A stretch of 64,000 nt of DNA from an uncultured Planctomycetia bacterium (GTDB lineage: Bacteria > Omnitrophota > Gorgyraeia > Tantalellales > Tantalellaceae). Position 1 is the stretch's first letter. Every line of letters starts with the position of its first letter. The stretch covers positions 4,320 to 68,319 of the forward strand of contig CAZGOG010000003.1 of assembly GCA_964527555.1 (NCBI GenBank), in the 5' to 3' direction. The notes beneath the pieces are model-generated. The model searched no databases. It worked only from the letters and a program-made list of their open reading frames with translations, and was not told the origin of the DNA. The position numbers and the translations under genes were made by a program. Positions 1 to 64,000 of this stretch are shown piece after piece.

Positions 1-60
1 TTTTCGAAGGAAGAAGCGAGCCGAGAGAAAAAAGAAGTAAAAGAAGCAGGCAAGGAGTAG
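1..60 (+). CDS. rpsC: 30S ribosomal protein S3, 3' end (partial)
   Basis: Frame 1 reads [19 protein letters not shown] and ends 7 nt before rplP. Position and KE-rich tail fit an S3 C-terminus. Confidence 0.55.
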
Positions 61-67
61 TACAGCT

Positions 68-484
68 ATGGCACTGATGCCTAAAAGGGTAAAATACAGG
101 AAACAGCAGAGAGGCCGGCGTAAAGGTAAAAGCGATTCGTATGATCTGAATTTTGGAGAATTCGGACTTAAGGCAGTGGAGACCGCATGGATGACCGATA
201 AACAGATCGAAGCGGCTAGAGTAGCGCTTATGAGGCACACGGGCCGTGCGGGGAAACTGTGGATCCGTATTTTCCCTGATAAACCCATAACGAAGCAGGC
301 GGCCGAGACCCGTATGGGTAAGGGAAAAGGCTCACCGATAGGCTGGGTAGCTGTAGTGAAAAAGGGGCGTATTATATTTGAGCTGGAAGGCGTGCCGCGC
401 GACATGGCAAGAGAAGCTTTTCGCCTGTCAGCGCATAAACTGCCGATGAAGACTAAATTTGTATCACGGGGAGGACAGAGTTGA
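68..484 (+). CDS. rplP: 50S ribosomal protein L16
   Basis: [18 protein letters not shown]-terminus is diagnostic for L16. 138 aa, conserved operon position. Confidence 0.95.
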
Positions 485-684
485 AGGCAAGCGAGATAAG
501 GAACATGACAGAAGCCGAAGTTGAACACAAGATCCTGACCATGAAGGAACAGTTGTTTAAGATGAGGGTTGAGAACACAAGCGGGCAGGTTGACCGGCCC
601 AACAGGTTCCGTTCGCTTAGGCGTGATATCGCGAGATGTTATACCATTTTAAAGGAGAAAAAAGGTGAAGAGCGACAGACCTAA
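481..684 (+). CDS. rpmC: 50S ribosomal protein L29
   Basis: 67 aa, TTG start overlapping the rplP stop, helical KE-rich L29-like sequence, position between L16 and S17. Confidence 0.88.
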
Positions 685-934
685 AAAGAAGACTATTATA
701 GGAACGGTTATAAGCGACAAGATGGATAAAACCGTGATAGTTGAATGGGAGAGGCGGAAGATGCACCCCATCTACAAAAAATTCGTCAAACAGCTTATGA
801 AGGTTAAGGCTCATGACAGCAAGAATGCAGCGGCTGTCGGTGATCTGGTCAAAATAATCGAATGCCGGCCGGTCTCAAAAGAGAAGACCTGGAGAGTTGT
901 TGAGATTCTGGAACAAGTGCAAAGGGGCCAGTAG
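665..934 (+). CDS. rpsQ: 30S ribosomal protein S17
   Basis: 89 aa, GTG start after GGAGAAAA. The [17 protein letters not shown] motif is typical of S17. Confidence 0.93.
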
Positions 935-936
935 AG

Positions 937-1305
937 ATGATTATAATGGGAAGCAGACTGGATGTTGCTGATAACAGCGGGGCGAAAAAAGCTTCGATGA
1001 TAGGTGTTATCGGCAGAAGGAGCAAGGCGACCGCAGAGATCGGCGATATTATCACCTGTAACATAAAAGAGTCCACACCTACCGCGGAAGTCAAAAAAGG
1101 TGAAGTTGTGCGCGGGGTAATAGTCCGCACCGCTTATCCGATACTGCGCAAAGACGGGACGGTGCTTAAGTTTGACCATAATGCGGTTGTCATAATAGAC
1201 AAGGACGGTAACCCCCGGGGTACGCGCGTTTTTGGTCCGGTTGCACGCGAGCTCCGCAGGAAAAAGTTCATGAAGATAGTTTCACTGGCGCCAGAGGTCA
1301 TATAG
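937..1305 (+). CDS. rplN: 50S ribosomal protein L14
   Basis: 122 aa with [12 protein letters not shown], the signature of L14. Confidence 0.95.
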
Positions 1306-1319
1306 GGAGGAATAGAGGC

Positions 1320-1631
1320 ATGCTTCATATCAAGAAGAACGATACGGTGAAAGTCCTTGCGGGCAAAGACAGGGGAAAGACAGGTAAAGTGCTTAAAGTT
1401 TATCCGGCAACAGAGAGAGCCATAATCCAGGGCGTCAACTTTACAAAGAAGCACACAAGACGCCGCAGGCAGGATGAGCAGGGCGGTATCATCCACCGTG
1501 AAGCGCCCATTAATCTTTCGAATCTTGCAGTCGTCTGCAAGGGATGCAACCGGGTGGTGCGTGTCGGCATCGACATTTTGACCGACGGGAGCAAGGTCCG
1601 TTTCTGTAAAAAGTGTAAAGAAGTGCTTTAA
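1320..1631 (+). CDS. rplX: 50S ribosomal protein L24 (KOW), with C-terminal Cys4 motif
   Basis: 103 aa. KNDTVKVLAGKDRGKTGKV is the KOW motif. The C-terminus carries CKGC...CKKC. Confidence 0.9.
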   Translation: MLHIKKNDTVKVLAGKDRGKTGKVLKVYPATERAIIQGVNFTKKHTRRRRQDEQGGIIHREAPINLSNLAVVCKGCNRVVRVGIDILTDGSKVRFCKKCKEVL

Positions 1632-1664
1632 AACATATAACGGCGTGTTTTTTATAAAGAGGAG

Positions 1665-2219
1665 ATGAAGGTACGGATGGCAAGGCTTAAAGATGAATAC
1701 GAGAAGAATATAGTGCCCGGCTTGATGAAGGAGTTCGGGTATAAGAACAAGATGGACGTTCCGCGCCTTAAGAAGATAGTGGTCAATATCGGCATGGGGA
1801 ACCTGGCGCACCAGAAGGACCTTGTGGACCCTATCAGGGATGAGCTTGCGGTGCTGACAGGACAGAGGCCCGCTTTGGCGAGAGCGAAAAAGTCCATTTC
1901 AAATTTTAAAATACGCGCAGGTGTCCCTGTCGGATACAAGGTGACGCTGCGTAAGACGCGCATGTACGAGTTTCTGGACAGGCTCGTAAACTTTGTTATG
2001 CCCAGGATCAGGGATTTCCGCGGTGTTTCGACGACGGCTTTTGACCAGGATGGCAATTATACCCTTGGCATCAAGGAACAGACGATTTTTCCGGAGCTGG
2101 AACTTGATAAGATCCCGGTTACTCACGGCATGGACATTTGTTTTGTAACAACCGCTAAGACGAAAGAAGAATGCAGAAGTCTTTTGGAGGGTTTTGGCAT
2201 GCCCTTTGCGAAGAAATAA
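1665..2219 (+). CDS. rplE: 50S ribosomal protein L5
   Basis: MARLKDEYEK...GMGN is the L5 signature. The GGAGA Shine-Dalgarno fits an ATG at 1665; an alternative ATG lies at 1677. Confidence 0.92.
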   Translation: MKVRMARLKDEYEKNIVPGLMKEFGYKNKMDVPRLKKIVVNIGMGNLAHQKDLVDPIRDELAVLTGQRPALARAKKSISNFKIRAGVPVGYKVTLRKTRMYEFLDRLVNFVMPRIRDFRGVSTTAFDQDGNYTLGIKEQTIFPELELDKIPVTHGMDICFVTTAKTKEECRSLLEGFGMPFAKK

Positions 2220-2244
2220 GAGCAATCGGTAAAAAAGGAATAAT

Positions 2245-2430
2245 ATGGCTAAAAAAGCGCTTATTGAAAAGTCGAAGAGAAAACCAAAGTTTAGCACCAG
2301 GGTTATCACCAGATGCCAGATCTGCGGCAGGAAAAAGGGTTACATGAAACGTTTTAAACTGTGCCGCATCTGCTTTAGGGAGCTGGCGTCGCGAGGAGAC
2401 ATCCCCGGTATTAAAAAAGCAAGCTGGTAG
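2245..2430 (+). CDS. rpsZ: 30S ribosomal protein S14 type Z (zinc-binding)
   Basis: 61 aa with the [24 protein letters not shown]4 zinc motif, which defines type Z S14. Confidence 0.93.
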
Positions 2431-2490
2431 AGTTTATCCCGGGGGGCGCTTGCACCGGGAGAGCGACAGGCGAAAATAAGGAGAAAATAG

Positions 2491-2889
2491 ATGAGTGTTA
2501 CAGATTTAATCGCAGATCAACTTACAGTAATACGCAATGCCATAAGAGCAGGCAAAAAGGACGTTATTATAAAAAAGTCCGGTATTATTGAGGGGATCAT
2601 GGAGATAATTAAAAGAGAAGGTTTCATTGAGAACTACAAGGTCATCGATGATAACCGGCAGGGGCAGATCAAGGTCTACTTAAAATACCTTGATGACGGC
2701 TCCCCGGTCATGGAGGGGCTTAAGCGCGTTTCAAAATCGGGACGGCGTCAATATGCTCCGGCAAAGGAAGTTAAAAGCGTCATGGGAGGAGTGGGTCTGG
2801 CGATACTTTCCACGAACAAGGGTCTTTTGACCGACAAGGAAGCAAAAGATAAGGGAATAGGCGGAGAAGTCATTTGCCATATATGGTAG
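2491..2889 (+). CDS. rpsH: 30S ribosomal protein S8
   Basis: 132 aa, MSVTDLIADQLTVIRNA N-terminus and C-terminal ICHIW. Position fits the spc operon. Confidence 0.95.
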   Translation: MSVTDLIADQLTVIRNAIRAGKKDVIIKKSGIIEGIMEIIKREGFIENYKVIDDNRQGQIKVYLKYLDDGSPVMEGLKRVSKSGRRQYAPAKEVKSVMGGVGLAILSTNKGLLTDKEAKDKGIGGEVICHIW

Positions 2890-2932
2890 TAATTGAGGTC
2901 TGCTTTAAGCGGGCGAGGAGGAGAGGAAATAG

Positions 2933-3469
2933 ATGTCAAGAGTTGGAAGACGGCCGATAGCTGTACCAGACGGGATAAAGGTAGAGATCACGGGCCAGAA
3001 AGTAAAAATAGAAGGCAAGGGCAAGACACTTGAGCATGTTGTGCCCGGCGGGTTTAGCGCTAAGGTGGAAGAGGGAAATATCGTAGTCACCCGTCCCTCG
3101 GACAGCCGCCAGCACAAAGCCCTCCATGGGACCACCAGGAGTCTCTTGCAGAACATGATAATCGGTCTTAAGGACGGGTTCCAGAAAAAGCTGCAGATAC
3201 AGGGAGTCGGATACAAGGCCCAGATGAAGGGCAAGAATCTTGTCCTGGATATCGGGTTTTCGCACAGCGTTACTTATACCCCGCCAGCGGACGTAACAAT
3301 AGAGACTCCCAGCCCGACGGAGATCCTGATAAAGGGTGTAGACAAGCAAAAAGTCGGGGAAATCGCGGCTGAAATAAGAGACTATTATCCGCCGGAACCG
3401 TATAAAGGCAAAGGCATAAGGTACGAAGGCGAATATGTAAGACAGAAACAGGGTAAGAGTATCGCATAG
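2933..3469 (+). CDS. rplF: 50S ribosomal protein L6
   Basis: 178 aa. [19 protein letters not shown] is the L6 N-terminus. Confidence 0.95.
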
Positions 3470-3509
3470 GAAAGGGTTACTAGGCACAACCAGAGAAAAG
3501 GCAGAAGAG

Positions 3510-3869
3510 ATGGATAATATAGAAAGAAGAACGAGACGCAAAAAATCGATAAGAAAAAAAATATACGGTACCTTGGAACGTCCCCGGATGAGCGTGCATA
3601 AAAGCAACAAGAACATATACGTACAGATCATAGACGATATAGAGGGCAAGACGTTGTGCGGTATGTCTACAAAGTCATCTGGATTTAAAGACAAAAAGAT
3701 CGCAACCTGCAAAAACATAAATTTTGCCGCAAAGCTCGGTGAGGCCGTAGCTAAAACGGCTTCTGAAAAAGGTATAAAGAAGGTAGTGTTTGACAGGTCC
3801 GGTTATCGTTATCATGGCGTGGTCAAGGCTGTTGCCGATGCGGCCAGGAAGAACGGGCTGGAGTTTTAA
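3510..3869 (+). CDS. rplR: 50S ribosomal protein L18
   Basis: 119 aa, basic N-terminus, ends KNGLEF, the conserved L18 C-terminus. Confidence 0.93.
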
Positions 3870-3896
3870 ATCTTAAAAGCAAGAGGAGCGAAATAG

Positions 3897-4535
3897 ATGG
3901 TTGATGAAGAAAAAAAAGATATAGGCGCGGCTGATCCTGGGGAGCTGGAGAAAACAAAGGATGATAGCCTGAGGGACAAGGCGGATTCTGATGTGCGTAA
4001 ACGGGACAAGAAACCGCGTACTGCCGAAGAAAGCGAAGAGAAAGAAGTTGTATCCGAGGAAATCGAGACGGAAGAAATAGCATTAACAACACTTGAGCCG
4101 GAATCCGCCGAGCACGTTATCAGGATAAACAGGGTTTCAAAGGTTGTTAAGGGCGGAAAAAACTTCTCCTTCAGCGCACTGGTCGTCAACGGTGACAGGA
4201 AAGGTCAGGTCGGCATGGGGTTCGGCAAATCCAACGAAGTTGTCGAGGCGATAAAAAAAGCTTCGGCGAAAGCCAAAGAAAGTTTTATAAAAGTAAGCTT
4301 GAGGGGCGACACGATTCCCCATGAAATCATAGGCAAATTTAAGTCGTCCACGGTTATAATGAAACCCGCCGGACCCGGTACGGGCGTTATTGCCGGAGGT
4401 GCTGTAAGGGCGGTTTGCGATGCGGCAGGGATAAAGAATATCCTTACTAAGAGTCTCGGCTCCAGAAACGCCATCAATGTCGTCAGGGCCACTCTGAACG
4501 GGCTTAATAATCTGCGCTTAAAAAGAAGAGGATAA
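3897..4535 (+). CDS. rpsE: 30S ribosomal protein S5 with ~60-aa charged N-terminal extension
   Basis: Core [27 protein letters not shown]...[16 protein letters not shown] is S5. The N-terminal DE/K-rich extension is not typical. Confidence 0.92.
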
Positions 4536-4577
4536 AAAACGCGCTTGAAACTCAAGAAAAAGACAAGGAAAAATATA

Positions 4578-5072
4578 ATGGTTCTTAAAATCGAAGACAT
4601 AAAGAGACCCCGCTCGATAAAGGCCGGCGGCAAACGCAAGGGGCGCGGTATAGGTTCCGGCCGGGGTAAGACAAGCGGACGCGGGCATAAAGGCGCCAAG
4701 GCAAGAAGCGGGGGAGGTGTATATAACCCCGGTTTTGAGGGCGGGCAGATGCCGCTTATAAGACGCATCCCGAAAAGAGGGTTCACCAATAAGTTTAAAA
4801 GCGAGTACAGTGTTGTCAATATCGGTACTTTGGAGAGGATAGGTTCCATAAAAGAAAATACAGTCGTCGACAAGGATTTTCTGTTTGCGAACAAGGTGAT
4901 AAAAAAGAAAAAACTGCCGTTCAAGGTTTTGGGTAAAGGCAAGCTCACTAAGGCCATAACAGTAAAAGCCAACGCTTTTTCCGCCGGGGCAAAGGCGGCC
5001 ATCGAAGAAGCCGGGGGCAAGACGGAAGTTATTGCTTATGAAACGGACGTAAAAACGAAAAACAAGGCATAA
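4578..5072 (+). CDS. rplO: 50S ribosomal protein L15
   Basis: The [18 protein letters not shown] glycine-rich L15 motif. AAGGAA precedes the ATG at 4578 by 9 nt; the alternative TTG start at 4545 given by the ORF track has a poorer Shine-Dalgarno. Confidence 0.88.
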
Positions 5073-5082
5073 GGAGCCGGAA

Positions 5083-6432
5083 GTGTTTGAAGCGATTTCT
5101 AACATATTTAAGATTCCTGATCTGAAAAAGAAGATCATCTTTACCCTGGGGCTGATAGCGGTTTACCGTATAGGCGCTGTCGTGCCGACTCCGGGTATCG
5201 ACGGCATGAAATTGGCACAGTTCTTTGACAATATCGCAAGGACCCAGGGGGGTACGCTTTTCGGGATACTGAACATGTTCTCGGGAGGCGCGATGCAGCG
5301 CTTGACTATATTTGCTTTGGGTATTATGCCGTACATATCCGCCTCTATTATACTCCAGCTTTTAACGACAGTGATCCCCGCTCTTGAGAGGCTTGCCAGG
5401 CAGGGGGAAGAGGGCCGCAAGGTCATAACCCAGTACACGCGGTACGGCACGATCATCCTTTCCGTTATACAGTCGTTTTTTATAGCACTCTGGCTTGAAA
5501 ATCCCGCGCATTTCCAGGGTATGCAGATCGTTCAGTACCCGGGATGGGGATTCCGGATACTTACGGTCCTTACCCTTACCACGGGTACAGCCTTTATCAT
5601 GTGGCTTGGAGAACAGATACAGGAGAAAGGCATCGGCAACGGCATCTCTCTTATAATCACTGCCGGTATTATTTCCAGGCTTCCTTCGGCGATAGTACAG
5701 CTTATAACGCTGGCGACCCCCGGGACAAGCGGGCAGGCTCAGATAGATCCTTTTAAGCTGGTATTTTTGGCCTTTATGTTCGTTGCGGTTATTGTGGCGG
5801 TTGTAATGATAACCCAGGGGCAGAGAAAGATACCCATCCAGTACGCCAAGCGGGTCGTCGGCAGGAGGATTTACGGCGGGCAGAGCACGTATATACCCCT
5901 CAGGGTAAACCAGAGCGGTGTTATACCCATTATCTTTGCCCAATCGATAATATTATTCCCGGCAACCATTGCGGGACTCGTACCCCACAAGACTATACAG
6001 GGCATGGCGAGCGCCCTTATGATGGGCAGACCGCTTTACTATGTCGTGTATTCACTCTTGATAATGTTTTTCTGTTATTTCTATGCGGCTATAACATTTA
6101 ACCCGGTAGACATGGCGAACAACATGAAACGTTTCGGGGGATTCGTCCCGGGTATAAGGCCGGGTAAGCAGACCGCGGAGTATCTCGATTTTATTATGAC
6201 CCGTATAACTCTTCCGGGTGCTATGTTTTTGACGATCATAGCGATTCTGCCGAGTATCATAAACAGCCAGATCGGCATACCTTTTCTTGTTGCCAGTTTC
6301 TTCGGCGGCACGGGACTTCTGATCGTTGTGGGTGTTATGCTGGATACCATGCGGCAGGTGGAATCTCATATGCTTATGAGGCATTATGAGGGGTTTATGA
6401 AAAAAGGAAGAGTAAAGGGACGCTTGTCATGA
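5083..6432 (+). CDS. secY: preprotein translocase subunit SecY
   Basis: 449 aa with 10 predicted TM segments and conserved SecY segments (RIGAVVPTPGID, GGTLFGILNMFSGGA). It follows rplO as in the spc operon. Confidence 0.95.
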   Translation: MFEAISNIFKIPDLKKKIIFTLGLIAVYRIGAVVPTPGIDGMKLAQFFDNIARTQGGTLFGILNMFSGGAMQRLTIFALGIMPYISASIILQLLTTVIPALERLARQGEEGRKVITQYTRYGTIILSVIQSFFIALWLENPAHFQGMQIVQYPGWGFRILTVLTLTTGTAFIMWLGEQIQEKGIGNGISLIITAGIISRLPSAIVQLITLATPGTSGQAQIDPFKLVFLAFMFVAVIVAVVMITQGQRKIPIQYAKRVVGRRIYGGQSTYIPLRVNQSGVIPIIFAQSIILFPATIAGLVPHKTIQGMASALMMGRPLYYVVYSLLIMFFCYFYAAITFNPVDMANNMKRFGGFVPGIRPGKQTAEYLDFIMTRITLPGAMFLTIIAILPSIINSQIGIPFLVASFFGGTGLLIVVGVMLDTMRQVESHMLMRHYEGFMKKGRVKGRLS

Positions 6433-7121
6433 CGGGAAGCGGTCAGAAGGTTCTGGTTTTACTCGGGCCTCCGGGTGCCGGCAAGGGAACACAGGCATCT
6501 TTATTGACAAAAGCGTACGCTCTTTTACATATTTCGACGGGAGACATGCTCCGTGAAGCGATAAAAGACGGCAGTCAGGTAGGCCGGCGCGTCCAGGACT
6601 ACATGAATAAAGGAGAGCTGGTGCCTGACGCGATCGTGACGGAGGTGGTCATCGACCGGATGGCAAAACCTGACGCCTCTGGAGGCGTTATTCTTGACGG
6701 TTACCCGCGTACCCGTGTTCAGGCGGAGTCGCTTGACAGCTCTCTTAAAGAGAAGGGCCAGAAGCTGGATATGGTTCTGTATTTTAAGACGTCTGAAGAG
6801 GTCGCGGTGAGCAGGCTTTCCGGAAGGCGTGTCTGTCCCAAGTGCCTTAAGAATTATCACCTCACCAATATACCGCCGAAACAGGAAGGTATTTGCGACA
6901 AGTGCGGTATTGAACTTATGCTGCGGGAAGACGATAAACCGGAGACGGTAAAGAACCGTTTGCATGTTTACCATAAGAGCACCAGGGACCTGATCGATTA
7001 TTACCGCGGGAAAGGCCTTTTGCGGGAGGTTAACGGCGATCTTACGGCGGAAGAGCTCTTTGATGAGATAAGTGTCCTTTTTCGCGAAGAGGGACTAGTA
7101 GATGACGATTCTGAAAAGTGA
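6429..7121 (+). CDS. adk: adenylate kinase (zinc-lid type)
   Basis: GPPGAGKGTQ P-loop and a CPKC...CDKC lid zinc site. Overlaps the secY stop. Confidence 0.93.
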   Translation: MTGSGQKVLVLLGPPGAGKGTQASLLTKAYALLHISTGDMLREAIKDGSQVGRRVQDYMNKGELVPDAIVTEVVIDRMAKPDASGGVILDGYPRTRVQAESLDSSLKEKGQKLDMVLYFKTSEEVAVSRLSGRRVCPKCLKNYHLTNIPPKQEGICDKCGIELMLREDDKPETVKNRLHVYHKSTRDLIDYYRGKGLLREVNGDLTAEELFDEISVLFREEGLVDDDSEK

Positions 7122-7845
7122 GAAAGATATCCGCAAAATCCGGCAGGCCGGAGAGGTCATAAGGGAGATTTTTTCCGTAGCTGAGAAAAGGATGCAGCCG
7201 GGCGTATCGACTTTAGAGATTGATCGCGAGATAGAGGATATTATACACGCGCATAGCGCGCAACCGGCGTTTAAGGGATATAAGGGTTATCCAGCTTCGA
7301 TTTGCGCGTCAGTCAACCAGGTTGTTGTTCATGGTATTCCGTCAGAGAAGGTCGTCCTGGGTGAAGGCGATATAGTAGGCATAGACGTAGGGGTTAAAAA
7401 GAACGGTTTTTTTGCTGATGCTGCCAGGACCTTCACTGTCGGAGAAGTAAGCGATGAAGCGAAGCGTTTGATCGAGACGGCAGAGAGGTGCCTTAGGGAG
7501 GGGACAAAAAAGGCAGTTGCCGGCAACAGGGTCTCTGACATATCAAACGCTATTCAGATCATTGCTGAGGAAGAGGGGTTTCAGGAAGTAAGGGCGTTTG
7601 TCGGTCACGGAATCGGGCGCAGTCTACACGAGGCGCCGGAAGTGCCGAACTGGGGAGAGAGAGGAAAAGGTCCCATTTTAAAAAAAGGACTGCTTTTGGC
7701 GATTGAACCGATGATAAATTCCGGCAGCCGCGAGATCAAGGTCCTTCAGGACGGCTGGACCGCAGTAACCGTTGACAACAAGCTTTCAGCCCATTTTGAG
7801 AACACAATAATGGTAGGCGAAAAAGAAGCGGAGATAATAACATGA
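7102..7845 (+). CDS. map: type I methionine aminopeptidase
   Basis: 247 aa with the M24A metal ligand pattern (D...D...H...E...E: [18 protein letters not shown]) and the conserved position after adk. Confidence 0.93.
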
Positions 7846-8063
7846 GTCCAAAGGAAGAGCCCATTGTTGCTGAAGGTGAGATAACGGAATGTCTGCCTAA
7901 TGCTATGTTCAGGGTTAAGCTTGAAAGCGGGCATATTGTTCTGGCTCATGTTTCAGGTAAGATGAGGATGTATTTCATTAGGATCGTGCCGGGGGATAAG
8001 GTAACGGTGGAGCTTTCCCCTTACGATTTGGATAGAGGAAGAATCATAAAAAGAGAGAAATAA
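7842..8063 (+). CDS. infA: translation initiation factor IF-1
   Basis: 73 aa S1-like fold. [29 protein letters not shown] is near-identical to the IF-1 consensus. Confidence 0.95.
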
Positions 8064-8065
8064 TC

Positions 8066-8179
8066 ATGAAAGTTAGGGCAAGCGTACGAAAGATATGCTC
8101 GAAATGCAAGATAATCAGGAGAAAAGGTGTGGTAAGGGTCATCTGTACAGACCCCAAACACAAACAGAGGCAGGGGTAG
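8066..8179 (+). CDS. rpmJ: 50S ribosomal protein L36
   Basis: My own translation gives [37 protein letters not shown] (37 aa), a C-x2-C...C-x4-H zinc ribbon typical of L36. It is below the ORF-track size cutoff. Confidence 0.88.
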
Positions 8180-8232
8180 TTGTACGCATTTGTGAAATGC
8201 TTCTGCCGTTTAAGTGAAGATAAGGAGCAAGG

Positions 8233-8640
8233 ATGCCGAGGATCATTGGGATAGATATACCAAAGGAGAAACGCGTAGAGGTCGCCTTGACGTATATTTT
8301 CGGTATAGGAAAGACGCGTGCTAGGGAAATACTTGAAAGGGCAAATATCTCCCCTGACAAAAGGGCTAAGGACCTGGATGACCAGGAAGTGACGAATATT
8401 ACACGTATAATCCAAGAGTTATATCAGGTCGAGGGAGATCTGCGCCGTCTTCAGATGGGTAACGTAAAAAGACTTATGAGTATAGGCTCGTACAGGGGTT
8501 TAAGACACAAGAAGAACCTGCCTGTAAGGGGCCAGAGAACCAGGACAAATTCCAGGACGCGCAAGGGACCGAAGAGGACAGTAGGGGCGTTTAAAGACAA
8601 GACTGTGAGAAAGACTGCGGCTCCGAGTCCGGGTGCGTAA
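8233..8640 (+). CDS. rpsM: 30S ribosomal protein S13
   Basis: [26 protein letters not shown] is the S13 N-terminus. Confidence 0.95.
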
Positions 8641-8682
8641 AAAGTTTTTGCAACACAACAGAACAAATAAGAGAGGTAAGAC

Positions 8683-9075
8683 GTGCAGAAAAAGACAAAG
8701 GTAAGAAAGCGCAAAAAGGTGCTGAGGAAGATCTCCAGCGGCAAAATATTCGTGCATGCCACGTTCAATAATACAATAGTGTCGGTTGCGGATACGGACG
8801 GGAAAGTCTTATGCTGGAGTTCGCCGGGGATAATGGGGTTCAAGGGTTCCAGGAAGTCAACGCCTTTTGCTGCCAGCATAGCTGCAAAAGACGCGGTTAA
8901 AAAAGCAAGAATCCATGGCATAAAGGATGTTGATATCATTCTTAGAGGCCCGGGAGCCGGCAAAGAAAGCGCAGTAAGAAGCGTAAGGTCGGAAGGCCTT
9001 AACGTCAAAACCATATTGGACTTGACGCCGACACCGCATAACGGGTGCCGGCCGAAGAAACGCAGGAGAATATAA
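8683..9075 (+). CDS. rpsK: 30S ribosomal protein S11
   Basis: GTG start. GKIFVHATFNNTIVSVADTDG is diagnostic for S11. Confidence 0.95.
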   Translation: MQKKTKVRKRKKVLRKISSGKIFVHATFNNTIVSVADTDGKVLCWSSPGIMGFKGSRKSTPFAASIAAKDAVKKARIHGIKDVDIILRGPGAGKESAVRSVRSEGLNVKTILDLTPTPHNGCRPKKRRRI

Positions 9076-9129
9076 CTTGCTTTTCACCTGGTGTAGAAGC
9101 AAGAGAAAAAAATAAGGAGTGGGTAAAAG

Positions 9130-9759
9130 ATGGCCAGACATATAACAGCATCCTGTAGGCTTTGCCGAAGAGAAGGAGTAAAACTCTTCCTCAAAGGGAC
9201 CAAGTGTACCGCTGATAAATGTGCTTTTGACAAAAGGCAGTACGCCCCTGGACAGCACGGGCAGATGAGGAAAAGAAAGTCTACCGATTACGCGATCCAG
9301 CTCAGGGAGAAGCAGAAAGCCAAAAGGATTTACGGTGTGCTTGAAAGACAGTTTGAGAACTATTTTCATAAAGCCGAAAAAGCCAGAGGAGCGACGGGTG
9401 AGGTGCTTCTGCAGCTCTTGGAAAGAAGGCTTGATAACGTTATTTTCAGGGCTGCTTTTTCCGGGAGCCGCGCTCAGGCCAGACAGCTTGTAGGGCACAA
9501 GTTCGTTAAAGTCAACGGCCGCAGGGTCAATATACCGTCGTATCTTGTTAAAGCAGGCGACGAAGTGGAAATAGCGGCGAAAGAGGCGCAGGCAAAAGCT
9601 ATCAAAGAGAACGCGAAAATACTTGAAGACCGCGGTACTCCCGATTGGCTGGAAGCTTCATCCGAGAAGCTCGCCGTTAAGATAAAAAGGCTTCCGATGA
9701 AGAGTGATATAGGTATGGAAATAGAAGAGAGCCTTATTGTTGAGCTTTATTCCAAGTAA
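9130..9759 (+). CDS. rpsD: 30S ribosomal protein S4 (zinc-finger type)
   Basis: MARHITASCRLCRREGVKLFLKGTKCTADKCA with a C4 motif. C-terminal S4 RNA-binding domain. Confidence 0.95.
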   Translation: MARHITASCRLCRREGVKLFLKGTKCTADKCAFDKRQYAPGQHGQMRKRKSTDYAIQLREKQKAKRIYGVLERQFENYFHKAEKARGATGEVLLQLLERRLDNVIFRAAFSGSRAQARQLVGHKFVKVNGRRVNIPSYLVKAGDEVEIAAKEAQAKAIKENAKILEDRGTPDWLEASSEKLAVKIKRLPMKSDIGMEIEESLIVELYSK

Positions 9760-9819
9760 TCCAAAGGAATATAAATAGAGTATTGATCAGTAATTGACTC
9801 GAAAAGGGGGGGACACGTA

Positions 9820-10803
9820 ATGGCGATACGATTAAAGAATTTTGAGTTACCCAAGAAAATAGTTTTTGACGAAAAGACATATACTCCGAACTACGGAAAG
9901 GTTATCGCGGAACCCTTTGAGAAGGGTTACGGTATAACCATAGGGAACTCCTTAAGGAGGGTGTTGCTTTCGTCGATAGAAGGAACCGCTGTCACGCAGG
10001 TAAAAATCGCGGGCGCCCTGCACGAGTTTTCAACCGTTCCGGGGGTCTACGAGGATGTGACCCAGATAATAATGAACATAAAGGGGCTGGTCCTGAGGTC
10101 GCATTTTAAGAGCCCCAAACCCATGTTTCTCAGCGTCAGCAAGAAAGGGGAAGTTACGGCCAAGGATATTAAGACAGACGAGACGGTCGAGATCATAAAC
10201 CCCGAGCATCATATAGCGACGCTTACCGAAAACACCAAGCTGGAAATAGAGATGAAGGTCGAACGCGGACGCGGATACGTCACTAGCGAAAGGAACAAGA
10301 CCGCTGATGATCCTATAGGGGTCATCCCTGTCGATTCACTGTTTTCGCCGGTAAAAAGGATCAATATAGACGTTGAAAACACCCGTGTGGGACACATTAC
10401 CGATTACGATAAGCTTATTCTTGAGATATTCACGGATGGCAGCATGGAACCGAAAGACACCATTCTTTACGCGGCGAACATACTGCAGAGACACCTTGAT
10501 GTCTTTATAGGCATAGGCAAGCTTCCGGAAGACATGGAAGAAGAAGAGGAAGAGTCCAAGGAGAAGAAGGAGCTTACGAAAAAACTGACTAAACCGATTT
10601 CGGAACTGGAACTATCCGTCAGAAGTTCCAATTGCCTGGCGGAAGCGAACATCCGCACGATCGGGGACCTGGTTAAAAAGAAAGAAACGGAAATGCTTAA
10701 GTATAAGAATTTCGGCAAGAAATCGCTGAACGAGATCAATAGCGTTCTCTCATCGATGGGGCTGCATCTCGGGATGGAACTCGAAGAGATTGAAAAAGAA
10801 TAA
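9820..10803 (+). CDS. rpoA: DNA-directed RNA polymerase subunit alpha
   Basis: 327 aa. N-terminal dimerisation domain (GNSLRRVLLSSIEG) and C-terminal alphaCTD (LELSVRSSNCLAEANIRTIGDL). Confidence 0.95.
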   Translation: MAIRLKNFELPKKIVFDEKTYTPNYGKVIAEPFEKGYGITIGNSLRRVLLSSIEGTAVTQVKIAGALHEFSTVPGVYEDVTQIIMNIKGLVLRSHFKSPKPMFLSVSKKGEVTAKDIKTDETVEIINPEHHIATLTENTKLEIEMKVERGRGYVTSERNKTADDPIGVIPVDSLFSPVKRINIDVENTRVGHITDYDKLILEIFTDGSMEPKDTILYAANILQRHLDVFIGIGKLPEDMEEEEEESKEKKELTKKLTKPISELELSVRSSNCLAEANIRTIGDLVKKKETEMLKYKNFGKKSLNEINSVLSSMGLHLGMELEEIEKE

Positions 10804-10821
10804 TGAAAGAAGGGGCAATAG

Positions 10822-11439
10822 ATGAGGCACTGTAATAAGAAAGGAAGACTTAACAGGAGGACAAGTTGGCGCAAAGCGACGCTTAAGAGCTTGGCGAACG
10901 ATCTGTTTACATACGAGAGGATAGAGACTACCCTGGCAAAAGCCAAGGCGCTTAGGGTCTTCGCGGAACCCTTGATAACGCTGGCTAAGAACAACCCCGG
11001 CTCGATAAATGCCAGGAGACAGGTTTTTCAGAAGCTTTGCGACAAAAGCGTTGTAAAGAGTCTTTTTACTGATATTGCTCCGCTTTACAAAGATATCTCT
11101 GGTGGATATACGCGCATAATCGCGCTTGGCGGAAGAAAAGGCGATGGGGCCCAGATGGCTATCATGGAGCTGACAAAAAGAACGGTCTCGGACGAAGAAC
11201 TTCTGGGGAAGAAAGAAGAGAAAAAGAAGCCGAAGAAAAAGGTGAAAGAGAAGAAAGAGCAGCCCGCAGAGGAGAAAGAGGCGAAAGGGGAGGTTCACCA
11301 CGTGGCTCCAGAAGTGGATATCGAGGAACAGGAAGAACGTTCTGTTGAAGACATCAAAAAGGAAAAAGCGAAAACCGAGCAGAAGAAGGTGACAAAGCAA
11401 GGTATTTTTAAGAGGTTTCGCAGAAAATCCATCGGGTAA
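10822..11439 (+). CDS. rplQ: 50S ribosomal protein L17 with ~85-aa KE-rich C-terminal extension
   Basis: The N-terminal ~120 aa are L17 (YTRIIALGGRKGDGAQMAIMEL). The rest is low-complexity and K/E-rich. Confidence 0.9.
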   Translation: MRHCNKKGRLNRRTSWRKATLKSLANDLFTYERIETTLAKAKALRVFAEPLITLAKNNPGSINARRQVFQKLCDKSVVKSLFTDIAPLYKDISGGYTRIIALGGRKGDGAQMAIMELTKRTVSDEELLGKKEEKKKPKKKVKEKKEQPAEEKEAKGEVHHVAPEVDIEEQEERSVEDIKKEKAKTEQKKVTKQGIFKRFRRKSIG

Positions 11440-11461
11440 TCTTAATTTTGGTAGACATTTT

Positions 11462-11545
11462 GGGTCAAAGGTCATGAGTTTGGGGTCAAAGTACTGGCCC
11501 TAAAGTACCCTGCCTTTGACCCTTTTTATTTTTCCTTTCTTTTTG
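11462..11545 (+). terminator. rho-independent terminator-like structure closing the ribosomal super-operon
   Basis: GGGTCAAAGG (11462-11471) pairs with CCTTTGACCC (11513-11522). There is a second direct copy of GGGTCAAAG, an internal GTACT/AGTAC hairpin, and a following T-rich run (ttttta tttttcc tttcttttt). Confidence 0.5.
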
Positions 11546-11580
11546 GACTTTATAATCTCGTCTTTCGGAGGAAGAGAATC

Positions 11581-14193
11581 ATGAGTTCCGATCTTACGCC
11601 AATGATGAGGCAGTACCTGGAGATCAAAGAAGCGCACAAAGACGCCATCGTTTTCTTCAGGCTAGGCGACTTTTACGAGATGTTTTTTGATGACGCTATC
11701 GAAGCGACGCGCATCCTCCACATAACACTCACTTCAAGAGAATCCGGTAAGGGCAATAAGGTTCCGATGTGCGGCGTGCCGCATCACGCGGCCAATAATT
11801 ATATCGCCCGCCTGGTCAAGTGCGGCAAGAAAGTCGCGATATGCGATCAGGTGGAAGAGGCAGGCATCGGCAAAACAATCGTCCGCCGCGAGATAACCAA
11901 AATAATAACACCCGGTACTTTTCTGGCGGATGAACTTTTGGATGAAGCACTTAACAACTATATCCTTTCCTTTGACTCTAAGGGCGGAAAGTTCGGTCTG
12001 GCATACGCGGATATATCAACGGGTGAGTTCCGTGTCACCGAACTTGACAATAAATCGGATCTATTCAGCGAACTATACAAGATCTCCCCGGCCGAGTGCC
12101 TCATATCCGAAAGTTTCTCAAAGGATAAAGACTTCGCGGAGTACAAGGATATAAACCTGGGAGCTATAACTGTAAATGATGACTGGATGTTTGATTATGC
12201 GCTGTCGCTCAAGGAGATAAAGAGCCACTTTCTCGTGGAAAGCCTTGACGGGTTCGGGTGCCAGGGGTTGGAGACTGCAGTAGGGGCGGCAGGTGCGCTT
12301 TTAAAATACCTGAAAAAGACGCAGAAGAGGCCGCTTACGAATATCGATGCGATATCGACGTACCGGATGAATCAGTTCATGACGATGGATAGCAGCAGCC
12401 ACCGGCACTTAGAGCTGATTGAAAACCAGGAGGATTCTTCCGCTCGAGGGACGCTTCTCGAAGTGCTGGATAAGACCAAGACGCCTATGGGAAGGAGGAA
12501 ACTGAAGAAGTGGATACTGAACCCCCTTCTTGATGTAAGAGAGATAAACGAGAGGCTCGCTGCAGTGGAATATTTCTGCGACAATCCGGACACGAGGAAA
12601 GAGGTGAGGGGTTTTCTGGATGAGATATACGATATTGAGAGGCTTTCCAACAAGGTGAGCCTCTTGACGGCCAATGCCAGGGACATGGTGGCGCTCGCTT
12701 CTTCACTTAAGAATATCGCAAAACTCAGAAGCAGTTTTAAAAAGGATATGCCCGCTCTTCTTAAACGGCTTGTCAGCAAACTCGATGACTTTAAGGACGT
12801 AATCGCGTGGATCGGCGCGTGTCTGGTAGATGAGCCCCCCAATGCCATAAAAGAAGGCGGCTTGATAAGAAAGGGATACCATCCTGGGGTAGATGAGCTG
12901 CTTGAGCTTGTCTCAAGCGGCAAAGACTGGGTCGCGGAACTTCAGAAAAAGGAGATCGAAAGAACAGGCATCGGCTCCCTTAAAGTCGGCTATAACAGGG
13001 TCTTTGGCTATTATATCGAGGTCACCAATGTAAACCTTGATTCTGTGCCGGAGGATTATATCCGCAAACAGACCCTGGCTAATGCGGAAAGGTTTGTTAC
13101 CCGGGCTCTCAAAGAGCAGGAATCAAAAATAGTCGGGGCTCAGGATCGTATCAAGGGCCTGGAGTATGAGATATTCTGCACTCTTCGCGAAAAAGTGGGA
13201 GGCCAGATCGAAAGACTGAAAAGGACGGCTGATTCTGTGGCAGAGCTTGACGTGTTATCGAATCTTGGAGAGAGTGCCGCGGTGAACAGGTACACGCGTC
13301 CCAAGGTAACTAGCGGCAGCGTTTTACGCATCGTTGAAGGGCGCCATCCTGTTCTGGAAAACATCCTTAAAGATAAAGAGTTCGTCCCCAATGACATTTC
13401 TATGGATAATGATGAAAACCGCATATTCATAATCACCGGTTCGAATATGGCAGGTAAGTCCACAATGATACGCCAGACGGCGCTTATCACGATTATGGCG
13501 CAGATGGGCAGTTTCGTTCCCGTACGGGAAGCTGAGGTCGGCATAGTTGACCGGATCTTTACGCGTGTGGGGGCGTCGGACCGCCTGTATCGCGGTATGA
13601 GCACGTTTATGGTAGAGATGGTGGAGACGGCAAACATACTTAATAACGCTACCGGCAGGAGTCTTATCATACTGGACGAAATAGGCAGGGGCACAAGCAC
13701 TTTTGACGGCGTCTCCATAGCATGGGCCGTTGTCGAGTTCATACATCACAAGCTTCCCGGGGCCAAAGCGATGTTTGCCACGCATTATCATGAACTTACG
13801 GAGCTTATGCGCATCATGGGAGGCATAAAAAATTATCACCTTGCCATACAGGAGTGGGGCGAGGAGATAGTGTTCCTTTACAAGATGACCGAAGGAAGCT
13901 GCGACGAGAGTTTCGGTATACATGTGGCCAAACTTGCCGGTATGCCGGGCGGCGTTGTCAAACGCGCGCGCGAGATTTTAAGTAATCTCCAGAAAGATTC
14001 CTTCCAGGGTAACATCTGTTCGCGGTTTCTGGAGAAAAAGGAAGGAAAAGAGAAACAGTTTGATTTTTTTGAAGGGCCCTACCAGGGGCATCCGGTCATC
14101 GACAAGATAAGGGATCTTGATCTGGATAACCTGACTGGCGTGGAGGCCTTAAAGAGAATAGCCAAGTTCAAGGAAGAGCTTGGGGGGAAATAG
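11581..14193 (+). CDS. mutS: DNA mismatch repair protein MutS
   Basis: 870 aa. N-terminal mismatch-binding region (MMRQYLEIKEAHKDAIVFFRLGDFYEMF), Walker A GSNMAGKST, and the STFMVEM motif. Confidence 0.95.
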   Translation: MSSDLTPMMRQYLEIKEAHKDAIVFFRLGDFYEMFFDDAIEATRILHITLTSRESGKGNKVPMCGVPHHAANNYIARLVKCGKKVAICDQVEEAGIGKTIVRREITKIITPGTFLADELLDEALNNYILSFDSKGGKFGLAYADISTGEFRVTELDNKSDLFSELYKISPAECLISESFSKDKDFAEYKDINLGAITVNDDWMFDYALSLKEIKSHFLVESLDGFGCQGLETAVGAAGALLKYLKKTQKRPLTNIDAISTYRMNQFMTMDSSSHRHLELIENQEDSSARGTLLEVLDKTKTPMGRRKLKKWILNPLLDVREINERLAAVEYFCDNPDTRKEVRGFLDEIYDIERLSNKVSLLTANARDMVALASSLKNIAKLRSSFKKDMPALLKRLVSKLDDFKDVIAWIGACLVDEPPNAIKEGGLIRKGYHPGVDELLELVSSGKDWVAELQKKEIERTGIGSLKVGYNRVFGYYIEVTNVNLDSVPEDYIRKQTLANAERFVTRALKEQESKIVGAQDRIKGLEYEIFCTLREKVGGQIERLKRTADSVAELDVLSNLGESAAVNRYTRPKVTSGSVLRIVEGRHPVLENILKDKEFVPNDISMDNDENRIFIITGSNMAGKSTMIRQTALITIMAQMGSFVPVREAEVGIVDRIFTRVGASDRLYRGMSTFMVEMVETANILNNATGRSLIILDEIGRGTSTFDGVSIAWAVVEFIHHKLPGAKAMFATHYHELTELMRIMGGIKNYHLAIQEWGEEIVFLYKMTEGSCDESFGIHVAKLAGMPGGVVKRAREILSNLQKDSFQGNICSRFLEKKEGKEKQFDFFEGPYQGHPVIDKIRDLDLDNLTGVEALKRIAKFKEELGGK

Positions 14194-14218
14194 GGGGATT
14201 CTGAAGGGGATGAGTGTT

Positions 14219-16009
14219 ATGACCAAGATTAATATATTAAGCGAAGAGGTCATAGGCAAGATATCTGCAGGAGAAGTGGTGGAGCGTCCCGCTTCAGCCG
14301 TTAAGGAGCTCATTGAAAACTCCATTGATGCCGGTGCGGACAGCGTGGCAGTTGAGCTTGAGGCAGCCGGCCAGTCCCTGATACGGGTGGCTGATAACGG
14401 CGAAGGGATGACTTCTGAAGACGCTAAGATCGCTTGCCACAGGCACTCCACGAGTAAAATCAAATATACAAGCGATCTTGATCATATAGACACCCTGGGG
14501 TTCAGGGGGGAAGCGCTTTCAAGCATAGCCAGCGTTTCACAGATGGATATTACCAGCTCGAGCAGGTCTAAGGGTAAGGACGCGGGTATCTATCTTTATC
14601 TGGAAAGCGGTGAGATTCTTAAAAGCCGTCCGGCAGGCCGCGCTCTCGGCACGACTGTCGAGGTGAGGAACCTTTTCTATAACGTGCCGGCACGCCGGAA
14701 GTTCCTGAAAAAAGAATCGACGGAACTAGCCGAGATCGTCAACGTCGTCGGCAGGTTCATAGTTGCGTATCCGCATATCGAGTTTAAATTAACGCATGGT
14801 GACAGATGCCTGTTACATGCCACTAAAGACATGGCACTCTTGGAAAGGGTCCAGCTTGTCCTCGGAGGCGATGCAGGTAAGGATCTGGTGGAAGTAAGAT
14901 CCCGGGAAGGCAAGTACGGGATATCCGGCTATATAAGCCGCCCTTCAAGTACACGTAAGGATAAACGTTCGCAATTGTTTTTTGTCAACGGCCGGTTCAT
15001 AAGGAGCAAGCCTCTGGCTGACGCCGTTTATGATGCTTACAGGAGCCTTTTGGAAAGGGGAAGATATCCCGCAGTCGTTTTGTTTATGCAGGTCTCGCCC
15101 GAAGAGGTCGACGTGAACGTGCATCCCACGAAACAGGAGATAAAGTTCGGAGATGAGAAGGAGGTAAAAGACGCTGTTACCAGGGCTATCAAAGACCAGT
15201 TCAGCCGGATAAAGGAGGACGGAACTTGCGGTACACCCCTTTTAGCGGCCGGAGCGCCTGTATCCGGAGAAGCGGAAAGTGCCGTTTTATCTGATGTTGC
15301 GCCGGCTCAGACCGAATTTTCCTATGATCTGGAGAAGTCATCTGTCTCTTCCAAAATGGATGCGACTGAGAAGAAAAGGAACAGCTGGTCCGAAGATAGA
15401 ATGACGGACTCCCGCGGCGATGGACAGAAAGCTCTATCGAAAAGAGAGGAAGACATCTTTCAGGTAGGCGCCTCGTATATCGTGCGAATCGGAAAAGATT
15501 CCATAAAGATCATTGATCAGCATGCGGCCCATGAAAGGGTCTTTTACGAGTTTTTCAGCAAGGCTTCAGAGAGCCGCCCCGTGGAAGTCCAGAACCTTTT
15601 GTTCCCGATACGTATTGATCTTTCCGCGTCTGAAGCGGTTCTCATGGAGAAAATTACGGGAAACTTTAAAACCCTGGGTTTTTATATCGAGGCGTTCGGC
15701 GACAATTCGTTCATAGTGCAGGCCGTCCCGGCAGTTTTAAGGGACCGTGACATCAAAACGGTAATCTACGATATCCTGACGGATCTGGCTTCCCGCGATC
15801 TGGCCAAGATAAATATAATCGATGAACTGGTCAAGCTGACGTCATGCCGCGCGGCGATTAAAGCGGGCGACGATTTGAGTAAAGAGGAGATGTACGCGGT
15901 TTTGAATGAGTTGGAGAAGTGTGAACTGCCCTTCACCTGTCCCCACGGCAGGCCCACCGTCTTGGAGATAACGCTCGAAGAGCTTGAGAAGAGGTTCAGA
16001 AGAAAGTAG
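14219..16009 (+). CDS. mutL: DNA mismatch repair protein MutL (endonuclease-proficient type)
   Basis: GHKL ATPase N-terminus (ISAGEVVERPASAVKELIENSIDAGA). C-terminal DQHAAHERVFYE is the DQHA(x)2E(x)4E endonuclease motif. GAAGGGGA lies 9 nt before the ATG at 14219; the track TTG at 14180 is an alternative start. Confidence 0.9.
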   Translation: MTKINILSEEVIGKISAGEVVERPASAVKELIENSIDAGADSVAVELEAAGQSLIRVADNGEGMTSEDAKIACHRHSTSKIKYTSDLDHIDTLGFRGEALSSIASVSQMDITSSSRSKGKDAGIYLYLESGEILKSRPAGRALGTTVEVRNLFYNVPARRKFLKKESTELAEIVNVVGRFIVAYPHIEFKLTHGDRCLLHATKDMALLERVQLVLGGDAGKDLVEVRSREGKYGISGYISRPSSTRKDKRSQLFFVNGRFIRSKPLADAVYDAYRSLLERGRYPAVVLFMQVSPEEVDVNVHPTKQEIKFGDEKEVKDAVTRAIKDQFSRIKEDGTCGTPLLAAGAPVSGEAESAVLSDVAPAQTEFSYDLEKSSVSSKMDATEKKRNSWSEDRMTDSRGDGQKALSKREEDIFQVGASYIVRIGKDSIKIIDQHAAHERVFYEFFSKASESRPVEVQNLLFPIRIDLSASEAVLMEKITGNFKTLGFYIEAFGDNSFIVQAVPAVLRDRDIKTVIYDILTDLASRDLAKINIIDELVKLTSCRAAIKAGDDLSKEEMYAVLNELEKCELPFTCPHGRPTVLEITLEELEKRFRRK

Positions 16010-16012
16010 GAG

Positions 16013-16672
16013 ATGAGCGAGATGGATAGAATCAAGGCCGGAAAAATATACTCTGTATTGGAGAAGGAATATCCGCAAGCCACCACCGCTCTAAGACATA
16101 AAAATCCGTTTCAGCTCCTGGTAGCGACGATACTGTCCGCGCAGTGTACGGATGAGCGCGTCAATAAAGTCACAAAGGATTTATTCAAGAAATATAAAAA
16201 AGCGGAAGATTTTGCAAAAGTTAAAAATTCCGTTCTTGAGAAGGAAATACGTTCCACGGGTTTTTATAAGAATAAAGCGAAGAATATCATCGCCTCCTCC
16301 AGGAGTATTGCCGGTGACTTCTCCGGGAAGGTTCCGGATAGGATGGAGGAACTTGTTTCTCTTCCGGGTGTTGCCCGCAAGACCGCTAATATCGTGCTTT
16401 TCCATGCTTACGGAAAGAACGTAGGGATAGCGGTTGACACTCATGTGCGCCGCGTAAGCGGAAGGCTGGCCCTTACTGCCCAAAGCGACCCAGTAAAGAT
16501 CGAGGAGGACCTCATGGCGCTTTTCGACCGGGGGAAATGGGGCAGTCTTTCCAATCTTCTTATATCACACGGACGAAAAGTGTGTGACGCACGCAGACCT
16601 TTGTGCCCCGAGTGCCCCCTTAAGGGGTTATGCGCTTCTTTCAAAGAGTTTTATCCTGAGTCTGCAAAATAG
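16013..16672 (+). CDS. nth: endonuclease III (DNA glycosylase/AP lyase)
   Basis: HhH-GPD fold (LPGVARKTANIVL) and a C-x6-C-x2-C-x5-C 4Fe-4S cluster at the C-terminus (CDARRPLCPECPLKGLC). Confidence 0.92.
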   Translation: MSEMDRIKAGKIYSVLEKEYPQATTALRHKNPFQLLVATILSAQCTDERVNKVTKDLFKKYKKAEDFAKVKNSVLEKEIRSTGFYKNKAKNIIASSRSIAGDFSGKVPDRMEELVSLPGVARKTANIVLFHAYGKNVGIAVDTHVRRVSGRLALTAQSDPVKIEEDLMALFDRGKWGSLSNLLISHGRKVCDARRPLCPECPLKGLCASFKEFYPESAK

Positions 16673-16711
16673 AGATCACGGTAGCCGGCGGCAAGAAAGG
16701 ATATAGCTAAT

Positions 16712-17584
16712 ATGGGAAGAAAATTCAAGAAAACCGCACTTTTTATAATCCTGCTGATCTTATTGGCATTTACCCCCGGCTTTATAAACAGCAGTATCTT
16801 CGCCCCCTACAGAGAGGAGATAATAGACTGGATGAGGGATCTGCCGCTCTTTAACGCTGGGCGTTATAAATCTTTCCGGAACGAAGTGCTCCCGGAGATA
16901 GTCATAATAACACTTAAAAACGGCGGCAAGATTACAGGCGTTATCCAGGAGGAAAAGCCTGGCGGGATCATGGTGGATGCCGGGTTCGGCACTGTCACGA
17001 TCACGAGAAGCGAGATTGAGAGAATAGACGAGCCCGCACCCGGCGATAAAGAAAAGATATCAGAAGAGTGGCAAGAGCACGCTTTCCAGACTACGAGTAT
17101 TACCAGGAGCGCGGCAAGAAAGGATATAGAGGAGTATTATAAACGGGTGGAGGAAAACCTCAAGATCAAAGGGGAGGTAACAAAGCGCGGCATAGAAGTA
17201 AGGTATTATGGCTCGGAAGAAAACAGGATCATCGTCGAAGCTGTTTTGAACGGCAGGATCAAGACGTTGATGATAGTGGATACAGGCGCGACCAGTGTAT
17301 GCATTACGCCGGAAATCGCCAAAAGGTTAGGGGGTATCCCGGAAGATACTTCAAAGAGGACTAAAGTAAAGTGGGTTGACGGTACTGTAACTGAAGCGAT
17401 CCCCGCGGTCTTAACGTCAGTAAAAATCGGCGAAGCGAAAGCGGAAAATGTCAGCGCCCTGGTGTCCGATATGCCTCCCTTCTTCGACCCGAGGGTAAGC
17501 GGTCTTCTGGGGATGAGTTTCTTGAATAAATTCCACGTTACTATCGATCCGGTCGGTAAAAACTTAATACTGGAGGAGAAATAA
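16712..17584 (+). CDS. membrane-anchored retropepsin-like (clan AA) aspartic peptidase
   Basis: N-terminal TM helix. LMIVDTGATSVCI active-site DTGA motif. C-terminal GLLGMSFLNKFHVTID, typical of the bacterial retropepsin-like family. Confidence 0.7.
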   Translation: MGRKFKKTALFIILLILLAFTPGFINSSIFAPYREEIIDWMRDLPLFNAGRYKSFRNEVLPEIVIITLKNGGKITGVIQEEKPGGIMVDAGFGTVTITRSEIERIDEPAPGDKEKISEEWQEHAFQTTSITRSAARKDIEEYYKRVEENLKIKGEVTKRGIEVRYYGSEENRIIVEAVLNGRIKTLMIVDTGATSVCITPEIAKRLGGIPEDTSKRTKVKWVDGTVTEAIPAVLTSVKIGEAKAENVSALVSDMPPFFDPRVSGLLGMSFLNKFHVTIDPVGKNLILEEK

Positions 17585-17586
17585 AG

Positions 17587-18411
17587 ATGAAAATAGCAGG
17601 TATAAAACTATCCCGTAAACCAAAATCATATTTTGCAGGGGTGCTACTGGTGGTATGCATACTTGTAATCACAGGTTTCAGCCAGAGGGTAGAAAGCCGT
17701 GGCGATATAAATGAGGCGTTAGTTTCTGATGTGGTAGATGGGGATACTATTATGCTGGTTGGAGGCAGACGCTTGCGGTACATCGGGATTAACACACCTG
17801 AGATTATGAAACGTTTTGGCGCCCGATGGCAATATGCCCCAGAGCCGTTTGCCCAAAAAGCGAAGGACTATAATAGGGCTCTCATTGGAGAGAGAAAGAT
17901 TCGTCTTGAATATGATAAGGATAAAGAGGATGCGTATGGACGTCTGCTAGCGTACGCGTATAACTATAACGGGGAAATGATCAATTCTAAAATGATCTCC
18001 GAAGGATACGCTTCAGTTTACACATTTCCGCCTAATGTTAAATATTATGATCTTTTTTTAAAAGCGCAGGAAGAAGCCATAGCAAATAGGCGGGGCATAT
18101 GGAGCGGTCTGGAAGTGATATCTGCGGGGGAGGCTTTAGGACATATCGGAGAATACAGGATAGTACGGGGACTCGTTACGGATGTCCTTGTATTGCCTCA
18201 AGGCATTTTCTTTTATTTTGGACCCGAGAAAAGCGGGCTTTTCCGAGCGGTGATATTTATAAGGAATCTTTCTCTTTTCAAAGAGAAGGGAATAGATCCC
18301 GAAAGCGAGTATCTGGATAAACATGTTGAGCTGACGGGAAGGATCGAGTCTGCCAAAGGAGCGCAGATGATTCTTGATAATCCCTCGCAAATAAAAGTTA
18401 TAGAGCAATAG
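17587..18411 (+). CDS. thermonuclease/staphylococcal-nuclease (SNase) family protein, membrane-anchored, with C-terminal extra domain
   Basis: N-terminal TM helix. SNase core motifs DGDTI, RYIGINTPE, YGRLLAYAY, SKMISEGYA. ~90 extra C-terminal residues. Confidence 0.75.
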   Translation: MKIAGIKLSRKPKSYFAGVLLVVCILVITGFSQRVESRGDINEALVSDVVDGDTIMLVGGRRLRYIGINTPEIMKRFGARWQYAPEPFAQKAKDYNRALIGERKIRLEYDKDKEDAYGRLLAYAYNYNGEMINSKMISEGYASVYTFPPNVKYYDLFLKAQEEAIANRRGIWSGLEVISAGEALGHIGEYRIVRGLVTDVLVLPQGIFFYFGPEKSGLFRAVIFIRNLSLFKEKGIDPESEYLDKHVELTGRIESAKGAQMILDNPSQIKVIEQ

Positions 18412-18424
18412 GTTAAGCGACCAT

Positions 18425-18447
18425 AAATCCAGGCGGGATTTTTTCCC
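18425..18447 (+). terminator. weak rho-independent terminator-like hairpin after the nuclease gene
   Basis: AAATCC aggcg GGATTT stem-loop followed by TTTTT. Confidence 0.35.
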
Positions 18448-18573
18448 TTTAAAAACCTTCAAATCCCTTTAAATGGGGGAAATTATTACTGCTTGTAATA
18501 CTAAGAATATTATGATATTTTAATCTAATCTTTATAATACAATAAACGGGGTTATTGCTAAAGGCAGGTAGGA

Positions 18574-19740
18574 ATGAAACTAGCAAAGAGGATTATGTCA
18601 ATAGAACCCTCCGTGACTTTGGGTATTACCTCAAAAGCCAAAGAGATGGTCTCTTCAGGCGAGGATGTAGTAATTCTGGCTGCCGGAGAACCTGATTTTG
18701 ATACTCCGGAGGCGGTGAAAGAAGCGGCGATAAAGGCTATACGTGAGGGGAAGACCAAGTATACTCCTGTAGTCGGAACACAGGCGCTCAGGGAGGCTAT
18801 CTGCCGCAAACTGAAAAATGATAACGGTTTAGGCTATGAGCCCAGTGAGGTGGTGGTTTCAAACGGGGCGAAACATTCACTTTATAACATCCTGCAGGTT
18901 ATATGCAATCCCGGTGATGAGGTTTTAATTATCTCTCCTTACTGGCTGAGTTATCCCGAGATGGTAAAATTAGCCGGCGGCGTGCCCAAGATATTGCCGA
19001 TGCGTACGGAAAACGGTTTTAAAATTAATGCAGGTGATATCAAATCTTCTTTGACCGGCAAGACACGCGCCCTGATCATAAACAGCCCTTCAAACCCTGC
19101 CGGTGTGGTTTACACCAGGGATGAGCTGGCGATGATAGCGGGGACTTGCGTTGAAGCGGGCATTACCATAATAAGCGATGAGATATACGAGAAGATAATC
19201 TTTGATAACGAGAAGCATTTTTCCATCGCCGCTTCTTCGCCGGAAGCGCGTTCCATGACGGTTGTCGTAAACGGTCTGTCAAAAAGCCATTCGATGACCG
19301 GCTGGAGGATGGGATACGCCGCCGGAGATAAAGAGATGATGAAGAAGATCTCTATTCTTCAGGGGCAATCGACGTCGAACGCCTGCTCCATAACCCAGGC
19401 GGCATCAGAAAGAGCTTTAGCAGGCGACCTGGAAGAAGAGATTAAGCGCAATTGCAGGGAATTCGAAAAGCGCAGGGATGTTCTTATGGGCCTTCTTGCG
19501 CGGGAAGAGAAGATAAAGCCTTTCAAACCGAAGGGTGCGTTTTATCTGTTCTGTGATATATCAAGATGCGGGATGGATTCTTTGACTTTTGCAAAAAGGC
19601 TTCTCGCCGAGAAACGCGTCGCAGTAATACCGGGAGGGCCTTTCGGGGCAGATGGTTTCATCCGCATGAGTTTTGCAACAAAAGTAGAAAATTTGGAGAA
19701 GGGAATAAGTAGAATAAAAGATTGGGTGAGGAGCGTATGA
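18574..19740 (+). CDS. class I PLP-dependent aminotransferase (aspartate aminotransferase-like)
   Basis: 388 aa fold-type I aminotransferase. NGLSKSHSMTGWRMGY contains the PLP lysine. Overall AspAT-like architecture. Confidence 0.85.
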   Translation: MKLAKRIMSIEPSVTLGITSKAKEMVSSGEDVVILAAGEPDFDTPEAVKEAAIKAIREGKTKYTPVVGTQALREAICRKLKNDNGLGYEPSEVVVSNGAKHSLYNILQVICNPGDEVLIISPYWLSYPEMVKLAGGVPKILPMRTENGFKINAGDIKSSLTGKTRALIINSPSNPAGVVYTRDELAMIAGTCVEAGITIISDEIYEKIIFDNEKHFSIAASSPEARSMTVVVNGLSKSHSMTGWRMGYAAGDKEMMKKISILQGQSTSNACSITQAASERALAGDLEEEIKRNCREFEKRRDVLMGLLAREEKIKPFKPKGAFYLFCDISRCGMDSLTFAKRLLAEKRVAVIPGGPFGADGFIRMSFATKVENLEKGISRIKDWVRSV

Positions 19741-20999
19741 GGCAGACTATTGCAGAAAAAATATTATCAGCGCATTCAGCGTCTCGTGCAAGGGCAGGGG
19801 ACATCGTCATCGCGAATATAGATTTTTGTTTCGGCCAGGACGGGACAAGCGGCATGATAATCGACAGTTTCCGCAGACTGGGCAGGGAAAGCGTCTTTGA
19901 TGAGGAAAAGTTCTGTATGGTTCTGGACCATTCATCTCCCAGCCCGAACATAGGCGTCTCCGCCATACACGATAAGATCAGGAGTTTCGCGAAAGAGTTC
20001 GGCGTGACAGTCTTTGATATAGGATGCGGCGTATGCCATCAGATAGTTCCCGAATCGGGTTTTGTTGCCTGCGGGGACCTTGTCCTGGGGGCCGATTCCC
20101 ATACATGCACGTATGGTGCGATCAATGTGCTTTCTACCGGCGTAGGGTCGACGGATCTTGCGATAGCTCTGGCGAGCGGGAAGAACTGGTTTAAAGTACC
20201 CGAGACGATAAAGATTATCGCCAACGGCCAGATCCCCAAAGGAGTATATTCGAAAGACGTTATCTTGAGTATTATAGGGGATGTAACTGCGGACGGGGCG
20301 ACATACCAGGCTGTTGAATTCTACGGGGAAGTGATAGACGCTTTGAGCGTTGATGCGCGTTTTACTGTTTCAAACATGGCTGTTGAAATGGGCGCTAAAT
20401 GCGGTCTCATGAAAGCGGACAAAAAGACGATGGACTGGGTAAAAAGGCATTCCATCAGGGAGGCCCGTCCTGTCGAAGCTGATGAGGATGCCCGGTATGT
20501 GGATGTGCGCGAATATGACTTTTCGCTTCTTACGCCGCAAGTAGCGCGGCCCCATACTGTTGACAATGTCTGCAGTGTGGAAGAAGTTGAAGGCACTCCG
20601 ATAAACGAGGTGTACATCGGCACATGTACTAACGGCAGGCTGGAGGACCTTGAGATCGCGGCAAAAGTGCTGAAGGGCAAGAGGGTAGCTAAAGGCATGA
20701 AACTTATAATCACGCCCGCTTCACGGAAGATATATCTGGATTCTTTGAAGAAAGGCTATATAGAGACGTTTATAAATGCCGGGGGTATCGTAAACAACCC
20801 GGGATGCGGTCCGTGTGTCGGAACACATCAGGGAGTGCTTGCCGACGGGGAAAGCGCTTTTTCTACCGCCAACAGGAACTTCAAAGGGCGGATGGGTAAC
20901 CCGAATGCGAGCATATATCTTGGCAGTCCCGCAACGGCAGCCGCTACCGCGGTAGCGGGTAAGATACAAGACCCGCGGCAGTACAAAAGGAAACTCTAG
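19737..20999 (+). CDS. leuC: 3-isopropylmalate dehydratase / homoaconitase large subunit, short (type 2) form
   Basis: Aconitase-family motifs (GCGVCHQ, TCTNGR, GCGPCVG Fe-S ligand cysteines), ~420 aa. Start ATG overlaps the upstream stop (ATGA) after GGTGAGGAG. Confidence 0.85.
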   Translation: MRQTIAEKILSAHSASRARAGDIVIANIDFCFGQDGTSGMIIDSFRRLGRESVFDEEKFCMVLDHSSPSPNIGVSAIHDKIRSFAKEFGVTVFDIGCGVCHQIVPESGFVACGDLVLGADSHTCTYGAINVLSTGVGSTDLAIALASGKNWFKVPETIKIIANGQIPKGVYSKDVILSIIGDVTADGATYQAVEFYGEVIDALSVDARFTVSNMAVEMGAKCGLMKADKKTMDWVKRHSIREARPVEADEDARYVDVREYDFSLLTPQVARPHTVDNVCSVEEVEGTPINEVYIGTCTNGRLEDLEIAAKVLKGKRVAKGMKLIITPASRKIYLDSLKKGYIETFINAGGIVNNPGCGPCVGTHQGVLADGESAFSTANRNFKGRMGNPNASIYLGSPATAAATAVAGKIQDPRQYKRKL

Positions 21000-21014
21000 A
21001 AAAAGGGAGATTAT

Positions 21015-21524
21015 ATGGCTAATCACGCGCACCGTTTAAAGATACAGGACGATATAAATACGGATTATATAATTTCCGGCAGATACAAGTTCAAGATCGA
21101 GGACGAGAAGGAGCTTGCAAAGCATATCTTTGAAGACGTAGAGGAAGCTTTTTATAAGAAAATAAAGGCGGGTGATTTTCTGGTAGCCGGAGAAAATTTC
21201 GGGTGCGGGTCATCCCGCGAGCAGGCGCCGGTAGCGCTTAAAGCAAGCGGATTGGGTGCGGTTATTGCTAAAAGTTACGCCAGGATATTTTACCGCAACG
21301 CTTTCAACGTGGGGCTGTGCCTCATTGAATGCGAAACCAATTATATCGACGATATGGACGAGCTTGAGCTGGACTTGGAGAAGAACATTATCCGGAACAT
21401 ATCAAAAGGCGTAAACGTAGAGATCAGCCCCATCCCCGGCATCATGAGAAAGTTTCTGGAAAAGGGCGGGGTCATAGAATATTTAAAAGAGTACGGCGGA
21501 TTTGAACAGATCTCCGGAAAATAG
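21015..21524 (+). CDS. leuD: 3-isopropylmalate dehydratase / homoaconitase small subunit (type 2)
   Basis: 169 aa aconitase swivel domain (GENFGCGSSREQA). Confidence 0.85.
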   Translation: MANHAHRLKIQDDINTDYIISGRYKFKIEDEKELAKHIFEDVEEAFYKKIKAGDFLVAGENFGCGSSREQAPVALKASGLGAVIAKSYARIFYRNAFNVGLCLIECETNYIDDMDELELDLEKNIIRNISKGVNVEISPIPGIMRKFLEKGGVIEYLKEYGGFEQISGK

Positions 21525-21540
21525 CAGGAAGTAACACATA

Positions 21541-22188
21541 GTGGAAGTACTTGACCTTGGACTAGTAGGATATAGCGAAGCCCTTAAGAGGCAGGAAGAT
21601 CTTTTATATAAGAGGATTAATGGGCGGGTAGGAGATACGCTCGTTTTGGCGGAACACCATCCCGTCATAAGCCTCGGCCGTGTAGGGAAGAGAGAGAGCA
21701 TTACCAGCGAAAGTTTTTTTGAGGGGAAAGGCACCCCCGTTATTGTCTCTTCAAGAGGCGGGGAGATAACATATCATGCTCCCGGGCAGCTGGTCCTGTA
21801 CCCGATAATAGACTTAAGCCGGAAGAAAAGGGATATTTCTTTTTATATAGATTTTTTAGAAAAGACTGCGGTAAACAGCTTAAAAAGACTCGCCGTAGAG
21901 GCCGAGCGCACTACGAGACGCGGAGTATGGACGAAGGGCAAAAAGATAGCCTTTATCGGTATAGCGTTAAAACGCTGGGTCACGTTTCACGGGATAGCAG
22001 TCAACATTAATTGCGATATTGAGCCGTTTTCATACATACATCCCTGCGGTGAGAGTGATATCCGCGTCACCTCCGCAAAAGAAGAGCTGGGCCGTGAGAT
22101 CCCGATGGATGAGGTCAAGAGAACTTTTACGGAAGAGTTTGAAAAGGATTTAAGACTTGAGTACGCCGGCATGGCGGCTTTGGTCTAG
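21541..22188 (+). CDS. lipB: octanoyltransferase (lipoyl(octanoyl) transferase) LipB
   Basis: LipB family motifs: EHHPVISLGR, ITYHAPGQLVLYPIIDL, KIAFIGIALKRWVTFHGIAVN, and the conserved Cys in PCGE. Confidence 0.88.
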   Translation: MEVLDLGLVGYSEALKRQEDLLYKRINGRVGDTLVLAEHHPVISLGRVGKRESITSESFFEGKGTPVIVSSRGGEITYHAPGQLVLYPIIDLSRKKRDISFYIDFLEKTAVNSLKRLAVEAERTTRRGVWTKGKKIAFIGIALKRWVTFHGIAVNINCDIEPFSYIHPCGESDIRVTSAKEELGREIPMDEVKRTFTEEFEKDLRLEYAGMAALV

Positions 22189-22210
22189 CGTATGAATCAA
22201 GGAGAAAGTC

Positions 22211-22444
22211 ATGGAGCTTAAACTGCCTGATATATCAAAGGATTCCGATGATGCGGTTATAACGCTCTGGCATGCAAAAGAGAACGACCCCCTGGTTAAA
22301 GGAGAGGACCTTCTCGAGATATCTACTGACAAGGCTACATTTGATGTAGCTTGTCCCTGCGACGGTATTTTGGTGAAGATAAAAAAGCGGGAAGGCGAGC
22401 TGGTCAAAAAAGACGAAGTGATAGCAGAGATAAAACCTGAGTGA
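22211..22444 (+). CDS. free-standing lipoyl-domain protein (biotin/lipoyl attachment fold)
   Basis: 77 aa with the E2-type lipoyl-lysine motif EISTDKATFDV flanked by beta-sandwich hydrophobic pattern. Lies 22 nt after lipB. Confidence 0.7.
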   Translation: MELKLPDISKDSDDAVITLWHAKENDPLVKGEDLLEISTDKATFDVACPCDGILVKIKKREGELVKKDEVIAEIKPE

Positions 22445-22493
22445 AAGGTTTTTAAGAAATTTAAAGAAAAAAGAAGTAAGAGGAGAAATACAG

Positions 22494-23678
22494 ATGGAAG
22501 AAGCCAACAGAATGAAGAGACTGCCGCTATACCTTTTTACTATTATCGACGAGTTGAAAAGGGAAGCCAGAGAAAGAAAGCTCGATCTTATTGACCTTGG
22601 GATGGGTAACCCCGATCAGCCAACCCCTAAACATATAGTTGATGAGCTGTGCCGGAGAGCAAGGGACCCGGAGAACCACAGGTATTCCCGCTCTATAGAT
22701 GATGTTGAATGCAGGCTCAGGATAGCTATCTCCAAGTGGTACAAGAAAAAATTCGACGTTGATCTTGAACCGGAATCAGAGGTGCTGCCCCTTATAGGCT
22801 CTAAGGAGGGGATCGCTCATATTTCGCTTGCTTTTCTGAACAGTGACGATATCGCGCTTGTGCCTAATCCCGCTTACCCGGTGCATTTTAACGGGGTGTT
22901 GATAGCAGGCGGCATATTGCATAATCTTCCCATAAGTGAGGAGACGGGTTTTTTGCCTGATTTTGATTCTATACCGGAAGAGATACTCAGAAAGTCAAAG
23001 ATGATCTTTCTTAGTTATCCGCATAACCCGACCGCTGCGGTGGCTACGAAAGGATTTTTCAGAAAGGCCGTCTCGTTTGCCAGGAAACACCAGATCATAC
23101 TCGTGCATGACCTGGCTTATTCCGACATAGCTTTTGATGGGTATGTCGCACCGAGCATGCTGGAGATCCCCGGTTCAAGAGATGTGACTGTTGAGTTCCA
23201 CTCATTGAGCAAGTCCTACAATATGGCGGGCTGGCGTCTGGGTTTTGCGGTGGGAAACTCCAGGATTTTAAAGTCTCTGGCGAAGACCAAAGGGTATATT
23301 GACTTTGGCATATTTAAGCCCATACAGTATGCGGCTATAAAAGCTTTGACCGGTTCGCAGAGCTGCGTCCACAACCAGGTTAAGATTTACAAGAAGCGGC
23401 GCGATACCATGGTCAAGGCTCTCGCGGAAATAGGCTGGAAGGTTCCCTCGCCCAGAGCTACGTTTTATCTCTGGGCAAGGATACCGGACAAGTATAGTGC
23501 GCTTACCTCCATGGAATTCGTCTCTCTTCTTATAAGAGAAGCCGGTGTGGTGCTGGCTCCCGGTACCGGGTTCGGGGAATACGGGGAAGGTTTTGTCCGG
23601 TTTGCCCTGGTTGAAGAAGAGGCCAGATTGAAGGAAGCTGCCGGGAGGATCAAGAAAGTTCTTGAAATGGAAGTATGA
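22494..23678 (+). CDS. class I PLP-dependent aminotransferase (LL-DAP/alanine aminotransferase-like)
   Basis: 394 aa with the RLPLYLF N-terminal motif, SLSKSYNMAGWRLG PLP-lysine segment, and good Shine-Dalgarno (GAGGAGAAA). Confidence 0.8.
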   Translation: MEEANRMKRLPLYLFTIIDELKREARERKLDLIDLGMGNPDQPTPKHIVDELCRRARDPENHRYSRSIDDVECRLRIAISKWYKKKFDVDLEPESEVLPLIGSKEGIAHISLAFLNSDDIALVPNPAYPVHFNGVLIAGGILHNLPISEETGFLPDFDSIPEEILRKSKMIFLSYPHNPTAAVATKGFFRKAVSFARKHQIILVHDLAYSDIAFDGYVAPSMLEIPGSRDVTVEFHSLSKSYNMAGWRLGFAVGNSRILKSLAKTKGYIDFGIFKPIQYAAIKALTGSQSCVHNQVKIYKKRRDTMVKALAEIGWKVPSPRATFYLWARIPDKYSALTSMEFVSLLIREAGVVLAPGTGFGEYGEGFVRFALVEEEARLKEAAGRIKKVLEMEV

Positions 23679-24793
23679 GCAAAAAGGTATTAATCTTTTA
23701 TATATCCAGATATTCCGGGCACTATCATGCCGCAAGTGCTATAGAAAGGGGGCTTCTAACCCTTACCCGGGATGTCGAGGTGCATAAGATCAATGCCCTT
23801 ACTTATACCAACCCCATATTAGGGGCGATCATTAACAAGGCATACCTGGAAGTCATAAAGAAAAGGCCGGAGATCTGGGGGCATATCTATGATAACCCGG
23901 ACGTGATCAAAAAGACCAAAAGGGCCAGAGAGACCCTCCATAGGTTCAACATGTCAAAAATCAAAAGGCTCATTGAGTCGTATTCTCCCGACATTGTCTT
24001 TTGCACACAGGCTTTTCCTTGCGGGATGATAGCTGATTACAAGAGGACAAGCGGCAAAGATGTTTTGCTTATAGGTGTTTTGACCGATCATGCGCCGCAC
24101 TCGTACTGGCTGTTTGAGGAGGTGAACTATTACATCGCGCCTTCTGAGGAAACTGCCAGAGCTCTTGGCCAGAAAGGTGTTCTTCCGGAGAGAATAAAGA
24201 CATACGGGATACCTGTGGACCCGAAATTCTGCCATAAGCGTGAGATTCCCGGGATAAAAAATAATTTGGGTCTTTCGGATGAAGGCCCCGTCATACTTAT
24301 CATGGGCGGCAGTCAAGGTCTGGGAGCGGTGGAGGAAGTCGCCGGGTCACTTATGGAGGACAGGCAGCATAAGTATCAGCTGGTGGTCGTAAGTGGCTCC
24401 AACAAGAAACTTTACACGCGTCTTCAAAGATTAAAGCGGGATAAGCCGGAGGGGAATATCTCTGTTCTATCATATGTCGAGAATATCGATGAACTGATGG
24501 AAGCATCGGATGTCATTATCACCAAGGCCGGGGGCATGACTATAGCCGAGGCGCTGGTTAAAAGGCTTCCTATGCTTATAGTCAACCCCATACCGGGACA
24601 CGAGCAGATGAATACGGATTATCTGGTGGGAAAGGGTGCCGCTATTCAGATAGAGGATTACGGTGAGATACACCAGAAACTAAATAAACTTTTTGATTCA
24701 AAGGGACTTTTGAACGACATGAAGAAAAGCTGCAGTGAACTGGCTAAACCGAACAGCGCTTTGGATATCGCGAAACTGGCATTTGAGGACTAG
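23675..24793 (+). CDS. MGDG-synthase/UgtP-like diacylglycerol glycosyltransferase (GT28 family)
   Basis: N-terminal VLIFYISRYSGHYHAASAIERGL, PDIVFCTQAFP, YYIAPSEE, GIPVDPKF match the UgtP/MGDG synthase architecture. C-terminal GT-B half has GGSQG. Confidence 0.75.
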   Translation: MSKKVLIFYISRYSGHYHAASAIERGLLTLTRDVEVHKINALTYTNPILGAIINKAYLEVIKKRPEIWGHIYDNPDVIKKTKRARETLHRFNMSKIKRLIESYSPDIVFCTQAFPCGMIADYKRTSGKDVLLIGVLTDHAPHSYWLFEEVNYYIAPSEETARALGQKGVLPERIKTYGIPVDPKFCHKREIPGIKNNLGLSDEGPVILIMGGSQGLGAVEEVAGSLMEDRQHKYQLVVVSGSNKKLYTRLQRLKRDKPEGNISVLSYVENIDELMEASDVIITKAGGMTIAEALVKRLPMLIVNPIPGHEQMNTDYLVGKGAAIQIEDYGEIHQKLNKLFDSKGLLNDMKKSCSELAKPNSALDIAKLAFED

Positions 24794-24795
24794 AA

Positions 24796-25656
24796 ATGTT
24801 GTACACGCTTTATGTCTTAGGATTTTCTTTAGCTAAGGTGGTGCCTTTAAGAATATGCTATGCCGTTGCCGAAGCAATAGCATGGGGGTATTTTATATGC
24901 GCCAGGAGAGACAGGCGGGAGCTGAGAGCGAATCTTAAGATCATACTTGGTGAGGATGCAGATGAAAAGCTTATCAAAAGACATATTTTCATGATATTCA
25001 GACATTTCGCCAAGTACCTTGTAGATTTTTTTAGGACGGATAAATTCACGGAAAAATATATATCAAAATATATCAGAATAAAAGGGCTGGAAAACCTGGA
25101 TGAGGGTCTCTCCGGCGGCAGGGGTGCCATCATCTCGTCGATACACATAGGAAACTGGGAACTGGGGGCGGCGATAGTGGGGGCCCTGAAGTATCCCATA
25201 AGCGCCATAGTCTTGGAGCATAAGGATAAACGGATAAATGATTTTTTTATACGCCAAAGAGCCCTTAATAATGTAAAATCCATTCCGATAAGCGCTCCGA
25301 TAAAAGAATGTTTCAAGGCGTTTAAACGTAACGAGATCGTTGCTATCGTCGGCGATAAGGACTATACATCAAACGGAATACACATAGATTTTTTCGGTAG
25401 GAAAGCGTTACTCCCCAAAGGAACAGCCGTATTCTCCTTAAAGACCGGCGCCCCGATCGTTTTTTGCGCTATGACGCGCAATGAAGACGATACCTTTACG
25501 CTAAGTTTTGAGCGCCCCATCCAGTATAATCCCACCGGGGACCACAGGAAAGACATACAGGCGTTAATGAAAGAGTATATTAAATTTTTTGAAGAGTATA
25601 TCAGAAAGAACGTAGACCAGTGGTATGCGTTCAGGAAAATATGGGATCAAGAATAG
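24796..25656 (+). CDS. lipid A biosynthesis (Kdo2-lipid IVA) lauroyl/myristoyl acyltransferase family protein
   Basis: LpxL/HtrB-like: N-terminal TM helix, HIGNWE (H-x4-E acyltransferase motif), ~286 aa. Confidence 0.8.
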   Translation: MLYTLYVLGFSLAKVVPLRICYAVAEAIAWGYFICARRDRRELRANLKIILGEDADEKLIKRHIFMIFRHFAKYLVDFFRTDKFTEKYISKYIRIKGLENLDEGLSGGRGAIISSIHIGNWELGAAIVGALKYPISAIVLEHKDKRINDFFIRQRALNNVKSIPISAPIKECFKAFKRNEIVAIVGDKDYTSNGIHIDFFGRKALLPKGTAVFSLKTGAPIVFCAMTRNEDDTFTLSFERPIQYNPTGDHRKDIQALMKEYIKFFEEYIRKNVDQWYAFRKIWDQE

Positions 25657-26357
25657 ATAATACCATAGTTGTTATTCCTTCTTATAACGAGGCCAGGACG
25701 ATCGGCGGCATCGTACGGGATATCGTGAAGATGGGCATGAGCGTTCTTGTCGTTGATGACGGTTCGGTCGACAGCACCGAACGGGCCGCTCTTGATAATG
25801 GTGCGATGGTGCTGCGCAATCGGCATAACCTCGGTAAGGGGCTTTCTATCAGGGAGGGGATAAAGTATGTCCTGGCGAAGACTAATTTCGAATGGATGAT
25901 AACGATGGACGCCGACGGACAGCACCATACGGAGGATATACCCGTTTTAATGAAGGCCGCAGAAGAAGATGATGTGGATATTGTGATAGGCAACCGCATG
26001 CTCGAGACGAAAACCATGCCTTCTTTGCGTTACTGGACCAACAGATTCACCTCGTGGGTGGTATCGCAAATATGCAGACAGGACATACCGGATACACAAT
26101 GCGGTTACAGGCTTTTCAGGGTAAGCACTTTGAAAAATATGGAACTTATCTCGGAGAAGTTCGATATCGAATCGGAGATGCTTATCGAAGCGGCGGAGAA
26201 AAGATTTAAGATGAAAGCCGTGCCGATACAGACCATATACGGCAGAGAAGTTTCCGCGATCAAGCCTATACGGGATACTATTAAATTTTTCACCCTTGTC
26301 TTAAGGTATCATTTTAAAGTAAATGGAATACGCCGAACAAAGAATCCGCATGGTTGA
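25641..26357 (+). CDS. family 2 glycosyltransferase (polyprenyl-phosphate sugar transferase-like)
   Basis: The VVIPSYNEA, VVDDGSVD, MDADGQH motifs (GT-A DxD). The start is taken at the second Met of the track ORF. Confidence 0.8.
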   Translation: MGSRIDNTIVVIPSYNEARTIGGIVRDIVKMGMSVLVVDDGSVDSTERAALDNGAMVLRNRHNLGKGLSIREGIKYVLAKTNFEWMITMDADGQHHTEDIPVLMKAAEEDDVDIVIGNRMLETKTMPSLRYWTNRFTSWVVSQICRQDIPDTQCGYRLFRVSTLKNMELISEKFDIESEMLIEAAEKRFKMKAVPIQTIYGREVSAIKPIRDTIKFFTLVLRYHFKVNGIRRTKNPHG

Positions 26358-26976
26358 GGACCAGCTTGCCCGCCGGGGCATACGCGCCCCTGGGGTCCTG
26401 GAGGCGTTTAGAAAAGTGCCGAGGCACCATTTTGTGCCGGCCGCTTTCAGGGACGCTTCGTACGCGGATCATCCCCTGCCTATAGGGCACGGTCAGACTA
26501 TCTCCCAGCCGTATATCGTTGCGCTTATGACCGAAAGTCTTCGCCTTAAAGGGGGCGAAAAGGTCCTAGAGGTCGGCACCGGAAGCGGATACCAGGCCGC
26601 TATTCTTGCGGAGATCTGCCGCGAGGTTTGTACCATAGAGAGGGAAGAGGCTCTTCTGCGGCAGGCGGAAAGACTTCTTTCAAGCGAAGGATACAAGAAC
26701 ATAAAGTTTGTTTCGGGTGACGGGACCAAAGGGTTTAGGGATGAAGCCCCTTATGATGGTATACTGGTGACCGCAGCCGCTCCCTTTGTGCCGGAGGCGC
26801 TTAAAGCGCAGCTTGCCGATGGCGGACGCATAGTGATTCCCGTCGGTTCGATATACTCCCAGGTTTTGGTGGCAGTCGAGAAAAAAGGGAAAGACTTCAC
26901 CCAGGAAGATATCTGCGGGTGCGTCTTTGTGCCACTGATCGGTGAAGACGGCTGGAAAGAAAGACCCGAGTGGTAG
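26350..26976 (+). CDS. pcm: protein-L-isoaspartate O-methyltransferase
   Basis: The HHFVP..., TISQPYIVALMTE and VLEVGTGSGYQAA (SAM-binding) motifs. Confidence 0.9.
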   Translation: MVEDQLARRGIRAPGVLEAFRKVPRHHFVPAAFRDASYADHPLPIGHGQTISQPYIVALMTESLRLKGGEKVLEVGTGSGYQAAILAEICREVCTIEREEALLRQAERLLSSEGYKNIKFVSGDGTKGFRDEAPYDGILVTAAAPFVPEALKAQLADGGRIVIPVGSIYSQVLVAVEKKGKDFTQEDICGCVFVPLIGEDGWKERPEW

Positions 26977-26992
26977 ATGGAGGAGACCAAAA

Positions 26993-27490
26993 GTGCTTGA
27001 AGCTCTTACAGATTCGCTTGTCAAGTTCAACAAAGAAGTCGCGGTAGTGGTCCTTGCGGCTCTGCCGGTTTCGGAGCTGAGGGGTTCTATCCCTCTGGGC
27101 CTTGCGATGAATTTTACCCCCCTGAAGACGTATTTATTGTCCTTTGTCGGGAACATGCTGCCGGTCGTGCCGCTGCTTTTTTTCCTTCAGCCCATATCCG
27201 AGAAACTCAGGCACATCCCGGTATTTGAAAGGTTTTTCAACTGGCTTTTTGAAAGAACAAGAAAAAAAGCAAGCCTCATAGAAAAATTCGAAGCTTTTGG
27301 TCTTATTTTGTTTGTGGCCATACCTTTGCCGGTTACAGGGGCATGGACCGGTTGTGTGGCAGCCACGCTTTTCAAAATAAGGTTCAGATACGCTTTTTTA
27401 GCCATCATGCTGGGTGTTATAATCGCCGGAGTGGTGGTTATGGCGCTGAGCCTTGCGGGCAAGGAGTTGTTCACGCTGGCCCGTTCGTAG
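26993..27490 (+). CDS. small membrane protein, COG2426-like (putative small multidrug export protein family)
   Basis: 166 aa hydrophobic. LPVSELRGSIPLGLAM and GNMLPVVPLLF motifs. GTG start after GGAGGAGA. Confidence 0.5.
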   Translation: MLEALTDSLVKFNKEVAVVVLAALPVSELRGSIPLGLAMNFTPLKTYLLSFVGNMLPVVPLLFFLQPISEKLRHIPVFERFFNWLFERTRKKASLIEKFEAFGLILFVAIPLPVTGAWTGCVAATLFKIRFRYAFLAIMLGVIIAGVVVMALSLAGKELFTLARS

Positions 27491-27564
27491 AAGGCACCTT
27501 GCATTTTATATGAAATTTGACTTTTATTCTTTTGTGTAATATCATTTGTTAAGAAGGAGAAGAC

Positions 27565-28068
27565 ATGATTGCATACATTCTTATTGTTATCGGTTTTATG
27601 ATGCGACTCATCCCGCATGCGCCCAATATTGCACCGGTAGCGGCAATAGCTCTTTTCGCGGGAGCTTATCTGGACAGGCGGATAGTGCCGTGGGTGCCTC
27701 TTGCGATCATGATCGCGAGCGACATCATTATCGGTCTGCACGATGTGGTGTTTTATACTTGGGGTGCGTTTATTCTAATCGGGCTGCTCGGCATGCGCCT
27801 TAAAGAGAAGAGGACCCCTCTCAGAATATTCGGTATGACGGTGTCTTCGGCTTTGATATTTTTCGCCATATCGAATTTCGGTGTTGCTCTGGCGTGGTAT
27901 CCGCATACAGCCCAGGGATTTATCCGCTGTTATGTCAATGCGCTGCCGTTTTTACGCAACACCATGATAAGCAACGTGACTTTTGCATTTGTTCTTTTTG
28001 GTTGTTACGAACTTGCCAGGAGACTAGCGGAAGGGACCAGGTACAGCAAGGTCCTTCTGGCCGGGTAA
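27565..28068 (+). CDS. integral membrane protein of unknown function (5-6 TM)
   Basis: 167 aa, strongly hydrophobic. AAGGAGA Shine-Dalgarno. No recognisable catalytic motif. Confidence 0.5.
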   Translation: MIAYILIVIGFMMRLIPHAPNIAPVAAIALFAGAYLDRRIVPWVPLAIMIASDIIIGLHDVVFYTWGAFILIGLLGMRLKEKRTPLRIFGMTVSSALIFFAISNFGVALAWYPHTAQGFIRCYVNALPFLRNTMISNVTFAFVLFGCYELARRLAEGTRYSKVLLAG

Positions 28069-28084
28069 GTTTACGATACGATTA

Positions 28085-28383
28085 TACAGGTGATCGCAGG
28101 ATTTTAAAAGGGAAGTTCCGTGAAAACCGGACGCGGTCCCGCCGCTGTGATTTCGCCTTTCTTTAGAGGAAGAAAGCTCTTTTAGCGGGGAAGGCCACTG
28201 TTCTACCTTGTGGAATGGGAAGGCAGCTAGAAAAGAGCATGCGAGAAAGCCAGAAGACCTGCCTGTATGCTAAAGATGCCCGCTTGAGCTCGAGGAAGCT
28301 CGGGAAGGTAACTTTTCTTATCAGGGTACAAAAAACGGTGAACCCTTGATGTCCGAATTAGGATATCAGGGGTTTTTTATTTT
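28085..28383 (+). promoter_or_regulatory. cobalamin (AdoCbl) riboswitch with terminator-type expression platform
   Basis: The conserved core AAAAGGGAAGTTCCGTGAAAACCGG...GGTCCCGCCGCTGTGA and the B12 box GGCCACTG...TGGGAAGGC. Downstream hairpin CCCTTGAT...ATCAGGGG plus TTTTTTATTTT immediately precedes the btuB-like Shine-Dalgarno. Confidence 0.8.
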
Positions 28384-28395
28384 CAGGAGAGAGTA

Positions 28396-30414
28396 GTGCC
28401 GAAAAAGATAAAATTATCATTGATTTCAACGATCCTGGTTCTTATGAGCTCACAGGTGTTTTCTCTGGAAGAGGAAGTGGTCAGACTTGAGCCCATCGTA
28501 ATCACGCCGACCAGGGGCAGCGATGAAATATCGGACGTGACTAAGAGTGTGACAGTTATTTCCCGGGAGGATCTCAAGCGTACGAAAGCGGACTATCTGC
28601 CTGAACTTATCCGCTCTAGAAGCGGTATTACGGTTACAGATTATCTGGGTAACCCCAAAGGTACGCTGGTTGATATAAGGGGTTTCGGGGAGACGAGCAC
28701 TTCCAACGTCCTTGTTCTTGTTGACGGCAGAAGGACCAATCAGGTGGATCTATCCGGGACGGATTGGTCTCAGATAGACCTGGACTCAGTCGAGAGGATA
28801 GAGATAGTACGCGGGCCGGCAACCGTTCTTTACGGGGATAATGCTGCAGCCGGTGTCATCAATATAATCACAAAGAGAGGCGAGCTGGAGGAGCCGACCA
28901 TATCTCTGGGCGGTACGCTTGGAAGCTATGACTATAAGAAAGGATATGTCAGCGCGTCGGGTAGCACAAGCTTTATGGATTATTTCCTGAGTTATTCCCA
29001 TCATGAAACGGACGGCTACAGGGCCAATAACGCTTACTGGGCAAATGATTATTTTAGCGGCTTTACCATGCATCCGACGGCGACTTTCACCATAGACCTT
29101 TCTTGCGGGTATCACCGTGACAGGTACGGAATGCCCGGAGCGTTATATCCGGCCGAGATCGCCGTCGTAGGCAGGAGGGGAACGACGCATCCGGATGACA
29201 AAGCTTCGACGGCGGATTTTTTCTTTAAGATAAACCCGCAGATAGAGTTCGCCTTAGCCGGGAGCGACGTGACGCTATCGTTTTTCAATTCATACAGGGT
29301 CCGCCGCAGTAACGGTCTTAATGTATCTATGTGGGGAGAATTTGAGACCGTGCATTACATAAGGACGTACGAGCTTAAACCCAAGATCGAAGTCACGACA
29401 GAGTTAGATGACATCGACAACACTTTGATCATGGGGCTGGACTTTTTTAACGCGCGTGATGCCGTCCTGAGCGGTAACCGCATAGGGAATATGCAGGATA
29501 AGACCGATATCATAAAGAACGCTTTGGGGGTCTATGCCCATGACAGTATCAAGCTATGGGACAGGGTTTTGTTTAACGGCGGGGTAAGGGGGGAATGGGC
29601 AGACTATGATTTTAACCAGGAGAAGCTTCTCGCCAATCATGACTCCAAAAAAATCAGGATAGTTGCCTATAATACCGGGTGCGGGTACAAGTATAATGAG
29701 ATGTCCGAAGTATATTTTGACTTTTCCAGTTCCTTCCGTCTGCCTAATACGGAAGAATACTATCAGAATAAAGGCGTTTTTTGGGGCGTTCCCTACGGGG
29801 GGCTTAACACCGATCTTAAGTACCAGCAGTCCACCGGTTATGAGTTAGGGGCCAGGGACAATACCTTTGATTGGCTGAGTTTCGCTTCCAGCGTATTCCT
29901 TATGGATGTAAAGAATGAGATATATTTTGACCCGTCGACGTTTAAAAACTCCAACTATCTTCCTGAGGTGCGCCACTATGGTCTTGAGCTTGAAGGCAGA
30001 TTCGATTTCTTTGAGGGTAAGCTGAAACCCTTTGCGGCATGGACGCTTCAGAAGTCTTACTTCAGAGGCGGCACTTATGACGGCAATTGCGTTCCTTTTG
30101 TGCCCGGGAACACGGTTTCGGCAGGGGTGACGGTTACGCCGCTTGAGAACTTTAATGCCACGCTTCTAGCCAGTTACGTCGGCAGGAGATACCTTATAAG
30201 CGACGGGAAGAACATCGCCCCGGAACTGAAGGATTATACCGTTTTTGATATAGTAGTAGATTACACTTATAAAGGGATAAGCGTGTTCGCTGCGGTGAAG
30301 AACCTGTTTGCCAAGGAATATTACGCTTACGGCGTAAGCAACGCTTTCGGGGTCGAGACTTTTTATCCCGCCAGTGAGAGAAGGTTCGAGTTCGGGTTTT
30401 CATGCCGATTTTAA
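28396..30414 (+). CDS. TonB-dependent outer-membrane receptor (BtuB-like cobalamin receptor)
   Basis: Signal peptide, TonB box-like EEVVRLEPIVITPTR, plug domain (IEIVRGPATVLYGDNAAAGVINI), 22-strand barrel-length sequence ending in F. Preceded by the B12 riboswitch. Confidence 0.85.
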   Translation: MPKKIKLSLISTILVLMSSQVFSLEEEVVRLEPIVITPTRGSDEISDVTKSVTVISREDLKRTKADYLPELIRSRSGITVTDYLGNPKGTLVDIRGFGETSTSNVLVLVDGRRTNQVDLSGTDWSQIDLDSVERIEIVRGPATVLYGDNAAAGVINIITKRGELEEPTISLGGTLGSYDYKKGYVSASGSTSFMDYFLSYSHHETDGYRANNAYWANDYFSGFTMHPTATFTIDLSCGYHRDRYGMPGALYPAEIAVVGRRGTTHPDDKASTADFFFKINPQIEFALAGSDVTLSFFNSYRVRRSNGLNVSMWGEFETVHYIRTYELKPKIEVTTELDDIDNTLIMGLDFFNARDAVLSGNRIGNMQDKTDIIKNALGVYAHDSIKLWDRVLFNGGVRGEWADYDFNQEKLLANHDSKKIRIVAYNTGCGYKYNEMSEVYFDFSSSFRLPNTEEYYQNKGVFWGVPYGGLNTDLKYQQSTGYELGARDNTFDWLSFASSVFLMDVKNEIYFDPSTFKNSNYLPEVRHYGLELEGRFDFFEGKLKPFAAWTLQKSYFRGGTYDGNCVPFVPGNTVSAGVTVTPLENFNATLLASYVGRRYLISDGKNIAPELKDYTVFDIVVDYTYKGISVFAAVKNLFAKEYYAYGVSNAFGVETFYPASERRFEFGFSCRF

Positions 30415-30437
30415 GGTGCGCATTTTTCGTGTCTTTG

Positions 30438-30446
30438 TGCTATAAT
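30438..30446 (+). promoter_or_regulatory. extended -10 promoter element (TGcTATAAT) upstream of tonB
   Basis: TG at 30438-30439 followed by TATAAT at 30441-30446 in an AT-rich intergenic region. Confidence 0.4.
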
Positions 30447-30486
30447 ATTTCAAAGTTTAAAATATCATAATATATAAATATCTCAT

Positions 30487-31053
30487 ATGTTCAGCGACCC
30501 AATATTTAGAGCGGCTGTCGGGGTATCACTTCTGGCGCATTTAGCATTCGTGGTGCCGCATGGTTTTTTCTTTCCCAGGGGAAAAACTACCCCCAAAGAC
30601 CCGGCAAATTTGAATTATATAGTGATAGAGGAAGCCCGGTTGACTGAGGACAATGAGGTTTACACGCCGGAGGCTTCCAAGGAGGAAAAAGCAGAAGAGT
30701 ACGTAGAAAAAGAAGTGGAAACCTTTTCAGGTGAAGTCAAGACCGAAAAGGCGACCGAGATAAAAAGACAGGAAGCTTTTCTTAAGTATTACAATTTGAT
30801 CAGGGAGAAGATACGAGCGGAGATATACTCTAGCTTTAAGAGGCGCGAGACAGGGGAAGTGCGAGTCACATTTGTTTTGAGTTCAGACGGACATCTTCTA
30901 AGTATAGCAGAGGCAGTTTCAGGCAGCTCCTCTGTGCTCAAAAAGAAAGCCATCGAAGGGGTAAAAGAGGCGCAGCCCTTCCCTCCGTTTCCGAAAGAAA
31001 TGAGAAGTGCTCCCATAAATTTTTCTCTTACTATCAGGTTTAATTCGAAGTGA
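30487..31053 (+). CDS. tonB: energy transducer TonB
   Basis: N-terminal TM helix, a charged/proline-poor linker, and a C-terminal TonB-C domain (VRVTFVLSSDGHLLSIAEAVSGSS...FPPFP). Confidence 0.75.
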   Translation: MFSDPIFRAAVGVSLLAHLAFVVPHGFFFPRGKTTPKDPANLNYIVIEEARLTEDNEVYTPEASKEEKAEEYVEKEVETFSGEVKTEKATEIKRQEAFLKYYNLIREKIRAEIYSSFKRRETGEVRVTFVLSSDGHLLSIAEAVSGSSSVLKKKAIEGVKEAQPFPPFPKEMRSAPINFSLTIRFNSK

Positions 31054-31090
31054 TTTTTCTCGTTTTATTAATTTTTATAAAAGAAGTGAA

Positions 31091-32200
31091 ATGAGCCAGT
31101 TTATAATAGAGCTTGCGAAAGAGACTGACGATCCAGGCATACGGGACCTCCTGAGTAATATCCCGATGGAGGGGGATATTGAGATGTCTTTCCACAGGGA
31201 CCCGAGTGTTTTTTACAGCCTGGGCGTGCAGGGTAAATTCAATCAGATAGTAGTCGCCAGAGACACTAAGCGCGGCAGAATAGTCGCCAGCCAGACCAGG
31301 TCCATAAAACCCGTATACATTAACGGCGAAGTTAAAAACCTTGGCTATACGAGTTACCTCAGGATACTTCCTGAGTACAGGCGCTCGACACTGCTTGGCA
31401 GAGGGCTTAAATATTTTAAAACTTTAAACGAAGACGGCAGGGTTTCGGTATATGTAACCTCTATTTTCGATAGCAATGAATACGCAAAGAAATGGATGGT
31501 ATCCGGCAAAGCCGGCATGCCTATAACTTATGAGCTGGGGGCGTATCACACTTTTTCTATTATTCCTTTCCGCAGGAAGAAAGAGATAAAAACCGATCTC
31601 AAGGTTGAGAGAGGTTCGAGGGAAAACTTAGGAGGGATCCTCGAGTGTCTGGCGCGTTATGGCCGTGAAAAACAGTTCTACCCGTATTACACGCGGGAGG
31701 ATTTTATTCCGGGCGCCACTTACTCGAGAGATTTTAACGTAGAGGATTTTTATATTGCTTTAAAGGGCGACAAAATAGTGGGTGTAATCGCCAAATGGGA
31801 CCAGAACGGGTATAAACAGACAGTCATCAACAGATATAACGGGAAAATGAGACGCTTAAAGCCTCTGGTAAACTTTGGGTCTAGACTGTTGGGATACCCC
31901 CCCATGCCGGAAGCCGGAGACTATTTGAGGTTCTTTCAGGTAAGTTTTATTGCCATTATGGATAACGACGTAGATGTTTTCCGCATCCTGCTCCGCAGGC
32001 TATATAACGATAATATCGGCGGGGCGCACACTACTTTTCTGGTCGGACTTCATTCGAAGGATCCTTTAATAAAAGCACTTGAAGAATATCACCATTTCAA
32101 ATATGATAGTCGGATATATCTTTTCGGCTGGGAGGAAAACAGGAAAGATCTTGATGATGTTGATTCGAGGATTCCATACTTTGAAATAGGAAGATTATGA
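31091..32200 (+). CDS. GNAT-fold-like acyltransferase of unknown specificity (two-domain, 369 aa)
   Basis: Segments resembling GNAT motif A (YRRSTLLGRGLKYF) and a second alpha/beta half. No confident family assignment possible by eye. Translationally coupled to the next gene. Confidence 0.45.
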   Translation: MSQFIIELAKETDDPGIRDLLSNIPMEGDIEMSFHRDPSVFYSLGVQGKFNQIVVARDTKRGRIVASQTRSIKPVYINGEVKNLGYTSYLRILPEYRRSTLLGRGLKYFKTLNEDGRVSVYVTSIFDSNEYAKKWMVSGKAGMPITYELGAYHTFSIIPFRRKKEIKTDLKVERGSRENLGGILECLARYGREKQFYPYYTREDFIPGATYSRDFNVEDFYIALKGDKIVGVIAKWDQNGYKQTVINRYNGKMRRLKPLVNFGSRLLGYPPMPEAGDYLRFFQVSFIAIMDNDVDVFRILLRRLYNDNIGGAHTTFLVGLHSKDPLIKALEEYHHFKYDSRIYLFGWEENRKDLDDVDSRIPYFEIGRL

Positions 32201-32201
32201 C

Positions 32202-32933
32202 ATGGAAACAAAAGGCACCGTTTTAAACACAAATGAACTTTCAGCTGGCCAGAAGGGCAGGATGTTCGAGCTTATGTGCATGTTCTTTAACGGCGTGGAG
32301 AAGGATAAATTCAGCAGGGATTTAAGCGAAAAAAAGTGGGTTGTCGTTCTCCAGGATACGGACTCAGGCGAGATATTCGGCTTTTCTACCCAGACTATCC
32401 TGGAAGAGAGGATCGATAGCACACCCGTTAAAGTGATCTTTTCCGGTGACACGATAGTTCATAGGGACTATCGCTTCGGTGAAAAGGGTCTTATGAAAGC
32501 ATGGGCAGAGCTGGTTTCTTCGCTCATGATAAAGTACCAGGGGGTAAAATTCTACTGGTATCTGATATCCATGGGGTACAGGACCTACCGCTTTCTTCCT
32601 GTCTTTTTCAAGGAATTTTATCCCCGCTATGATAAAGAGACTCCGGAATTCGAGAAGAAGGTCATTGACGCGTTCGCATCCAGTAAGTATCCCGATGAAT
32701 ACGATAGTAAGATGGGGATAATACACACCAGATCAAACGGTTATTTAAAACCGGGAGTGGGGGATATAACAGAGGAGCTTTTAAAAGATCAGCATATAGA
32801 GTTTTTTGTCAAGAGGAACCCGCTTCATGCTGAGGGGGAAGAGCTGGCCTGTATCGCTGAGCTGGTCAAGGATAACCTTAATCCGGTAGCCTTCAGGATG
32901 CTTTCCAAAGATAATCCACTACGTTTCTTATAA
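32202..32933 (+). CDS. GNAT-like (N-acyltransferase-like) protein, 243 aa
   Basis: HRDYRFGEKGLMKAW resembles GNAT motif A (R-x-x-G-x-G). Only a 1-nt gap from the previous stop and a 2-nt gap to the next gene. Confidence 0.45.
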   Translation: METKGTVLNTNELSAGQKGRMFELMCMFFNGVEKDKFSRDLSEKKWVVVLQDTDSGEIFGFSTQTILEERIDSTPVKVIFSGDTIVHRDYRFGEKGLMKAWAELVSSLMIKYQGVKFYWYLISMGYRTYRFLPVFFKEFYPRYDKETPEFEKKVIDAFASSKYPDEYDSKMGIIHTRSNGYLKPGVGDITEELLKDQHIEFFVKRNPLHAEGEELACIAELVKDNLNPVAFRMLSKDNPLRFL

Positions 32934-32935
32934 TC

Positions 32936-34645
32936 ATGAGATTGATGTCTTTAGCGATGAATATTTTGCTTTTAGCGGTGCGCCTGGGCGGGTATCTTTC
33001 TTTTAACCGGGCAAGGCGCAGTGTGCAAAAAACCCAGGAGAAATTGCTAAACAGAATAATTCTCAAGAATAAAGAGAGCCGTTTCGGCCGGGAACATGAC
33101 TTCTCCTCGATAGAGAGTGTTTCCAGTTACAGATCTAAAGTGCCTGTTTCAACCTTTGATTCGTATCTGGCCGATGTCGATTCTATTTTAAACGGGGAGA
33201 AAAATGTCCTCACGAAAGAGCCCGTCCTATTCCTGCAGCCCTCAAGCGGCTCGACAGCCGAGAGCAAGTATATTCCTTTCACAAAAAGCTTGAAGAACGA
33301 GTTTTTAAGAGGCATCAGACCCTGGTTTTTCGACCTTTTCGTTAAACGGAGGCGACTTCTAGGGGGCAAGGCATACTGGTCTATAAGCCCGGCAGGAAGT
33401 AAACTGAAGAAGGCGGGTGTAAAGCCTGCCATCGGCTTTGATGACAGCGAGTATTTCAGCCTGGCGGAGAAGACCCTGCTGAAGCTTCTAAGCGCAGTGC
33501 CTTTGGAAATACAAGAGGTACAAGACTTCCGGGATTTTAAATACGTGAGTTTACTGTTTCTCCTGAAGGAGAAGAGTCTCACCTTTATATCAGTCTGGAA
33601 TCCGACTTTCCTGACCATTCTACTGGAGGATCTTCTCTCCTGGAGCGATAATCTCGTAAGCGATATAGGGGATGGCAGGATCACCGGCACTTTAAATATC
33701 GATGAAGATTTAAAAAAGAAGCTTACTCGCCATTTGAAAAAAGACGCAAAAAGAGCGGAGGAGCTCCGCGGGATTTTCAGGCAAGCCAAAGGTCCTTCTA
33801 TTTCCGGTGGTAAGGCGCTGCACGGGAGGATATGGCCGCACCTGGCTGTAATCAGCTGCTGGGCTGACGGGAATGCTTCCCGCCACATAAAAGAGATAAA
33901 AGAGATATTCCCGAACGTGGAAATACAGCCCAAAGGCCTCTTGGCGACTGAGGCTTTTGTCTCTTTCCCCGTGGTGGGGGATGAAGGATCGGCCCTTGCG
34001 GTTAATTCCCATTTTTTTGAATTCATTGAAATCGAAAAAGAGGGGGGAACTACCGGCGGGGACACAAAGTTAGCACACGAACTCGAGGCGAAGAGGAGCT
34101 ACTCGCCTGTAATAACGACGGGAGGGGGCCTCTACCGTTACCACTTGCAGGATATCATTGAGGTCCTAAAGGTTAAAAACGGCCTTGCTTTTATCAGGTT
34201 TATCGGAAAGAGCGATAATGTCTCGGATCTGATGGGTGAGAAACTAAACGCGTTACATGTAGAAAGCGTCCTCGCTGAAGTGATCGGGGAACATGATCTT
34301 GAGCCTGAATTTTTCATGATGGCACCGGAGAAGGACGAGAGAGGCCGTTATTACTACACCTTTTTTATAAAGTCTCCGGAAAAAAGCGATGAATGCCTGC
34401 TCGCGGCGGCAGGGGAAATAGAGAAGAAGCTTTCCGGGAACTTTCATTACGGGTACTCGAGGAAGCTGGACCAGCTAGGGCGTGTAAGAATTTTTGTCAT
34501 CGAAGAAGATTCAGCTTCCTCGAGGGATAAATATTTGATGCGCCAGGTGCGGGAAGGCAGAAAAGCGGGCGATATCAAGCCCATGATTTTGGAGAGGAGC
34601 ACCGGATGGTCAGAAGTTTTTAAAGGCAGATTTATCGGCGTTTAA
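32936..34645 (+). CDS. GH3-family adenylate-forming acyl-acid amido synthetase homolog
   Basis: 569 aa. SSGSTAESKYIP (GH3/ANL phosphate-binding motif), GLYRYHLQDIIEV (GH3 hinge motif), and overall GH3 length. Confidence 0.8.
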   Translation: MRLMSLAMNILLLAVRLGGYLSFNRARRSVQKTQEKLLNRIILKNKESRFGREHDFSSIESVSSYRSKVPVSTFDSYLADVDSILNGEKNVLTKEPVLFLQPSSGSTAESKYIPFTKSLKNEFLRGIRPWFFDLFVKRRRLLGGKAYWSISPAGSKLKKAGVKPAIGFDDSEYFSLAEKTLLKLLSAVPLEIQEVQDFRDFKYVSLLFLLKEKSLTFISVWNPTFLTILLEDLLSWSDNLVSDIGDGRITGTLNIDEDLKKKLTRHLKKDAKRAEELRGIFRQAKGPSISGGKALHGRIWPHLAVISCWADGNASRHIKEIKEIFPNVEIQPKGLLATEAFVSFPVVGDEGSALAVNSHFFEFIEIEKEGGTTGGDTKLAHELEAKRSYSPVITTGGGLYRYHLQDIIEVLKVKNGLAFIRFIGKSDNVSDLMGEKLNALHVESVLAEVIGEHDLEPEFFMMAPEKDERGRYYYTFFIKSPEKSDECLLAAAGEIEKKLSGNFHYGYSRKLDQLGRVRIFVIEEDSASSRDKYLMRQVREGRKAGDIKPMILERSTGWSEVFKGRFIGV

Positions 34646-34685
34646 ATGTTGATTTTCAGCCCGGAGTAGAGTATACTTAAAATGT

Positions 34686-34710
34686 AAAATATTTAAAAAA
34701 TTTAAATATT
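34686..34710 (+). promoter_or_regulatory. perfect 10-bp inverted repeat (AATATTTAAA n3 TTTAAATATT), candidate MarR operator
   Basis: Located 20 nt upstream of the marR start codon in an AT-rich promoter region. Confidence 0.4.
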
Positions 34711-34730
34711 AAAACTTAGGAGCTTTTAAA

Positions 34731-35186
34731 ATGACAGAAAAAATTAATAGCGCCCGTTTCAGCGAGGAGATGGCAAAGATGGTACCGCGCATGCTGAGGG
34801 AGTTTACGCGCAAACAAGAGAGCATCCTTTCCAAAGGGAACATAGCTCTTCCTCATGTAGTGATCCTTGATTGTCTGAGAGAAATGGGATCTTTAACCAT
34901 GGGGGAGCTTGCCAGGATACTCAACCTCACAATGAGCGCAGTGACTGTTATAATCGATAAAATGGTTGAACTGGGACTTGTCAAGAGAGAGCGTTCCAAG
35001 CAGGACAGAAGAATCGTAAATGTGATGCTTTTAAAAAAAGGCAGGGAAACAGCGGAAAAAGTCGATGAAGCACGAAAGGTAATGACAAGTGAGATCTATT
35101 CTGTTCTTTCGGGCGAGGAGAGGGTAGAGTATTTGAGGCTGATAAGAAAAGTTTATGAAAGTCTAGGGGTGAGAGATGAAAAGTAG
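34731..35186 (+). CDS. MarR-family transcriptional regulator
   Basis: 151 aa winged helix. MGELARILNLTMSAVTVIIDKMVELGLVKRERSKQDRR is the classic MarR wHTH. Confidence 0.85.
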   Translation: MTEKINSARFSEEMAKMVPRMLREFTRKQESILSKGNIALPHVVILDCLREMGSLTMGELARILNLTMSAVTVIIDKMVELGLVKRERSKQDRRIVNVMLLKKGRETAEKVDEARKVMTSEIYSVLSGEERVEYLRLIRKVYESLGVRDEK

Positions 35187-36672
35187 AACTTTTAAAACTG
35201 CAATTTTGGCGGGCCTGGTGGCGCTCTTTGGTTTGGCTTACATTTATCCTTCGGCGGCGGAAGAGGAGAATAAGGATATCAGGGTCAGGAAGCTCTCTTT
35301 AGACGACTGTTTAAAAGACGCCCTTATAAACAGTTTTGAGGTGAGGCTGGCAAAACTTGATTATATGGTGGCAGAGACTGATGTACTCTATTCTCAAGCC
35401 GTATTTGATACTTTGGCGTTCGGAAATGTAAGTTACAGGGAAGACAAAAGCCAGCAGGAGTATACCTTTATCGGGGACGATAATCAGATAAATATGTATG
35501 GTATAGGTTTTACGAAGGAGCTCCCCATAGGGACCGAGATCGGAGTTTCATGGCAGGACACAAGAAACTGGAATAATTTCAGCAACCCCTTTTTTATCAC
35601 AAAAAACCCTTATCATGAAGCTGTTTTGACCTTTGAGGCAAAGCAGCCCGTAGGAAAGAACTTTTTCGGATATATAGACCGTAATACCGTTAACGTCACA
35701 AAGATGGCTGTCGAGAATGCGGATCTGGGGACGAAGGAAAGGATAGAGATCTTTATTGCAGAGGTTGCAAAGGCCTACTGGGCGGTGGTTGCCGCTAAGA
35801 AAAGGCTCGGTACCACTGAAGATATTTTAAAAAAAGCCCGGGCCCTTCATGAGTCGAACTCGAAAAATTATGACCTGGGGGCTATAGAAAAAGCGGACTT
35901 CCTGGCTTCAGAGGCCAACTTGATCTTAAGTGAAGCGGATGTGATATTCGCTGTTAACAGTTACCGCGAAAATGAAGAAAATCTTAAGCTTTTGCTCAAT
36001 ATGGAAGAAGACATACGCATTTATCCGGCAGAAGAGTTTAGCCTGGAAAAGTCGGAGTATGACGTCGCGACCTGTCTGCGCATTGCTTTTGAGAATAGGT
36101 GGGATTACAAGATAAGGAAGAGGGATATTGATATCAGGAATCTGGAAATAAAGATAAAGGATAACCAGATGTGGCCTGAGATAGATCTTACCGGCAGCTT
36201 CGCTATGAACGGTTTGGAGCAAAGTTTTACAAAAGCCGCGGGCAAAACAGTTGTTGCTGATAATACGAATTACGTTGTCGGAATAGAGGTATCGTTCCCC
36301 GTTGAAAACAGCGCGGCCCGCAGTGAGTTCAAAAAAGCCAAGTATGAGAAAGAGATAGCTCTTGTAAACCTTAAGGAGACGGAAAGAACAATTATAACCG
36401 AAGTCGTGAATGCTTTTAGGAATCTTCGGGCGGCTGAGACCAACGCCGTCAGCGTTTCTAGAGCCGCGAAACTTCAGGCTGAAAAGCTCGAGGAAGAGGA
36501 GAAGCGTTATAAATATGGAAGATCGATGACCAAGGTGCTTATAGACTACCAGAATGATTTATTGCGGGCTGATTTAAGGGAAACACAGGCTTTGCTCAAC
36601 ATGGAAGTCGCTAAAATCGATCTCGAAAAAGCGATGAATATCATACTTGATAAATATAAGGGGCTGTTATGA
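35176..36672 (+). CDS. TolC-family outer membrane efflux protein
   Basis: Signal peptide and two OEP repeats (LSLDDCLKDALINSFEVRLAKLD..., LLNMEVAKIDLEKAMN). Confidence 0.85.
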   Translation: MKSRTFKTAILAGLVALFGLAYIYPSAAEEENKDIRVRKLSLDDCLKDALINSFEVRLAKLDYMVAETDVLYSQAVFDTLAFGNVSYREDKSQQEYTFIGDDNQINMYGIGFTKELPIGTEIGVSWQDTRNWNNFSNPFFITKNPYHEAVLTFEAKQPVGKNFFGYIDRNTVNVTKMAVENADLGTKERIEIFIAEVAKAYWAVVAAKKRLGTTEDILKKARALHESNSKNYDLGAIEKADFLASEANLILSEADVIFAVNSYRENEENLKLLLNMEEDIRIYPAEEFSLEKSEYDVATCLRIAFENRWDYKIRKRDIDIRNLEIKIKDNQMWPEIDLTGSFAMNGLEQSFTKAAGKTVVADNTNYVVGIEVSFPVENSAARSEFKKAKYEKEIALVNLKETERTIITEVVNAFRNLRAAETNAVSVSRAAKLQAEKLEEEEKRYKYGRSMTKVLIDYQNDLLRADLRETQALLNMEVAKIDLEKAMNIILDKYKGLL

Positions 36673-39600
36673 GCATACCGCGGTTTAGCGTAAACAACTC
36701 ACTCTTTGTCAATCTTATCTCCGTTATCATCCTGATAATAGGCGGGATCACTGTTTTTGGTTTGAACCGCGAGGTGTTCCCGAATGTGGCGTTTGATATG
36801 GTGACCGTTAGCACCGTGTATCCGGGGGCGACACCTGAGGATATCGAGAAACTCATAACCGTTCCCATAGAGAAAGAGATAAAAGAAGTTGACGGTATCA
36901 AGGAGGTAGTCTCTTCATCCGCAGTGGGCGTATCTCTTGTCCAGATTAAGATAGATCCCGATGAATCGAATAAGCAAAAGGTGGTAAGAGACATACAAAG
37001 CGCCGTAGACAGGGTAAAAGACCTGCCGAAGGATATTTACGAGGACCCTGTCGTGACAGAGATCACGAGTAAAAATTATCCGATTATAGAGGTGTCTCTC
37101 TCCGGGGATATGACGGAGAAAAAACTCCAGGAATATGCCGATGCGCTTGAGGATGAGCTTGAAGATATAGAAGGCGTTGCGCGCATACAGAAAAGCGGAT
37201 ACAGGGACAAGGAGATGCAGATCCTCGTCGACGAGGAAAAACTCAAGGAATTCTATGTCTCTATTGACGAAATCGCCATGGCTCTTGCCCTGCGTAATGT
37301 CAGTATTCCCGCCGGCAGGCTTAATACGGCTACTACCGAATACAGCATAAGGACCAGCGGAGAGTTCGAGACCAAAGAAGAGGTAGAAAACGTCATCATC
37401 AGGGCCAATGATGCAGGAAACTGGCTGAGGATCAAGGATGTGGCGCGCGTCGAGGACACGTTTAAAGATGAAGATATAATAAATAAAACCTTGGGGACCC
37501 GGTCGATTAATCTGGTGGTCATGAAAAAAGAATCCGGCGATGCCATAAGCATGGTACGGGACGTAAGAGGAGTCTGTGCCAGGTTTCTTGAGAAGATACC
37601 CGGCAACCTTGAAATATCTTTCGTTAATGACTATGCGTTTTATGCCAACAGACGTCTCAGGGTCTTAAGGAACAATGCCTGGTTCGGTATGATACTGGTT
37701 ATAGCATGCATGCTTATATTCCTGCAGAAGCGCATAGCTTTTTTGACCGTTCTGGGTATTCCTATCGCGTTTTTCTGTACGTTCATCGTTATGGATATGA
37801 TGGGGATAACAGTGAACTTGATCAGCATGTTCGGTCTTGTCATAGTTCTCGGTATGCTCGTTGATGACGGTATAATCGTAGCTGAGAACGTTTACCGTTA
37901 TATTGAGGATGGCATGCCGCCCCGCCAGGCGGCTGTTAAGGGTACGGAAGAAGTGATGGGGGCGGTCGTCTCAGCTGTCCTGACGACGGTCGCTGCGTTT
38001 ACACCTTTACTTTTCATGTCGGGCCTTATCGGTAAATTCGTCAGGAACATACCCACCGTCGTTATTATTGCGCTCATGGCTTCGCTTGGAGAAGCGCTTA
38101 TTATACTTCCGAGTCATTTAGCTGACTTTGTGCGGGTAAAATACGATGCAGCAGGGAAACCCGTGGGATTGGCCCGGGACATGCCTTGGTTCCGCAGGCT
38201 AGTTTCGATATATACCAGGGTAGTGAGGGCCGCTATCAGAAGGAAATATAAGGTCATCATAGGGATCTCGGCGGTTCTGGCTATTTGCGGTTTTGTGGCT
38301 TTTTACGTCATAAAGTTCATTCTTTTTCCTTATTCGGGGATAAATTTTTTCTTTATAAGAGCCGAAGCCCCGATAGGCACCCCCCTGGAGAAGACAAACG
38401 AACTTATCGCGCCGATAGAAGACATCATCTCGCAGCTTCCCGGTGACGAACTTGATACGTACGTGACGATGATAGGCAATATACAGGAAGAGAGGCAGGA
38501 TCCCTTTGCGCGTCAGGCGAGTAATCTGGCGCAGGTCACTGTGTATCTGACGCAGGAGCAGGACCGTAAACGCAAGGTAGAGGAGATAGTAGCGGAGGTG
38601 CGCGAGAAGGCAAAAGACATAAAAGGTTTTGATGACATGAGGTTCGATCTCCCACAGACGGGGCCGCCGGTCGGTAAGGCAGTTGAAGCCAGGATCAGGG
38701 GGGAAGACTTTGAGACGCTTGACAAAATAGCTTTCGAATACATGGATTATATGAAGACGATAGACGGAACGACGGATATCACATGGGACCATAAACCCGG
38801 AAAAGAAGAAATACGCGTGAAAGTCGACCATAACAGAGCGACTCTGGCGGGCTTGTCCATAGGCCAGATCGCCAAGACTATTAGAGGCGTTTTCCAGGGC
38901 GAGATCGCGACGAAAATAAAACCGGTAAAAGCTGAGGAAGAGACGGATGTCACAATAAGGTTTGAAGAAGCGAAAGACGCTTCGACTCTCGATATTTTCG
39001 ACAAGATACTTATTGCCAACAGGTTCGGCAATCTCATACCGCTTAACAAGGTGGCGACAATAGAGAAGGTGCCGGGGGCCACAACGATACATCATCTGGA
39101 CGGCAAACGGGTCGTTACAGCTTCAAGCAACGTGGACACCAAGAAAACCACGTCACTCAAAGTCAACAGCATGCTGGAGAAAAAATTCAGTGATCTTTCG
39201 GACAGATACATCAGTTATTCCGTTAAATACGGGGGGGAGCAGGAAGAGACTCTGGATTCACTGAAAAGCTTATTAAAGGCGTTCTTTTTTGCGTTTTTGG
39301 TCGTATATATGATACTGGCGTCCTTTTTTAAGTCGCTTGTGCAACCCTTTGTTGTCATGCTGGCGATTCCTTTCGGGCTGATCGGTGTCGTTCTGGCTTT
39401 TTTACTTCACGGCCTGCCCCTGTCTTTTATGGCGATTATGGGTGTTGTGGGGCTTAACGGCGTTGTTGTCAACGACTCCATTGTCTTGGTGGATTTCATA
39501 AACAAACTCAGAAACGAAGGGATGAGCAGGGCCGAATCCATAGTCAAGGCCGGCCAGATGAGGATACGCCCGGTTATACTGACGACAGTCACTACAGCAG

Positions 39601-39818
39601 GCGGGTTAAGCACGGTAGCCTACGGTCTGGGGGGCAAAGACCCGTTTCTTGTTCCCATGGCTGTTGCGCTTTGCTGGGGGCTGGTGTTTGCGACGGCGCT
39701 TACCCTTATCGTGGTTCCGTGCGTGTATTCCATCATAGACGATATTTCGATCAAGATAACGCATCACACAAGCATGATAAGAAGCGAAAAACTCAAAGAT
39801 GAGGAAGTGCGTAGATGA
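36669..39818 (+). CDS. RND superfamily efflux transporter (AcrB/CzcA-like), 1049 aa
   Basis: 12 predicted TM helices with two large periplasmic loops. N-terminal RFSVNNSLFVNLISVIILIIGG and conserved TM4/TM10 regions. Confidence 0.9.
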   Translation: MSIPRFSVNNSLFVNLISVIILIIGGITVFGLNREVFPNVAFDMVTVSTVYPGATPEDIEKLITVPIEKEIKEVDGIKEVVSSSAVGVSLVQIKIDPDESNKQKVVRDIQSAVDRVKDLPKDIYEDPVVTEITSKNYPIIEVSLSGDMTEKKLQEYADALEDELEDIEGVARIQKSGYRDKEMQILVDEEKLKEFYVSIDEIAMALALRNVSIPAGRLNTATTEYSIRTSGEFETKEEVENVIIRANDAGNWLRIKDVARVEDTFKDEDIINKTLGTRSINLVVMKKESGDAISMVRDVRGVCARFLEKIPGNLEISFVNDYAFYANRRLRVLRNNAWFGMILVIACMLIFLQKRIAFLTVLGIPIAFFCTFIVMDMMGITVNLISMFGLVIVLGMLVDDGIIVAENVYRYIEDGMPPRQAAVKGTEEVMGAVVSAVLTTVAAFTPLLFMSGLIGKFVRNIPTVVIIALMASLGEALIILPSHLADFVRVKYDAAGKPVGLARDMPWFRRLVSIYTRVVRAAIRRKYKVIIGISAVLAICGFVAFYVIKFILFPYSGINFFFIRAEAPIGTPLEKTNELIAPIEDIISQLPGDELDTYVTMIGNIQEERQDPFARQASNLAQVTVYLTQEQDRKRKVEEIVAEVREKAKDIKGFDDMRFDLPQTGPPVGKAVEARIRGEDFETLDKIAFEYMDYMKTIDGTTDITWDHKPGKEEIRVKVDHNRATLAGLSIGQIAKTIRGVFQGEIATKIKPVKAEEETDVTIRFEEAKDASTLDIFDKILIANRFGNLIPLNKVATIEKVPGATTIHHLDGKRVVTASSNVDTKKTTSLKVNSMLEKKFSDLSDRYISYSVKYGGEQEETLDSLKSLLKAFFFAFLVVYMILASFFKSLVQPFVVMLAIPFGLIGVVLAFLLHGLPLSFMAIMGVVGLNGVVVNDSIVLVDFINKLRNEGMSRAESIVKAGQMRIRPVILTTVTTAGGLSTVAYGLGGKDPFLVPMAVALCWGLVFATALTLIVVPCVYSIIDDISIKITHHTSMIRSEKLKDEEVRR

Positions 39819-42409
39819 AACACAGGATTCTTGTTAAAACGTTAGTTACTTTTTTATTTATTTGTTTGTCTTTCGTCTCTTTAGCTTCGGAGGAGTTCTT
39901 CGATTACCAGAAGAGCGTTCTGGATAACGGCGCAACTATAGTCTCTAAGTATGTGCCGGAATCTTCGCTGGTGACGGTACGCATGCGCGTTCTCTCGGGT
40001 CTTTCCAATGAAGGCGAATATGCGGGAAGCGGCATCTCGCATTTCCTCGAGCATCTTCTTTTTAAGGGAACCAGCGATAAAGGCGCGAAAGAGATACGCC
40101 AGGAAATAAAATCGATGGGAGGCATTGTCAACGGGGCTACCGGACTTGATTCAGCGGAGTATTATATGACTGTTCCTAACGAGAATTTTACTGAAGCGTT
40201 GGACCTCCTGGTGGATATGGTTACACAGCCGGTATTCACTTCGGAGGAGTTTGAGATAGAGAGGGACGTGATACTTAAAGAGATTAAAATGCGCAGAGAT
40301 GACCCTATAACGCGACGAATGCAGCTTCTTTTCGCAGAGGCGTATCGCCAAAATGTATACAAACACCCCATAATAGGCTATGAAAAGGTCTTTAAAACCC
40401 TTGCAAAGGAAGATATCCTCGCTTACCATGCTGCGGCTTATACTCCGGATAGAATGGTCTTAGCGGTAGTCGGAGGCATAGCCGGTGATGAGGCGATCGA
40501 TGCTGCCAGAGAGAAACTTTCCGGCTTAGAGAGGGGCAGGATCTGGCAGGTAGATATAGCCTCCGAGCCGAGACAGATCAGCGAGGCGAAGTCCAGTTTC
40601 CCCGCGGATATCACTTTGGGGTACCTGGCCTTGGGGTTTCATACTACAAGTCTCTATTCGCCTGATTTATATCCTGCCGATGTTATGGATATACTTTTAG
40701 GGGGAGGGAATGATTCGCGACTCTATAAAAGGCTGGTAAAGGATAAACAGCTTCTCTATACAATATCGAGCGTGAACTACACGCCCAAATATCCGGGGCT
40801 GTTCATTATTACCGGTATCGGTGACCCCGATAAACTTGAAGAGGCCCGCAAAGAGGTATTTGCCGTTATTGAAGACCTTAAAGACGGTAATGTGCGGGAC
40901 GAGGAGATAGAGAGGGCAAAGAATATGGTGATATCGGAATATCTCCATTCGCATGAGAGGATAGACAGTATCGCCAGCACCATGACGAATTCCGAGATGC
41001 TTACGGGAGACGCCGCGTTTTTCAAGAAGTATGTGGATGAGATAAAAAAAGTCGATAAGGAAAGAGTTAAAGAATCCGCCTTGAAATACTTAAAAAGAGA
41101 TAACTCGACCACGGTTTTTCTTATGCCGCGGGATTTCGGGGAAAAAGCCGAAAAGGGCGAAAAGATGAAGACGGCCGAGGGAGAAGTAAAGGAAGCTGTG
41201 CTTGGGAACGGTCTAAAGGTGATCGTCAAAAGAAGGGAAGAACTTCCGCTTGTCTCCGTCAGTTTCGCGACCGGCGGCGGTCTCAGGGCGGAGACTGAAG
41301 AAGATAACGGTATATCCAATCTGACGGCCTCGCTTTTATTGAAGGGCACGAAAAAGCGTTCCGAAGCGGAAATAATCCCGGCTATTGAGAGGATGGGCGG
41401 TGAAATTTCCACTTTCAGCGGCATGAACTCACTGGGTCTGGCCATGGACGTACTCAGCAAGGACCTGAACGAGGCATTGGTCATTTTTGAGGATGTCCTG
41501 AGGAACGCTACATTCCCGGAAGAAGAGATCTTAAAACAGAAAAAGAGAATAATGGCCGCGATAAAAGAACAGGAGACCGATATCTTCGAGAACGGTATGA
41601 TTCATCTTCGCCGGCTTATTTACGGCGATCACCCCTATTCGATGAGGACTTCCGGTGAAGTCGAAACAGTCTCCTCCATATCCCGCAGGGATATACTGGA
41701 TTTTTTCGGGGAACGTTTTGTCCCGGAAGGTTCGGTGATAACCGTTGCCGGGGATGTGGATATAGACGAGACTATAAACACCCTCACAAAACAGTTTTCT
41801 TCCTGGCGGGGCAGACCCTCACCCCTTAAAGAGAAGGAAGTGCCGCCATTAGGGGAGAGCAGGAAAAAAGATATTTTTATGAAGAAAGAACAGGCGCTCT
41901 TTCTTGTGGGGCTGGAAGGTGTGACGGTAACTGATGAGAGGAGATTCGCGTTAGATGTCATCAGCTCTCTCCTGTCGGGATCGGACGGCCTTTTATTCTA
42001 TGCGGCGCGGGAAGAAAAAGGTCTTGCATACGCTTCAGGTGCGGCATCTATACCCGCTGTAGAGACGGGATATTTTATGCTATACGTGGCTACGACTGAA
42101 GAAAACCTTAAAGAGGCGGGAAAAACCGTTCTGGATGCTATCAGCAAACTTACCAGCGGCCAGATCGGGGAAGAGGAGATCGCTTCTTCCAGGAGGCAGC
42201 TTATTTCGCAGCATGCATATTCGCTTGAGACCAACAGCGCTTTATCGATGACCATGGCACTGGACGAGCTTTACGGACTCGGGTTTTTGGAGTATGAGGA
42301 GTATCCTGAAAAGATAAACGCTGTGACTAAAGACGATATAGTCGAATGCGCCAAAGAAGTTTTCGATATGGATAGAAGCGCGACTGTCATCGTCCACTCT
42401 GAACAATAA
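39815..42409 (+). CDS. secreted double-domain M16 (insulinase/pitrilysin) zinc peptidase, 864 aa
   Basis: Signal peptide. First half has the inverted zincin motif HFLEHLLFKGT (HxxEH). Second half (from ~KEAVLGNGLKV) is a second M16 unit lacking HxxEH. Confidence 0.85.
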   Translation: MKHRILVKTLVTFLFICLSFVSLASEEFFDYQKSVLDNGATIVSKYVPESSLVTVRMRVLSGLSNEGEYAGSGISHFLEHLLFKGTSDKGAKEIRQEIKSMGGIVNGATGLDSAEYYMTVPNENFTEALDLLVDMVTQPVFTSEEFEIERDVILKEIKMRRDDPITRRMQLLFAEAYRQNVYKHPIIGYEKVFKTLAKEDILAYHAAAYTPDRMVLAVVGGIAGDEAIDAAREKLSGLERGRIWQVDIASEPRQISEAKSSFPADITLGYLALGFHTTSLYSPDLYPADVMDILLGGGNDSRLYKRLVKDKQLLYTISSVNYTPKYPGLFIITGIGDPDKLEEARKEVFAVIEDLKDGNVRDEEIERAKNMVISEYLHSHERIDSIASTMTNSEMLTGDAAFFKKYVDEIKKVDKERVKESALKYLKRDNSTTVFLMPRDFGEKAEKGEKMKTAEGEVKEAVLGNGLKVIVKRREELPLVSVSFATGGGLRAETEEDNGISNLTASLLLKGTKKRSEAEIIPAIERMGGEISTFSGMNSLGLAMDVLSKDLNEALVIFEDVLRNATFPEEEILKQKKRIMAAIKEQETDIFENGMIHLRRLIYGDHPYSMRTSGEVETVSSISRRDILDFFGERFVPEGSVITVAGDVDIDETINTLTKQFSSWRGRPSPLKEKEVPPLGESRKKDIFMKKEQALFLVGLEGVTVTDERRFALDVISSLLSGSDGLLFYAAREEKGLAYASGAASIPAVETGYFMLYVATTEENLKEAGKTVLDAISKLTSGQIGEEEIASSRRQLISQHAYSLETNSALSMTMALDELYGLGFLEYEEYPEKINAVTKDDIVECAKEVFDMDRSATVIVHSEQ

Positions 42410-42447
42410 AATATAGCCTCAAAAAACATTCCTTTTAGAGCTATACC

Positions 42448-42476
42448 TTGACCCCGATTTACCTTTAGCTTATAAT
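42448..42476 (+). promoter_or_regulatory. consensus sigma70-type promoter (TTGACC-17 bp-TATAAT)
   Basis: -35 at 42448-42453, exact 17-nt spacer, -10 TATAAT at 42471-42476. Lies upstream of the structured leader, the small ORF and the MEMO1 gene. Confidence 0.55.
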
Positions 42477-42551
42477 AATATACTATTATACAAACAGTTT
42501 ATGGTTCGACTCACTTCGTTCGCTCACCATGGATCTCTGAGGAAAGATATT

Positions 42552-42632
42552 ATGCACTTAGAACGAAGGAACACCACGGATGTTAATCCGTGGATGCGGA
42601 ACTATATCGACCGAAGGCCGCAAAGGGATTAA
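42552..42632 (+). CDS. candidate 26-aa leader/small peptide ORF (MHLERRNTTDVNPWMRNYIDRRPQRD)
   Basis: ATG preceded by GAGGAAAG at 7-nt spacing. Lies inside a predicted structured 5' leader. No homology is inferable by eye. Confidence 0.3.
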   Translation: MHLERRNTTDVNPWMRNYIDRRPQRD

Positions 42633-42686
42633 ACCACGGAGTGAGTCCGGGGAAATTCATTTTCGGGATCAGCAGGGAGGTGAGGT

Positions 42687-43487
42687 ATGGTCAGAAATCC
42701 GGTGGTGGCGGGCCAGTTTTATCCTGCCAGTAAAACAAGCCTGATCAAGGGACTTGATCAGATGGTTCCTGATCGCACCGAGAAGATTAACGCCATAGGG
42801 GCTGTGGTGCCGCATGCGGGGTATATGTACTCCGGCGCGATTGCGGGGGAAGTCTACGCTAGATTGAAGAGCAAAAGCACTTATGTGATATTAAGTCCCA
42901 ACCATACAGGTTACGGCAAGAGGTTTGCTTCTTCCAGCGAAGTCTGGCGCACGCCTTTGGGGAACGTGAACGTTGATGAGGAACTCTTGGCAAGGATGCT
43001 TGAGGGGACCAGCCTTATTACAGACGATCCTACGGCGCACGCTTTTGAGCATTCTATTGAGGTGCAGCTTCCGTTTATACAGAAGATATCGCCGGAAGCT
43101 GAGATAGTTCCGATGACGGTTCAACATGGCGAGCTTATGGAGCTGGATGAAGTCGCCTCTAGCATTTCGAGCGCCATCAAAGAGACAGCCAGAGACGTCA
43201 CGATACTGGCTTCTAGCGACATGACGCATTACGAGTCGCGCACTTCCGCGAAAGAGAAAGACGAGCTGGCCATCGAGAGGGTCCTTGATCTTGACGCTGA
43301 GGGGCTTCTTAAGGTTGTTGAGAAGAAGAATATATCCATGTGCGGTTATATCCCCGCGGTTATAATGCTTATGTGTGCGAAGAAGATGAACGCGAAGAAA
43401 GCGATTCTGGTAAAATACGCCGATTCAGGCGATGTGACGGGGGACACTATCCAGGTGGTAGGTTATGCCGGGATAGTCGTTTATTGA
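42687..43487 (+). CDS. MEMO1-family protein (AmmeMemoRadiSam system protein B)
   Basis: MVRNPVVAGQFYPAS...GAVVPHAGYMYSG...ILSPNHTG...DMTHYE are the MEMO1 signature motifs. Strong Shine-Dalgarno GGGAGGTGAGG. Confidence 0.85.
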   Translation: MVRNPVVAGQFYPASKTSLIKGLDQMVPDRTEKINAIGAVVPHAGYMYSGAIAGEVYARLKSKSTYVILSPNHTGYGKRFASSSEVWRTPLGNVNVDEELLARMLEGTSLITDDPTAHAFEHSIEVQLPFIQKISPEAEIVPMTVQHGELMELDEVASSISSAIKETARDVTILASSDMTHYESRTSAKEKDELAIERVLDLDAEGLLKVVEKKNISMCGYIPAVIMLMCAKKMNAKKAILVKYADSGDVTGDTIQVVGYAGIVVY

Positions 43488-43488
43488 T

Positions 43489-44286
43489 ATGAGAATATTC
43501 GGAAGACGCAAAGTGATCCTGGCCCTGGGCGGCGGGGCCGCCAGAGGGTTGTCCAATATCGGAGTGCTTAAGGTGCTGGAGAGGCATTTCGGGCGGGATG
43601 AGATGCCCTTTGATATGATCATAGGTACCAGTATCGGCAGTCTGATAGGGGCTGCCTACTCTCTTGGCGTGCCGCTTGATGAGATGGAGCGTAAAGCCCT
43701 TAAGTTTAACTGGCCCAACATCGCGGACGTCGGTCTCTACGCGACGGGACTGCTTAAGGGGGACAGATTAGAGGAGATCATTAGAGACATAATCGGCCAC
43801 CATTCCTTCAGCCAGATGAAAGTTCCGTTCGCTTTGACGACCACCGATATAGAAACCGGAGAAGAACTTATTCATACTTCCGGAGACTTGATAAAACTGA
43901 TCCGCGCCAGCTGCTCGTGGCCCGGCGTCTTCACTGCCGTCCCCATTGAGGGGCGGCTGCTTGCTGACGGGGGTGTACGCAACAGTATACCGACCAAGGC
44001 CGCGCATAAGTTCGACGCTACTTTCATTATCGCCGTAAATCCCGGATTCTCCGTTAAAAAGCAGAAGATCAATAATGTCGTTAATGCCATGGTCCAGGCA
44101 GTGCAGATCATGGGCGAGGAGCTTAACACATATCAGTCAAAAGCCGCGGATATTACCATAAAGGCAGAACTTAAAGATATCGATCAGTTTGACTTTCATA
44201 AAGCGGCGGTAATAATTAAAGAGGGGGAACGTGCAGCCGAGGACAATGTAAAGTCTCTGAAAAGGAATCTGAGGTGGAGATTTTAA
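43489..44286 (+). CDS. patatin-like phospholipase
   Basis: Oxyanion hole GGGAARG, nucleophile elbow GTSIGS, catalytic DGG (ADGGVRN). Confidence 0.85.
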   Translation: MRIFGRRKVILALGGGAARGLSNIGVLKVLERHFGRDEMPFDMIIGTSIGSLIGAAYSLGVPLDEMERKALKFNWPNIADVGLYATGLLKGDRLEEIIRDIIGHHSFSQMKVPFALTTTDIETGEELIHTSGDLIKLIRASCSWPGVFTAVPIEGRLLADGGVRNSIPTKAAHKFDATFIIAVNPGFSVKKQKINNVVNAMVQAVQIMGEELNTYQSKAADITIKAELKDIDQFDFHKAAVIIKEGERAAEDNVKSLKRNLRWRF

Positions 44287-44308
44287 AGGCCTCGCCAGGA
44301 AAGCGTGC

Positions 44309-45289
44309 ATGAAAAATAAAGTAAGTACGATTATACGCCTAGTTGTCAGTTTCGGTCTTTTGGGACTCTTATTCTGGCTGATGAGGCGCGAGGTGCACAG
44401 CATCTGGCGGATACTCCTGGATAGCGACCTAAGGTTTTTAGCGATTGCATTTTTCACCTTTTTGATCAATCTTTCTTTTCTTGCCTGGCGCCTGAAGATC
44501 ATTTTTCTCGGAGAGGACCTTGATCTTACTTTCATGGGGGCCTTGCAGTTAACATTTATAGGTTACTTTTTCAATAATTTCATGCCGACCGCCGTAGGCG
44601 GTGACATAATCAAGGCGCATTATGCCGCAAATATCAACAAGCAGAGGGTCAAGTCATACGCAAGTGTCCTTATGGACCGATTTATCGGTCTTTACTCGTT
44701 TGTGGTGATCGCAGCTGTTGCGCTTATTGTCGATCAAGGCAGGTTCGGGATAGAGGCTGTCAGGTTTATTGTGTTTTTCCTTCTCGTTTTTGGGTTTGTA
44801 GGGGCAGTGATCGCTACGAACAAAAGAATCGCTAACTTTATGGGGGGCGTCTTTACGCGGCTTAAGATGTTTCGTTTGGGGGAGAAGTTAAATTCGGTAT
44901 ATCAGATCGTACACGATTACCGCAACAGGCCCGGGGTGGTCGTAAAATCATTTTTAATGAGTATAGGCGCCCAGTCTTTTTACTTTCTCATCATTTATCT
45001 TTTTTTCCGTTCGCTGGGCACTAATATGAATATCGGGAACATCTTTCTTATAATGCCGGTGGTTACGGTTATCAGCATGGTGCCTTCAGTGGGGGGTCTC
45101 GGCGTCAGGGAAGGGGCTATGGTCGCGTTTTTCGCGCCGCTGGCCGGGCGGGAAACAGCGTTTGCGGTGAGCCTCCTGCTTTTACTCGGTCTTTTTTTAA
45201 TAAGCTTTGTAGGAGGAGTCATATATCTGGGGTGGGGGTTTTCAAAGGAACGTGCAGGCGGCGCGGAAGAAGAGGAAGCTGCAGCTTAA
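44309..45289 (+). CDS. UPF0104/lysylphosphatidylglycerol-synthase-TM-like (flippase-like) membrane protein
   Basis: 8 predicted TM helices. The TAVGGDIIKAHY motif is characteristic of the family. Confidence 0.7.
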   Translation: MKNKVSTIIRLVVSFGLLGLLFWLMRREVHSIWRILLDSDLRFLAIAFFTFLINLSFLAWRLKIIFLGEDLDLTFMGALQLTFIGYFFNNFMPTAVGGDIIKAHYAANINKQRVKSYASVLMDRFIGLYSFVVIAAVALIVDQGRFGIEAVRFIVFFLLVFGFVGAVIATNKRIANFMGGVFTRLKMFRLGEKLNSVYQIVHDYRNRPGVVVKSFLMSIGAQSFYFLIIYLFFRSLGTNMNIGNIFLIMPVVTVISMVPSVGGLGVREGAMVAFFAPLAGRETAFAVSLLLLLGLFLISFVGGVIYLGWGFSKERAGGAEEEEAAA

Positions 45290-45318
45290 AGCTGATATAG
45301 TTTAAAGAGGGAGGAGTC

Positions 45319-45753
45319 ATGAAGAGGATACTTGTGATCCACGGACCGAATCTGGATCTATTAGGCAAGAGAGAGAAGGATATTTACGGGAATGAGACTA
45401 TTGACACCATAAATAGCGCGATTACCAAAGCGGCGGGCGATGCGAAAGTGCAAGTCGAGTTTTACCAGTCCAATCACGAAGGGGATATTGTCGATAAGAT
45501 AAATGCGACAGATGCCTCGGGTATACTTATAAACCCGGCCGCGTATACTCACACAAGTGTCGCCATACACGATGCCTTGAGGGCAAAAGAGATCCCTTCA
45601 GTCGAAGTCCATCTTTCAAACATCTATGCCAGAGAGGAGTTCCGGCACAAGTCCCTTATCGCGCCGGTTGTTACGGGCCAGATAAGCGGTTTCGGGAAAA
45701 CCAGTTACGTCCTCGGGCTTAAAGCCTTGGTGGAGATAATCAATGCCCAGTGA
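45319..45753 (+). CDS. aroQ: type II 3-dehydroquinate dehydratase
   Basis: The [17 protein letters not shown]-terminus and [13 protein letters not shown]. Confidence 0.92.
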
Positions 45754-46831
45754 CTTCAAGCATAAAGAAACTGCCATTAAAAGGATAAAGTCTAAACTCC
45801 CCCGGTTGGGTATAGACGCTCTTGCAGTAAGCGCTCAGAGTAATATCGAGTATCTTACGCCGCTTTACGCGGGGGGAGCGCTTCTTCTTATCGCAAGAAA
45901 GGGGCCGCCTCTTTATTTCGTGGACTCGATGAATAAAACTCTTGCGGAAAGAGAGCTTGCGGGAAGTCGCCTGATCGTTCTGGCTTGCGCCGGACCGGTT
46001 TTAGAGTCTTTTGCGGAGTGTATCAAAGATAAAAACATAAAGAAGCTGGGGTTTAACGGGGAGGACTTTTCACTGGCAGGATACAAGAGACTCTCATCGC
46101 TTATCCCGAAGGTAAAACTTATAGATAAGTCTCGAGGCGTTCAGATCTCCTCGGTTTTAAAAGACTTAAGAAGCATCAAGCACCCGGATGAGGTTAAACT
46201 CATCCGTACGATAGCCAGAGAGACGGTACGCCTCTGGCGTCGGGTGAAAAAGAGCATCAGGACGGGTATGAGCGAAAAAGAGATCGCCTCTGTCATCGAT
46301 ATGCATATATACCGGAAGGGCTATGAAAGATCTTTCCCCACGATCGTCGCTATTGGCAAGAATTCCGCGTATCCGCATGCCACACCTGGCGGCAGGCGTC
46401 TAAAGGGAGGGGAACACGTGCTTGTGGATTTCGGAATGCGGCAGGAAGGGTATTGTTCGGACTTGACAAGAATATACTACAAAGGTAGAATAAACCGAAA
46501 AATTGGCCGGTTCCATGAATGCGTACGTAAGGCCCGTGATTTTGCCATAAAAAGCATCGCCCCGGGCGTAAAAATCAGTTCCGTGGCCGAAGGCGTGAAT
46601 AATATTTTTATAAATAATAAGTTCCAGGATTATATCCTTCACGGGCTGGGTCATGGAGTGGGTTTGGATATTCATGAGGAGCCTTCCCTCAGCCAAAAAT
46701 GTCATGACAAGTTCCGCGAAGGCATGGTCATAACGGTCGAGCCGGGACTGTACAAACCGGGTCTGGGGGGTATACGTATAGAGGACATGGTTTTAGTCAC
46801 CAGTAAGGGATGTGAGGTGTTAACGGTATGA
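45743..46831 (+). CDS. M24B Xaa-Pro aminopeptidase / prolidase family
   Basis: Creatinase N-domain plus pita-bread C-domain with metal ligands ([36 protein letters not shown]). Confidence 0.85.
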
Positions 46832-47385
46832 TACGAGCGGGACAGTTAAGACAGGGCAGCGTTATAAAATATAATGGCCAGCTTAGTGAAGTTTTGGAAG
46901 CCCGGCACCATAAACCCGGTAAAGGCGGAGCCTTCATCCGCGCGAAACTCAGGAACCTTTCGAGCGGGGCTATAATCTCAGAGACACTCAGGCCCGAGGA
47001 TAACTTTGAAGAGGCATACACCGAGCATCGAGAGATGCAGTACCTCTACAAGGACGATCACGGTTATTGTTTCATGGATGAAGCCACCTACGAGCAGATA
47101 TATCTTTCCGAAGACAAAATAGGCGATAAGATAGATTACCTGAAGGAGAACATGACTGTAACGGCAAAGATCTGCGACGGGAAGCTCTTTGCGGTAGAGC
47201 CTCCGATACATGTTATTCTTAGGGTGGCGGAGACTGAACCCGGGCATAAGGGAGACACCGTTTCGGGGGCGACAAAGCCGGCGACGCTTGAGACCGGAAA
47301 GGTCATAAAAGTTCCTTTATTCGTGCAAACGGGTCAGCTGGTTAAGGTTGATACACGTACGGGTGAATATATAGAACGCGCGTAA
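46828..47385 (+). CDS. efp: elongation factor P
   Basis: 185 aa. The [16 protein letters not shown] loop with its conserved Lys. Confidence 0.95.
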
Positions 47386-47407
47386 ATGAGTATGCGATAA
47401 GAGGGGG

Positions 47408-47857
47408 ATGGTAATGAATATTAAAAAACTAAAAGAACTTGTCGAACTTATGAACGACAATAACCTGACTGAGATCGAGGTTGACGAGGAGGGCATGAAA
47501 GTCAAACTCGTTAAAGGCTTGCACGGGACCATCGAACAGGTGGTTATGCCCGCGGCGAGACAAGCTCCGTCTCTGGCCGCCGAAGCGCCGCCTCAAGCTC
47601 AACCGGAGAGAAAAAACCTCAAAGAGGTCAAGGCGCCTATGGTGGGCACTTTTTATAGGTCCCCGTCTCCCGATGCCAAGGCTTACGTGGAGGTGGGAGA
47701 TGTTGTCCAGACGGGGGACGTCCTTTGTATAGTCGAGGCCATGAAACTGATGAACGAGGTCAAGGCGGAATTTGGCGGCAAGATAGTGGAAATAATGGTT
47801 GAAAACGCCGACCCCGTCGAATACGGCCAGGTCATATTTCTTGTGGAACCTGTATAA
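47408..47857 (+). CDS. accB: acetyl-CoA carboxylase biotin carboxyl carrier protein
   Basis: A/P-rich linker and C-terminal biotinyl domain with EAMKLMNEV. Confidence 0.92.
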   Translation: MVMNIKKLKELVELMNDNNLTEIEVDEEGMKVKLVKGLHGTIEQVVMPAARQAPSLAAEAPPQAQPERKNLKEVKAPMVGTFYRSPSPDAKAYVEVGDVVQTGDVLCIVEAMKLMNEVKAEFGGKIVEIMVENADPVEYGQVIFLVEPV

Positions 47858-47884
47858 TTTCATTAACTTTGCTTTTTAAATCCT

Positions 47885-49237
47885 ATGTTTTCCAGAATTC
47901 TAATAGCTAATCGCGGCGAGATCGCCCTTCGCATCATACGTGCCTGCAAAGAACTGGGGATAAAGACGGTTGCGGTTTATTCCGAGGCTGATGTAAATTC
48001 ACTTCATGTAAGGCTTGCCGACGAGGCGGTATGTATAGGCAAGGCTTCACCGGCATCCAGTTATCTTAATATACCCAGTATTATAAGCGCAGCGGAGATC
48101 ACCGATGTTGAAGCCATACATCCGGGTTACGGATTTTTAGCCGAGAACGCCCATTTTGCCGAGATTTGTGAATCCTGCCGCATAAAGTTCATCGGTCCCT
48201 CGCCTGAGAATATGAGACTTATGGGTGACAAGATGGCTGCCAAGGATACCATGAAAAAGGCGGGCATCCCAGTTATCCCGGGCTCAGATAGCGTCCTTAA
48301 GACAAAGGAAGAGGCGCTTAAAGAATCCAAAAGGATCGGATACCCCATTATTATCAAGGCATCGGCAGGCGGAGGCGGCAAAGGGATGAGGATATGCCGT
48401 AACGATGTCAGGCTCATCAGCGCCTTTTTGACCGCCCAGGGCGAAGCGGAGGCTGCTTTTGGCAACTCTGATGTTTATATGGAAAAATATATCGGAGAAC
48501 CCAGGCATATAGAATTCCAGATACTTGCGGATGAAAAGGGGAATGTCGTCCATCTGGGTGAAAGGGACTGTACCATCCAGAGGCGTCACCAGAAATTGAT
48601 CGAGGAATCCCCGTCGATTTCACTGAATGCGAAACTGCGCAAGAAGATGGGCGAGTGTGCCGTTGCGGGCGCTAAGGCGGTTAATTACATGGGTGCCGGC
48701 ACGATCGAGTTTTTACTGGACGGGGACAATTTTTATTTCATGGAGATGAATACCCGTATTCAGGTGGAACATCCCGTCACCGAGATGGTTACCGGGGTGG
48801 ATCTGATCAAAGAACAGATAAAAGTGGCCGCGGGAGGAAAACTTCCCTTCAAGCAGGAAGACATAAAGGTCAAGGGCGCCGCTATAGAATGCCGGATAAA
48901 CGCGGAAGATCCGGAACATGATTTCCGGCCTTCACCGGGGAAGATATCGGCGCTGACTATACCGGGAGGCCCGGGTGTAAGGGTCGACAGCCACATCTAT
49001 GCGGGATATGAGATACCGCCCTTCTATGATTCTATGATAGCCAAACTTATTACATACGGACATAACCGCAAGGAAGCCATAAAGACCATGCAGAGGGCCC
49101 TGGATGAGTTCGTGATAGAACCGGTGAAGACCACGATTGATTTCCATAAAAAGATTTTAGTTGATTCGAGTTTCCAGAAAGGGGATATATCGACTCATTT
49201 TATCGAACAGTTCTTCCCTAAAAAGGAAGAAAAATAA
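47885..49237 (+). CDS. accC: acetyl-CoA carboxylase biotin carboxylase subunit
   Basis: 450 aa ATP-grasp. [38 protein letters not shown]. Confidence 0.95.
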
Positions 49238-49276
49238 CTTAAACGCAGTTACTTGTTAATACGAAAAGGGGGAGAT

Positions 49277-49873
49277 ATGAATTTTTTTAAAAGGATTGGA
49301 ATGGTAATCTTTATGCTGCTTATGCTGGCGGTCGGGGTTTTCCTGATACTTATTTCCCTTAATGCGATCTCCCCGCAGCGGCTGGCGGATATGGCCGGTG
49401 TGGTCAATGAGAACATCGCCTGGCAGGCGAGTCTTGGTGCGATCGGCGCTCTTTTAGTTCTGATCGGCATACTCGCGCCGTACCGTCTGGAGAAAAAACT
49501 GAAGAGAAGCAAGATCATCGCTTTTCAGAACCCTGACGGGGAAGTGACTGTCTCTCTTTCCGCTATTGAAGAATACGTCTTAAGAGTCGCAAGAGGCGTT
49601 CACGGCATAAAGGATATCCGGGCAAGCGTCAGCGCCAACAAAAAAGGCATAAATATCGTGGCTAATGTCTCGGTCTCCGCGGGATCGAATATACCCGAGA
49701 TGACGGAGGCGATACAGTCCGAGGTGAAAAACAAAGTGCATGGGATGCTCGGTGTGGAAGAGAAGATAAATATGACTATGCACATCAAAAAGATAACAGG
49801 AAGCGCTGCAGGGGGGCATGCGGGCGGGGAAGCGGAGGAGATTGAACGCGTTCCGTACCGGGAGATGGAATAA
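49277..49873 (+). CDS. Asp23/AmaP-like alkaline-shock family membrane-anchored protein
   Basis: N-terminal TM helix followed by an Asp23-like domain (LSAIEEYVLRVARGVHGIKD...). ATG after GGGGGAG. Confidence 0.55.
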   Translation: MNFFKRIGMVIFMLLMLAVGVFLILISLNAISPQRLADMAGVVNENIAWQASLGAIGALLVLIGILAPYRLEKKLKRSKIIAFQNPDGEVTVSLSAIEEYVLRVARGVHGIKDIRASVSANKKGINIVANVSVSAGSNIPEMTEAIQSEVKNKVHGMLGVEEKINMTMHIKKITGSAAGGHAGGEAEEIERVPYREME

Positions 49874-49898
49874 CGCCCCTAAAAGGGAGAAAAGCATT

Positions 49899-50480
49899 AT
49901 GGACAATAAAGACTTGATAAAAAGTATTTTCAAGGAAAGCTCCGGGGTGAAAGAAGAGTTCCTGTCCGATGAAGCGAATATATCTAAAATCGCAAAGGCG
50001 GCGGAAACTTTAATCGAATGCTACAAGAAGGGCGGTAAAGTCATCGTCTTCGGCAACGGCGGCAGCGCTGCGGACAGTCAGCATTTAGCGGCTGAACTTT
50101 TAGTGAAATTCGAAAAGGAAAGACCGCCCATGGCGGCCATTGCGCTCGTCACCGACACCTCCGTCTTAACGGCGACGTCTAACGATTATGATTTCAGCGA
50201 AGTGTTCAGCCGGCAGGTGGAAGCTTTGGCAGGGGTCTCTGATGTGGCGGTTGCCATATCCACAAGCGGTAATTCTCCAAATGTCCTTGAAGGCGCAAAA
50301 AAAGCGCGCATGAAGAAGATCCCCGTTATTGCCTTAACGGGCCGTTCCGGGGGTCAACTTGCCGGCGAAGCGGATATTTCCATCATTGTTAAAAGCGATA
50401 ATACCGCACGTATCCAGGAAGTCCATGCCGTTATTATCCACTCCATATGCAAAATAGTCGAGGATGCTTTTACGGGATGA
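49899..50480 (+). CDS. gmhA: D-sedoheptulose 7-phosphate isomerase (SIS domain)
   Basis: The GGKVIVFGNGGSAADSQHLAAEL and AISTSGNSPNV SIS motifs. Confidence 0.88.
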   Translation: MDNKDLIKSIFKESSGVKEEFLSDEANISKIAKAAETLIECYKKGGKVIVFGNGGSAADSQHLAAELLVKFEKERPPMAAIALVTDTSVLTATSNDYDFSEVFSRQVEALAGVSDVAVAISTSGNSPNVLEGAKKARMKKIPVIALTGRSGGQLAGEADISIIVKSDNTARIQEVHAVIIHSICKIVEDAFTG

Positions 50481-50953
50481 GAGAAAACAAAATAAAGACA
50501 CAGAGAGATTTACTTGAGATAGTCAAAAAAGAAAAGGCTTCCGGCAAAAGGATAGGTTTTACAAACGGTTGTTTTGATATTCTGCATCTCGGCCATGTGA
50601 AGTACCTGCAAATGGCGAAAAAGGAATGCGACACGCTTATTATCGGCGTGAACAGCGACAGTTCCGTTAAAAAACTTAAAGGTGATGCCAGGCCCCTCAA
50701 CAGTCAGGAAGCCCGTTTAGCCGTTCTTGCTTCTTTGGAATGTGTCGATTATTTAACTGTCTTTGAGGAAGACACCCCGGAAGCTCTAATAAAAGCTTTA
50801 AGCCCCGATACGATCTTTAAGGGCGGGGATTGGCGCGAAAAGGATATAGTGGGATCTGGCCATGTTAAAGGCTATGGCGGCACCGTCAGGGTCATCCCTT
50901 ATGTAGAAGGGTATTCAACGACTGATTTTATTGAAAGGATACGGAAAACTTAG
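50477..50953 (+). CDS. D-beta-D-heptose 1-phosphate adenylyltransferase (RfaE/HldE domain II, stand-alone)
   Basis: Cytidylyltransferase fold: GFTNGCFDILHLGHVKYL. ATGA overlap with gmhA. Confidence 0.88.
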   Translation: MRENKIKTQRDLLEIVKKEKASGKRIGFTNGCFDILHLGHVKYLQMAKKECDTLIIGVNSDSSVKKLKGDARPLNSQEARLAVLASLECVDYLTVFEEDTPEALIKALSPDTIFKGGDWREKDIVGSGHVKGYGGTVRVIPYVEGYSTTDFIERIRKT

Positions 50954-50956
50954 ATC

Positions 50957-51385
50957 ATGGATAAGGGTGTTTACAGGATAATAGATGCGAATCTTAACAG
51001 GGTGATGGAGGCGATACGGGTCTCGGAAGACATTATAAGGTTTTCTTCCAACAACGAGGCTTTGACCCAGAAACTGAAAGATTTAAGGCATAAAGTCTTT
51101 GAGGCGATAAAAGACCTGCGGAAAGAGCATCTTGAAGAACTCGTCTCTTCAAGGGATTTAAATGACGTGGGAAGGAAGTCCTCCGAATCCGAGAAACGCA
51201 GAGAGGACTTAGTGGACCTTTTCCTGGCAAATACCCAGCGGGGGAAAGAGTCACTGAGAGTTTTAGAGGAGGTGCTGAAGCTATTTGACCAGGATTTATC
51301 CCAGAAATTCAAAAGGTTCCGGTTCAAGCTCTATGAGATCGAAAAAACAGCTGTTAAGGATCTGGAAAATATATGCGGTTCTTGA
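50957..51385 (+). CDS. ThiD2-like helical protein (domain that occurs N-terminally fused to ThiE in some bacteria)
   Basis: N-terminus YRIIDANLNRVMEAIRV resembles that domain as I remember it. 142 aa. The 3' end overlaps the thiE reading frame. Confidence 0.45.
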   Translation: MDKGVYRIIDANLNRVMEAIRVSEDIIRFSSNNEALTQKLKDLRHKVFEAIKDLRKEHLEELVSSRDLNDVGRKSSESEKRREDLVDLFLANTQRGKESLRVLEEVLKLFDQDLSQKFKRFRFKLYEIEKTAVKDLENICGS

Positions 51386-51977
51386 CGCCAGTCTCTTTCC
51401 GGATACCGGAAAGCTTCTCAGGAAGTTCAAGGCTTTACTTGACAGTCCCGTAGATGCTATACAGCTCCGGTTCAAGGATTTTACGGATCTTTCTCTTTAC
51501 CGGGCTGCGGAGAAGATGGCCGCCCTTTCAAAGGCGAGATGCGTTCCTTTGATCATAAACGATCGCCCCGAAATAGCGCTCTCTTTGGGGGCAAGCGGCG
51601 TGCATCTGGGGAAGAGCGACATATCCATTTCAGCTGCCCGTAGACTCCTCGGAGGCAGCGCCATAATCGGATGCACGATCAGAGGACCGGAGGACCTGGA
51701 CTCCCTTATAAGAAGAAATGCCGATTACGTTTCTGTGGGGCCGTTTTTCCGCACGCCTTTAAAACCGGAGCTTAGGGCTGTATCCCGGAAAAAGATCCGA
51801 GAACTCGTAAGAAAGGCGGGAATGCCGCTTATTGCTATAGGGGGGATAAACAGCACTAACATAAGAGAGGTCACTTCTTGCGGTATTCATGCGGTGGCAT
51901 TTGTCCGCTACGCTGCCGGAGAGACAAACACACGCGGGAAAATAGAATTATTAAGAGATGCAATGACTGCGAGTTGA
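51333..51977 (+). CDS. thiE: thiamine-phosphate synthase
   Basis: IYAVLD..., IQLRFKD, IINDR, HLG, GGIN are the ThiE TIM-barrel motifs. The start is uncertain: ATG at 51333 or 51285, both overlapping the ThiD2-like ORF in another frame. Confidence 0.8.
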   Translation: MRSKKQLLRIWKIYAVLDASLFPDTGKLLRKFKALLDSPVDAIQLRFKDFTDLSLYRAAEKMAALSKARCVPLIINDRPEIALSLGASGVHLGKSDISISAARRLLGGSAIIGCTIRGPEDLDSLIRRNADYVSVGPFFRTPLKPELRAVSRKKIRELVRKAGMPLIAIGGINSTNIREVTSCGIHAVAFVRYAAGETNTRGKIELLRDAMTAS

Positions 51978-51978
51978 T

Positions 51979-53256
51979 ATGATAAAAATAGACCAGAGGC
52001 TTCTTAAGAAAGCCATTAAAAACGAAGATGCCGGATTAAAAGAGACGAGGGAAGGCATACAGTCGGGATGGATAGTCGTGCCCAAGAACCGCAGGCACGA
52101 AGTAGAAAAACCTTGTGCTATAGGCAAGGGCATGACCACCAAGATCAACGCAAACCTGGGTCTTTCGCCTGGATATTCAAGCATCAGTCTTGAGATGAAA
52201 AAGATGGAAGTCGCCGTCAGGTTGGGTTCCGACACGGTGATGGATCTTTCGACTGGGCCGCTTCTGGGGAAGCTCCGCAGGAAGATACTTTCCGACTGCC
52301 CTGTTCCGCTCGGCACTGTTCCGATTTATGAAGCGGCATGCCAGAAAAAGAAGAAGTTTCTTTCCATGAAAGAAGACGACTTTTTAGCGGTGATCCAGAA
52401 GCAAGCCGAGGAGGGGGTGGACTTCTTTACCGTACATTCCGGCATAACTCTGGAAGCGGTGCGTTTCGCAGAGAAGAACCCGCGTATTATGAACATAGTA
52501 AGCCGCGGAGGGGCTCTTTTGGCGTCATGGATGATGGTCACCAAACGCGAGAACCCGTTTCTTTCAAGGTTCGATGATATCATCAAGATCGCAAAGAAGT
52601 ACGATATCGTGCTGAGTCTGGGTGACAGCCTCCGCCCCGGAGCTATTTCTGACGCGACGGATCACCTCCAGCTGGGCGAACTTCTTGTCCTGGGACAGCT
52701 CCAGGAGAAGGCTTTTTCTCGAGGCGTCCAGGTCATGATAGAGGGTCCGGGGCACGTGCCTCTCGACCAGATCGAAGCCAATGTAAAACTGGAAAAGTCT
52801 GTATGTCACGGTGCGCCGTTTTATGTGTTGGGTCCCTTGGTGACTGATGCCGCTAGCGGCTATGACCACATATCCGGCGCTATCGGCGGGGCGCTTGCCG
52901 CCTGGTACGGTGCGGACTTTTTGTGCTATGTCACTCCCGCGGAACACTTGCGTCTGCCTGATATCGAAGACGTCCGTCAAGGCGTCATGGCTTCAAAAAT
53001 AGCGGCACATGCCGCCGATATTGTAAAAGGTATACCCTCGGCACTAAAACGCGATGAAGAAATCTCAAAAGCCAGAGCCAAACGGGACTGGGAAAAACAG
53101 TTCGCTCTTTCACTTGACAACGAGCTGCCGAGGAAGGTAAGAGAAAAATCACTTCCGGATATCGAAGATGTCTGCACCATGTGTTCGGAATATTGTTCCA
53201 TCAAACTGACCGAGGAAAGTCTCGCACTCGGCAAGAAAAAAAAGAGAAGGGAATAG
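51979..53256 (+). CDS. thiC: phosphomethylpyrimidine synthase ThiC (short form)
   Basis: Radical-SAM-like HMP-P synthase. C-terminal CTMCSEYCS Fe-S cysteine cluster and conserved core. Confidence 0.92.
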   Translation: MIKIDQRLLKKAIKNEDAGLKETREGIQSGWIVVPKNRRHEVEKPCAIGKGMTTKINANLGLSPGYSSISLEMKKMEVAVRLGSDTVMDLSTGPLLGKLRRKILSDCPVPLGTVPIYEAACQKKKKFLSMKEDDFLAVIQKQAEEGVDFFTVHSGITLEAVRFAEKNPRIMNIVSRGGALLASWMMVTKRENPFLSRFDDIIKIAKKYDIVLSLGDSLRPGAISDATDHLQLGELLVLGQLQEKAFSRGVQVMIEGPGHVPLDQIEANVKLEKSVCHGAPFYVLGPLVTDAASGYDHISGAIGGALAAWYGADFLCYVTPAEHLRLPDIEDVRQGVMASKIAAHAADIVKGIPSALKRDEEISKARAKRDWEKQFALSLDNELPRKVREKSLPDIEDVCTMCSEYCSIKLTEESLALGKKKKRRE

Positions 53257-53261
53257 CTCTT

Positions 53262-54161
53262 ATGCGTCTTACAGTCATAGGATCGGTAGCTCTTGACAGT
53301 GTAGAGACGCCTTTCGGGAAACGCAAAGAAGTCCTGGGAGGTTCGGCGACTTATGCGTCGCTCAGCGCTTCTTTTTTTACGCCGGTTAATCTTATAAGCG
53401 TGGTTGGAACGGATTTTCCAGAAAAATATATTGAAATATTCCGCAAGCGGGAGATTGATACGGCGGGGCTCCAGAGAAAAAAAGGCAAGACGTTCCGGTG
53501 GAAAGCCAGGTACCACTATGATATGAGTTATGCAGAGACCTTGAGCACACATCTTAACGTGTTCGAGGCCTTCCGCCCTCAGGTACCCGAGAGCGTAAGG
53601 CCCAAGGATAATCTGCTCCTGGCCAACATCGACCCTGAACTTCAGAGTTATATCTTTGAAAAGATAAAACCCAAAGGTCTGGTCGCATGCGACACGATGA
53701 ACCTCTGGATAGAGCATAAGAGGAAGGACCTCTGTAAGCTTCTCAAGAAAGTGGACCTCTTTCTTCTTAATGATGCGGAGGCGCGCCAGCTTTCGAACGA
53801 GAAAGATCTACTGGATGCGGCAAGGTATATTTCTTCAAAAGGCGCAAAGATGGTCGTTATTAAAAAAGGCGAACACGGTGCGCTTTTCTTCTCAAGGGGC
53901 CTCAGGTTCATAGTCCCGGCGTACTTGCCTGCAAGGCTTTCAGATCCTACAGGCGCCGGTGACACCTTTGCAGGCGGGGTGATAGGATGTATTTCCAAAG
54001 AAGGAAAAGTCACCGATAAGGTCTTGAGAAGATCATTGGTCTATGGTAGTATACTCGCGTCTTTTACTGTCGAAAAATTCAGCGCAGAAGGTCTTTTAAA
54101 GGCGACGCAGAAAGAAATAAATACCAGATACAGACATTTTGAGAAGCTGACAAGATTTTAG
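53262..54161 (+). CDS. PfkB-family (ribokinase-like) kinase
   Basis: The DPTGAGDTFAGG PfkB signature 2 and an N-terminal ViGsvalD motif. Function (sugar, heptose or pyrimidine kinase) not resolvable by eye. Confidence 0.8.
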   Translation: MRLTVIGSVALDSVETPFGKRKEVLGGSATYASLSASFFTPVNLISVVGTDFPEKYIEIFRKREIDTAGLQRKKGKTFRWKARYHYDMSYAETLSTHLNVFEAFRPQVPESVRPKDNLLLANIDPELQSYIFEKIKPKGLVACDTMNLWIEHKRKDLCKLLKKVDLFLLNDAEARQLSNEKDLLDAARYISSKGAKMVVIKKGEHGALFFSRGLRFIVPAYLPARLSDPTGAGDTFAGGVIGCISKEGKVTDKVLRRSLVYGSILASFTVEKFSAEGLLKATQKEINTRYRHFEKLTRF

Positions 54162-54234
54162 CGAGCGTGGTTCAATGGTAGAACTCCAGCTTCCCAAGCT
54201 GGTAACGGGGGTTCGATTCCCCTCGCTCGCTCCA
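54161..54234 (+). tRNA. tRNA-Gly (anticodon CCC)
   Basis: 74-nt cloverleaf folded by hand: acceptor GCGAGCG/CGCTCGC, D-arm GTTC-AATGGTA-GAAC, anticodon arm CCAGC-TTCCCAA-GCTGG, T-arm GGGGG-TTCGATT-CCCCT, encoded CCA. Confidence 0.85.
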
Positions 54235-54504
54235 GATTTTTAATCCGCCGGGAAAGAAACGGGATTTTTTAATATATCACGGTAAGATTTGACCGAGTTT
54301 TACCCATGCACCAGAAGGCCACGCCCGTAAGGGCGTGGATGAATGGCCTTCGGTGCAGTCTTTCCGCTTGACGGAAAGACTGAAACTGTGGATGCCATGG
54401 GCGTTAGCCCATGGAGCTTCACGTGTGAACGGTAAAGCGGTTGTCAAGGATATTTTTTTGATTCCGGGGAGGAATTATTTCAGAAAAAAACCGGAGTTCT
54501 TGTG

Positions 54505-54533
54505 TTGACAGTGATCATTAAATAATATATTAT
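54505..54533 (+). promoter_or_regulatory. consensus sigma70-type promoter (TTGACA-17 bp-TATTAT)
   Basis: -35 TTGACA at 54505-54510, -10 TATTAT at 54528-54533, about 88 nt upstream of the ATPase gene. Confidence 0.5.
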
Positions 54534-54621
54534 GTTCGTCTCGTGTTTTTGGAATAGATTATTTTATTTTTAAACAATCAAGCGTGTGAAGAATATACGC
54601 CTAGTTCACTAATATCTAATC

Positions 54622-56256
54622 ATGTTCATCGAACCGGTCTTCGGAAAAAAGTTTTTTGGCCGCGAAGAAGTATTGGCCACTCTCAAGAAAAGAGTTACAG
54701 CCTTAAAAGGGGGATACAGGCAGAACCTGGCTCTTACGGGACCCATGCTCGCGGGTAAATCCTCGATTCTGCGGCATTTCTTGAAGGGGATAAGCGATTC
54801 CGAGATCATACCCCTCTATATAGAGATGACGGGGGAAGATTTCAAGGTATTCTGCACGCGGTTCATGGCTACTCTTCTCTACAGGTACTTGAAAAGCGAA
54901 TCACGGAAATGCGAAGGCGACTTTGAAGACCTCAAAAAAGCATGCCGCCCGCTCATCCCCGAGACCGTAAGGGCTATGGACGATATCTCTAAGGCCCTGC
55001 GCCAGAAAAAGGGGGAGGCGGCTTACGAAAAGATTCTCGCGCTTACCTCTGTCTTCAAGAAAGAGACGGGCAAAAGCTGCATAGTAATCCTGGATGAGTT
55101 CCAGAACCTGTCGGATTTCCACCTTAAAAGGCCTTTCCAGACTTTCGGCAAGTTTATAATGGTTCAGAAGAATACGATGTATATCGTATCCAGTTCCCAA
55201 AAGTCGCTTCTTAAAGATATACTTTCCAAGAAATTGTCGCTTTTATTCGGCAACTTTGAGATCCTGGAAGTGGGGGGATTTGATAACCAGACTGCGCGTT
55301 CCTTCGTCTCTGGCAGGATAAAAGAAGGCCAGTTCTCCGAGAATATAATAAATTATCTTATACAGGTTTCACAAGGCAGCCCCTTTTATCTTGAAGCGCT
55401 GGCGGATAGGTTTTCAGAACTGGTCGCCTCCAAGGATAATAAACGCGGCGATAAAGAATGCCTTCTGGACGCTTTCGCGGAGCTCGTGTATGAATCCGAA
55501 GGCGTTCTTAACCAGTATTTCACCAATAACGTGAATTTCTTCCTGGAGAAGAAGAACAGGAAGCAGTTCATCCCTGTCCTGCTTTCTCTGGCTAAGGGGA
55601 TGAGTACCGTTAAAGCTCTGCAGCGGGATTTGGGCCGGGCAGATAAAGACCTGGGCAAGAAACTCCAGAGGCTGCAGGAGATGGATCTTGTTTATAACAG
55701 CGGCGTCTTTTACAAGATATCGGAAAAGCTTTTTGAATACTGGCTCAAGTACGTATACAGCCTGAAGACTAAATCGATGATAGACGAGATGGATATAAAG
55801 TACCTGGAATTCAAGCGTCTAATAGAAGAAGATTACGAGAATTATTGTCAGTTCGCTTCAAAAAAAGCGGTGGATGTAATAATGGATCTATTCGGAAGTT
55901 TCAGGGGGGAAAAGATCCGTGTAAGCATGAACTGCAGGAAGATGCCCAAGTTCGACTCTCTTAAGGCCGAGGGGATTTCTAAAAACGTTTTCGAGATCAC
56001 GGGGAGCATCGCTAACAAGAGATGGATATGCCGCATAAAGCAGGGCGATATAACCGATGAGCATGATATTTATAACTTATGGGATCAGAAAGCAGCAAAC
56101 GAAAAACTGAAAACCGCAAGGAAGATATTTATCCCCCTTAAGGGGATTGAGCAGAACGCGTTTCTTCTGGCAAAAGAACAGAACATATGGGTCTGGGATA
56201 CAGAAGAGCTTAACAGGATCCTTCGCCTGTTCGGAAAATTCGAGCTTGTAACATGA
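54622..56256 (+). CDS. ATPase of the archaeal-ATPase (ATPase_2/AAA_14) family with C-terminal DUF234-like domain
   Basis: N-terminal FFGREEVLATL...LTGPMLAGKSSIL (Walker A), VILDEFQ (Walker B). The C-terminal ~110 aa (WICRIKQGDITDEHDIYNLWDQK...IWVWDTEEL) matches the DUF234-type nuclease-like tail. Confidence 0.7.
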   Translation: MFIEPVFGKKFFGREEVLATLKKRVTALKGGYRQNLALTGPMLAGKSSILRHFLKGISDSEIIPLYIEMTGEDFKVFCTRFMATLLYRYLKSESRKCEGDFEDLKKACRPLIPETVRAMDDISKALRQKKGEAAYEKILALTSVFKKETGKSCIVILDEFQNLSDFHLKRPFQTFGKFIMVQKNTMYIVSSSQKSLLKDILSKKLSLLFGNFEILEVGGFDNQTARSFVSGRIKEGQFSENIINYLIQVSQGSPFYLEALADRFSELVASKDNKRGDKECLLDAFAELVYESEGVLNQYFTNNVNFFLEKKNRKQFIPVLLSLAKGMSTVKALQRDLGRADKDLGKKLQRLQEMDLVYNSGVFYKISEKLFEYWLKYVYSLKTKSMIDEMDIKYLEFKRLIEEDYENYCQFASKKAVDVIMDLFGSFRGEKIRVSMNCRKMPKFDSLKAEGISKNVFEITGSIANKRWICRIKQGDITDEHDIYNLWDQKAANEKLKTARKIFIPLKGIEQNAFLLAKEQNIWVWDTEELNRILRLFGKFELVT

Positions 56257-56744
56257 AAATAGGTGTTATTGCCGATACACATATTCCTATTTCCGCGAAA
56301 AAACTTCCCCAAAAAGTCTATGACTATTTCAAAGATTGCGACCTGATAATACATGCGGGCGACGCTGTAGAGATGTCGGCTATCAGAGAGCTTGAGAAGC
56401 TCGCCGAGACAAAGGCTGTCTGGGGGAATATGGATAGCGACGAGGTAAGAAGGAACCTGCCTGAAAAGATAGTTCTGGAGGCAGCCGGCAAGAAAATAGG
56501 CGTTATCCACGGAAGCGGGCCGCCTTTCAGAGTGCTTCAGAGGGCAAGCAAGGCTTTTAAGGAAAAAGTCGATATTATCATTTTTGGCCATTCACACAAT
56601 CCAGTCAACGAGAAAAGAGACGGCGTACTTTTCTTTAATCCCGGCAGCGCCACTGATAGAGTGTTTTGCAAATATTGCTCCTTCGGCATTATTGAGATCA
56701 AGGGCGAAGATATACGCGCGGAGATCATCAAGGTCGACGACTAA
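56253..56744 (+). CDS. YfcE/MJ0936-family metallophosphoesterase
   Basis: The MKIGVIADTHIP, IHAGD, GNMD, IIFGHSH, NPGSA metal-ligand motifs. ATGA overlap with the ATPase gene. Confidence 0.85.
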   Translation: MKIGVIADTHIPISAKKLPQKVYDYFKDCDLIIHAGDAVEMSAIRELEKLAETKAVWGNMDSDEVRRNLPEKIVLEAAGKKIGVIHGSGPPFRVLQRASKAFKEKVDIIIFGHSHNPVNEKRDGVLFFNPGSATDRVFCKYCSFGIIEIKGEDIRAEIIKVDD

Positions 56745-56771
56745 CGCGCTAAAGCCCATTAAGGGGAGAAA

Positions 56772-57749
56772 ATGGTCTGGTTGGAATTTTTAATCTGTTC
56801 GGCGCTCTTGACGTATTTCGCATACCATCTTTGCAAGGAAGGCGTTATTCTTTCCGAGAAGACCCGCATGGAAGCGGGGTTAATAGGGATGTTTTTCCTT
56901 GCCGTCGCGACGTCTTTCCCGGAGGTAGTGACGGGTGCTACAGCGGTCTTTTATCTGGGAAGGATAGGTCTTGGGTACGGTGATATCGTCGGTTCCGTAA
57001 TAGTGAACCTGATGGTTCTTTTTTTTCTGGATTATTACCAGGGCAAGGGAAGGATCCTCTTAAGGGTCACTTCAATAAACCGTATAACCGGTGTCTTTGT
57101 GGTCATTGTCGTCTCGGCGGTGCTCTTCTTTTCGATACTGCGTCTCTCCGGAATTGTACTTCCCGCATTTAAAGGTATAGGGATTGAAAGTCCATTTATT
57201 GTTCTTATCTATTTTGCGTCGCTGGAGATCGTGCGCAGGAGGGGGACGCTGAGCCATGGCGGGGTTTACGATGCCCAGCGGGAACCCTTTTGGGGGATCT
57301 GGGCTAAATTTATATTCTTTCTAGTTATTGTAATGTTCCTGGGCGTATGGATGGCTAAAGTCGGCGAGAAGCTCGTCATCACCACGGAGATGTCACAGAC
57401 ATTTATCGGTACGCTTTTTCTGGGGCTGGCTACGAGCCTGCCCGAGATAATCGTTTCGTTCGCTGCGCTCAAGGCGGGATCCGTGGATATGGCGGTAGGC
57501 AACATCCTGGGCAGCAACCTCTTTGACGTCGCCGTAATACCTTTCTTCGACGGTCTGTCGAGAAGGCCGATTTTGGGGATGCTTACTTCCGCGGAGGTGA
57601 CGGCAACCATAATCGCGCTTTTACTTTCCGCTGTCGCCGTTATGGGGCTATTCTATAAGAGGGATACCAACAAGCGGATAAGCTGGGATACCAGCCTGAT
57701 TTTTGTTGTAGGTTTTATCGGCTTTGTGTTATTATATTTTATAAAATGA
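56772..57749 (+). CDS. CaCA-family cation/calcium antiporter (YrbG-like)
   Basis: Two alpha-repeats (GMFFLAVATSFPEVVTG, GLATSLPEIIVSFAA) and ~10 TM helices. Confidence 0.85.
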   Translation: MVWLEFLICSALLTYFAYHLCKEGVILSEKTRMEAGLIGMFFLAVATSFPEVVTGATAVFYLGRIGLGYGDIVGSVIVNLMVLFFLDYYQGKGRILLRVTSINRITGVFVVIVVSAVLFFSILRLSGIVLPAFKGIGIESPFIVLIYFASLEIVRRRGTLSHGGVYDAQREPFWGIWAKFIFFLVIVMFLGVWMAKVGEKLVITTEMSQTFIGTLFLGLATSLPEIIVSFAALKAGSVDMAVGNILGSNLFDVAVIPFFDGLSRRPILGMLTSAEVTATIIALLLSAVAVMGLFYKRDTNKRISWDTSLIFVVGFIGFVLLYFIK

Positions 57750-57783
57750 CTTTTATTAACCATCGGATTTAACACAGAGCCGG

Positions 57784-58935
57784 ATGCTTACGAGAAAAGA
57801 GATTGAGAAACGTGAATACGACTGGTTAGCGCCTTATGCCATGAAGAGCGCCGAAACCGGCGGACGCGTACATAAGGAAGAAGAACACCCCTACCGCACT
57901 GTTTATCAGAGGGATAAAGACAGGATAATCTATTCCACTGCTTTTCGCAGACTTGAATATAAAACCCAGGTATTTGTCAACCACGAGGGCGATTATTACA
58001 GGACAAGGCTTACTCACACGATAGAGATGACCCAGATCGCCAGGACCATAGCCAGGGCCCTTCGCCTTAACGAGGAACTTGTTGAAGCGATAGCGCTGGC
58101 GCATGACCTGGGACATACACCATTTGGTCATTCCGGTGAAGATACTTTGGCCGATCTTATGAAGGACCACGGCGGGTTTGACCATAACACTCACGGTCTG
58201 CGTGTAGTGGATATACTGGAGAAACGTTACCCGGACTTTTGCGGTTTGAATTTAACTCAGGAAGTCCGCCGGGGCATAATACGTCATTCAACGCCGTTCG
58301 ACCGGAAGAGGAAAGGATCCGTCGATATACCGGGCGCCTCTCTTCTTGAAATACAGGTTGTTGATATTGCCGACGAAATAGCGTATGATAATCATGATCT
58401 GGATGACGGTCTTAAAAGCGGGCTTCTAAGCGAAGAGGATCTTGTCGGCATCCCTATATGGGACGAGACCGTAAAGGCCGTAGATGAGCGGTTCAGGGGT
58501 ATTGATGAGGAGACCAAAAGGTCCCAGATAGTACGCCAGCTTATCAATCTTCAGGTTTCTGACGTGCTTGAAAACACGACAGAGAGGATTAAGGCTTCCG
58601 GGGCAGGAAGCGTCTCCGGCCTGGAAGGGCTGAAGGAGAAGATTGTCGATTTTAGCAGGGGGATGCACGAGAAACGCGCCCCATTTAAAGAGGCGCTTTT
58701 AAAGAGACTTTATAACAATTATCGCGTAGTGCGCATGTCGAATAAAGCGAGCCGTTTTTTAAGAATTCTCTTTCAGATTTATTCCGACAATCCCGCTCAG
58801 CTTCCTCCTCAGGCTTTGGAGCACATGGAAGAAAGAGGCAAATACCAGGTCATCTGTGATTATATGGCGGGGATGACGGACCGTTACGCGCTGGATCAAT
58901 ACAAGAAACTGTTTGAACCTTACGAAAGGGTGTAG
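57784..58935 (+). CDS. dGTP triphosphohydrolase-like HD-domain protein
   Basis: FRRLEYKTQVF..., RLTHTIEMTQIAR, HDLGHTPFGH (HD motif) are typical of the dGTPase family. Confidence 0.88.
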   Translation: MLTRKEIEKREYDWLAPYAMKSAETGGRVHKEEEHPYRTVYQRDKDRIIYSTAFRRLEYKTQVFVNHEGDYYRTRLTHTIEMTQIARTIARALRLNEELVEAIALAHDLGHTPFGHSGEDTLADLMKDHGGFDHNTHGLRVVDILEKRYPDFCGLNLTQEVRRGIIRHSTPFDRKRKGSVDIPGASLLEIQVVDIADEIAYDNHDLDDGLKSGLLSEEDLVGIPIWDETVKAVDERFRGIDEETKRSQIVRQLINLQVSDVLENTTERIKASGAGSVSGLEGLKEKIVDFSRGMHEKRAPFKEALLKRLYNNYRVVRMSNKASRFLRILFQIYSDNPAQLPPQALEHMEERGKYQVICDYMAGMTDRYALDQYKKLFEPYERV

Positions 58936-58937
58936 CC

Positions 58938-60452
58938 GTGATAGAAGAAGGGATGGGGACGCTTGACAGGCTTTTTTCGAAGTTCAAGGAGAACCTGGAC
59001 CTGCGCCAGGAGATACTTGCTTACAGAAAATACCTGAAAAACCCGATGTGGGCCATCTTGCCGCGTATCCCGGAAGGGTACGGCGAGCTTAAGAAGATGG
59101 AAGTCGCTGGAGTCGTAAAACGGGAAAGTGTCACACAGAAGCAGATCCGCAAGGACCTGACCAAGATCTTGGGGGCCATGAAAAAATCCCGTAAACATAA
59201 AACTCCCGAACAGTTCCAGTATGCACAAAGCAGGTTCGGCCTTTGCTATCCGCTTATATCTGATAATGAGATTTTCGGATATATACTGCTTTGCGACATG
59301 AAAAAACCTGTCTCCGGCGATTTCTTGAAGGTGTTTGGCGCGTTCACCAACACGGTCATACGGGAGACTTTGAGAGAGCTCGAGCTTGAGGATATAAACA
59401 AAACCATAAGACCAAGAGCTATAGCGCTTTCGACGGTCCATACGGTGCACAGGCTTATGACTTCCACGCTGGACCTTAACGAGCTTATTCCCAGGATAGC
59501 CCGTCTTACGCTCCAGGTGATAAGGGCAAACCGCTGTTCCATAAAACTGGTCGACAAGAAGAATAAAATGCTTCTGCCCAAGGCGACGATTGACCTGCGG
59601 AAAGCAAAGACAAAGCTGAAGAAAGTGCAGATCGGCAAATATGCGCCCGGTAAGGCCGTCAAGAGGGGCTGTCCCATACGCGGGGAAAATTATCTGGCCA
59701 CGCCGTTAATAGACGAGGAAGTCGTCGGTGTTATCACTATCTATGACAAGCTTGACGGCAAAGAGTTCACGCAGTTCGACGAAGAGATAATGAAGACACT
59801 TTCCGAACAGGCAGCTATCGCCATCAAAAACGCCCAGCTTTTCAGGGAACAGGAGGACCTGACTTTAAACAGTATAAAATGTATCGCACGCCTTCTGGAA
59901 AACCGGCCCCATGGGGGGCACCGGGCGGAAGGATCGTTTTTGAAACTTATAAACATTATCGGGCCCAAGTTCAACATGAATGAGACGGAGATAAAGATGC
60001 TTCAGTATGCGGCTATGCTGCATGACGCGGGCCAGATCACTATACCCGAGAAGGTTCTCATGAAAAGGGGAGAACTTACGGGGCGGGAATACGATATTAT
60101 CAAGATGCATCCTTTAAAGGGAGCTGCGATACTCAAGGAGTTCCCGCCGCTTAAACCGATAGTGCCGATAATACTGTATCATCATGAGAACTATGACGGC
60201 AGCGGATACCCCAAGGGTCTTGAAGGGGAGGAGATACCGCTTGCGGCGCGTATCTTGGCGGTCATAGGGGTCTTTGAGGCCCTGATCACCAAAAAGCCTT
60301 ACCGTAAAGCTCTCTCTATCAAGTCCGCCATAAAAGAGATCAAGAAAAACGCCGGGACGCAGTTTGATCCGCGTATTGTGGGGGTTTTCTGCGAGGCGGT
60401 AGAAAGAAAAGATGTACATAAGCTTCTTAAGAAGGAATTAGAGGAAGCATGA
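58938..60452 (+). CDS. GAF-domain-containing HD-GYP phosphodiesterase
   Basis: The C-terminal LHDAGQ and HHENYDGSGYP motifs. The N-terminal ~300 aa are GAF-like. Confidence 0.85.
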   Translation: MIEEGMGTLDRLFSKFKENLDLRQEILAYRKYLKNPMWAILPRIPEGYGELKKMEVAGVVKRESVTQKQIRKDLTKILGAMKKSRKHKTPEQFQYAQSRFGLCYPLISDNEIFGYILLCDMKKPVSGDFLKVFGAFTNTVIRETLRELELEDINKTIRPRAIALSTVHTVHRLMTSTLDLNELIPRIARLTLQVIRANRCSIKLVDKKNKMLLPKATIDLRKAKTKLKKVQIGKYAPGKAVKRGCPIRGENYLATPLIDEEVVGVITIYDKLDGKEFTQFDEEIMKTLSEQAAIAIKNAQLFREQEDLTLNSIKCIARLLENRPHGGHRAEGSFLKLINIIGPKFNMNETEIKMLQYAAMLHDAGQITIPEKVLMKRGELTGREYDIIKMHPLKGAAILKEFPPLKPIVPIILYHHENYDGSGYPKGLEGEEIPLAARILAVIGVFEALITKKPYRKALSIKSAIKEIKKNAGTQFDPRIVGVFCEAVERKDVHKLLKKELEEA

Positions 60453-60721
60453 AGGATAAACTTAAAAAAGTCCTGAAGGATAAACTTAGTCGGGATATTC
60501 TTGAATTTTTCTATCAGAACCAGACAAGCATAGACAGTGTCGGAGGCATCTCTGCCTGGGTGCATGAGGACCGGGAAAAGGTGCAAGAGGCGCTGGATAA
60601 GCTGGTTAAACTGGGAGTCCTTGAAAAAGACACCAGCGGCGTCACAAAAGGGTACAGTTACACTCATGATGAGAAGACCATGAGAATCGTGAAAGACCTG
60701 ATGCATGATGCAAAGAGATAG
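60449..60721 (+). CDS. hypothetical 90-aa protein (possible winged-helix)
   Basis: ATGA-coupled to the HD-GYP gene. Mixed helical/charged composition. Confidence 0.4.
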   Translation: MKDKLKKVLKDKLSRDILEFFYQNQTSIDSVGGISAWVHEDREKVQEALDKLVKLGVLEKDTSGVTKGYSYTHDEKTMRIVKDLMHDAKR

Positions 60722-61409
60722 AAGTCCGAATCGTTCATGGCTCCGCTACGCTCTAATCGCGTTTTTAACAATCCTCGTTGTTCTTTCAGCTATATTTATT
60801 TTTTTTGACAGAGTGGCTGCGTTCTATGTGAATCGTTTCACCGACTACCGGTTTGCGTATGACAAGTGGGGAGCCGGTCCTTTTGACAGAAGCGATATCG
60901 AAAACGCCCGTATTGCGCTTAAGGGCAGTGAAGCGGGCATAAGAGCAAGAGAGATCCATTTTGACTTTGACATTTATAGATGGCTCGCGGAAAGGGAGAT
61001 CGCGCTGTCCTGTCAGATGAAAGATGTCTTCTTCGAGGTAAAGGGCGAAAATGTGCCGCGCCTTTTCCCGGCGGACAGCGTCCTGGCAAAGCCTTTCGGT
61101 CCCGATCAGAAATATGACCGTATTGAATTCAGGTTCTTCTCCGACAAGAAGGAGACACGTCTTTCGAATTTTCGCGCGCGTTCAGATGATATAAAGGTAA
61201 CGGGAGATTATACTTTTTTAAAGGAGAAGGACGAGGTTTCCGTCGACTTCAAAATATCGTTTTCCCCGGAGTTTTCCTCAAGTTTCGACGAGAATATAAG
61301 AGAAAATGTCTTATCGGTCGATGAAGACGGCTGGTACAGTACCATAATCAACTATAAAGGGAACGCGCTTCTGTTAAAAGCGCTCTATTCCTTTACCATA
61401 GCTCCCTAA
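60705..61409 (+). CDS. hypothetical membrane-anchored protein
   Basis: N-terminal TM helix (YALIAFLTILVVLSAIFIFF). No recognisable motif. Confidence 0.45.
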   Translation: MMQRDRSPNRSWLRYALIAFLTILVVLSAIFIFFDRVAAFYVNRFTDYRFAYDKWGAGPFDRSDIENARIALKGSEAGIRAREIHFDFDIYRWLAEREIALSCQMKDVFFEVKGENVPRLFPADSVLAKPFGPDQKYDRIEFRFFSDKKETRLSNFRARSDDIKVTGDYTFLKEKDEVSVDFKISFSPEFSSSFDENIRENVLSVDEDGWYSTIINYKGNALLLKALYSFTIAP

Positions 61410-61497
61410 AACGGGCAAAAATCCTTGCCCTCAAGGCCGAAAGTGGGTATAATACACATCTTGCTATTTTGCTTTTATATGCTAAAATATAGCCCAA

Positions 61498-62145
61498 ATG
61501 GCCGAGAAAGACTATCAAGACGATTTTTTTGGGGAAGAACTTTACGAAAAAAAAGACAGAAAACCCCATCTTTTAAGCAGGTATTCTGAACAGAGATTTT
61601 TGCCTCATATAAGGATACCTATCGAGCATACTGTTATTATCGCTATCGGTATATTGGTACTAGTGATAGTGGCATATGCTGTCGGCGTTGAAAAAGGCAA
61701 AAGGATCACGGCCAGAGGCGCTTTAGAGCCCCAGGCGGTTTCGGAAGGGGTTTTACGGGAGGAGACGGCTGAAGAGGAAAGTACTGACTTTAGCAAGTCG
61801 GAAGAGCTTACCTCGTCAGAAAACGAAGCGCCCGGTAAGAAGATCCAGTTACCTAAAGCAGAAATAGATCCTTACGAAGGGGCAAGGGAAGAAGCGGTAG
61901 TACAGCCCGCGTACAGTTACACATCTCCGGCTTATGCCGTGCAGGTGGCCTCTTTTAAGAATGAGGGTTCCGCGCAAGATGAAGTGAATAGGCTGCGCAG
62001 GCGGGGCGCCGAAGCTGATTTCGAAGAGAACGGGCTCTGGTATCAAGTATATGTGGGGCCGTACAAGACAGTTGAGGAAGCAAGAAGAGCTAGAGAGGGT
62101 TTCCTCTCAGAATATAGCGATTGTTACATAAGAAAACTTAGATAA
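61498..62145 (+). CDS. SPOR-domain (septal peptidoglycan-binding) protein
   Basis: N-terminal TM helix. C-terminal YAVQVASFKNEGSAQDEVNRL...WYQVYVGPYKTVEEAR is the SPOR RNP-like fold. Confidence 0.75.
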   Translation: MAEKDYQDDFFGEELYEKKDRKPHLLSRYSEQRFLPHIRIPIEHTVIIAIGILVLVIVAYAVGVEKGKRITARGALEPQAVSEGVLREETAEEESTDFSKSEELTSSENEAPGKKIQLPKAEIDPYEGAREEAVVQPAYSYTSPAYAVQVASFKNEGSAQDEVNRLRRRGAEADFEENGLWYQVYVGPYKTVEEARRAREGFLSEYSDCYIRKLR

Positions 62146-62213
62146 AAATACAACTTAAGATGCGCTAATGGTTAACCTGCGGCATCTAGGTCCGGATAGA
62201 AGAGGAGGAAGAG

Positions 62214-62570
62214 ATGACACAGCATCCAAGTTTAAAAGGCAGCAAAGAGGGAAGTAAATTCCGTTCAGTCTTGAAAAGATTCGAAAAAATAAAGGAACTT
62301 TCTGAAAAGGAAAAATGGGAAGAAGAAAAAGATTCCGTTTTTCATTTGCCTAAGGTAAAGAGAATCAAGTTCAAGGTCAAGAAGGCCAAGGGGCCCGCCG
62401 AAGAGAAAGAAGGCCCTGCAGCTGAAGGCGCTGCTCTGCCGGCAGGGGCTGCCGCTGCACCCGGAGAAGGCGCTCCTGGCGGGAAAGCCGCGCCGGGCGG
62501 AAAAGCTGCTGCCGGCGGCAAAGCCGCTGGTGAGGGAGCCGGCAAACAGGCCAAACAAGAAAAGAAATAA
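62214..62570 (+). CDS. low-complexity lysine/alanine/glycine-rich protein with PGGKAA tandem repeats
   Basis: 118 aa. The C-terminal GEGAPGGKAAPGGKAAAGGKAAGEGAGK is encoded by GC-rich 18-nt near-repeats. Confidence 0.5.
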   Translation: MTQHPSLKGSKEGSKFRSVLKRFEKIKELSEKEKWEEEKDSVFHLPKVKRIKFKVKKAKGPAEEKEGPAAEGAALPAGAAAAPGEGAPGGKAAPGGKAAAGGKAAGEGAGKQAKQEKK

Positions 62571-62572
62571 AT

Positions 62573-62893
62573 ATGATACCTTTCGAGGACTTTAAAAAAC
62601 TTGATCTCAGGATAGCCGAGATCATAAGCGTCAAAGAACATCCGAACGCCGATAAATTGTATGTCCTCCGAATCGATATCGGAGGAGAGACTAAACAGAT
62701 CGTTGCCGGGATAAGAGAGCATTATGCCGCCGAGGATCTTGTTGGCAGAAAGATCGCCGTTGTCAACAATCTTGAACCGGTAACGATCAGAGGCGAGGAA
62801 TCTAACGGTATGCTTCTTGCCGCCAGCGGCGCTGATTCTGTCATTATTTTAGTCCCGGAAAGTGACGTGCCTGCAGGATCCCCTATCGGGTAG
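62573..62893 (+). CDS. tRNA-binding (Myf/EMAP-type) domain protein, CsaA-like
   Basis: LDLRIAEIISVKEHPNADKLYVLRIDIGGETKQIVAGI is the OB-fold tRNA-binding domain signature. Confidence 0.85.
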   Translation: MIPFEDFKKLDLRIAEIISVKEHPNADKLYVLRIDIGGETKQIVAGIREHYAAEDLVGRKIAVVNNLEPVTIRGEESNGMLLAASGADSVIILVPESDVPAGSPIG

Positions 62894-63152
62894 AACCGCA
62901 TTCGGGAAGAGTTCCTACCGCCAGTATTACCCTAATCGAAAAACATCCGACGGCGCATATCTATTTTAAACTGCCGGTCCAAATCCCCATAACCTTAAAA
63001 ATGCTGGAAATTTATTGTTTACGGCATATAATGATAATATATGTTTTAAAAAGAGAGACAGCTGATTCCGGCATACAGTGTTCGATTGTCTAAAGAGAAT
63101 TATTGATATATAAGATCCGCTCGTTTACAATTTCCACTCCAAGGAGGGAAAA

Positions 63153-64000
63153 ATGACAAAGTTTATAAAGAAAATGTCAAAAAAATCCGGTCTTGCCCCG
63201 GGGACGCTTGTCCACGTCGGAGAAAAGAGGACCGGGAAGGTCAGGATCAGTGTAATTGACTATGACCAGTCTTTCTGCGAGGAACGCAAGGTGGACAAGA
63301 TAGAAGATTGCTATGAGTATAAAGAGAAGGATACGATCACCTGGATAAATATAGACGGTGTCCATGATCTGGGTATAATCGAAAAAATAGGCAAGAAATT
63401 CGAACTGCATCCCTTGGTGCTGGAGGACATAGGCGACACTGCGCAAAGACCGCAGCTCGAGGATTTTCACGACCATATCTTTATCGTTTTAAAGATGCTT
63501 TATTACAATGCCAAAAAGGAAGAGATAATCGTGGAACAGGTAAGTATAATATTCGGTTCGAATTATGTGATATCTTTCCAGGAACAGGAGGGGGACGTTT
63601 TCGATTCGATAAGAGAGAGGTTAAGACAGGGAAAGGGGCGTGTGCGAAAGATGGGTGCGGATTATCTGGCGTATACCCTCATCGATGCTATAGTCGACAA
63701 TTATTTCCTTATACTCGAAAGTTTCGGAGAAGACCTTGAGAAAATCGAGGAGAATCTTGCGTCTAATCCGGGCCCCGATGTCCTTACGGTCATACACAGG
63801 TTGAAGAGGGATGCCATATTATTGCGCAAAGCGATCTGGCCGCTGCGTGAGATAATAAGCGGCCTCCAAAGAGTGGAATCTTCTCTAATAAAGGAGAACA
63901 CGTTGATTTACTTCAGGGACGTCTATGATCATACCATACAGGTTATAGACACGACCGAGGCTTTCCGTGACATGGTCTCGGGCATGCTTGATATCTACCT
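63153..64000 (+). CDS. corA: magnesium/cobalt transporter CorA, N-terminal cytoplasmic domain (3' truncated by window end)
   Basis: My own translation after AGGAGGG: MTKFIKK...TITWINIDGVHDLGIIEKIGKKFELHPLVLEDI, typical of the CorA N-terminus. The frame stays open to the window end. Confidence 0.88.
   Translation, partial: MTKFIKKMSKKSGLAPGTLVHVGEKRTGKVRISVIDYDQSFCEERKVDKIEDCYEYKEKDTITWINIDGVHDLGIIEKIGKKFELHPLVLEDIGDTAQRPQLEDFHDHIFIVLKMLYYNAKKEEIIVEQVSIIFGSNYVISFQEQEGDVFDSIRERLRQGKGRVRKMGADYLAYTLIDAIVDNYFLILESFGEDLEKIEENLASNPGPDVLTVIHRLKRDAILLRKAIWPLREIISGLQRVESSLIKENTLIYFRDVYDHTIQVIDTTEAFRDMVSGMLDIY

Follow-up and report, generated by a model that had tools for sequence, protein, structure and literature searches.

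Results

Organization of the three-gene locus

The window analyzed in the current work, being the whole stretch of 64,000 nt, contains three consecutive genes located on the + strand. ORF1 (31091..32200) specifies a 369 aa protein predicted to adopt a tandem-GNAT acyltransferase fold, ORF2 (32202..32933) a 243 aa protein predicted to consist of a single GNAT domain and a C-terminal extension of ~100 aa, and the third gene (32936..34645) a 569 aa member of the GH3 family of ATP-dependent acyl-acid amido synthetases; the families to which the ORF1 and ORF2 products belong are undescribed. The three ORFs and the gaps of 1 and 2 nt that an earlier note on this DNA had reported between them match the ORF list exactly, with a caveat as to the start of the GH3 gene. 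The ORF1/ORF2 junction reads ‘...TTA TGA C ATG...’ (1-nt gap), with GGAAG being located 8-12 nt 5’ of the ORF2 ATG, and the ORF2/GH3 junction reads ‘...TTA TAA TC ATG AGA TTG ATG...’ (2-nt gap). The second ATG of the latter (32945) is used as the GH3 start in gene calls on identical public contigs, which results in a protein of 566 aa and an ORF2-GH3 gap of 11 nt.

Upstream of the trio, and overlooked by the earlier note, lie a riboswitch, a receptor gene and a TonB gene, all on the + strand. The cobalamin riboswitch aptamer (28071..28280) matches Rfam model RF00174 with 90.5 bits (gathering 31.5; E 1.4e-21) over the full length of the model (positions 1-189 of 189), with the B12 box AGCCAGAAGACCTGCC being visible. 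It is followed by a terminator-like hairpin with a T-run on the same strand (28340..28375; a 15-bp stem, then TTTATTTT), which ends 20 nt short of the GTG at which the receptor gene starts and is probably the expression platform of the riboswitch. The receptor (28396..30414) contains the Plug and beta-barrel domains of a TonB-dependent protein, and is most simply regarded as BtuB because a cobalamin riboswitch precedes it and because its best NCBIfam match, although below cut-off, is the TonB-dependent B12 receptor. Next, a TonB-family protein (30487..31053; TonB_C domain, 2e-09) is encoded 37 nt upstream of ORF1. The intergenic sequence between these two genes contains neither a terminator nor a hairpin, and the TonB gene is probably co-transcribed with the trio. 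The cobalamin riboswitch probably controls the transcript running into the trio. As the trio is located 3’ of the riboswitch, the BtuB-like receptor and TonB, a link between B12 status and its expression is probable. The receptor and TonB genes were rejected as conserved partners, as they adjoin the trio only on contigs identical to the window, and the riboswitch was rejected as a general feature of the module, as it was found at none of 17 other loci.

Downstream, a MarR/OEP/RND/M16 operon (34731-42409) had been proposed to be a dedicated regulator, efflux and peptidase partner of the trio. This was not borne out: no RND, OEP or M16 genes neighbor the trio at other loci, where MarR neighbors are weak and number 4-5, and the operon, which has its own promoter-like site and RBS, was therefore rejected as a part of the module. 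Elsewhere in the window, membrane-lipid genes are found nearby (MGDG synthase, an LpxL-like acyltransferase, a patatin and LPG_synthase_TM).

The third gene specifies a GH3 protein distantly related to OlsH

Membership of the GH3 family was decided by gathering score using the Pfam models PF03321, PF23571 and PF23572. The third ORF matches the N-terminal domain with 172.5 bits (1.6e-50) and the central domain GH3_M with 54 bits (1.8e-14), the cut-off being 23.6 for both; the C-terminal domain scores 23.0 bits, just below its cut-off of 23.6, over model positions 4-114 of 119, and the corresponding model PF23572 is found in many close relatives. Alignment with plant JAR1 (8e-13, 51 bits, residues 23-525) places the motifs SSGSTAESKYIP and GLYRYHLQDII, both of which had been quoted in the earlier note and are present in the protein, at nucleotide-binding motifs I and III, respectively. 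In the same alignment the three nucleotide-binding motifs are SSGSTAESKY (motif I), LLATE (motif II, of which only T/S-E is kept) and GLYRYHLQD (motif III), the JAR1 counterparts being SSGTSQGRPK, YGSSE and GLYRYRLGD (motif definitions from PMC12493201). Judged from its sequence, the third gene product thus is a GH3 adenylating amide synthetase, as the note had claimed on the basis of these motifs.

Like the plant GH3 enzymes (JAR1, GH3.5, GH3.6, GH3.8 and GH3.12/PBS3), the protein appears to have a three-domain architecture, with motifs I (SSGST..K) and III conserved and with the similarity to JAR1 extending over ~500 residues. It differs from them in that the JAR1 match is weak, in motif II (YGSSE in plants, LLATE here), in a conserved hydrophobic N-terminal segment located ahead of the region alignable to plant GH3s, and in its bacterial operon setting.

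The statement that bacterial GH3 homologs are essentially uncharacterised is outdated, since 2025 saw the characterisation of OlsH, a bacterial GH3 that, given free fatty acid and ATP, generates N-acyl ornithine (PMC12493201). The window protein was rejected as an OlsH equivalog, scoring 57 bits against the NCBIfam model NF052613 (cut-off 620), and by sequence is a distant paralog of this lyso-ornithine-lipid synthetase. The OlsH/OlsI ornithine-lipid pathway of Singulisphaera acidiphila resembles the trio in being specified by a bacterial operon centred on a GH3 enzyme; there, an N-acyl amide is formed with ATP and a free fatty acid and independently of CoA or ACP, and the products of neighboring genes perform further acyl transfer (PMC12493201). 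Both systems are present in planctomycetes among other phyla. Unlike OlsH, however, the GH3 of the trio is accompanied by two GNAT-fold proteins instead of OlsI, which is an alpha/beta-hydrolase, and the methyltransferase OlsG, and its usual extra partners are B12-binding radical SAM proteins; the trio operon contains no alpha/beta-hydrolase gene, as would be expected for the O-acyltransferase OlsI, and no gene resembling that of the methyltransferase OlsG.

ORF1 and ORF2 are predicted GNAT-fold proteins outside described families

The two upstream ORFs had been said to match no nameable family, and this was confirmed, as neither is matched by any Pfam or NCBIfam model; sequences were compared with Pfam, NCBIfam, PADLOC and PDB, in part with profiles at E<=10, and nothing usable for a family assignment was returned. 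At E<=1 the window ORF1 has no GNAT Pfam match, Acetyltransf_1 being detected in 9/22 of its relatives (best E 1.1e-5), and no NMT Pfam family occurs among the matches of 22 ORF1 members. The FemAB, Acetyltransf_6 and N-acyl amino acid synthase families, previously put forward as candidates, were not recovered: PF00765, PF13444, PF13480 and PF02388 match neither the window proteins nor any of 47 ORF2 relatives or 22 ORF1 relatives. Furthermore, PADLOC anti-phage defence models do not match ORF1, ORF2, GH3, a B12 radical SAM of the partner genes or the small membrane protein described below.

Structure prediction, which the earlier note had suggested for the two unknowns, yielded confident AlphaFold models with a predicted GNAT fold for both, duplicated in tandem in ORF1. 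Among the closest folds to the ORF1 model is the eukaryotic enzyme N-myristoyltransferase (NMT), a likeness that the note had missed, while the ORF2 model, being a single GNAT with a C-terminal extension, is closest to NatD, LasI and FeeM-like folds. The ‘motif-A-like’ segments that had been pointed out in both proteins align to each other in profile-profile comparison and are located where beta4 joins alpha3 in the predicted GNAT domains. The position of the canonical Q/RxxGxG/A loop, which binds the acyl-CoA pyrophosphate, is present there, but its residues are conserved across neither family (consensus YRGGxLLARGY in the ORF1 family and YWGDxxLxxxWG in the ORF2 family).

Leu is the chain end in 57/62 ORF1 members, and the last nine residues of the ORF1 model have a mean pLDDT of 89; ORF2 C-termini vary freely. 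NMT uses its own C-terminal carboxylate as the catalytic base (PMC7048800), and by analogy the conserved C-terminal carboxylate of ORF1 may serve the same role. ORF2, the most widespread member of the module, has a GNAT core which at fold level resembles the acyl-ACP-dependent enzymes LasI and FeeM, and NatD, an acetyl-CoA enzyme, scores as well as these two. When compared with FeeM, the AHL synthase LasI and the functional analog OlsB, ORF2 is distinguished by the lack of a match to Autoind_synth, Acetyltransf_5 or any other family HMM, by its unique C-terminal extension and by its own invariant residues (GFST, FSGDT, GYxTYRFLP and GxELxC).

The trio is a conserved and widely distributed module

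Loci were gathered via ORF2, and 80 species-level loci, spanning >10 phyla, were counted for trio content and gene order. All three genes are present in 62/80 loci and the order ORF1>ORF2>GH3 is kept in 57/80, so that the synteny which the earlier note had called for is indeed conserved. The genes are real and, because the trio is collinear in 57 of these 80 loci, their arrangement is far beyond chance; the trio represents a single conserved module, proposed to be biosynthetic and horizontally spread, rather than a local accident. In total, the module is present in ~500 species-level genomes from >10 phyla, including Omnitrophota, CPR bacteria and DPANN archaea, with intergenic gaps usually between -4 and +30 nt. 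In two proteins, ORF2 and GH3 are naturally fused. ORF2 occurs at seven loci without ORF1 and GH3, and in 5/7 of these it is adjoined by a 444-aa AMP-binding (ANL) enzyme; therefore, ORF2 pairs with an adenylating enzyme in both arrangements. A literature search revealed no description of the trio, the OlsH papers alone being relevant.

Accessory genes differ between loci

In most genomes two to four B12-binding radical SAM genes are located directly upstream of the trio, and B12-binding-domain proteins flank it in 59/83 loci; these usual partners had escaped the earlier note. Tes-like and SPASM radical SAMs are added at the loci of anaerobes, the Tes-like protein scoring 137 bits to tetraether lipid synthase, and Rieske, AurF, desaturase and PAP2 enzymes are added at those of aerobic planctomycetes. 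Lipid-related accessory genes occur in a minority of loci (about 10-17 of 83), with a fatty-acid desaturase in 12 loci, PAP2 in 10 and a small 4-TM protein in 17. In addition, an MFS-PlsC-AMP-binding (Aas/LplT-like) fusion is encoded directly upstream at two loci (L007 and L012), and a PlsC acyltransferase 3’ of GH3 at another (L091). PlsC, Aas, DegT and AurF were rejected as general partners because each is seen at only 1-3 loci.

By tblastn at E<=1e-3, the 64-kb window contains no match to the B12, Tes-like or SPASM radical SAMs, nor to the small 4-TM protein, desaturase, Rieske, SnoaL, PAP2 or AMP-binding proteins. A core trio without any radical SAM is thus found here, as well as at several planctomycete loci. 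Given the absence of the B12 radical SAM from the window, the local product may differ or be simpler, or the partners may be specified elsewhere in the genome.

Discussion

The observations are best explained by a new GH3-based pathway, in which a conserved module would make amide bonds on an amine-bearing substrate, the product most likely being a membrane or surface amino-lipid or lipoamino acid; we give this explanation an even chance of being correct. Gene structure, folds, family memberships, synteny, fusions and the riboswitch were established above. The steps proposed rest on the enzyme families, and we infer which substrates are used and in what order the steps occur, that the product is a lipid, that the C-terminus is catalytic and that the genes are co-transcribed. 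GH3 would use ATP to adenylate a carboxylic acid (probably a free fatty acid or another lipid acid) and transfer the acyl group to an amine, in the manner of OlsH with ornithine, or alternatively hand the activated acyl group on. The ORF2 GNAT, being tightly tied to the adenylating enzyme, would perform a second N-acyl transfer, or make or consume the GH3 substrate, and ORF1, a tandem GNAT built like NMT, would N-acylate a further amine, possibly with its C-terminal carboxylate as catalytic base. In most other genomes, two to four B12-binding radical SAM enzymes would then tailor the product.

The leaning towards a lipid is based on the Tes-like radical SAM, the desaturase, PAP2, the MFS-PlsC-AMP-binding fusion, the PlsC acyltransferase 3’ of GH3, the 4-TM protein, the hydrophobic segment of GH3 and the nearby lipid genes. 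Several observations stand against the explanation as a whole: accessory genes related to lipids are confined to a minority of loci, the commonest partners (B12-binding radical SAMs) are just as characteristic of pathways for peptides and small molecules and are missing from the window, neither ORF1 nor ORF2 has a conserved canonical CoA-binding loop, and a B12-repressed transcript runs counter to expectation for a pathway dependent on B12 enzymes. An N-acyl or lipo-amino-acid type product, as the earlier note had guessed, nevertheless is still considered the best guess; of that reading as a whole, the GH3 synthetase and the conserved synteny stood, and the efflux operon as partner, the FemAB-type families and the ‘uncharacterised’ bacterial GH3s did not.

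Other explanations deserve consideration. A secreted small molecule such as a metallophore, with the GNATs and the amide synthetase building a chelator by an NIS-siderophore-like logic, RND/OEP export and re-import through the TonB-dependent receptor and TonB (or, as a variant, a corrinoid-scavenging compound), is improbable. As in NIS siderophore loci, e.g. aerobactin iucABCD-iutA, GNAT acyltransferases are encoded here together with an adenylating amide synthetase and a TonB-dependent receptor, the receptor and TonB lying directly upstream and MarR, OEP and RND directly downstream, and a nutrient-sensing riboswitch may govern the unit as a whole. However, this riboswitch is of the cobalamin type and is absent at the 17 other loci, the receptor that follows it best matches a B12 receptor, no IucA/IucC-type or hydroxylase genes accompany the trio, and the receptor, TonB, RND, OEP and M16 genes are absent beside it at all other loci, the receptor association being unique to this genome. 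Cobalamin riboswitches typically control B12 acquisition genes, and the position of the trio behind one of them and a BtuB-like receptor, together with the B12-binding-domain proteins at 59/83 loci, makes two independent links to B12 and would suit a corrinoid salvage or remodelling pathway, in which GH3 forms an amide on a corrin side-chain carboxylate or attaches a linker, the GNATs modify it and the product feeds the B12-binding radical SAMs. Yet cob, cbi and btuFCD genes are not recurrent neighbors of the trio, the 17 other loci have no riboswitch and the B12-binding proteins are full radical SAM enzymes that are more simply explained as tailoring enzymes, which renders such a pathway very unlikely.

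There is a similarly small chance as for a metallophore that the module modifies a ribosomal peptide (RiPP or lipopeptide) or a protein N-terminus, with the NMT/NatD-like GNATs acylating a peptide amine, GH3 ligating an acid, B12 and SPASM radical SAMs tailoring and M16 removing a leader. The best folds do include the peptide N-terminal acyl/acetyl transferases NMT and NatD, B12-binding and SPASM radical SAMs are characteristic of RiPP maturation (with weak matches to ApyD and a RiPP C-methyltransferase) and an M16 peptidase is specified by the next operon. No conserved small ORF was found, however, within 2.5 kb of the cluster in any group of loci, the 1- and 2-nt gaps leave no space for a precursor gene among the core genes in the window, the M16 peptidase is not conserved with the trio, and the core trio occurs without a radical SAM here and in several planctomycete loci. 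Finally, GNAT control of ANL enzymes through lysine acetylation is established biology, and ORF2, always paired with a GH3 or AMP-binding adenylating enzyme and sometimes fused to it, could be a regulatory GNAT of the Pat or AcuA kind, acylating its partner and thereby switching it off, rather than a biosynthetic enzyme. We consider this highly improbable, as it would be unusual for a regulator to be covalently fused to its own target in one polypeptide, as ORF2 lacks similarity in sequence to the Pat or AcuA families, and as its strict co-conservation with ORF1 and tailoring enzymes is a better fit to a pathway enzyme.

The preferred GH3-based amide pathway can be extended to a bolder proposal, which we regard as possible though rather doubtful: that the trio and its B12 radical SAM partners form a widespread, horizontally mobile pathway by which bacteria and DPANN archaea make an undiscovered class of tailored (including methylated) N-acyl amino-lipids or lipoamino acids, with a prokaryotic NMT counterpart that uses its C-terminal carboxylate, and here wired to B12 status via the cobalamin riboswitch.

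To our knowledge, OlsH is the only bacterial GH3 enzyme of known function, and the trio represents a second, far more widely scattered bacterial GH3 context, with two partner families that lie beyond all Pfam/NCBIfam models. Its carriers include Omnitrophota, CPR bacteria and DPANN archaea, the lipid and envelope biochemistry of which is poorly known. The trio would provide a test for the existence in prokaryotes of the NMT-type mechanism, in which a C-terminal carboxylate acts as base, and a route to the substrates on which a large set of orphan B12 radical SAM enzymes act. The three-gene unit is concrete and testable, and Peptoclostridium litorale DSM 5388 and Brevibacillus sp. H7, which carry it and are in culture, make a practical entry to a new acyl-amide or amino-lipid product.

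A conserved ORF1-ORF2-GH3 gene module

The three genes considered here, all on the forward strand, are ORF1 (31091-32200, 369 aa), ORF2 (32202-32933, 243 aa) and a GH3 gene (32936-34645, 569 aa), for which the ORF list returned coordinates and lengths identical to those of the three-gene structure claimed in the earlier note. The ORF1/ORF2 junction reads TGA-C-ATG and that between ORF2 and GH3 TAA-TC-ATG. In the gene calls of identical public contigs the GH3 start is placed three codons downstream, yielding a protein of 566 aa and an ORF2-GH3 gap of 11 nt, versus 2 nt with the first ATG.

A profile of ORF2 was scanned against one genome per species, giving 494 encoding stretches; 80 loci were fetched and homologs of the three proteins were sought at these by tblastn, within 10 kb. 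All three were present together within this distance in 62 of the 80 loci and occurred in the same gene order and strand in 57 of the 80, with identities to the window proteins of 25-47% (ORF1), 38-54% (ORF2) and 33-48% (GH3). The bacterial hosts include Planctomycetota, Omnitrophota, Chloroflexota, Bacillota, Nitrospirota, Desulfobacterota, Acidobacteriota, Sericytochromatia, Saganbacteria and Nealsonbacteria, and the archaeal hosts Woesearchaeota and Nanoarchaeota. The archaeal contigs carry an archaeal-type ThrRS gene, which at two loci (L061 and L062) adjoins the module and there argues against mis-binning. Four DPANN MAGs (L058, L061, L062 and L079, being Woesearchaeota or Nanoarchaeota) carry the module together with its B12 radical SAM genes (see below), as do reduced-genome CPR-type bacteria (L020, Nealsonbacteria; L014, Saganbacteria).

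Some clusters are surrounded by integrase, reverse transcriptase and toxin-antitoxin genes, a setting which fits horizontal spread of the module. At L090 (6108-20025) and L091 (13379-16967) the cluster lies amid phage-type integrases and a group II intron or retron-type reverse transcriptase, with HEPN/nucleotidyltransferase and Fic genes likewise around it, which suggests carriage on mobile islands. L090 derives from the sequencing run in which the Peptoclostridium litorale DSM 5388 protein is found.

An exhaustive profile search of a 50%-identity representative library recovered 2272 ORF2 cluster representatives, two of which (P0242, 726 aa; P0262, 788 aa) are ORF2-GH3 fusions, combining an N-terminal ORF2-type GNAT part and a C-terminal GH3 part in a single polypeptide. 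Seven loci possess ORF2 without ORF1 and GH3, and in five of these a 444-aa AMP-binding (ANL) enzyme adjoins ORF2; therefore, ORF2 is functionally tied to a carboxylate-adenylating enzyme. At the planctomycete loci with this arrangement (L040, L050, L052, L072 and L081) it looks as if GH3 has been replaced by another adenylating enzyme.

Protein families encoded by the module

Judged by its sequence, the third protein is unambiguously a GH3 protein, as the earlier note had stated: the Pfam N-terminal and central domains are matched (172.5 and 54 bits, respectively), the C-terminal domain reaches 23.0 bits versus a cut-off of 23.6, and JAR1 and other plant GH3 structures align with E-values down to 8e-13. 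With the nucleotide-binding motifs defined as in PMC12493201, motif I (SSGST..K) and motif III (GLYRYHLQD) are conserved, whereas motif II is kept in part (LLATE versus YGSSE). Triad-type GH3s share a hydrophobic N-terminal segment with the pattern FxxNxxWxLLC (residues 1-22, window 32936-33001), which precedes the region aligning to the plant structures and may be a membrane-association element.

With E<=0.01 as the limit, no Pfam or NCBIfam model was matched by ORF1 or ORF2, and a PDB sequence search likewise returned nothing for either. Alignments of their relatives were used as input for AlphaFold2, and the resulting models are confident (pLDDT 93.4 and 93.6); glucosamine N-acetyltransferases, Eis and MshD are listed alongside these models. 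Acetyltransf_1 was weakly matched by nine of 22 ORF1 relatives. In a profile-profile comparison the beta2-beta4 region of ORF1 aligns to that of ORF2 (E 7.5e-5, probability 62%), and since this stretch takes in both segments previously described as motif-A-like, the proposal that the two proteins are GNAT-like was right at the level of the fold. The families that had been named as candidates (FemAB, Acetyltransf_6 and NAS) were matched by neither protein.

The C-terminus of ORF1 is a Leu at an identical position in all 22 aligned relatives, and ORF1 ends at Leu in 57 of 62 ORF2 neighbours from different phyla, the motif being [LVI]E[LIV][GA]xL-stop, whereas the C-termini of ORF2 are free to vary. 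The ORF1 tail is modelled with confidence. The catalytic base of N-myristoyltransferase (NMT) is its C-terminal carboxylate (PMC7048800), and by analogy we infer that the C-terminal carboxylate of ORF1 may act in the same manner.

Genes accompanying the module in other genomes

Neighbouring genes were clustered at 83 loci. B12-binding radical SAM genes occur at 59 of these (127 copies), usually as two to four genes directly 5' of ORF1. A small 4-TM protein is encoded at 17 loci and a radical SAM pair at 12, one member of the pair being SPASM-like and the other scoring 137 bits on the tetraether lipid synthase Tes. Rieske, SnoaL-like, AurF, fatty-acid desaturase and PAP2 genes are found at aerobic planctomycete loci, and a PlsC acyltransferase gene lies 3' of GH3 at one locus (L091). 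Genes for fusions of 1131-1139 aa joining MFS (LplT-like), PlsC and AMP-binding (Aas-like) parts immediately precede the B12 radical SAM/ORF1/ORF2 cluster at two loci (L007, 118-3513; L012, 1159-4578), hosted by a Nitrospirota MAG, which is the closest named relative, and an Omnitrophota MAG. Accessory genes of these kinds point towards lipid substrates, though each is present in a minority of loci only. None of the recurring partner or accessory genes was found when searched for in the 64-kb window.

Local context and a cobalamin riboswitch

Upstream of the triad, a cobalamin riboswitch at 28071-28280 matches RF00174 over its full length (90.5 bits) and is followed by a terminator-like hairpin, probably its expression platform (28340-28375), a gene for a TonB-dependent receptor whose best NCBIfam match is a B12 receptor, a TonB gene and, 37 nt further, ORF1. 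With these elements upstream and no terminator separating TonB from ORF1, the triad probably belongs to a B12-responsive transcript. Ahead of tonB, an extended -10-like sequence, recognised by sequence inspection, might allow separate transcription. This B12-responsive arrangement is specific to the window organism: the receptor gene is absent beside the triad from all other loci examined, and no cobalamin riboswitch was found at 17 other loci. Next to the B12-binding partners found elsewhere, the riboswitch here is a second, independent link to B12; repression by B12 is contrary to expectation for a B12-requiring pathway.

Proposed pathway and alternative readings

We have very high confidence that the trio is a real functional module and moderate confidence that it performs acyl-amide chemistry, while the chances that its product is a lipid are about even. 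The only characterised bacterial GH3, OlsH of the ornithine-lipid pathway, converts free fatty acid and ATP to N-acyl ornithine without CoA or ACP (PMC12493201); in living E. coli it showed no activity. The window GH3 falls outside the OlsH equivalog family, with 57 bits against a cut-off of 620, and, in contrast to OlsH, it is accompanied by neither OlsI nor OlsG. A related but distinct acyl-amide pathway is proposed, in which GH3 would activate a (fatty) acid and form or prime an amide. The addition of further N-acyl groups would fall to ORF2 and to ORF1, the NMT-like protein, and the tailoring of the product to the B12 radical SAM proteins of other genomes.

Corrinoid remodelling by the trio would explain both B12 links, yet cob, cbi and btu genes do not recur near the triad; a secreted metabolite resembling a siderophore or corrinophore is in keeping with the local setting only. 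For a RiPP or a protein N-terminal acylation system support is lacking, since no conserved precursor turned up in the search for one. ORF2 could have a regulatory role like that of Pat, though this is less likely, and there is no support for the trio as a defence system.

The interest of the present module lies in its wide spread, its two unmodelled enzyme families and a possible NMT-like mechanism in prokaryotes; the literature searched held no description of the trio or of either GNAT family, and public annotation is confined to 'hypothetical protein' and 'GH3 auxin-responsive promoter family protein'. Peptoclostridium litorale DSM 5388 and Brevibacillus sp. H7 are cultured carriers, making the module testable.

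Other observations in the window

The MarR-OEP-RND-M16 operon downstream (34731-42409), which the earlier note had joined with the triad into a putative biosynthesis-and-export locus, is rejected as part of the module: it shows no conservation alongside the triad and possesses its own promoter-like site and RBS. Start-to-stop overlaps link its genes (35176/35186, 36669/36672, 39815/39818), the double M16 peptidase (864 aa) appears translationally coupled to the RND pump, and no periplasmic adaptor (MFP/HlyD) gene is recognisable between the outer-membrane factor and the pump. Membrane-lipid genes are plentiful around the triad (22494-27490 and 42687-45289), with MGDG synthase, an LpxL-type lipid A acyltransferase, a GT2 glycosyltransferase and a methyltransferase upstream, and a Memo-like protein (AmmeMemoRadiSam B), a patatin-like phospholipase and LPG_synthase_TM (MprF-type membrane domain) downstream. 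Gene-strand bias is very strong over the 64 kb: the forward strand holds every long, plausible non-shadow ORF of the window (1-64000), and GC skew is positive in 32 of 32 two-kb windows.
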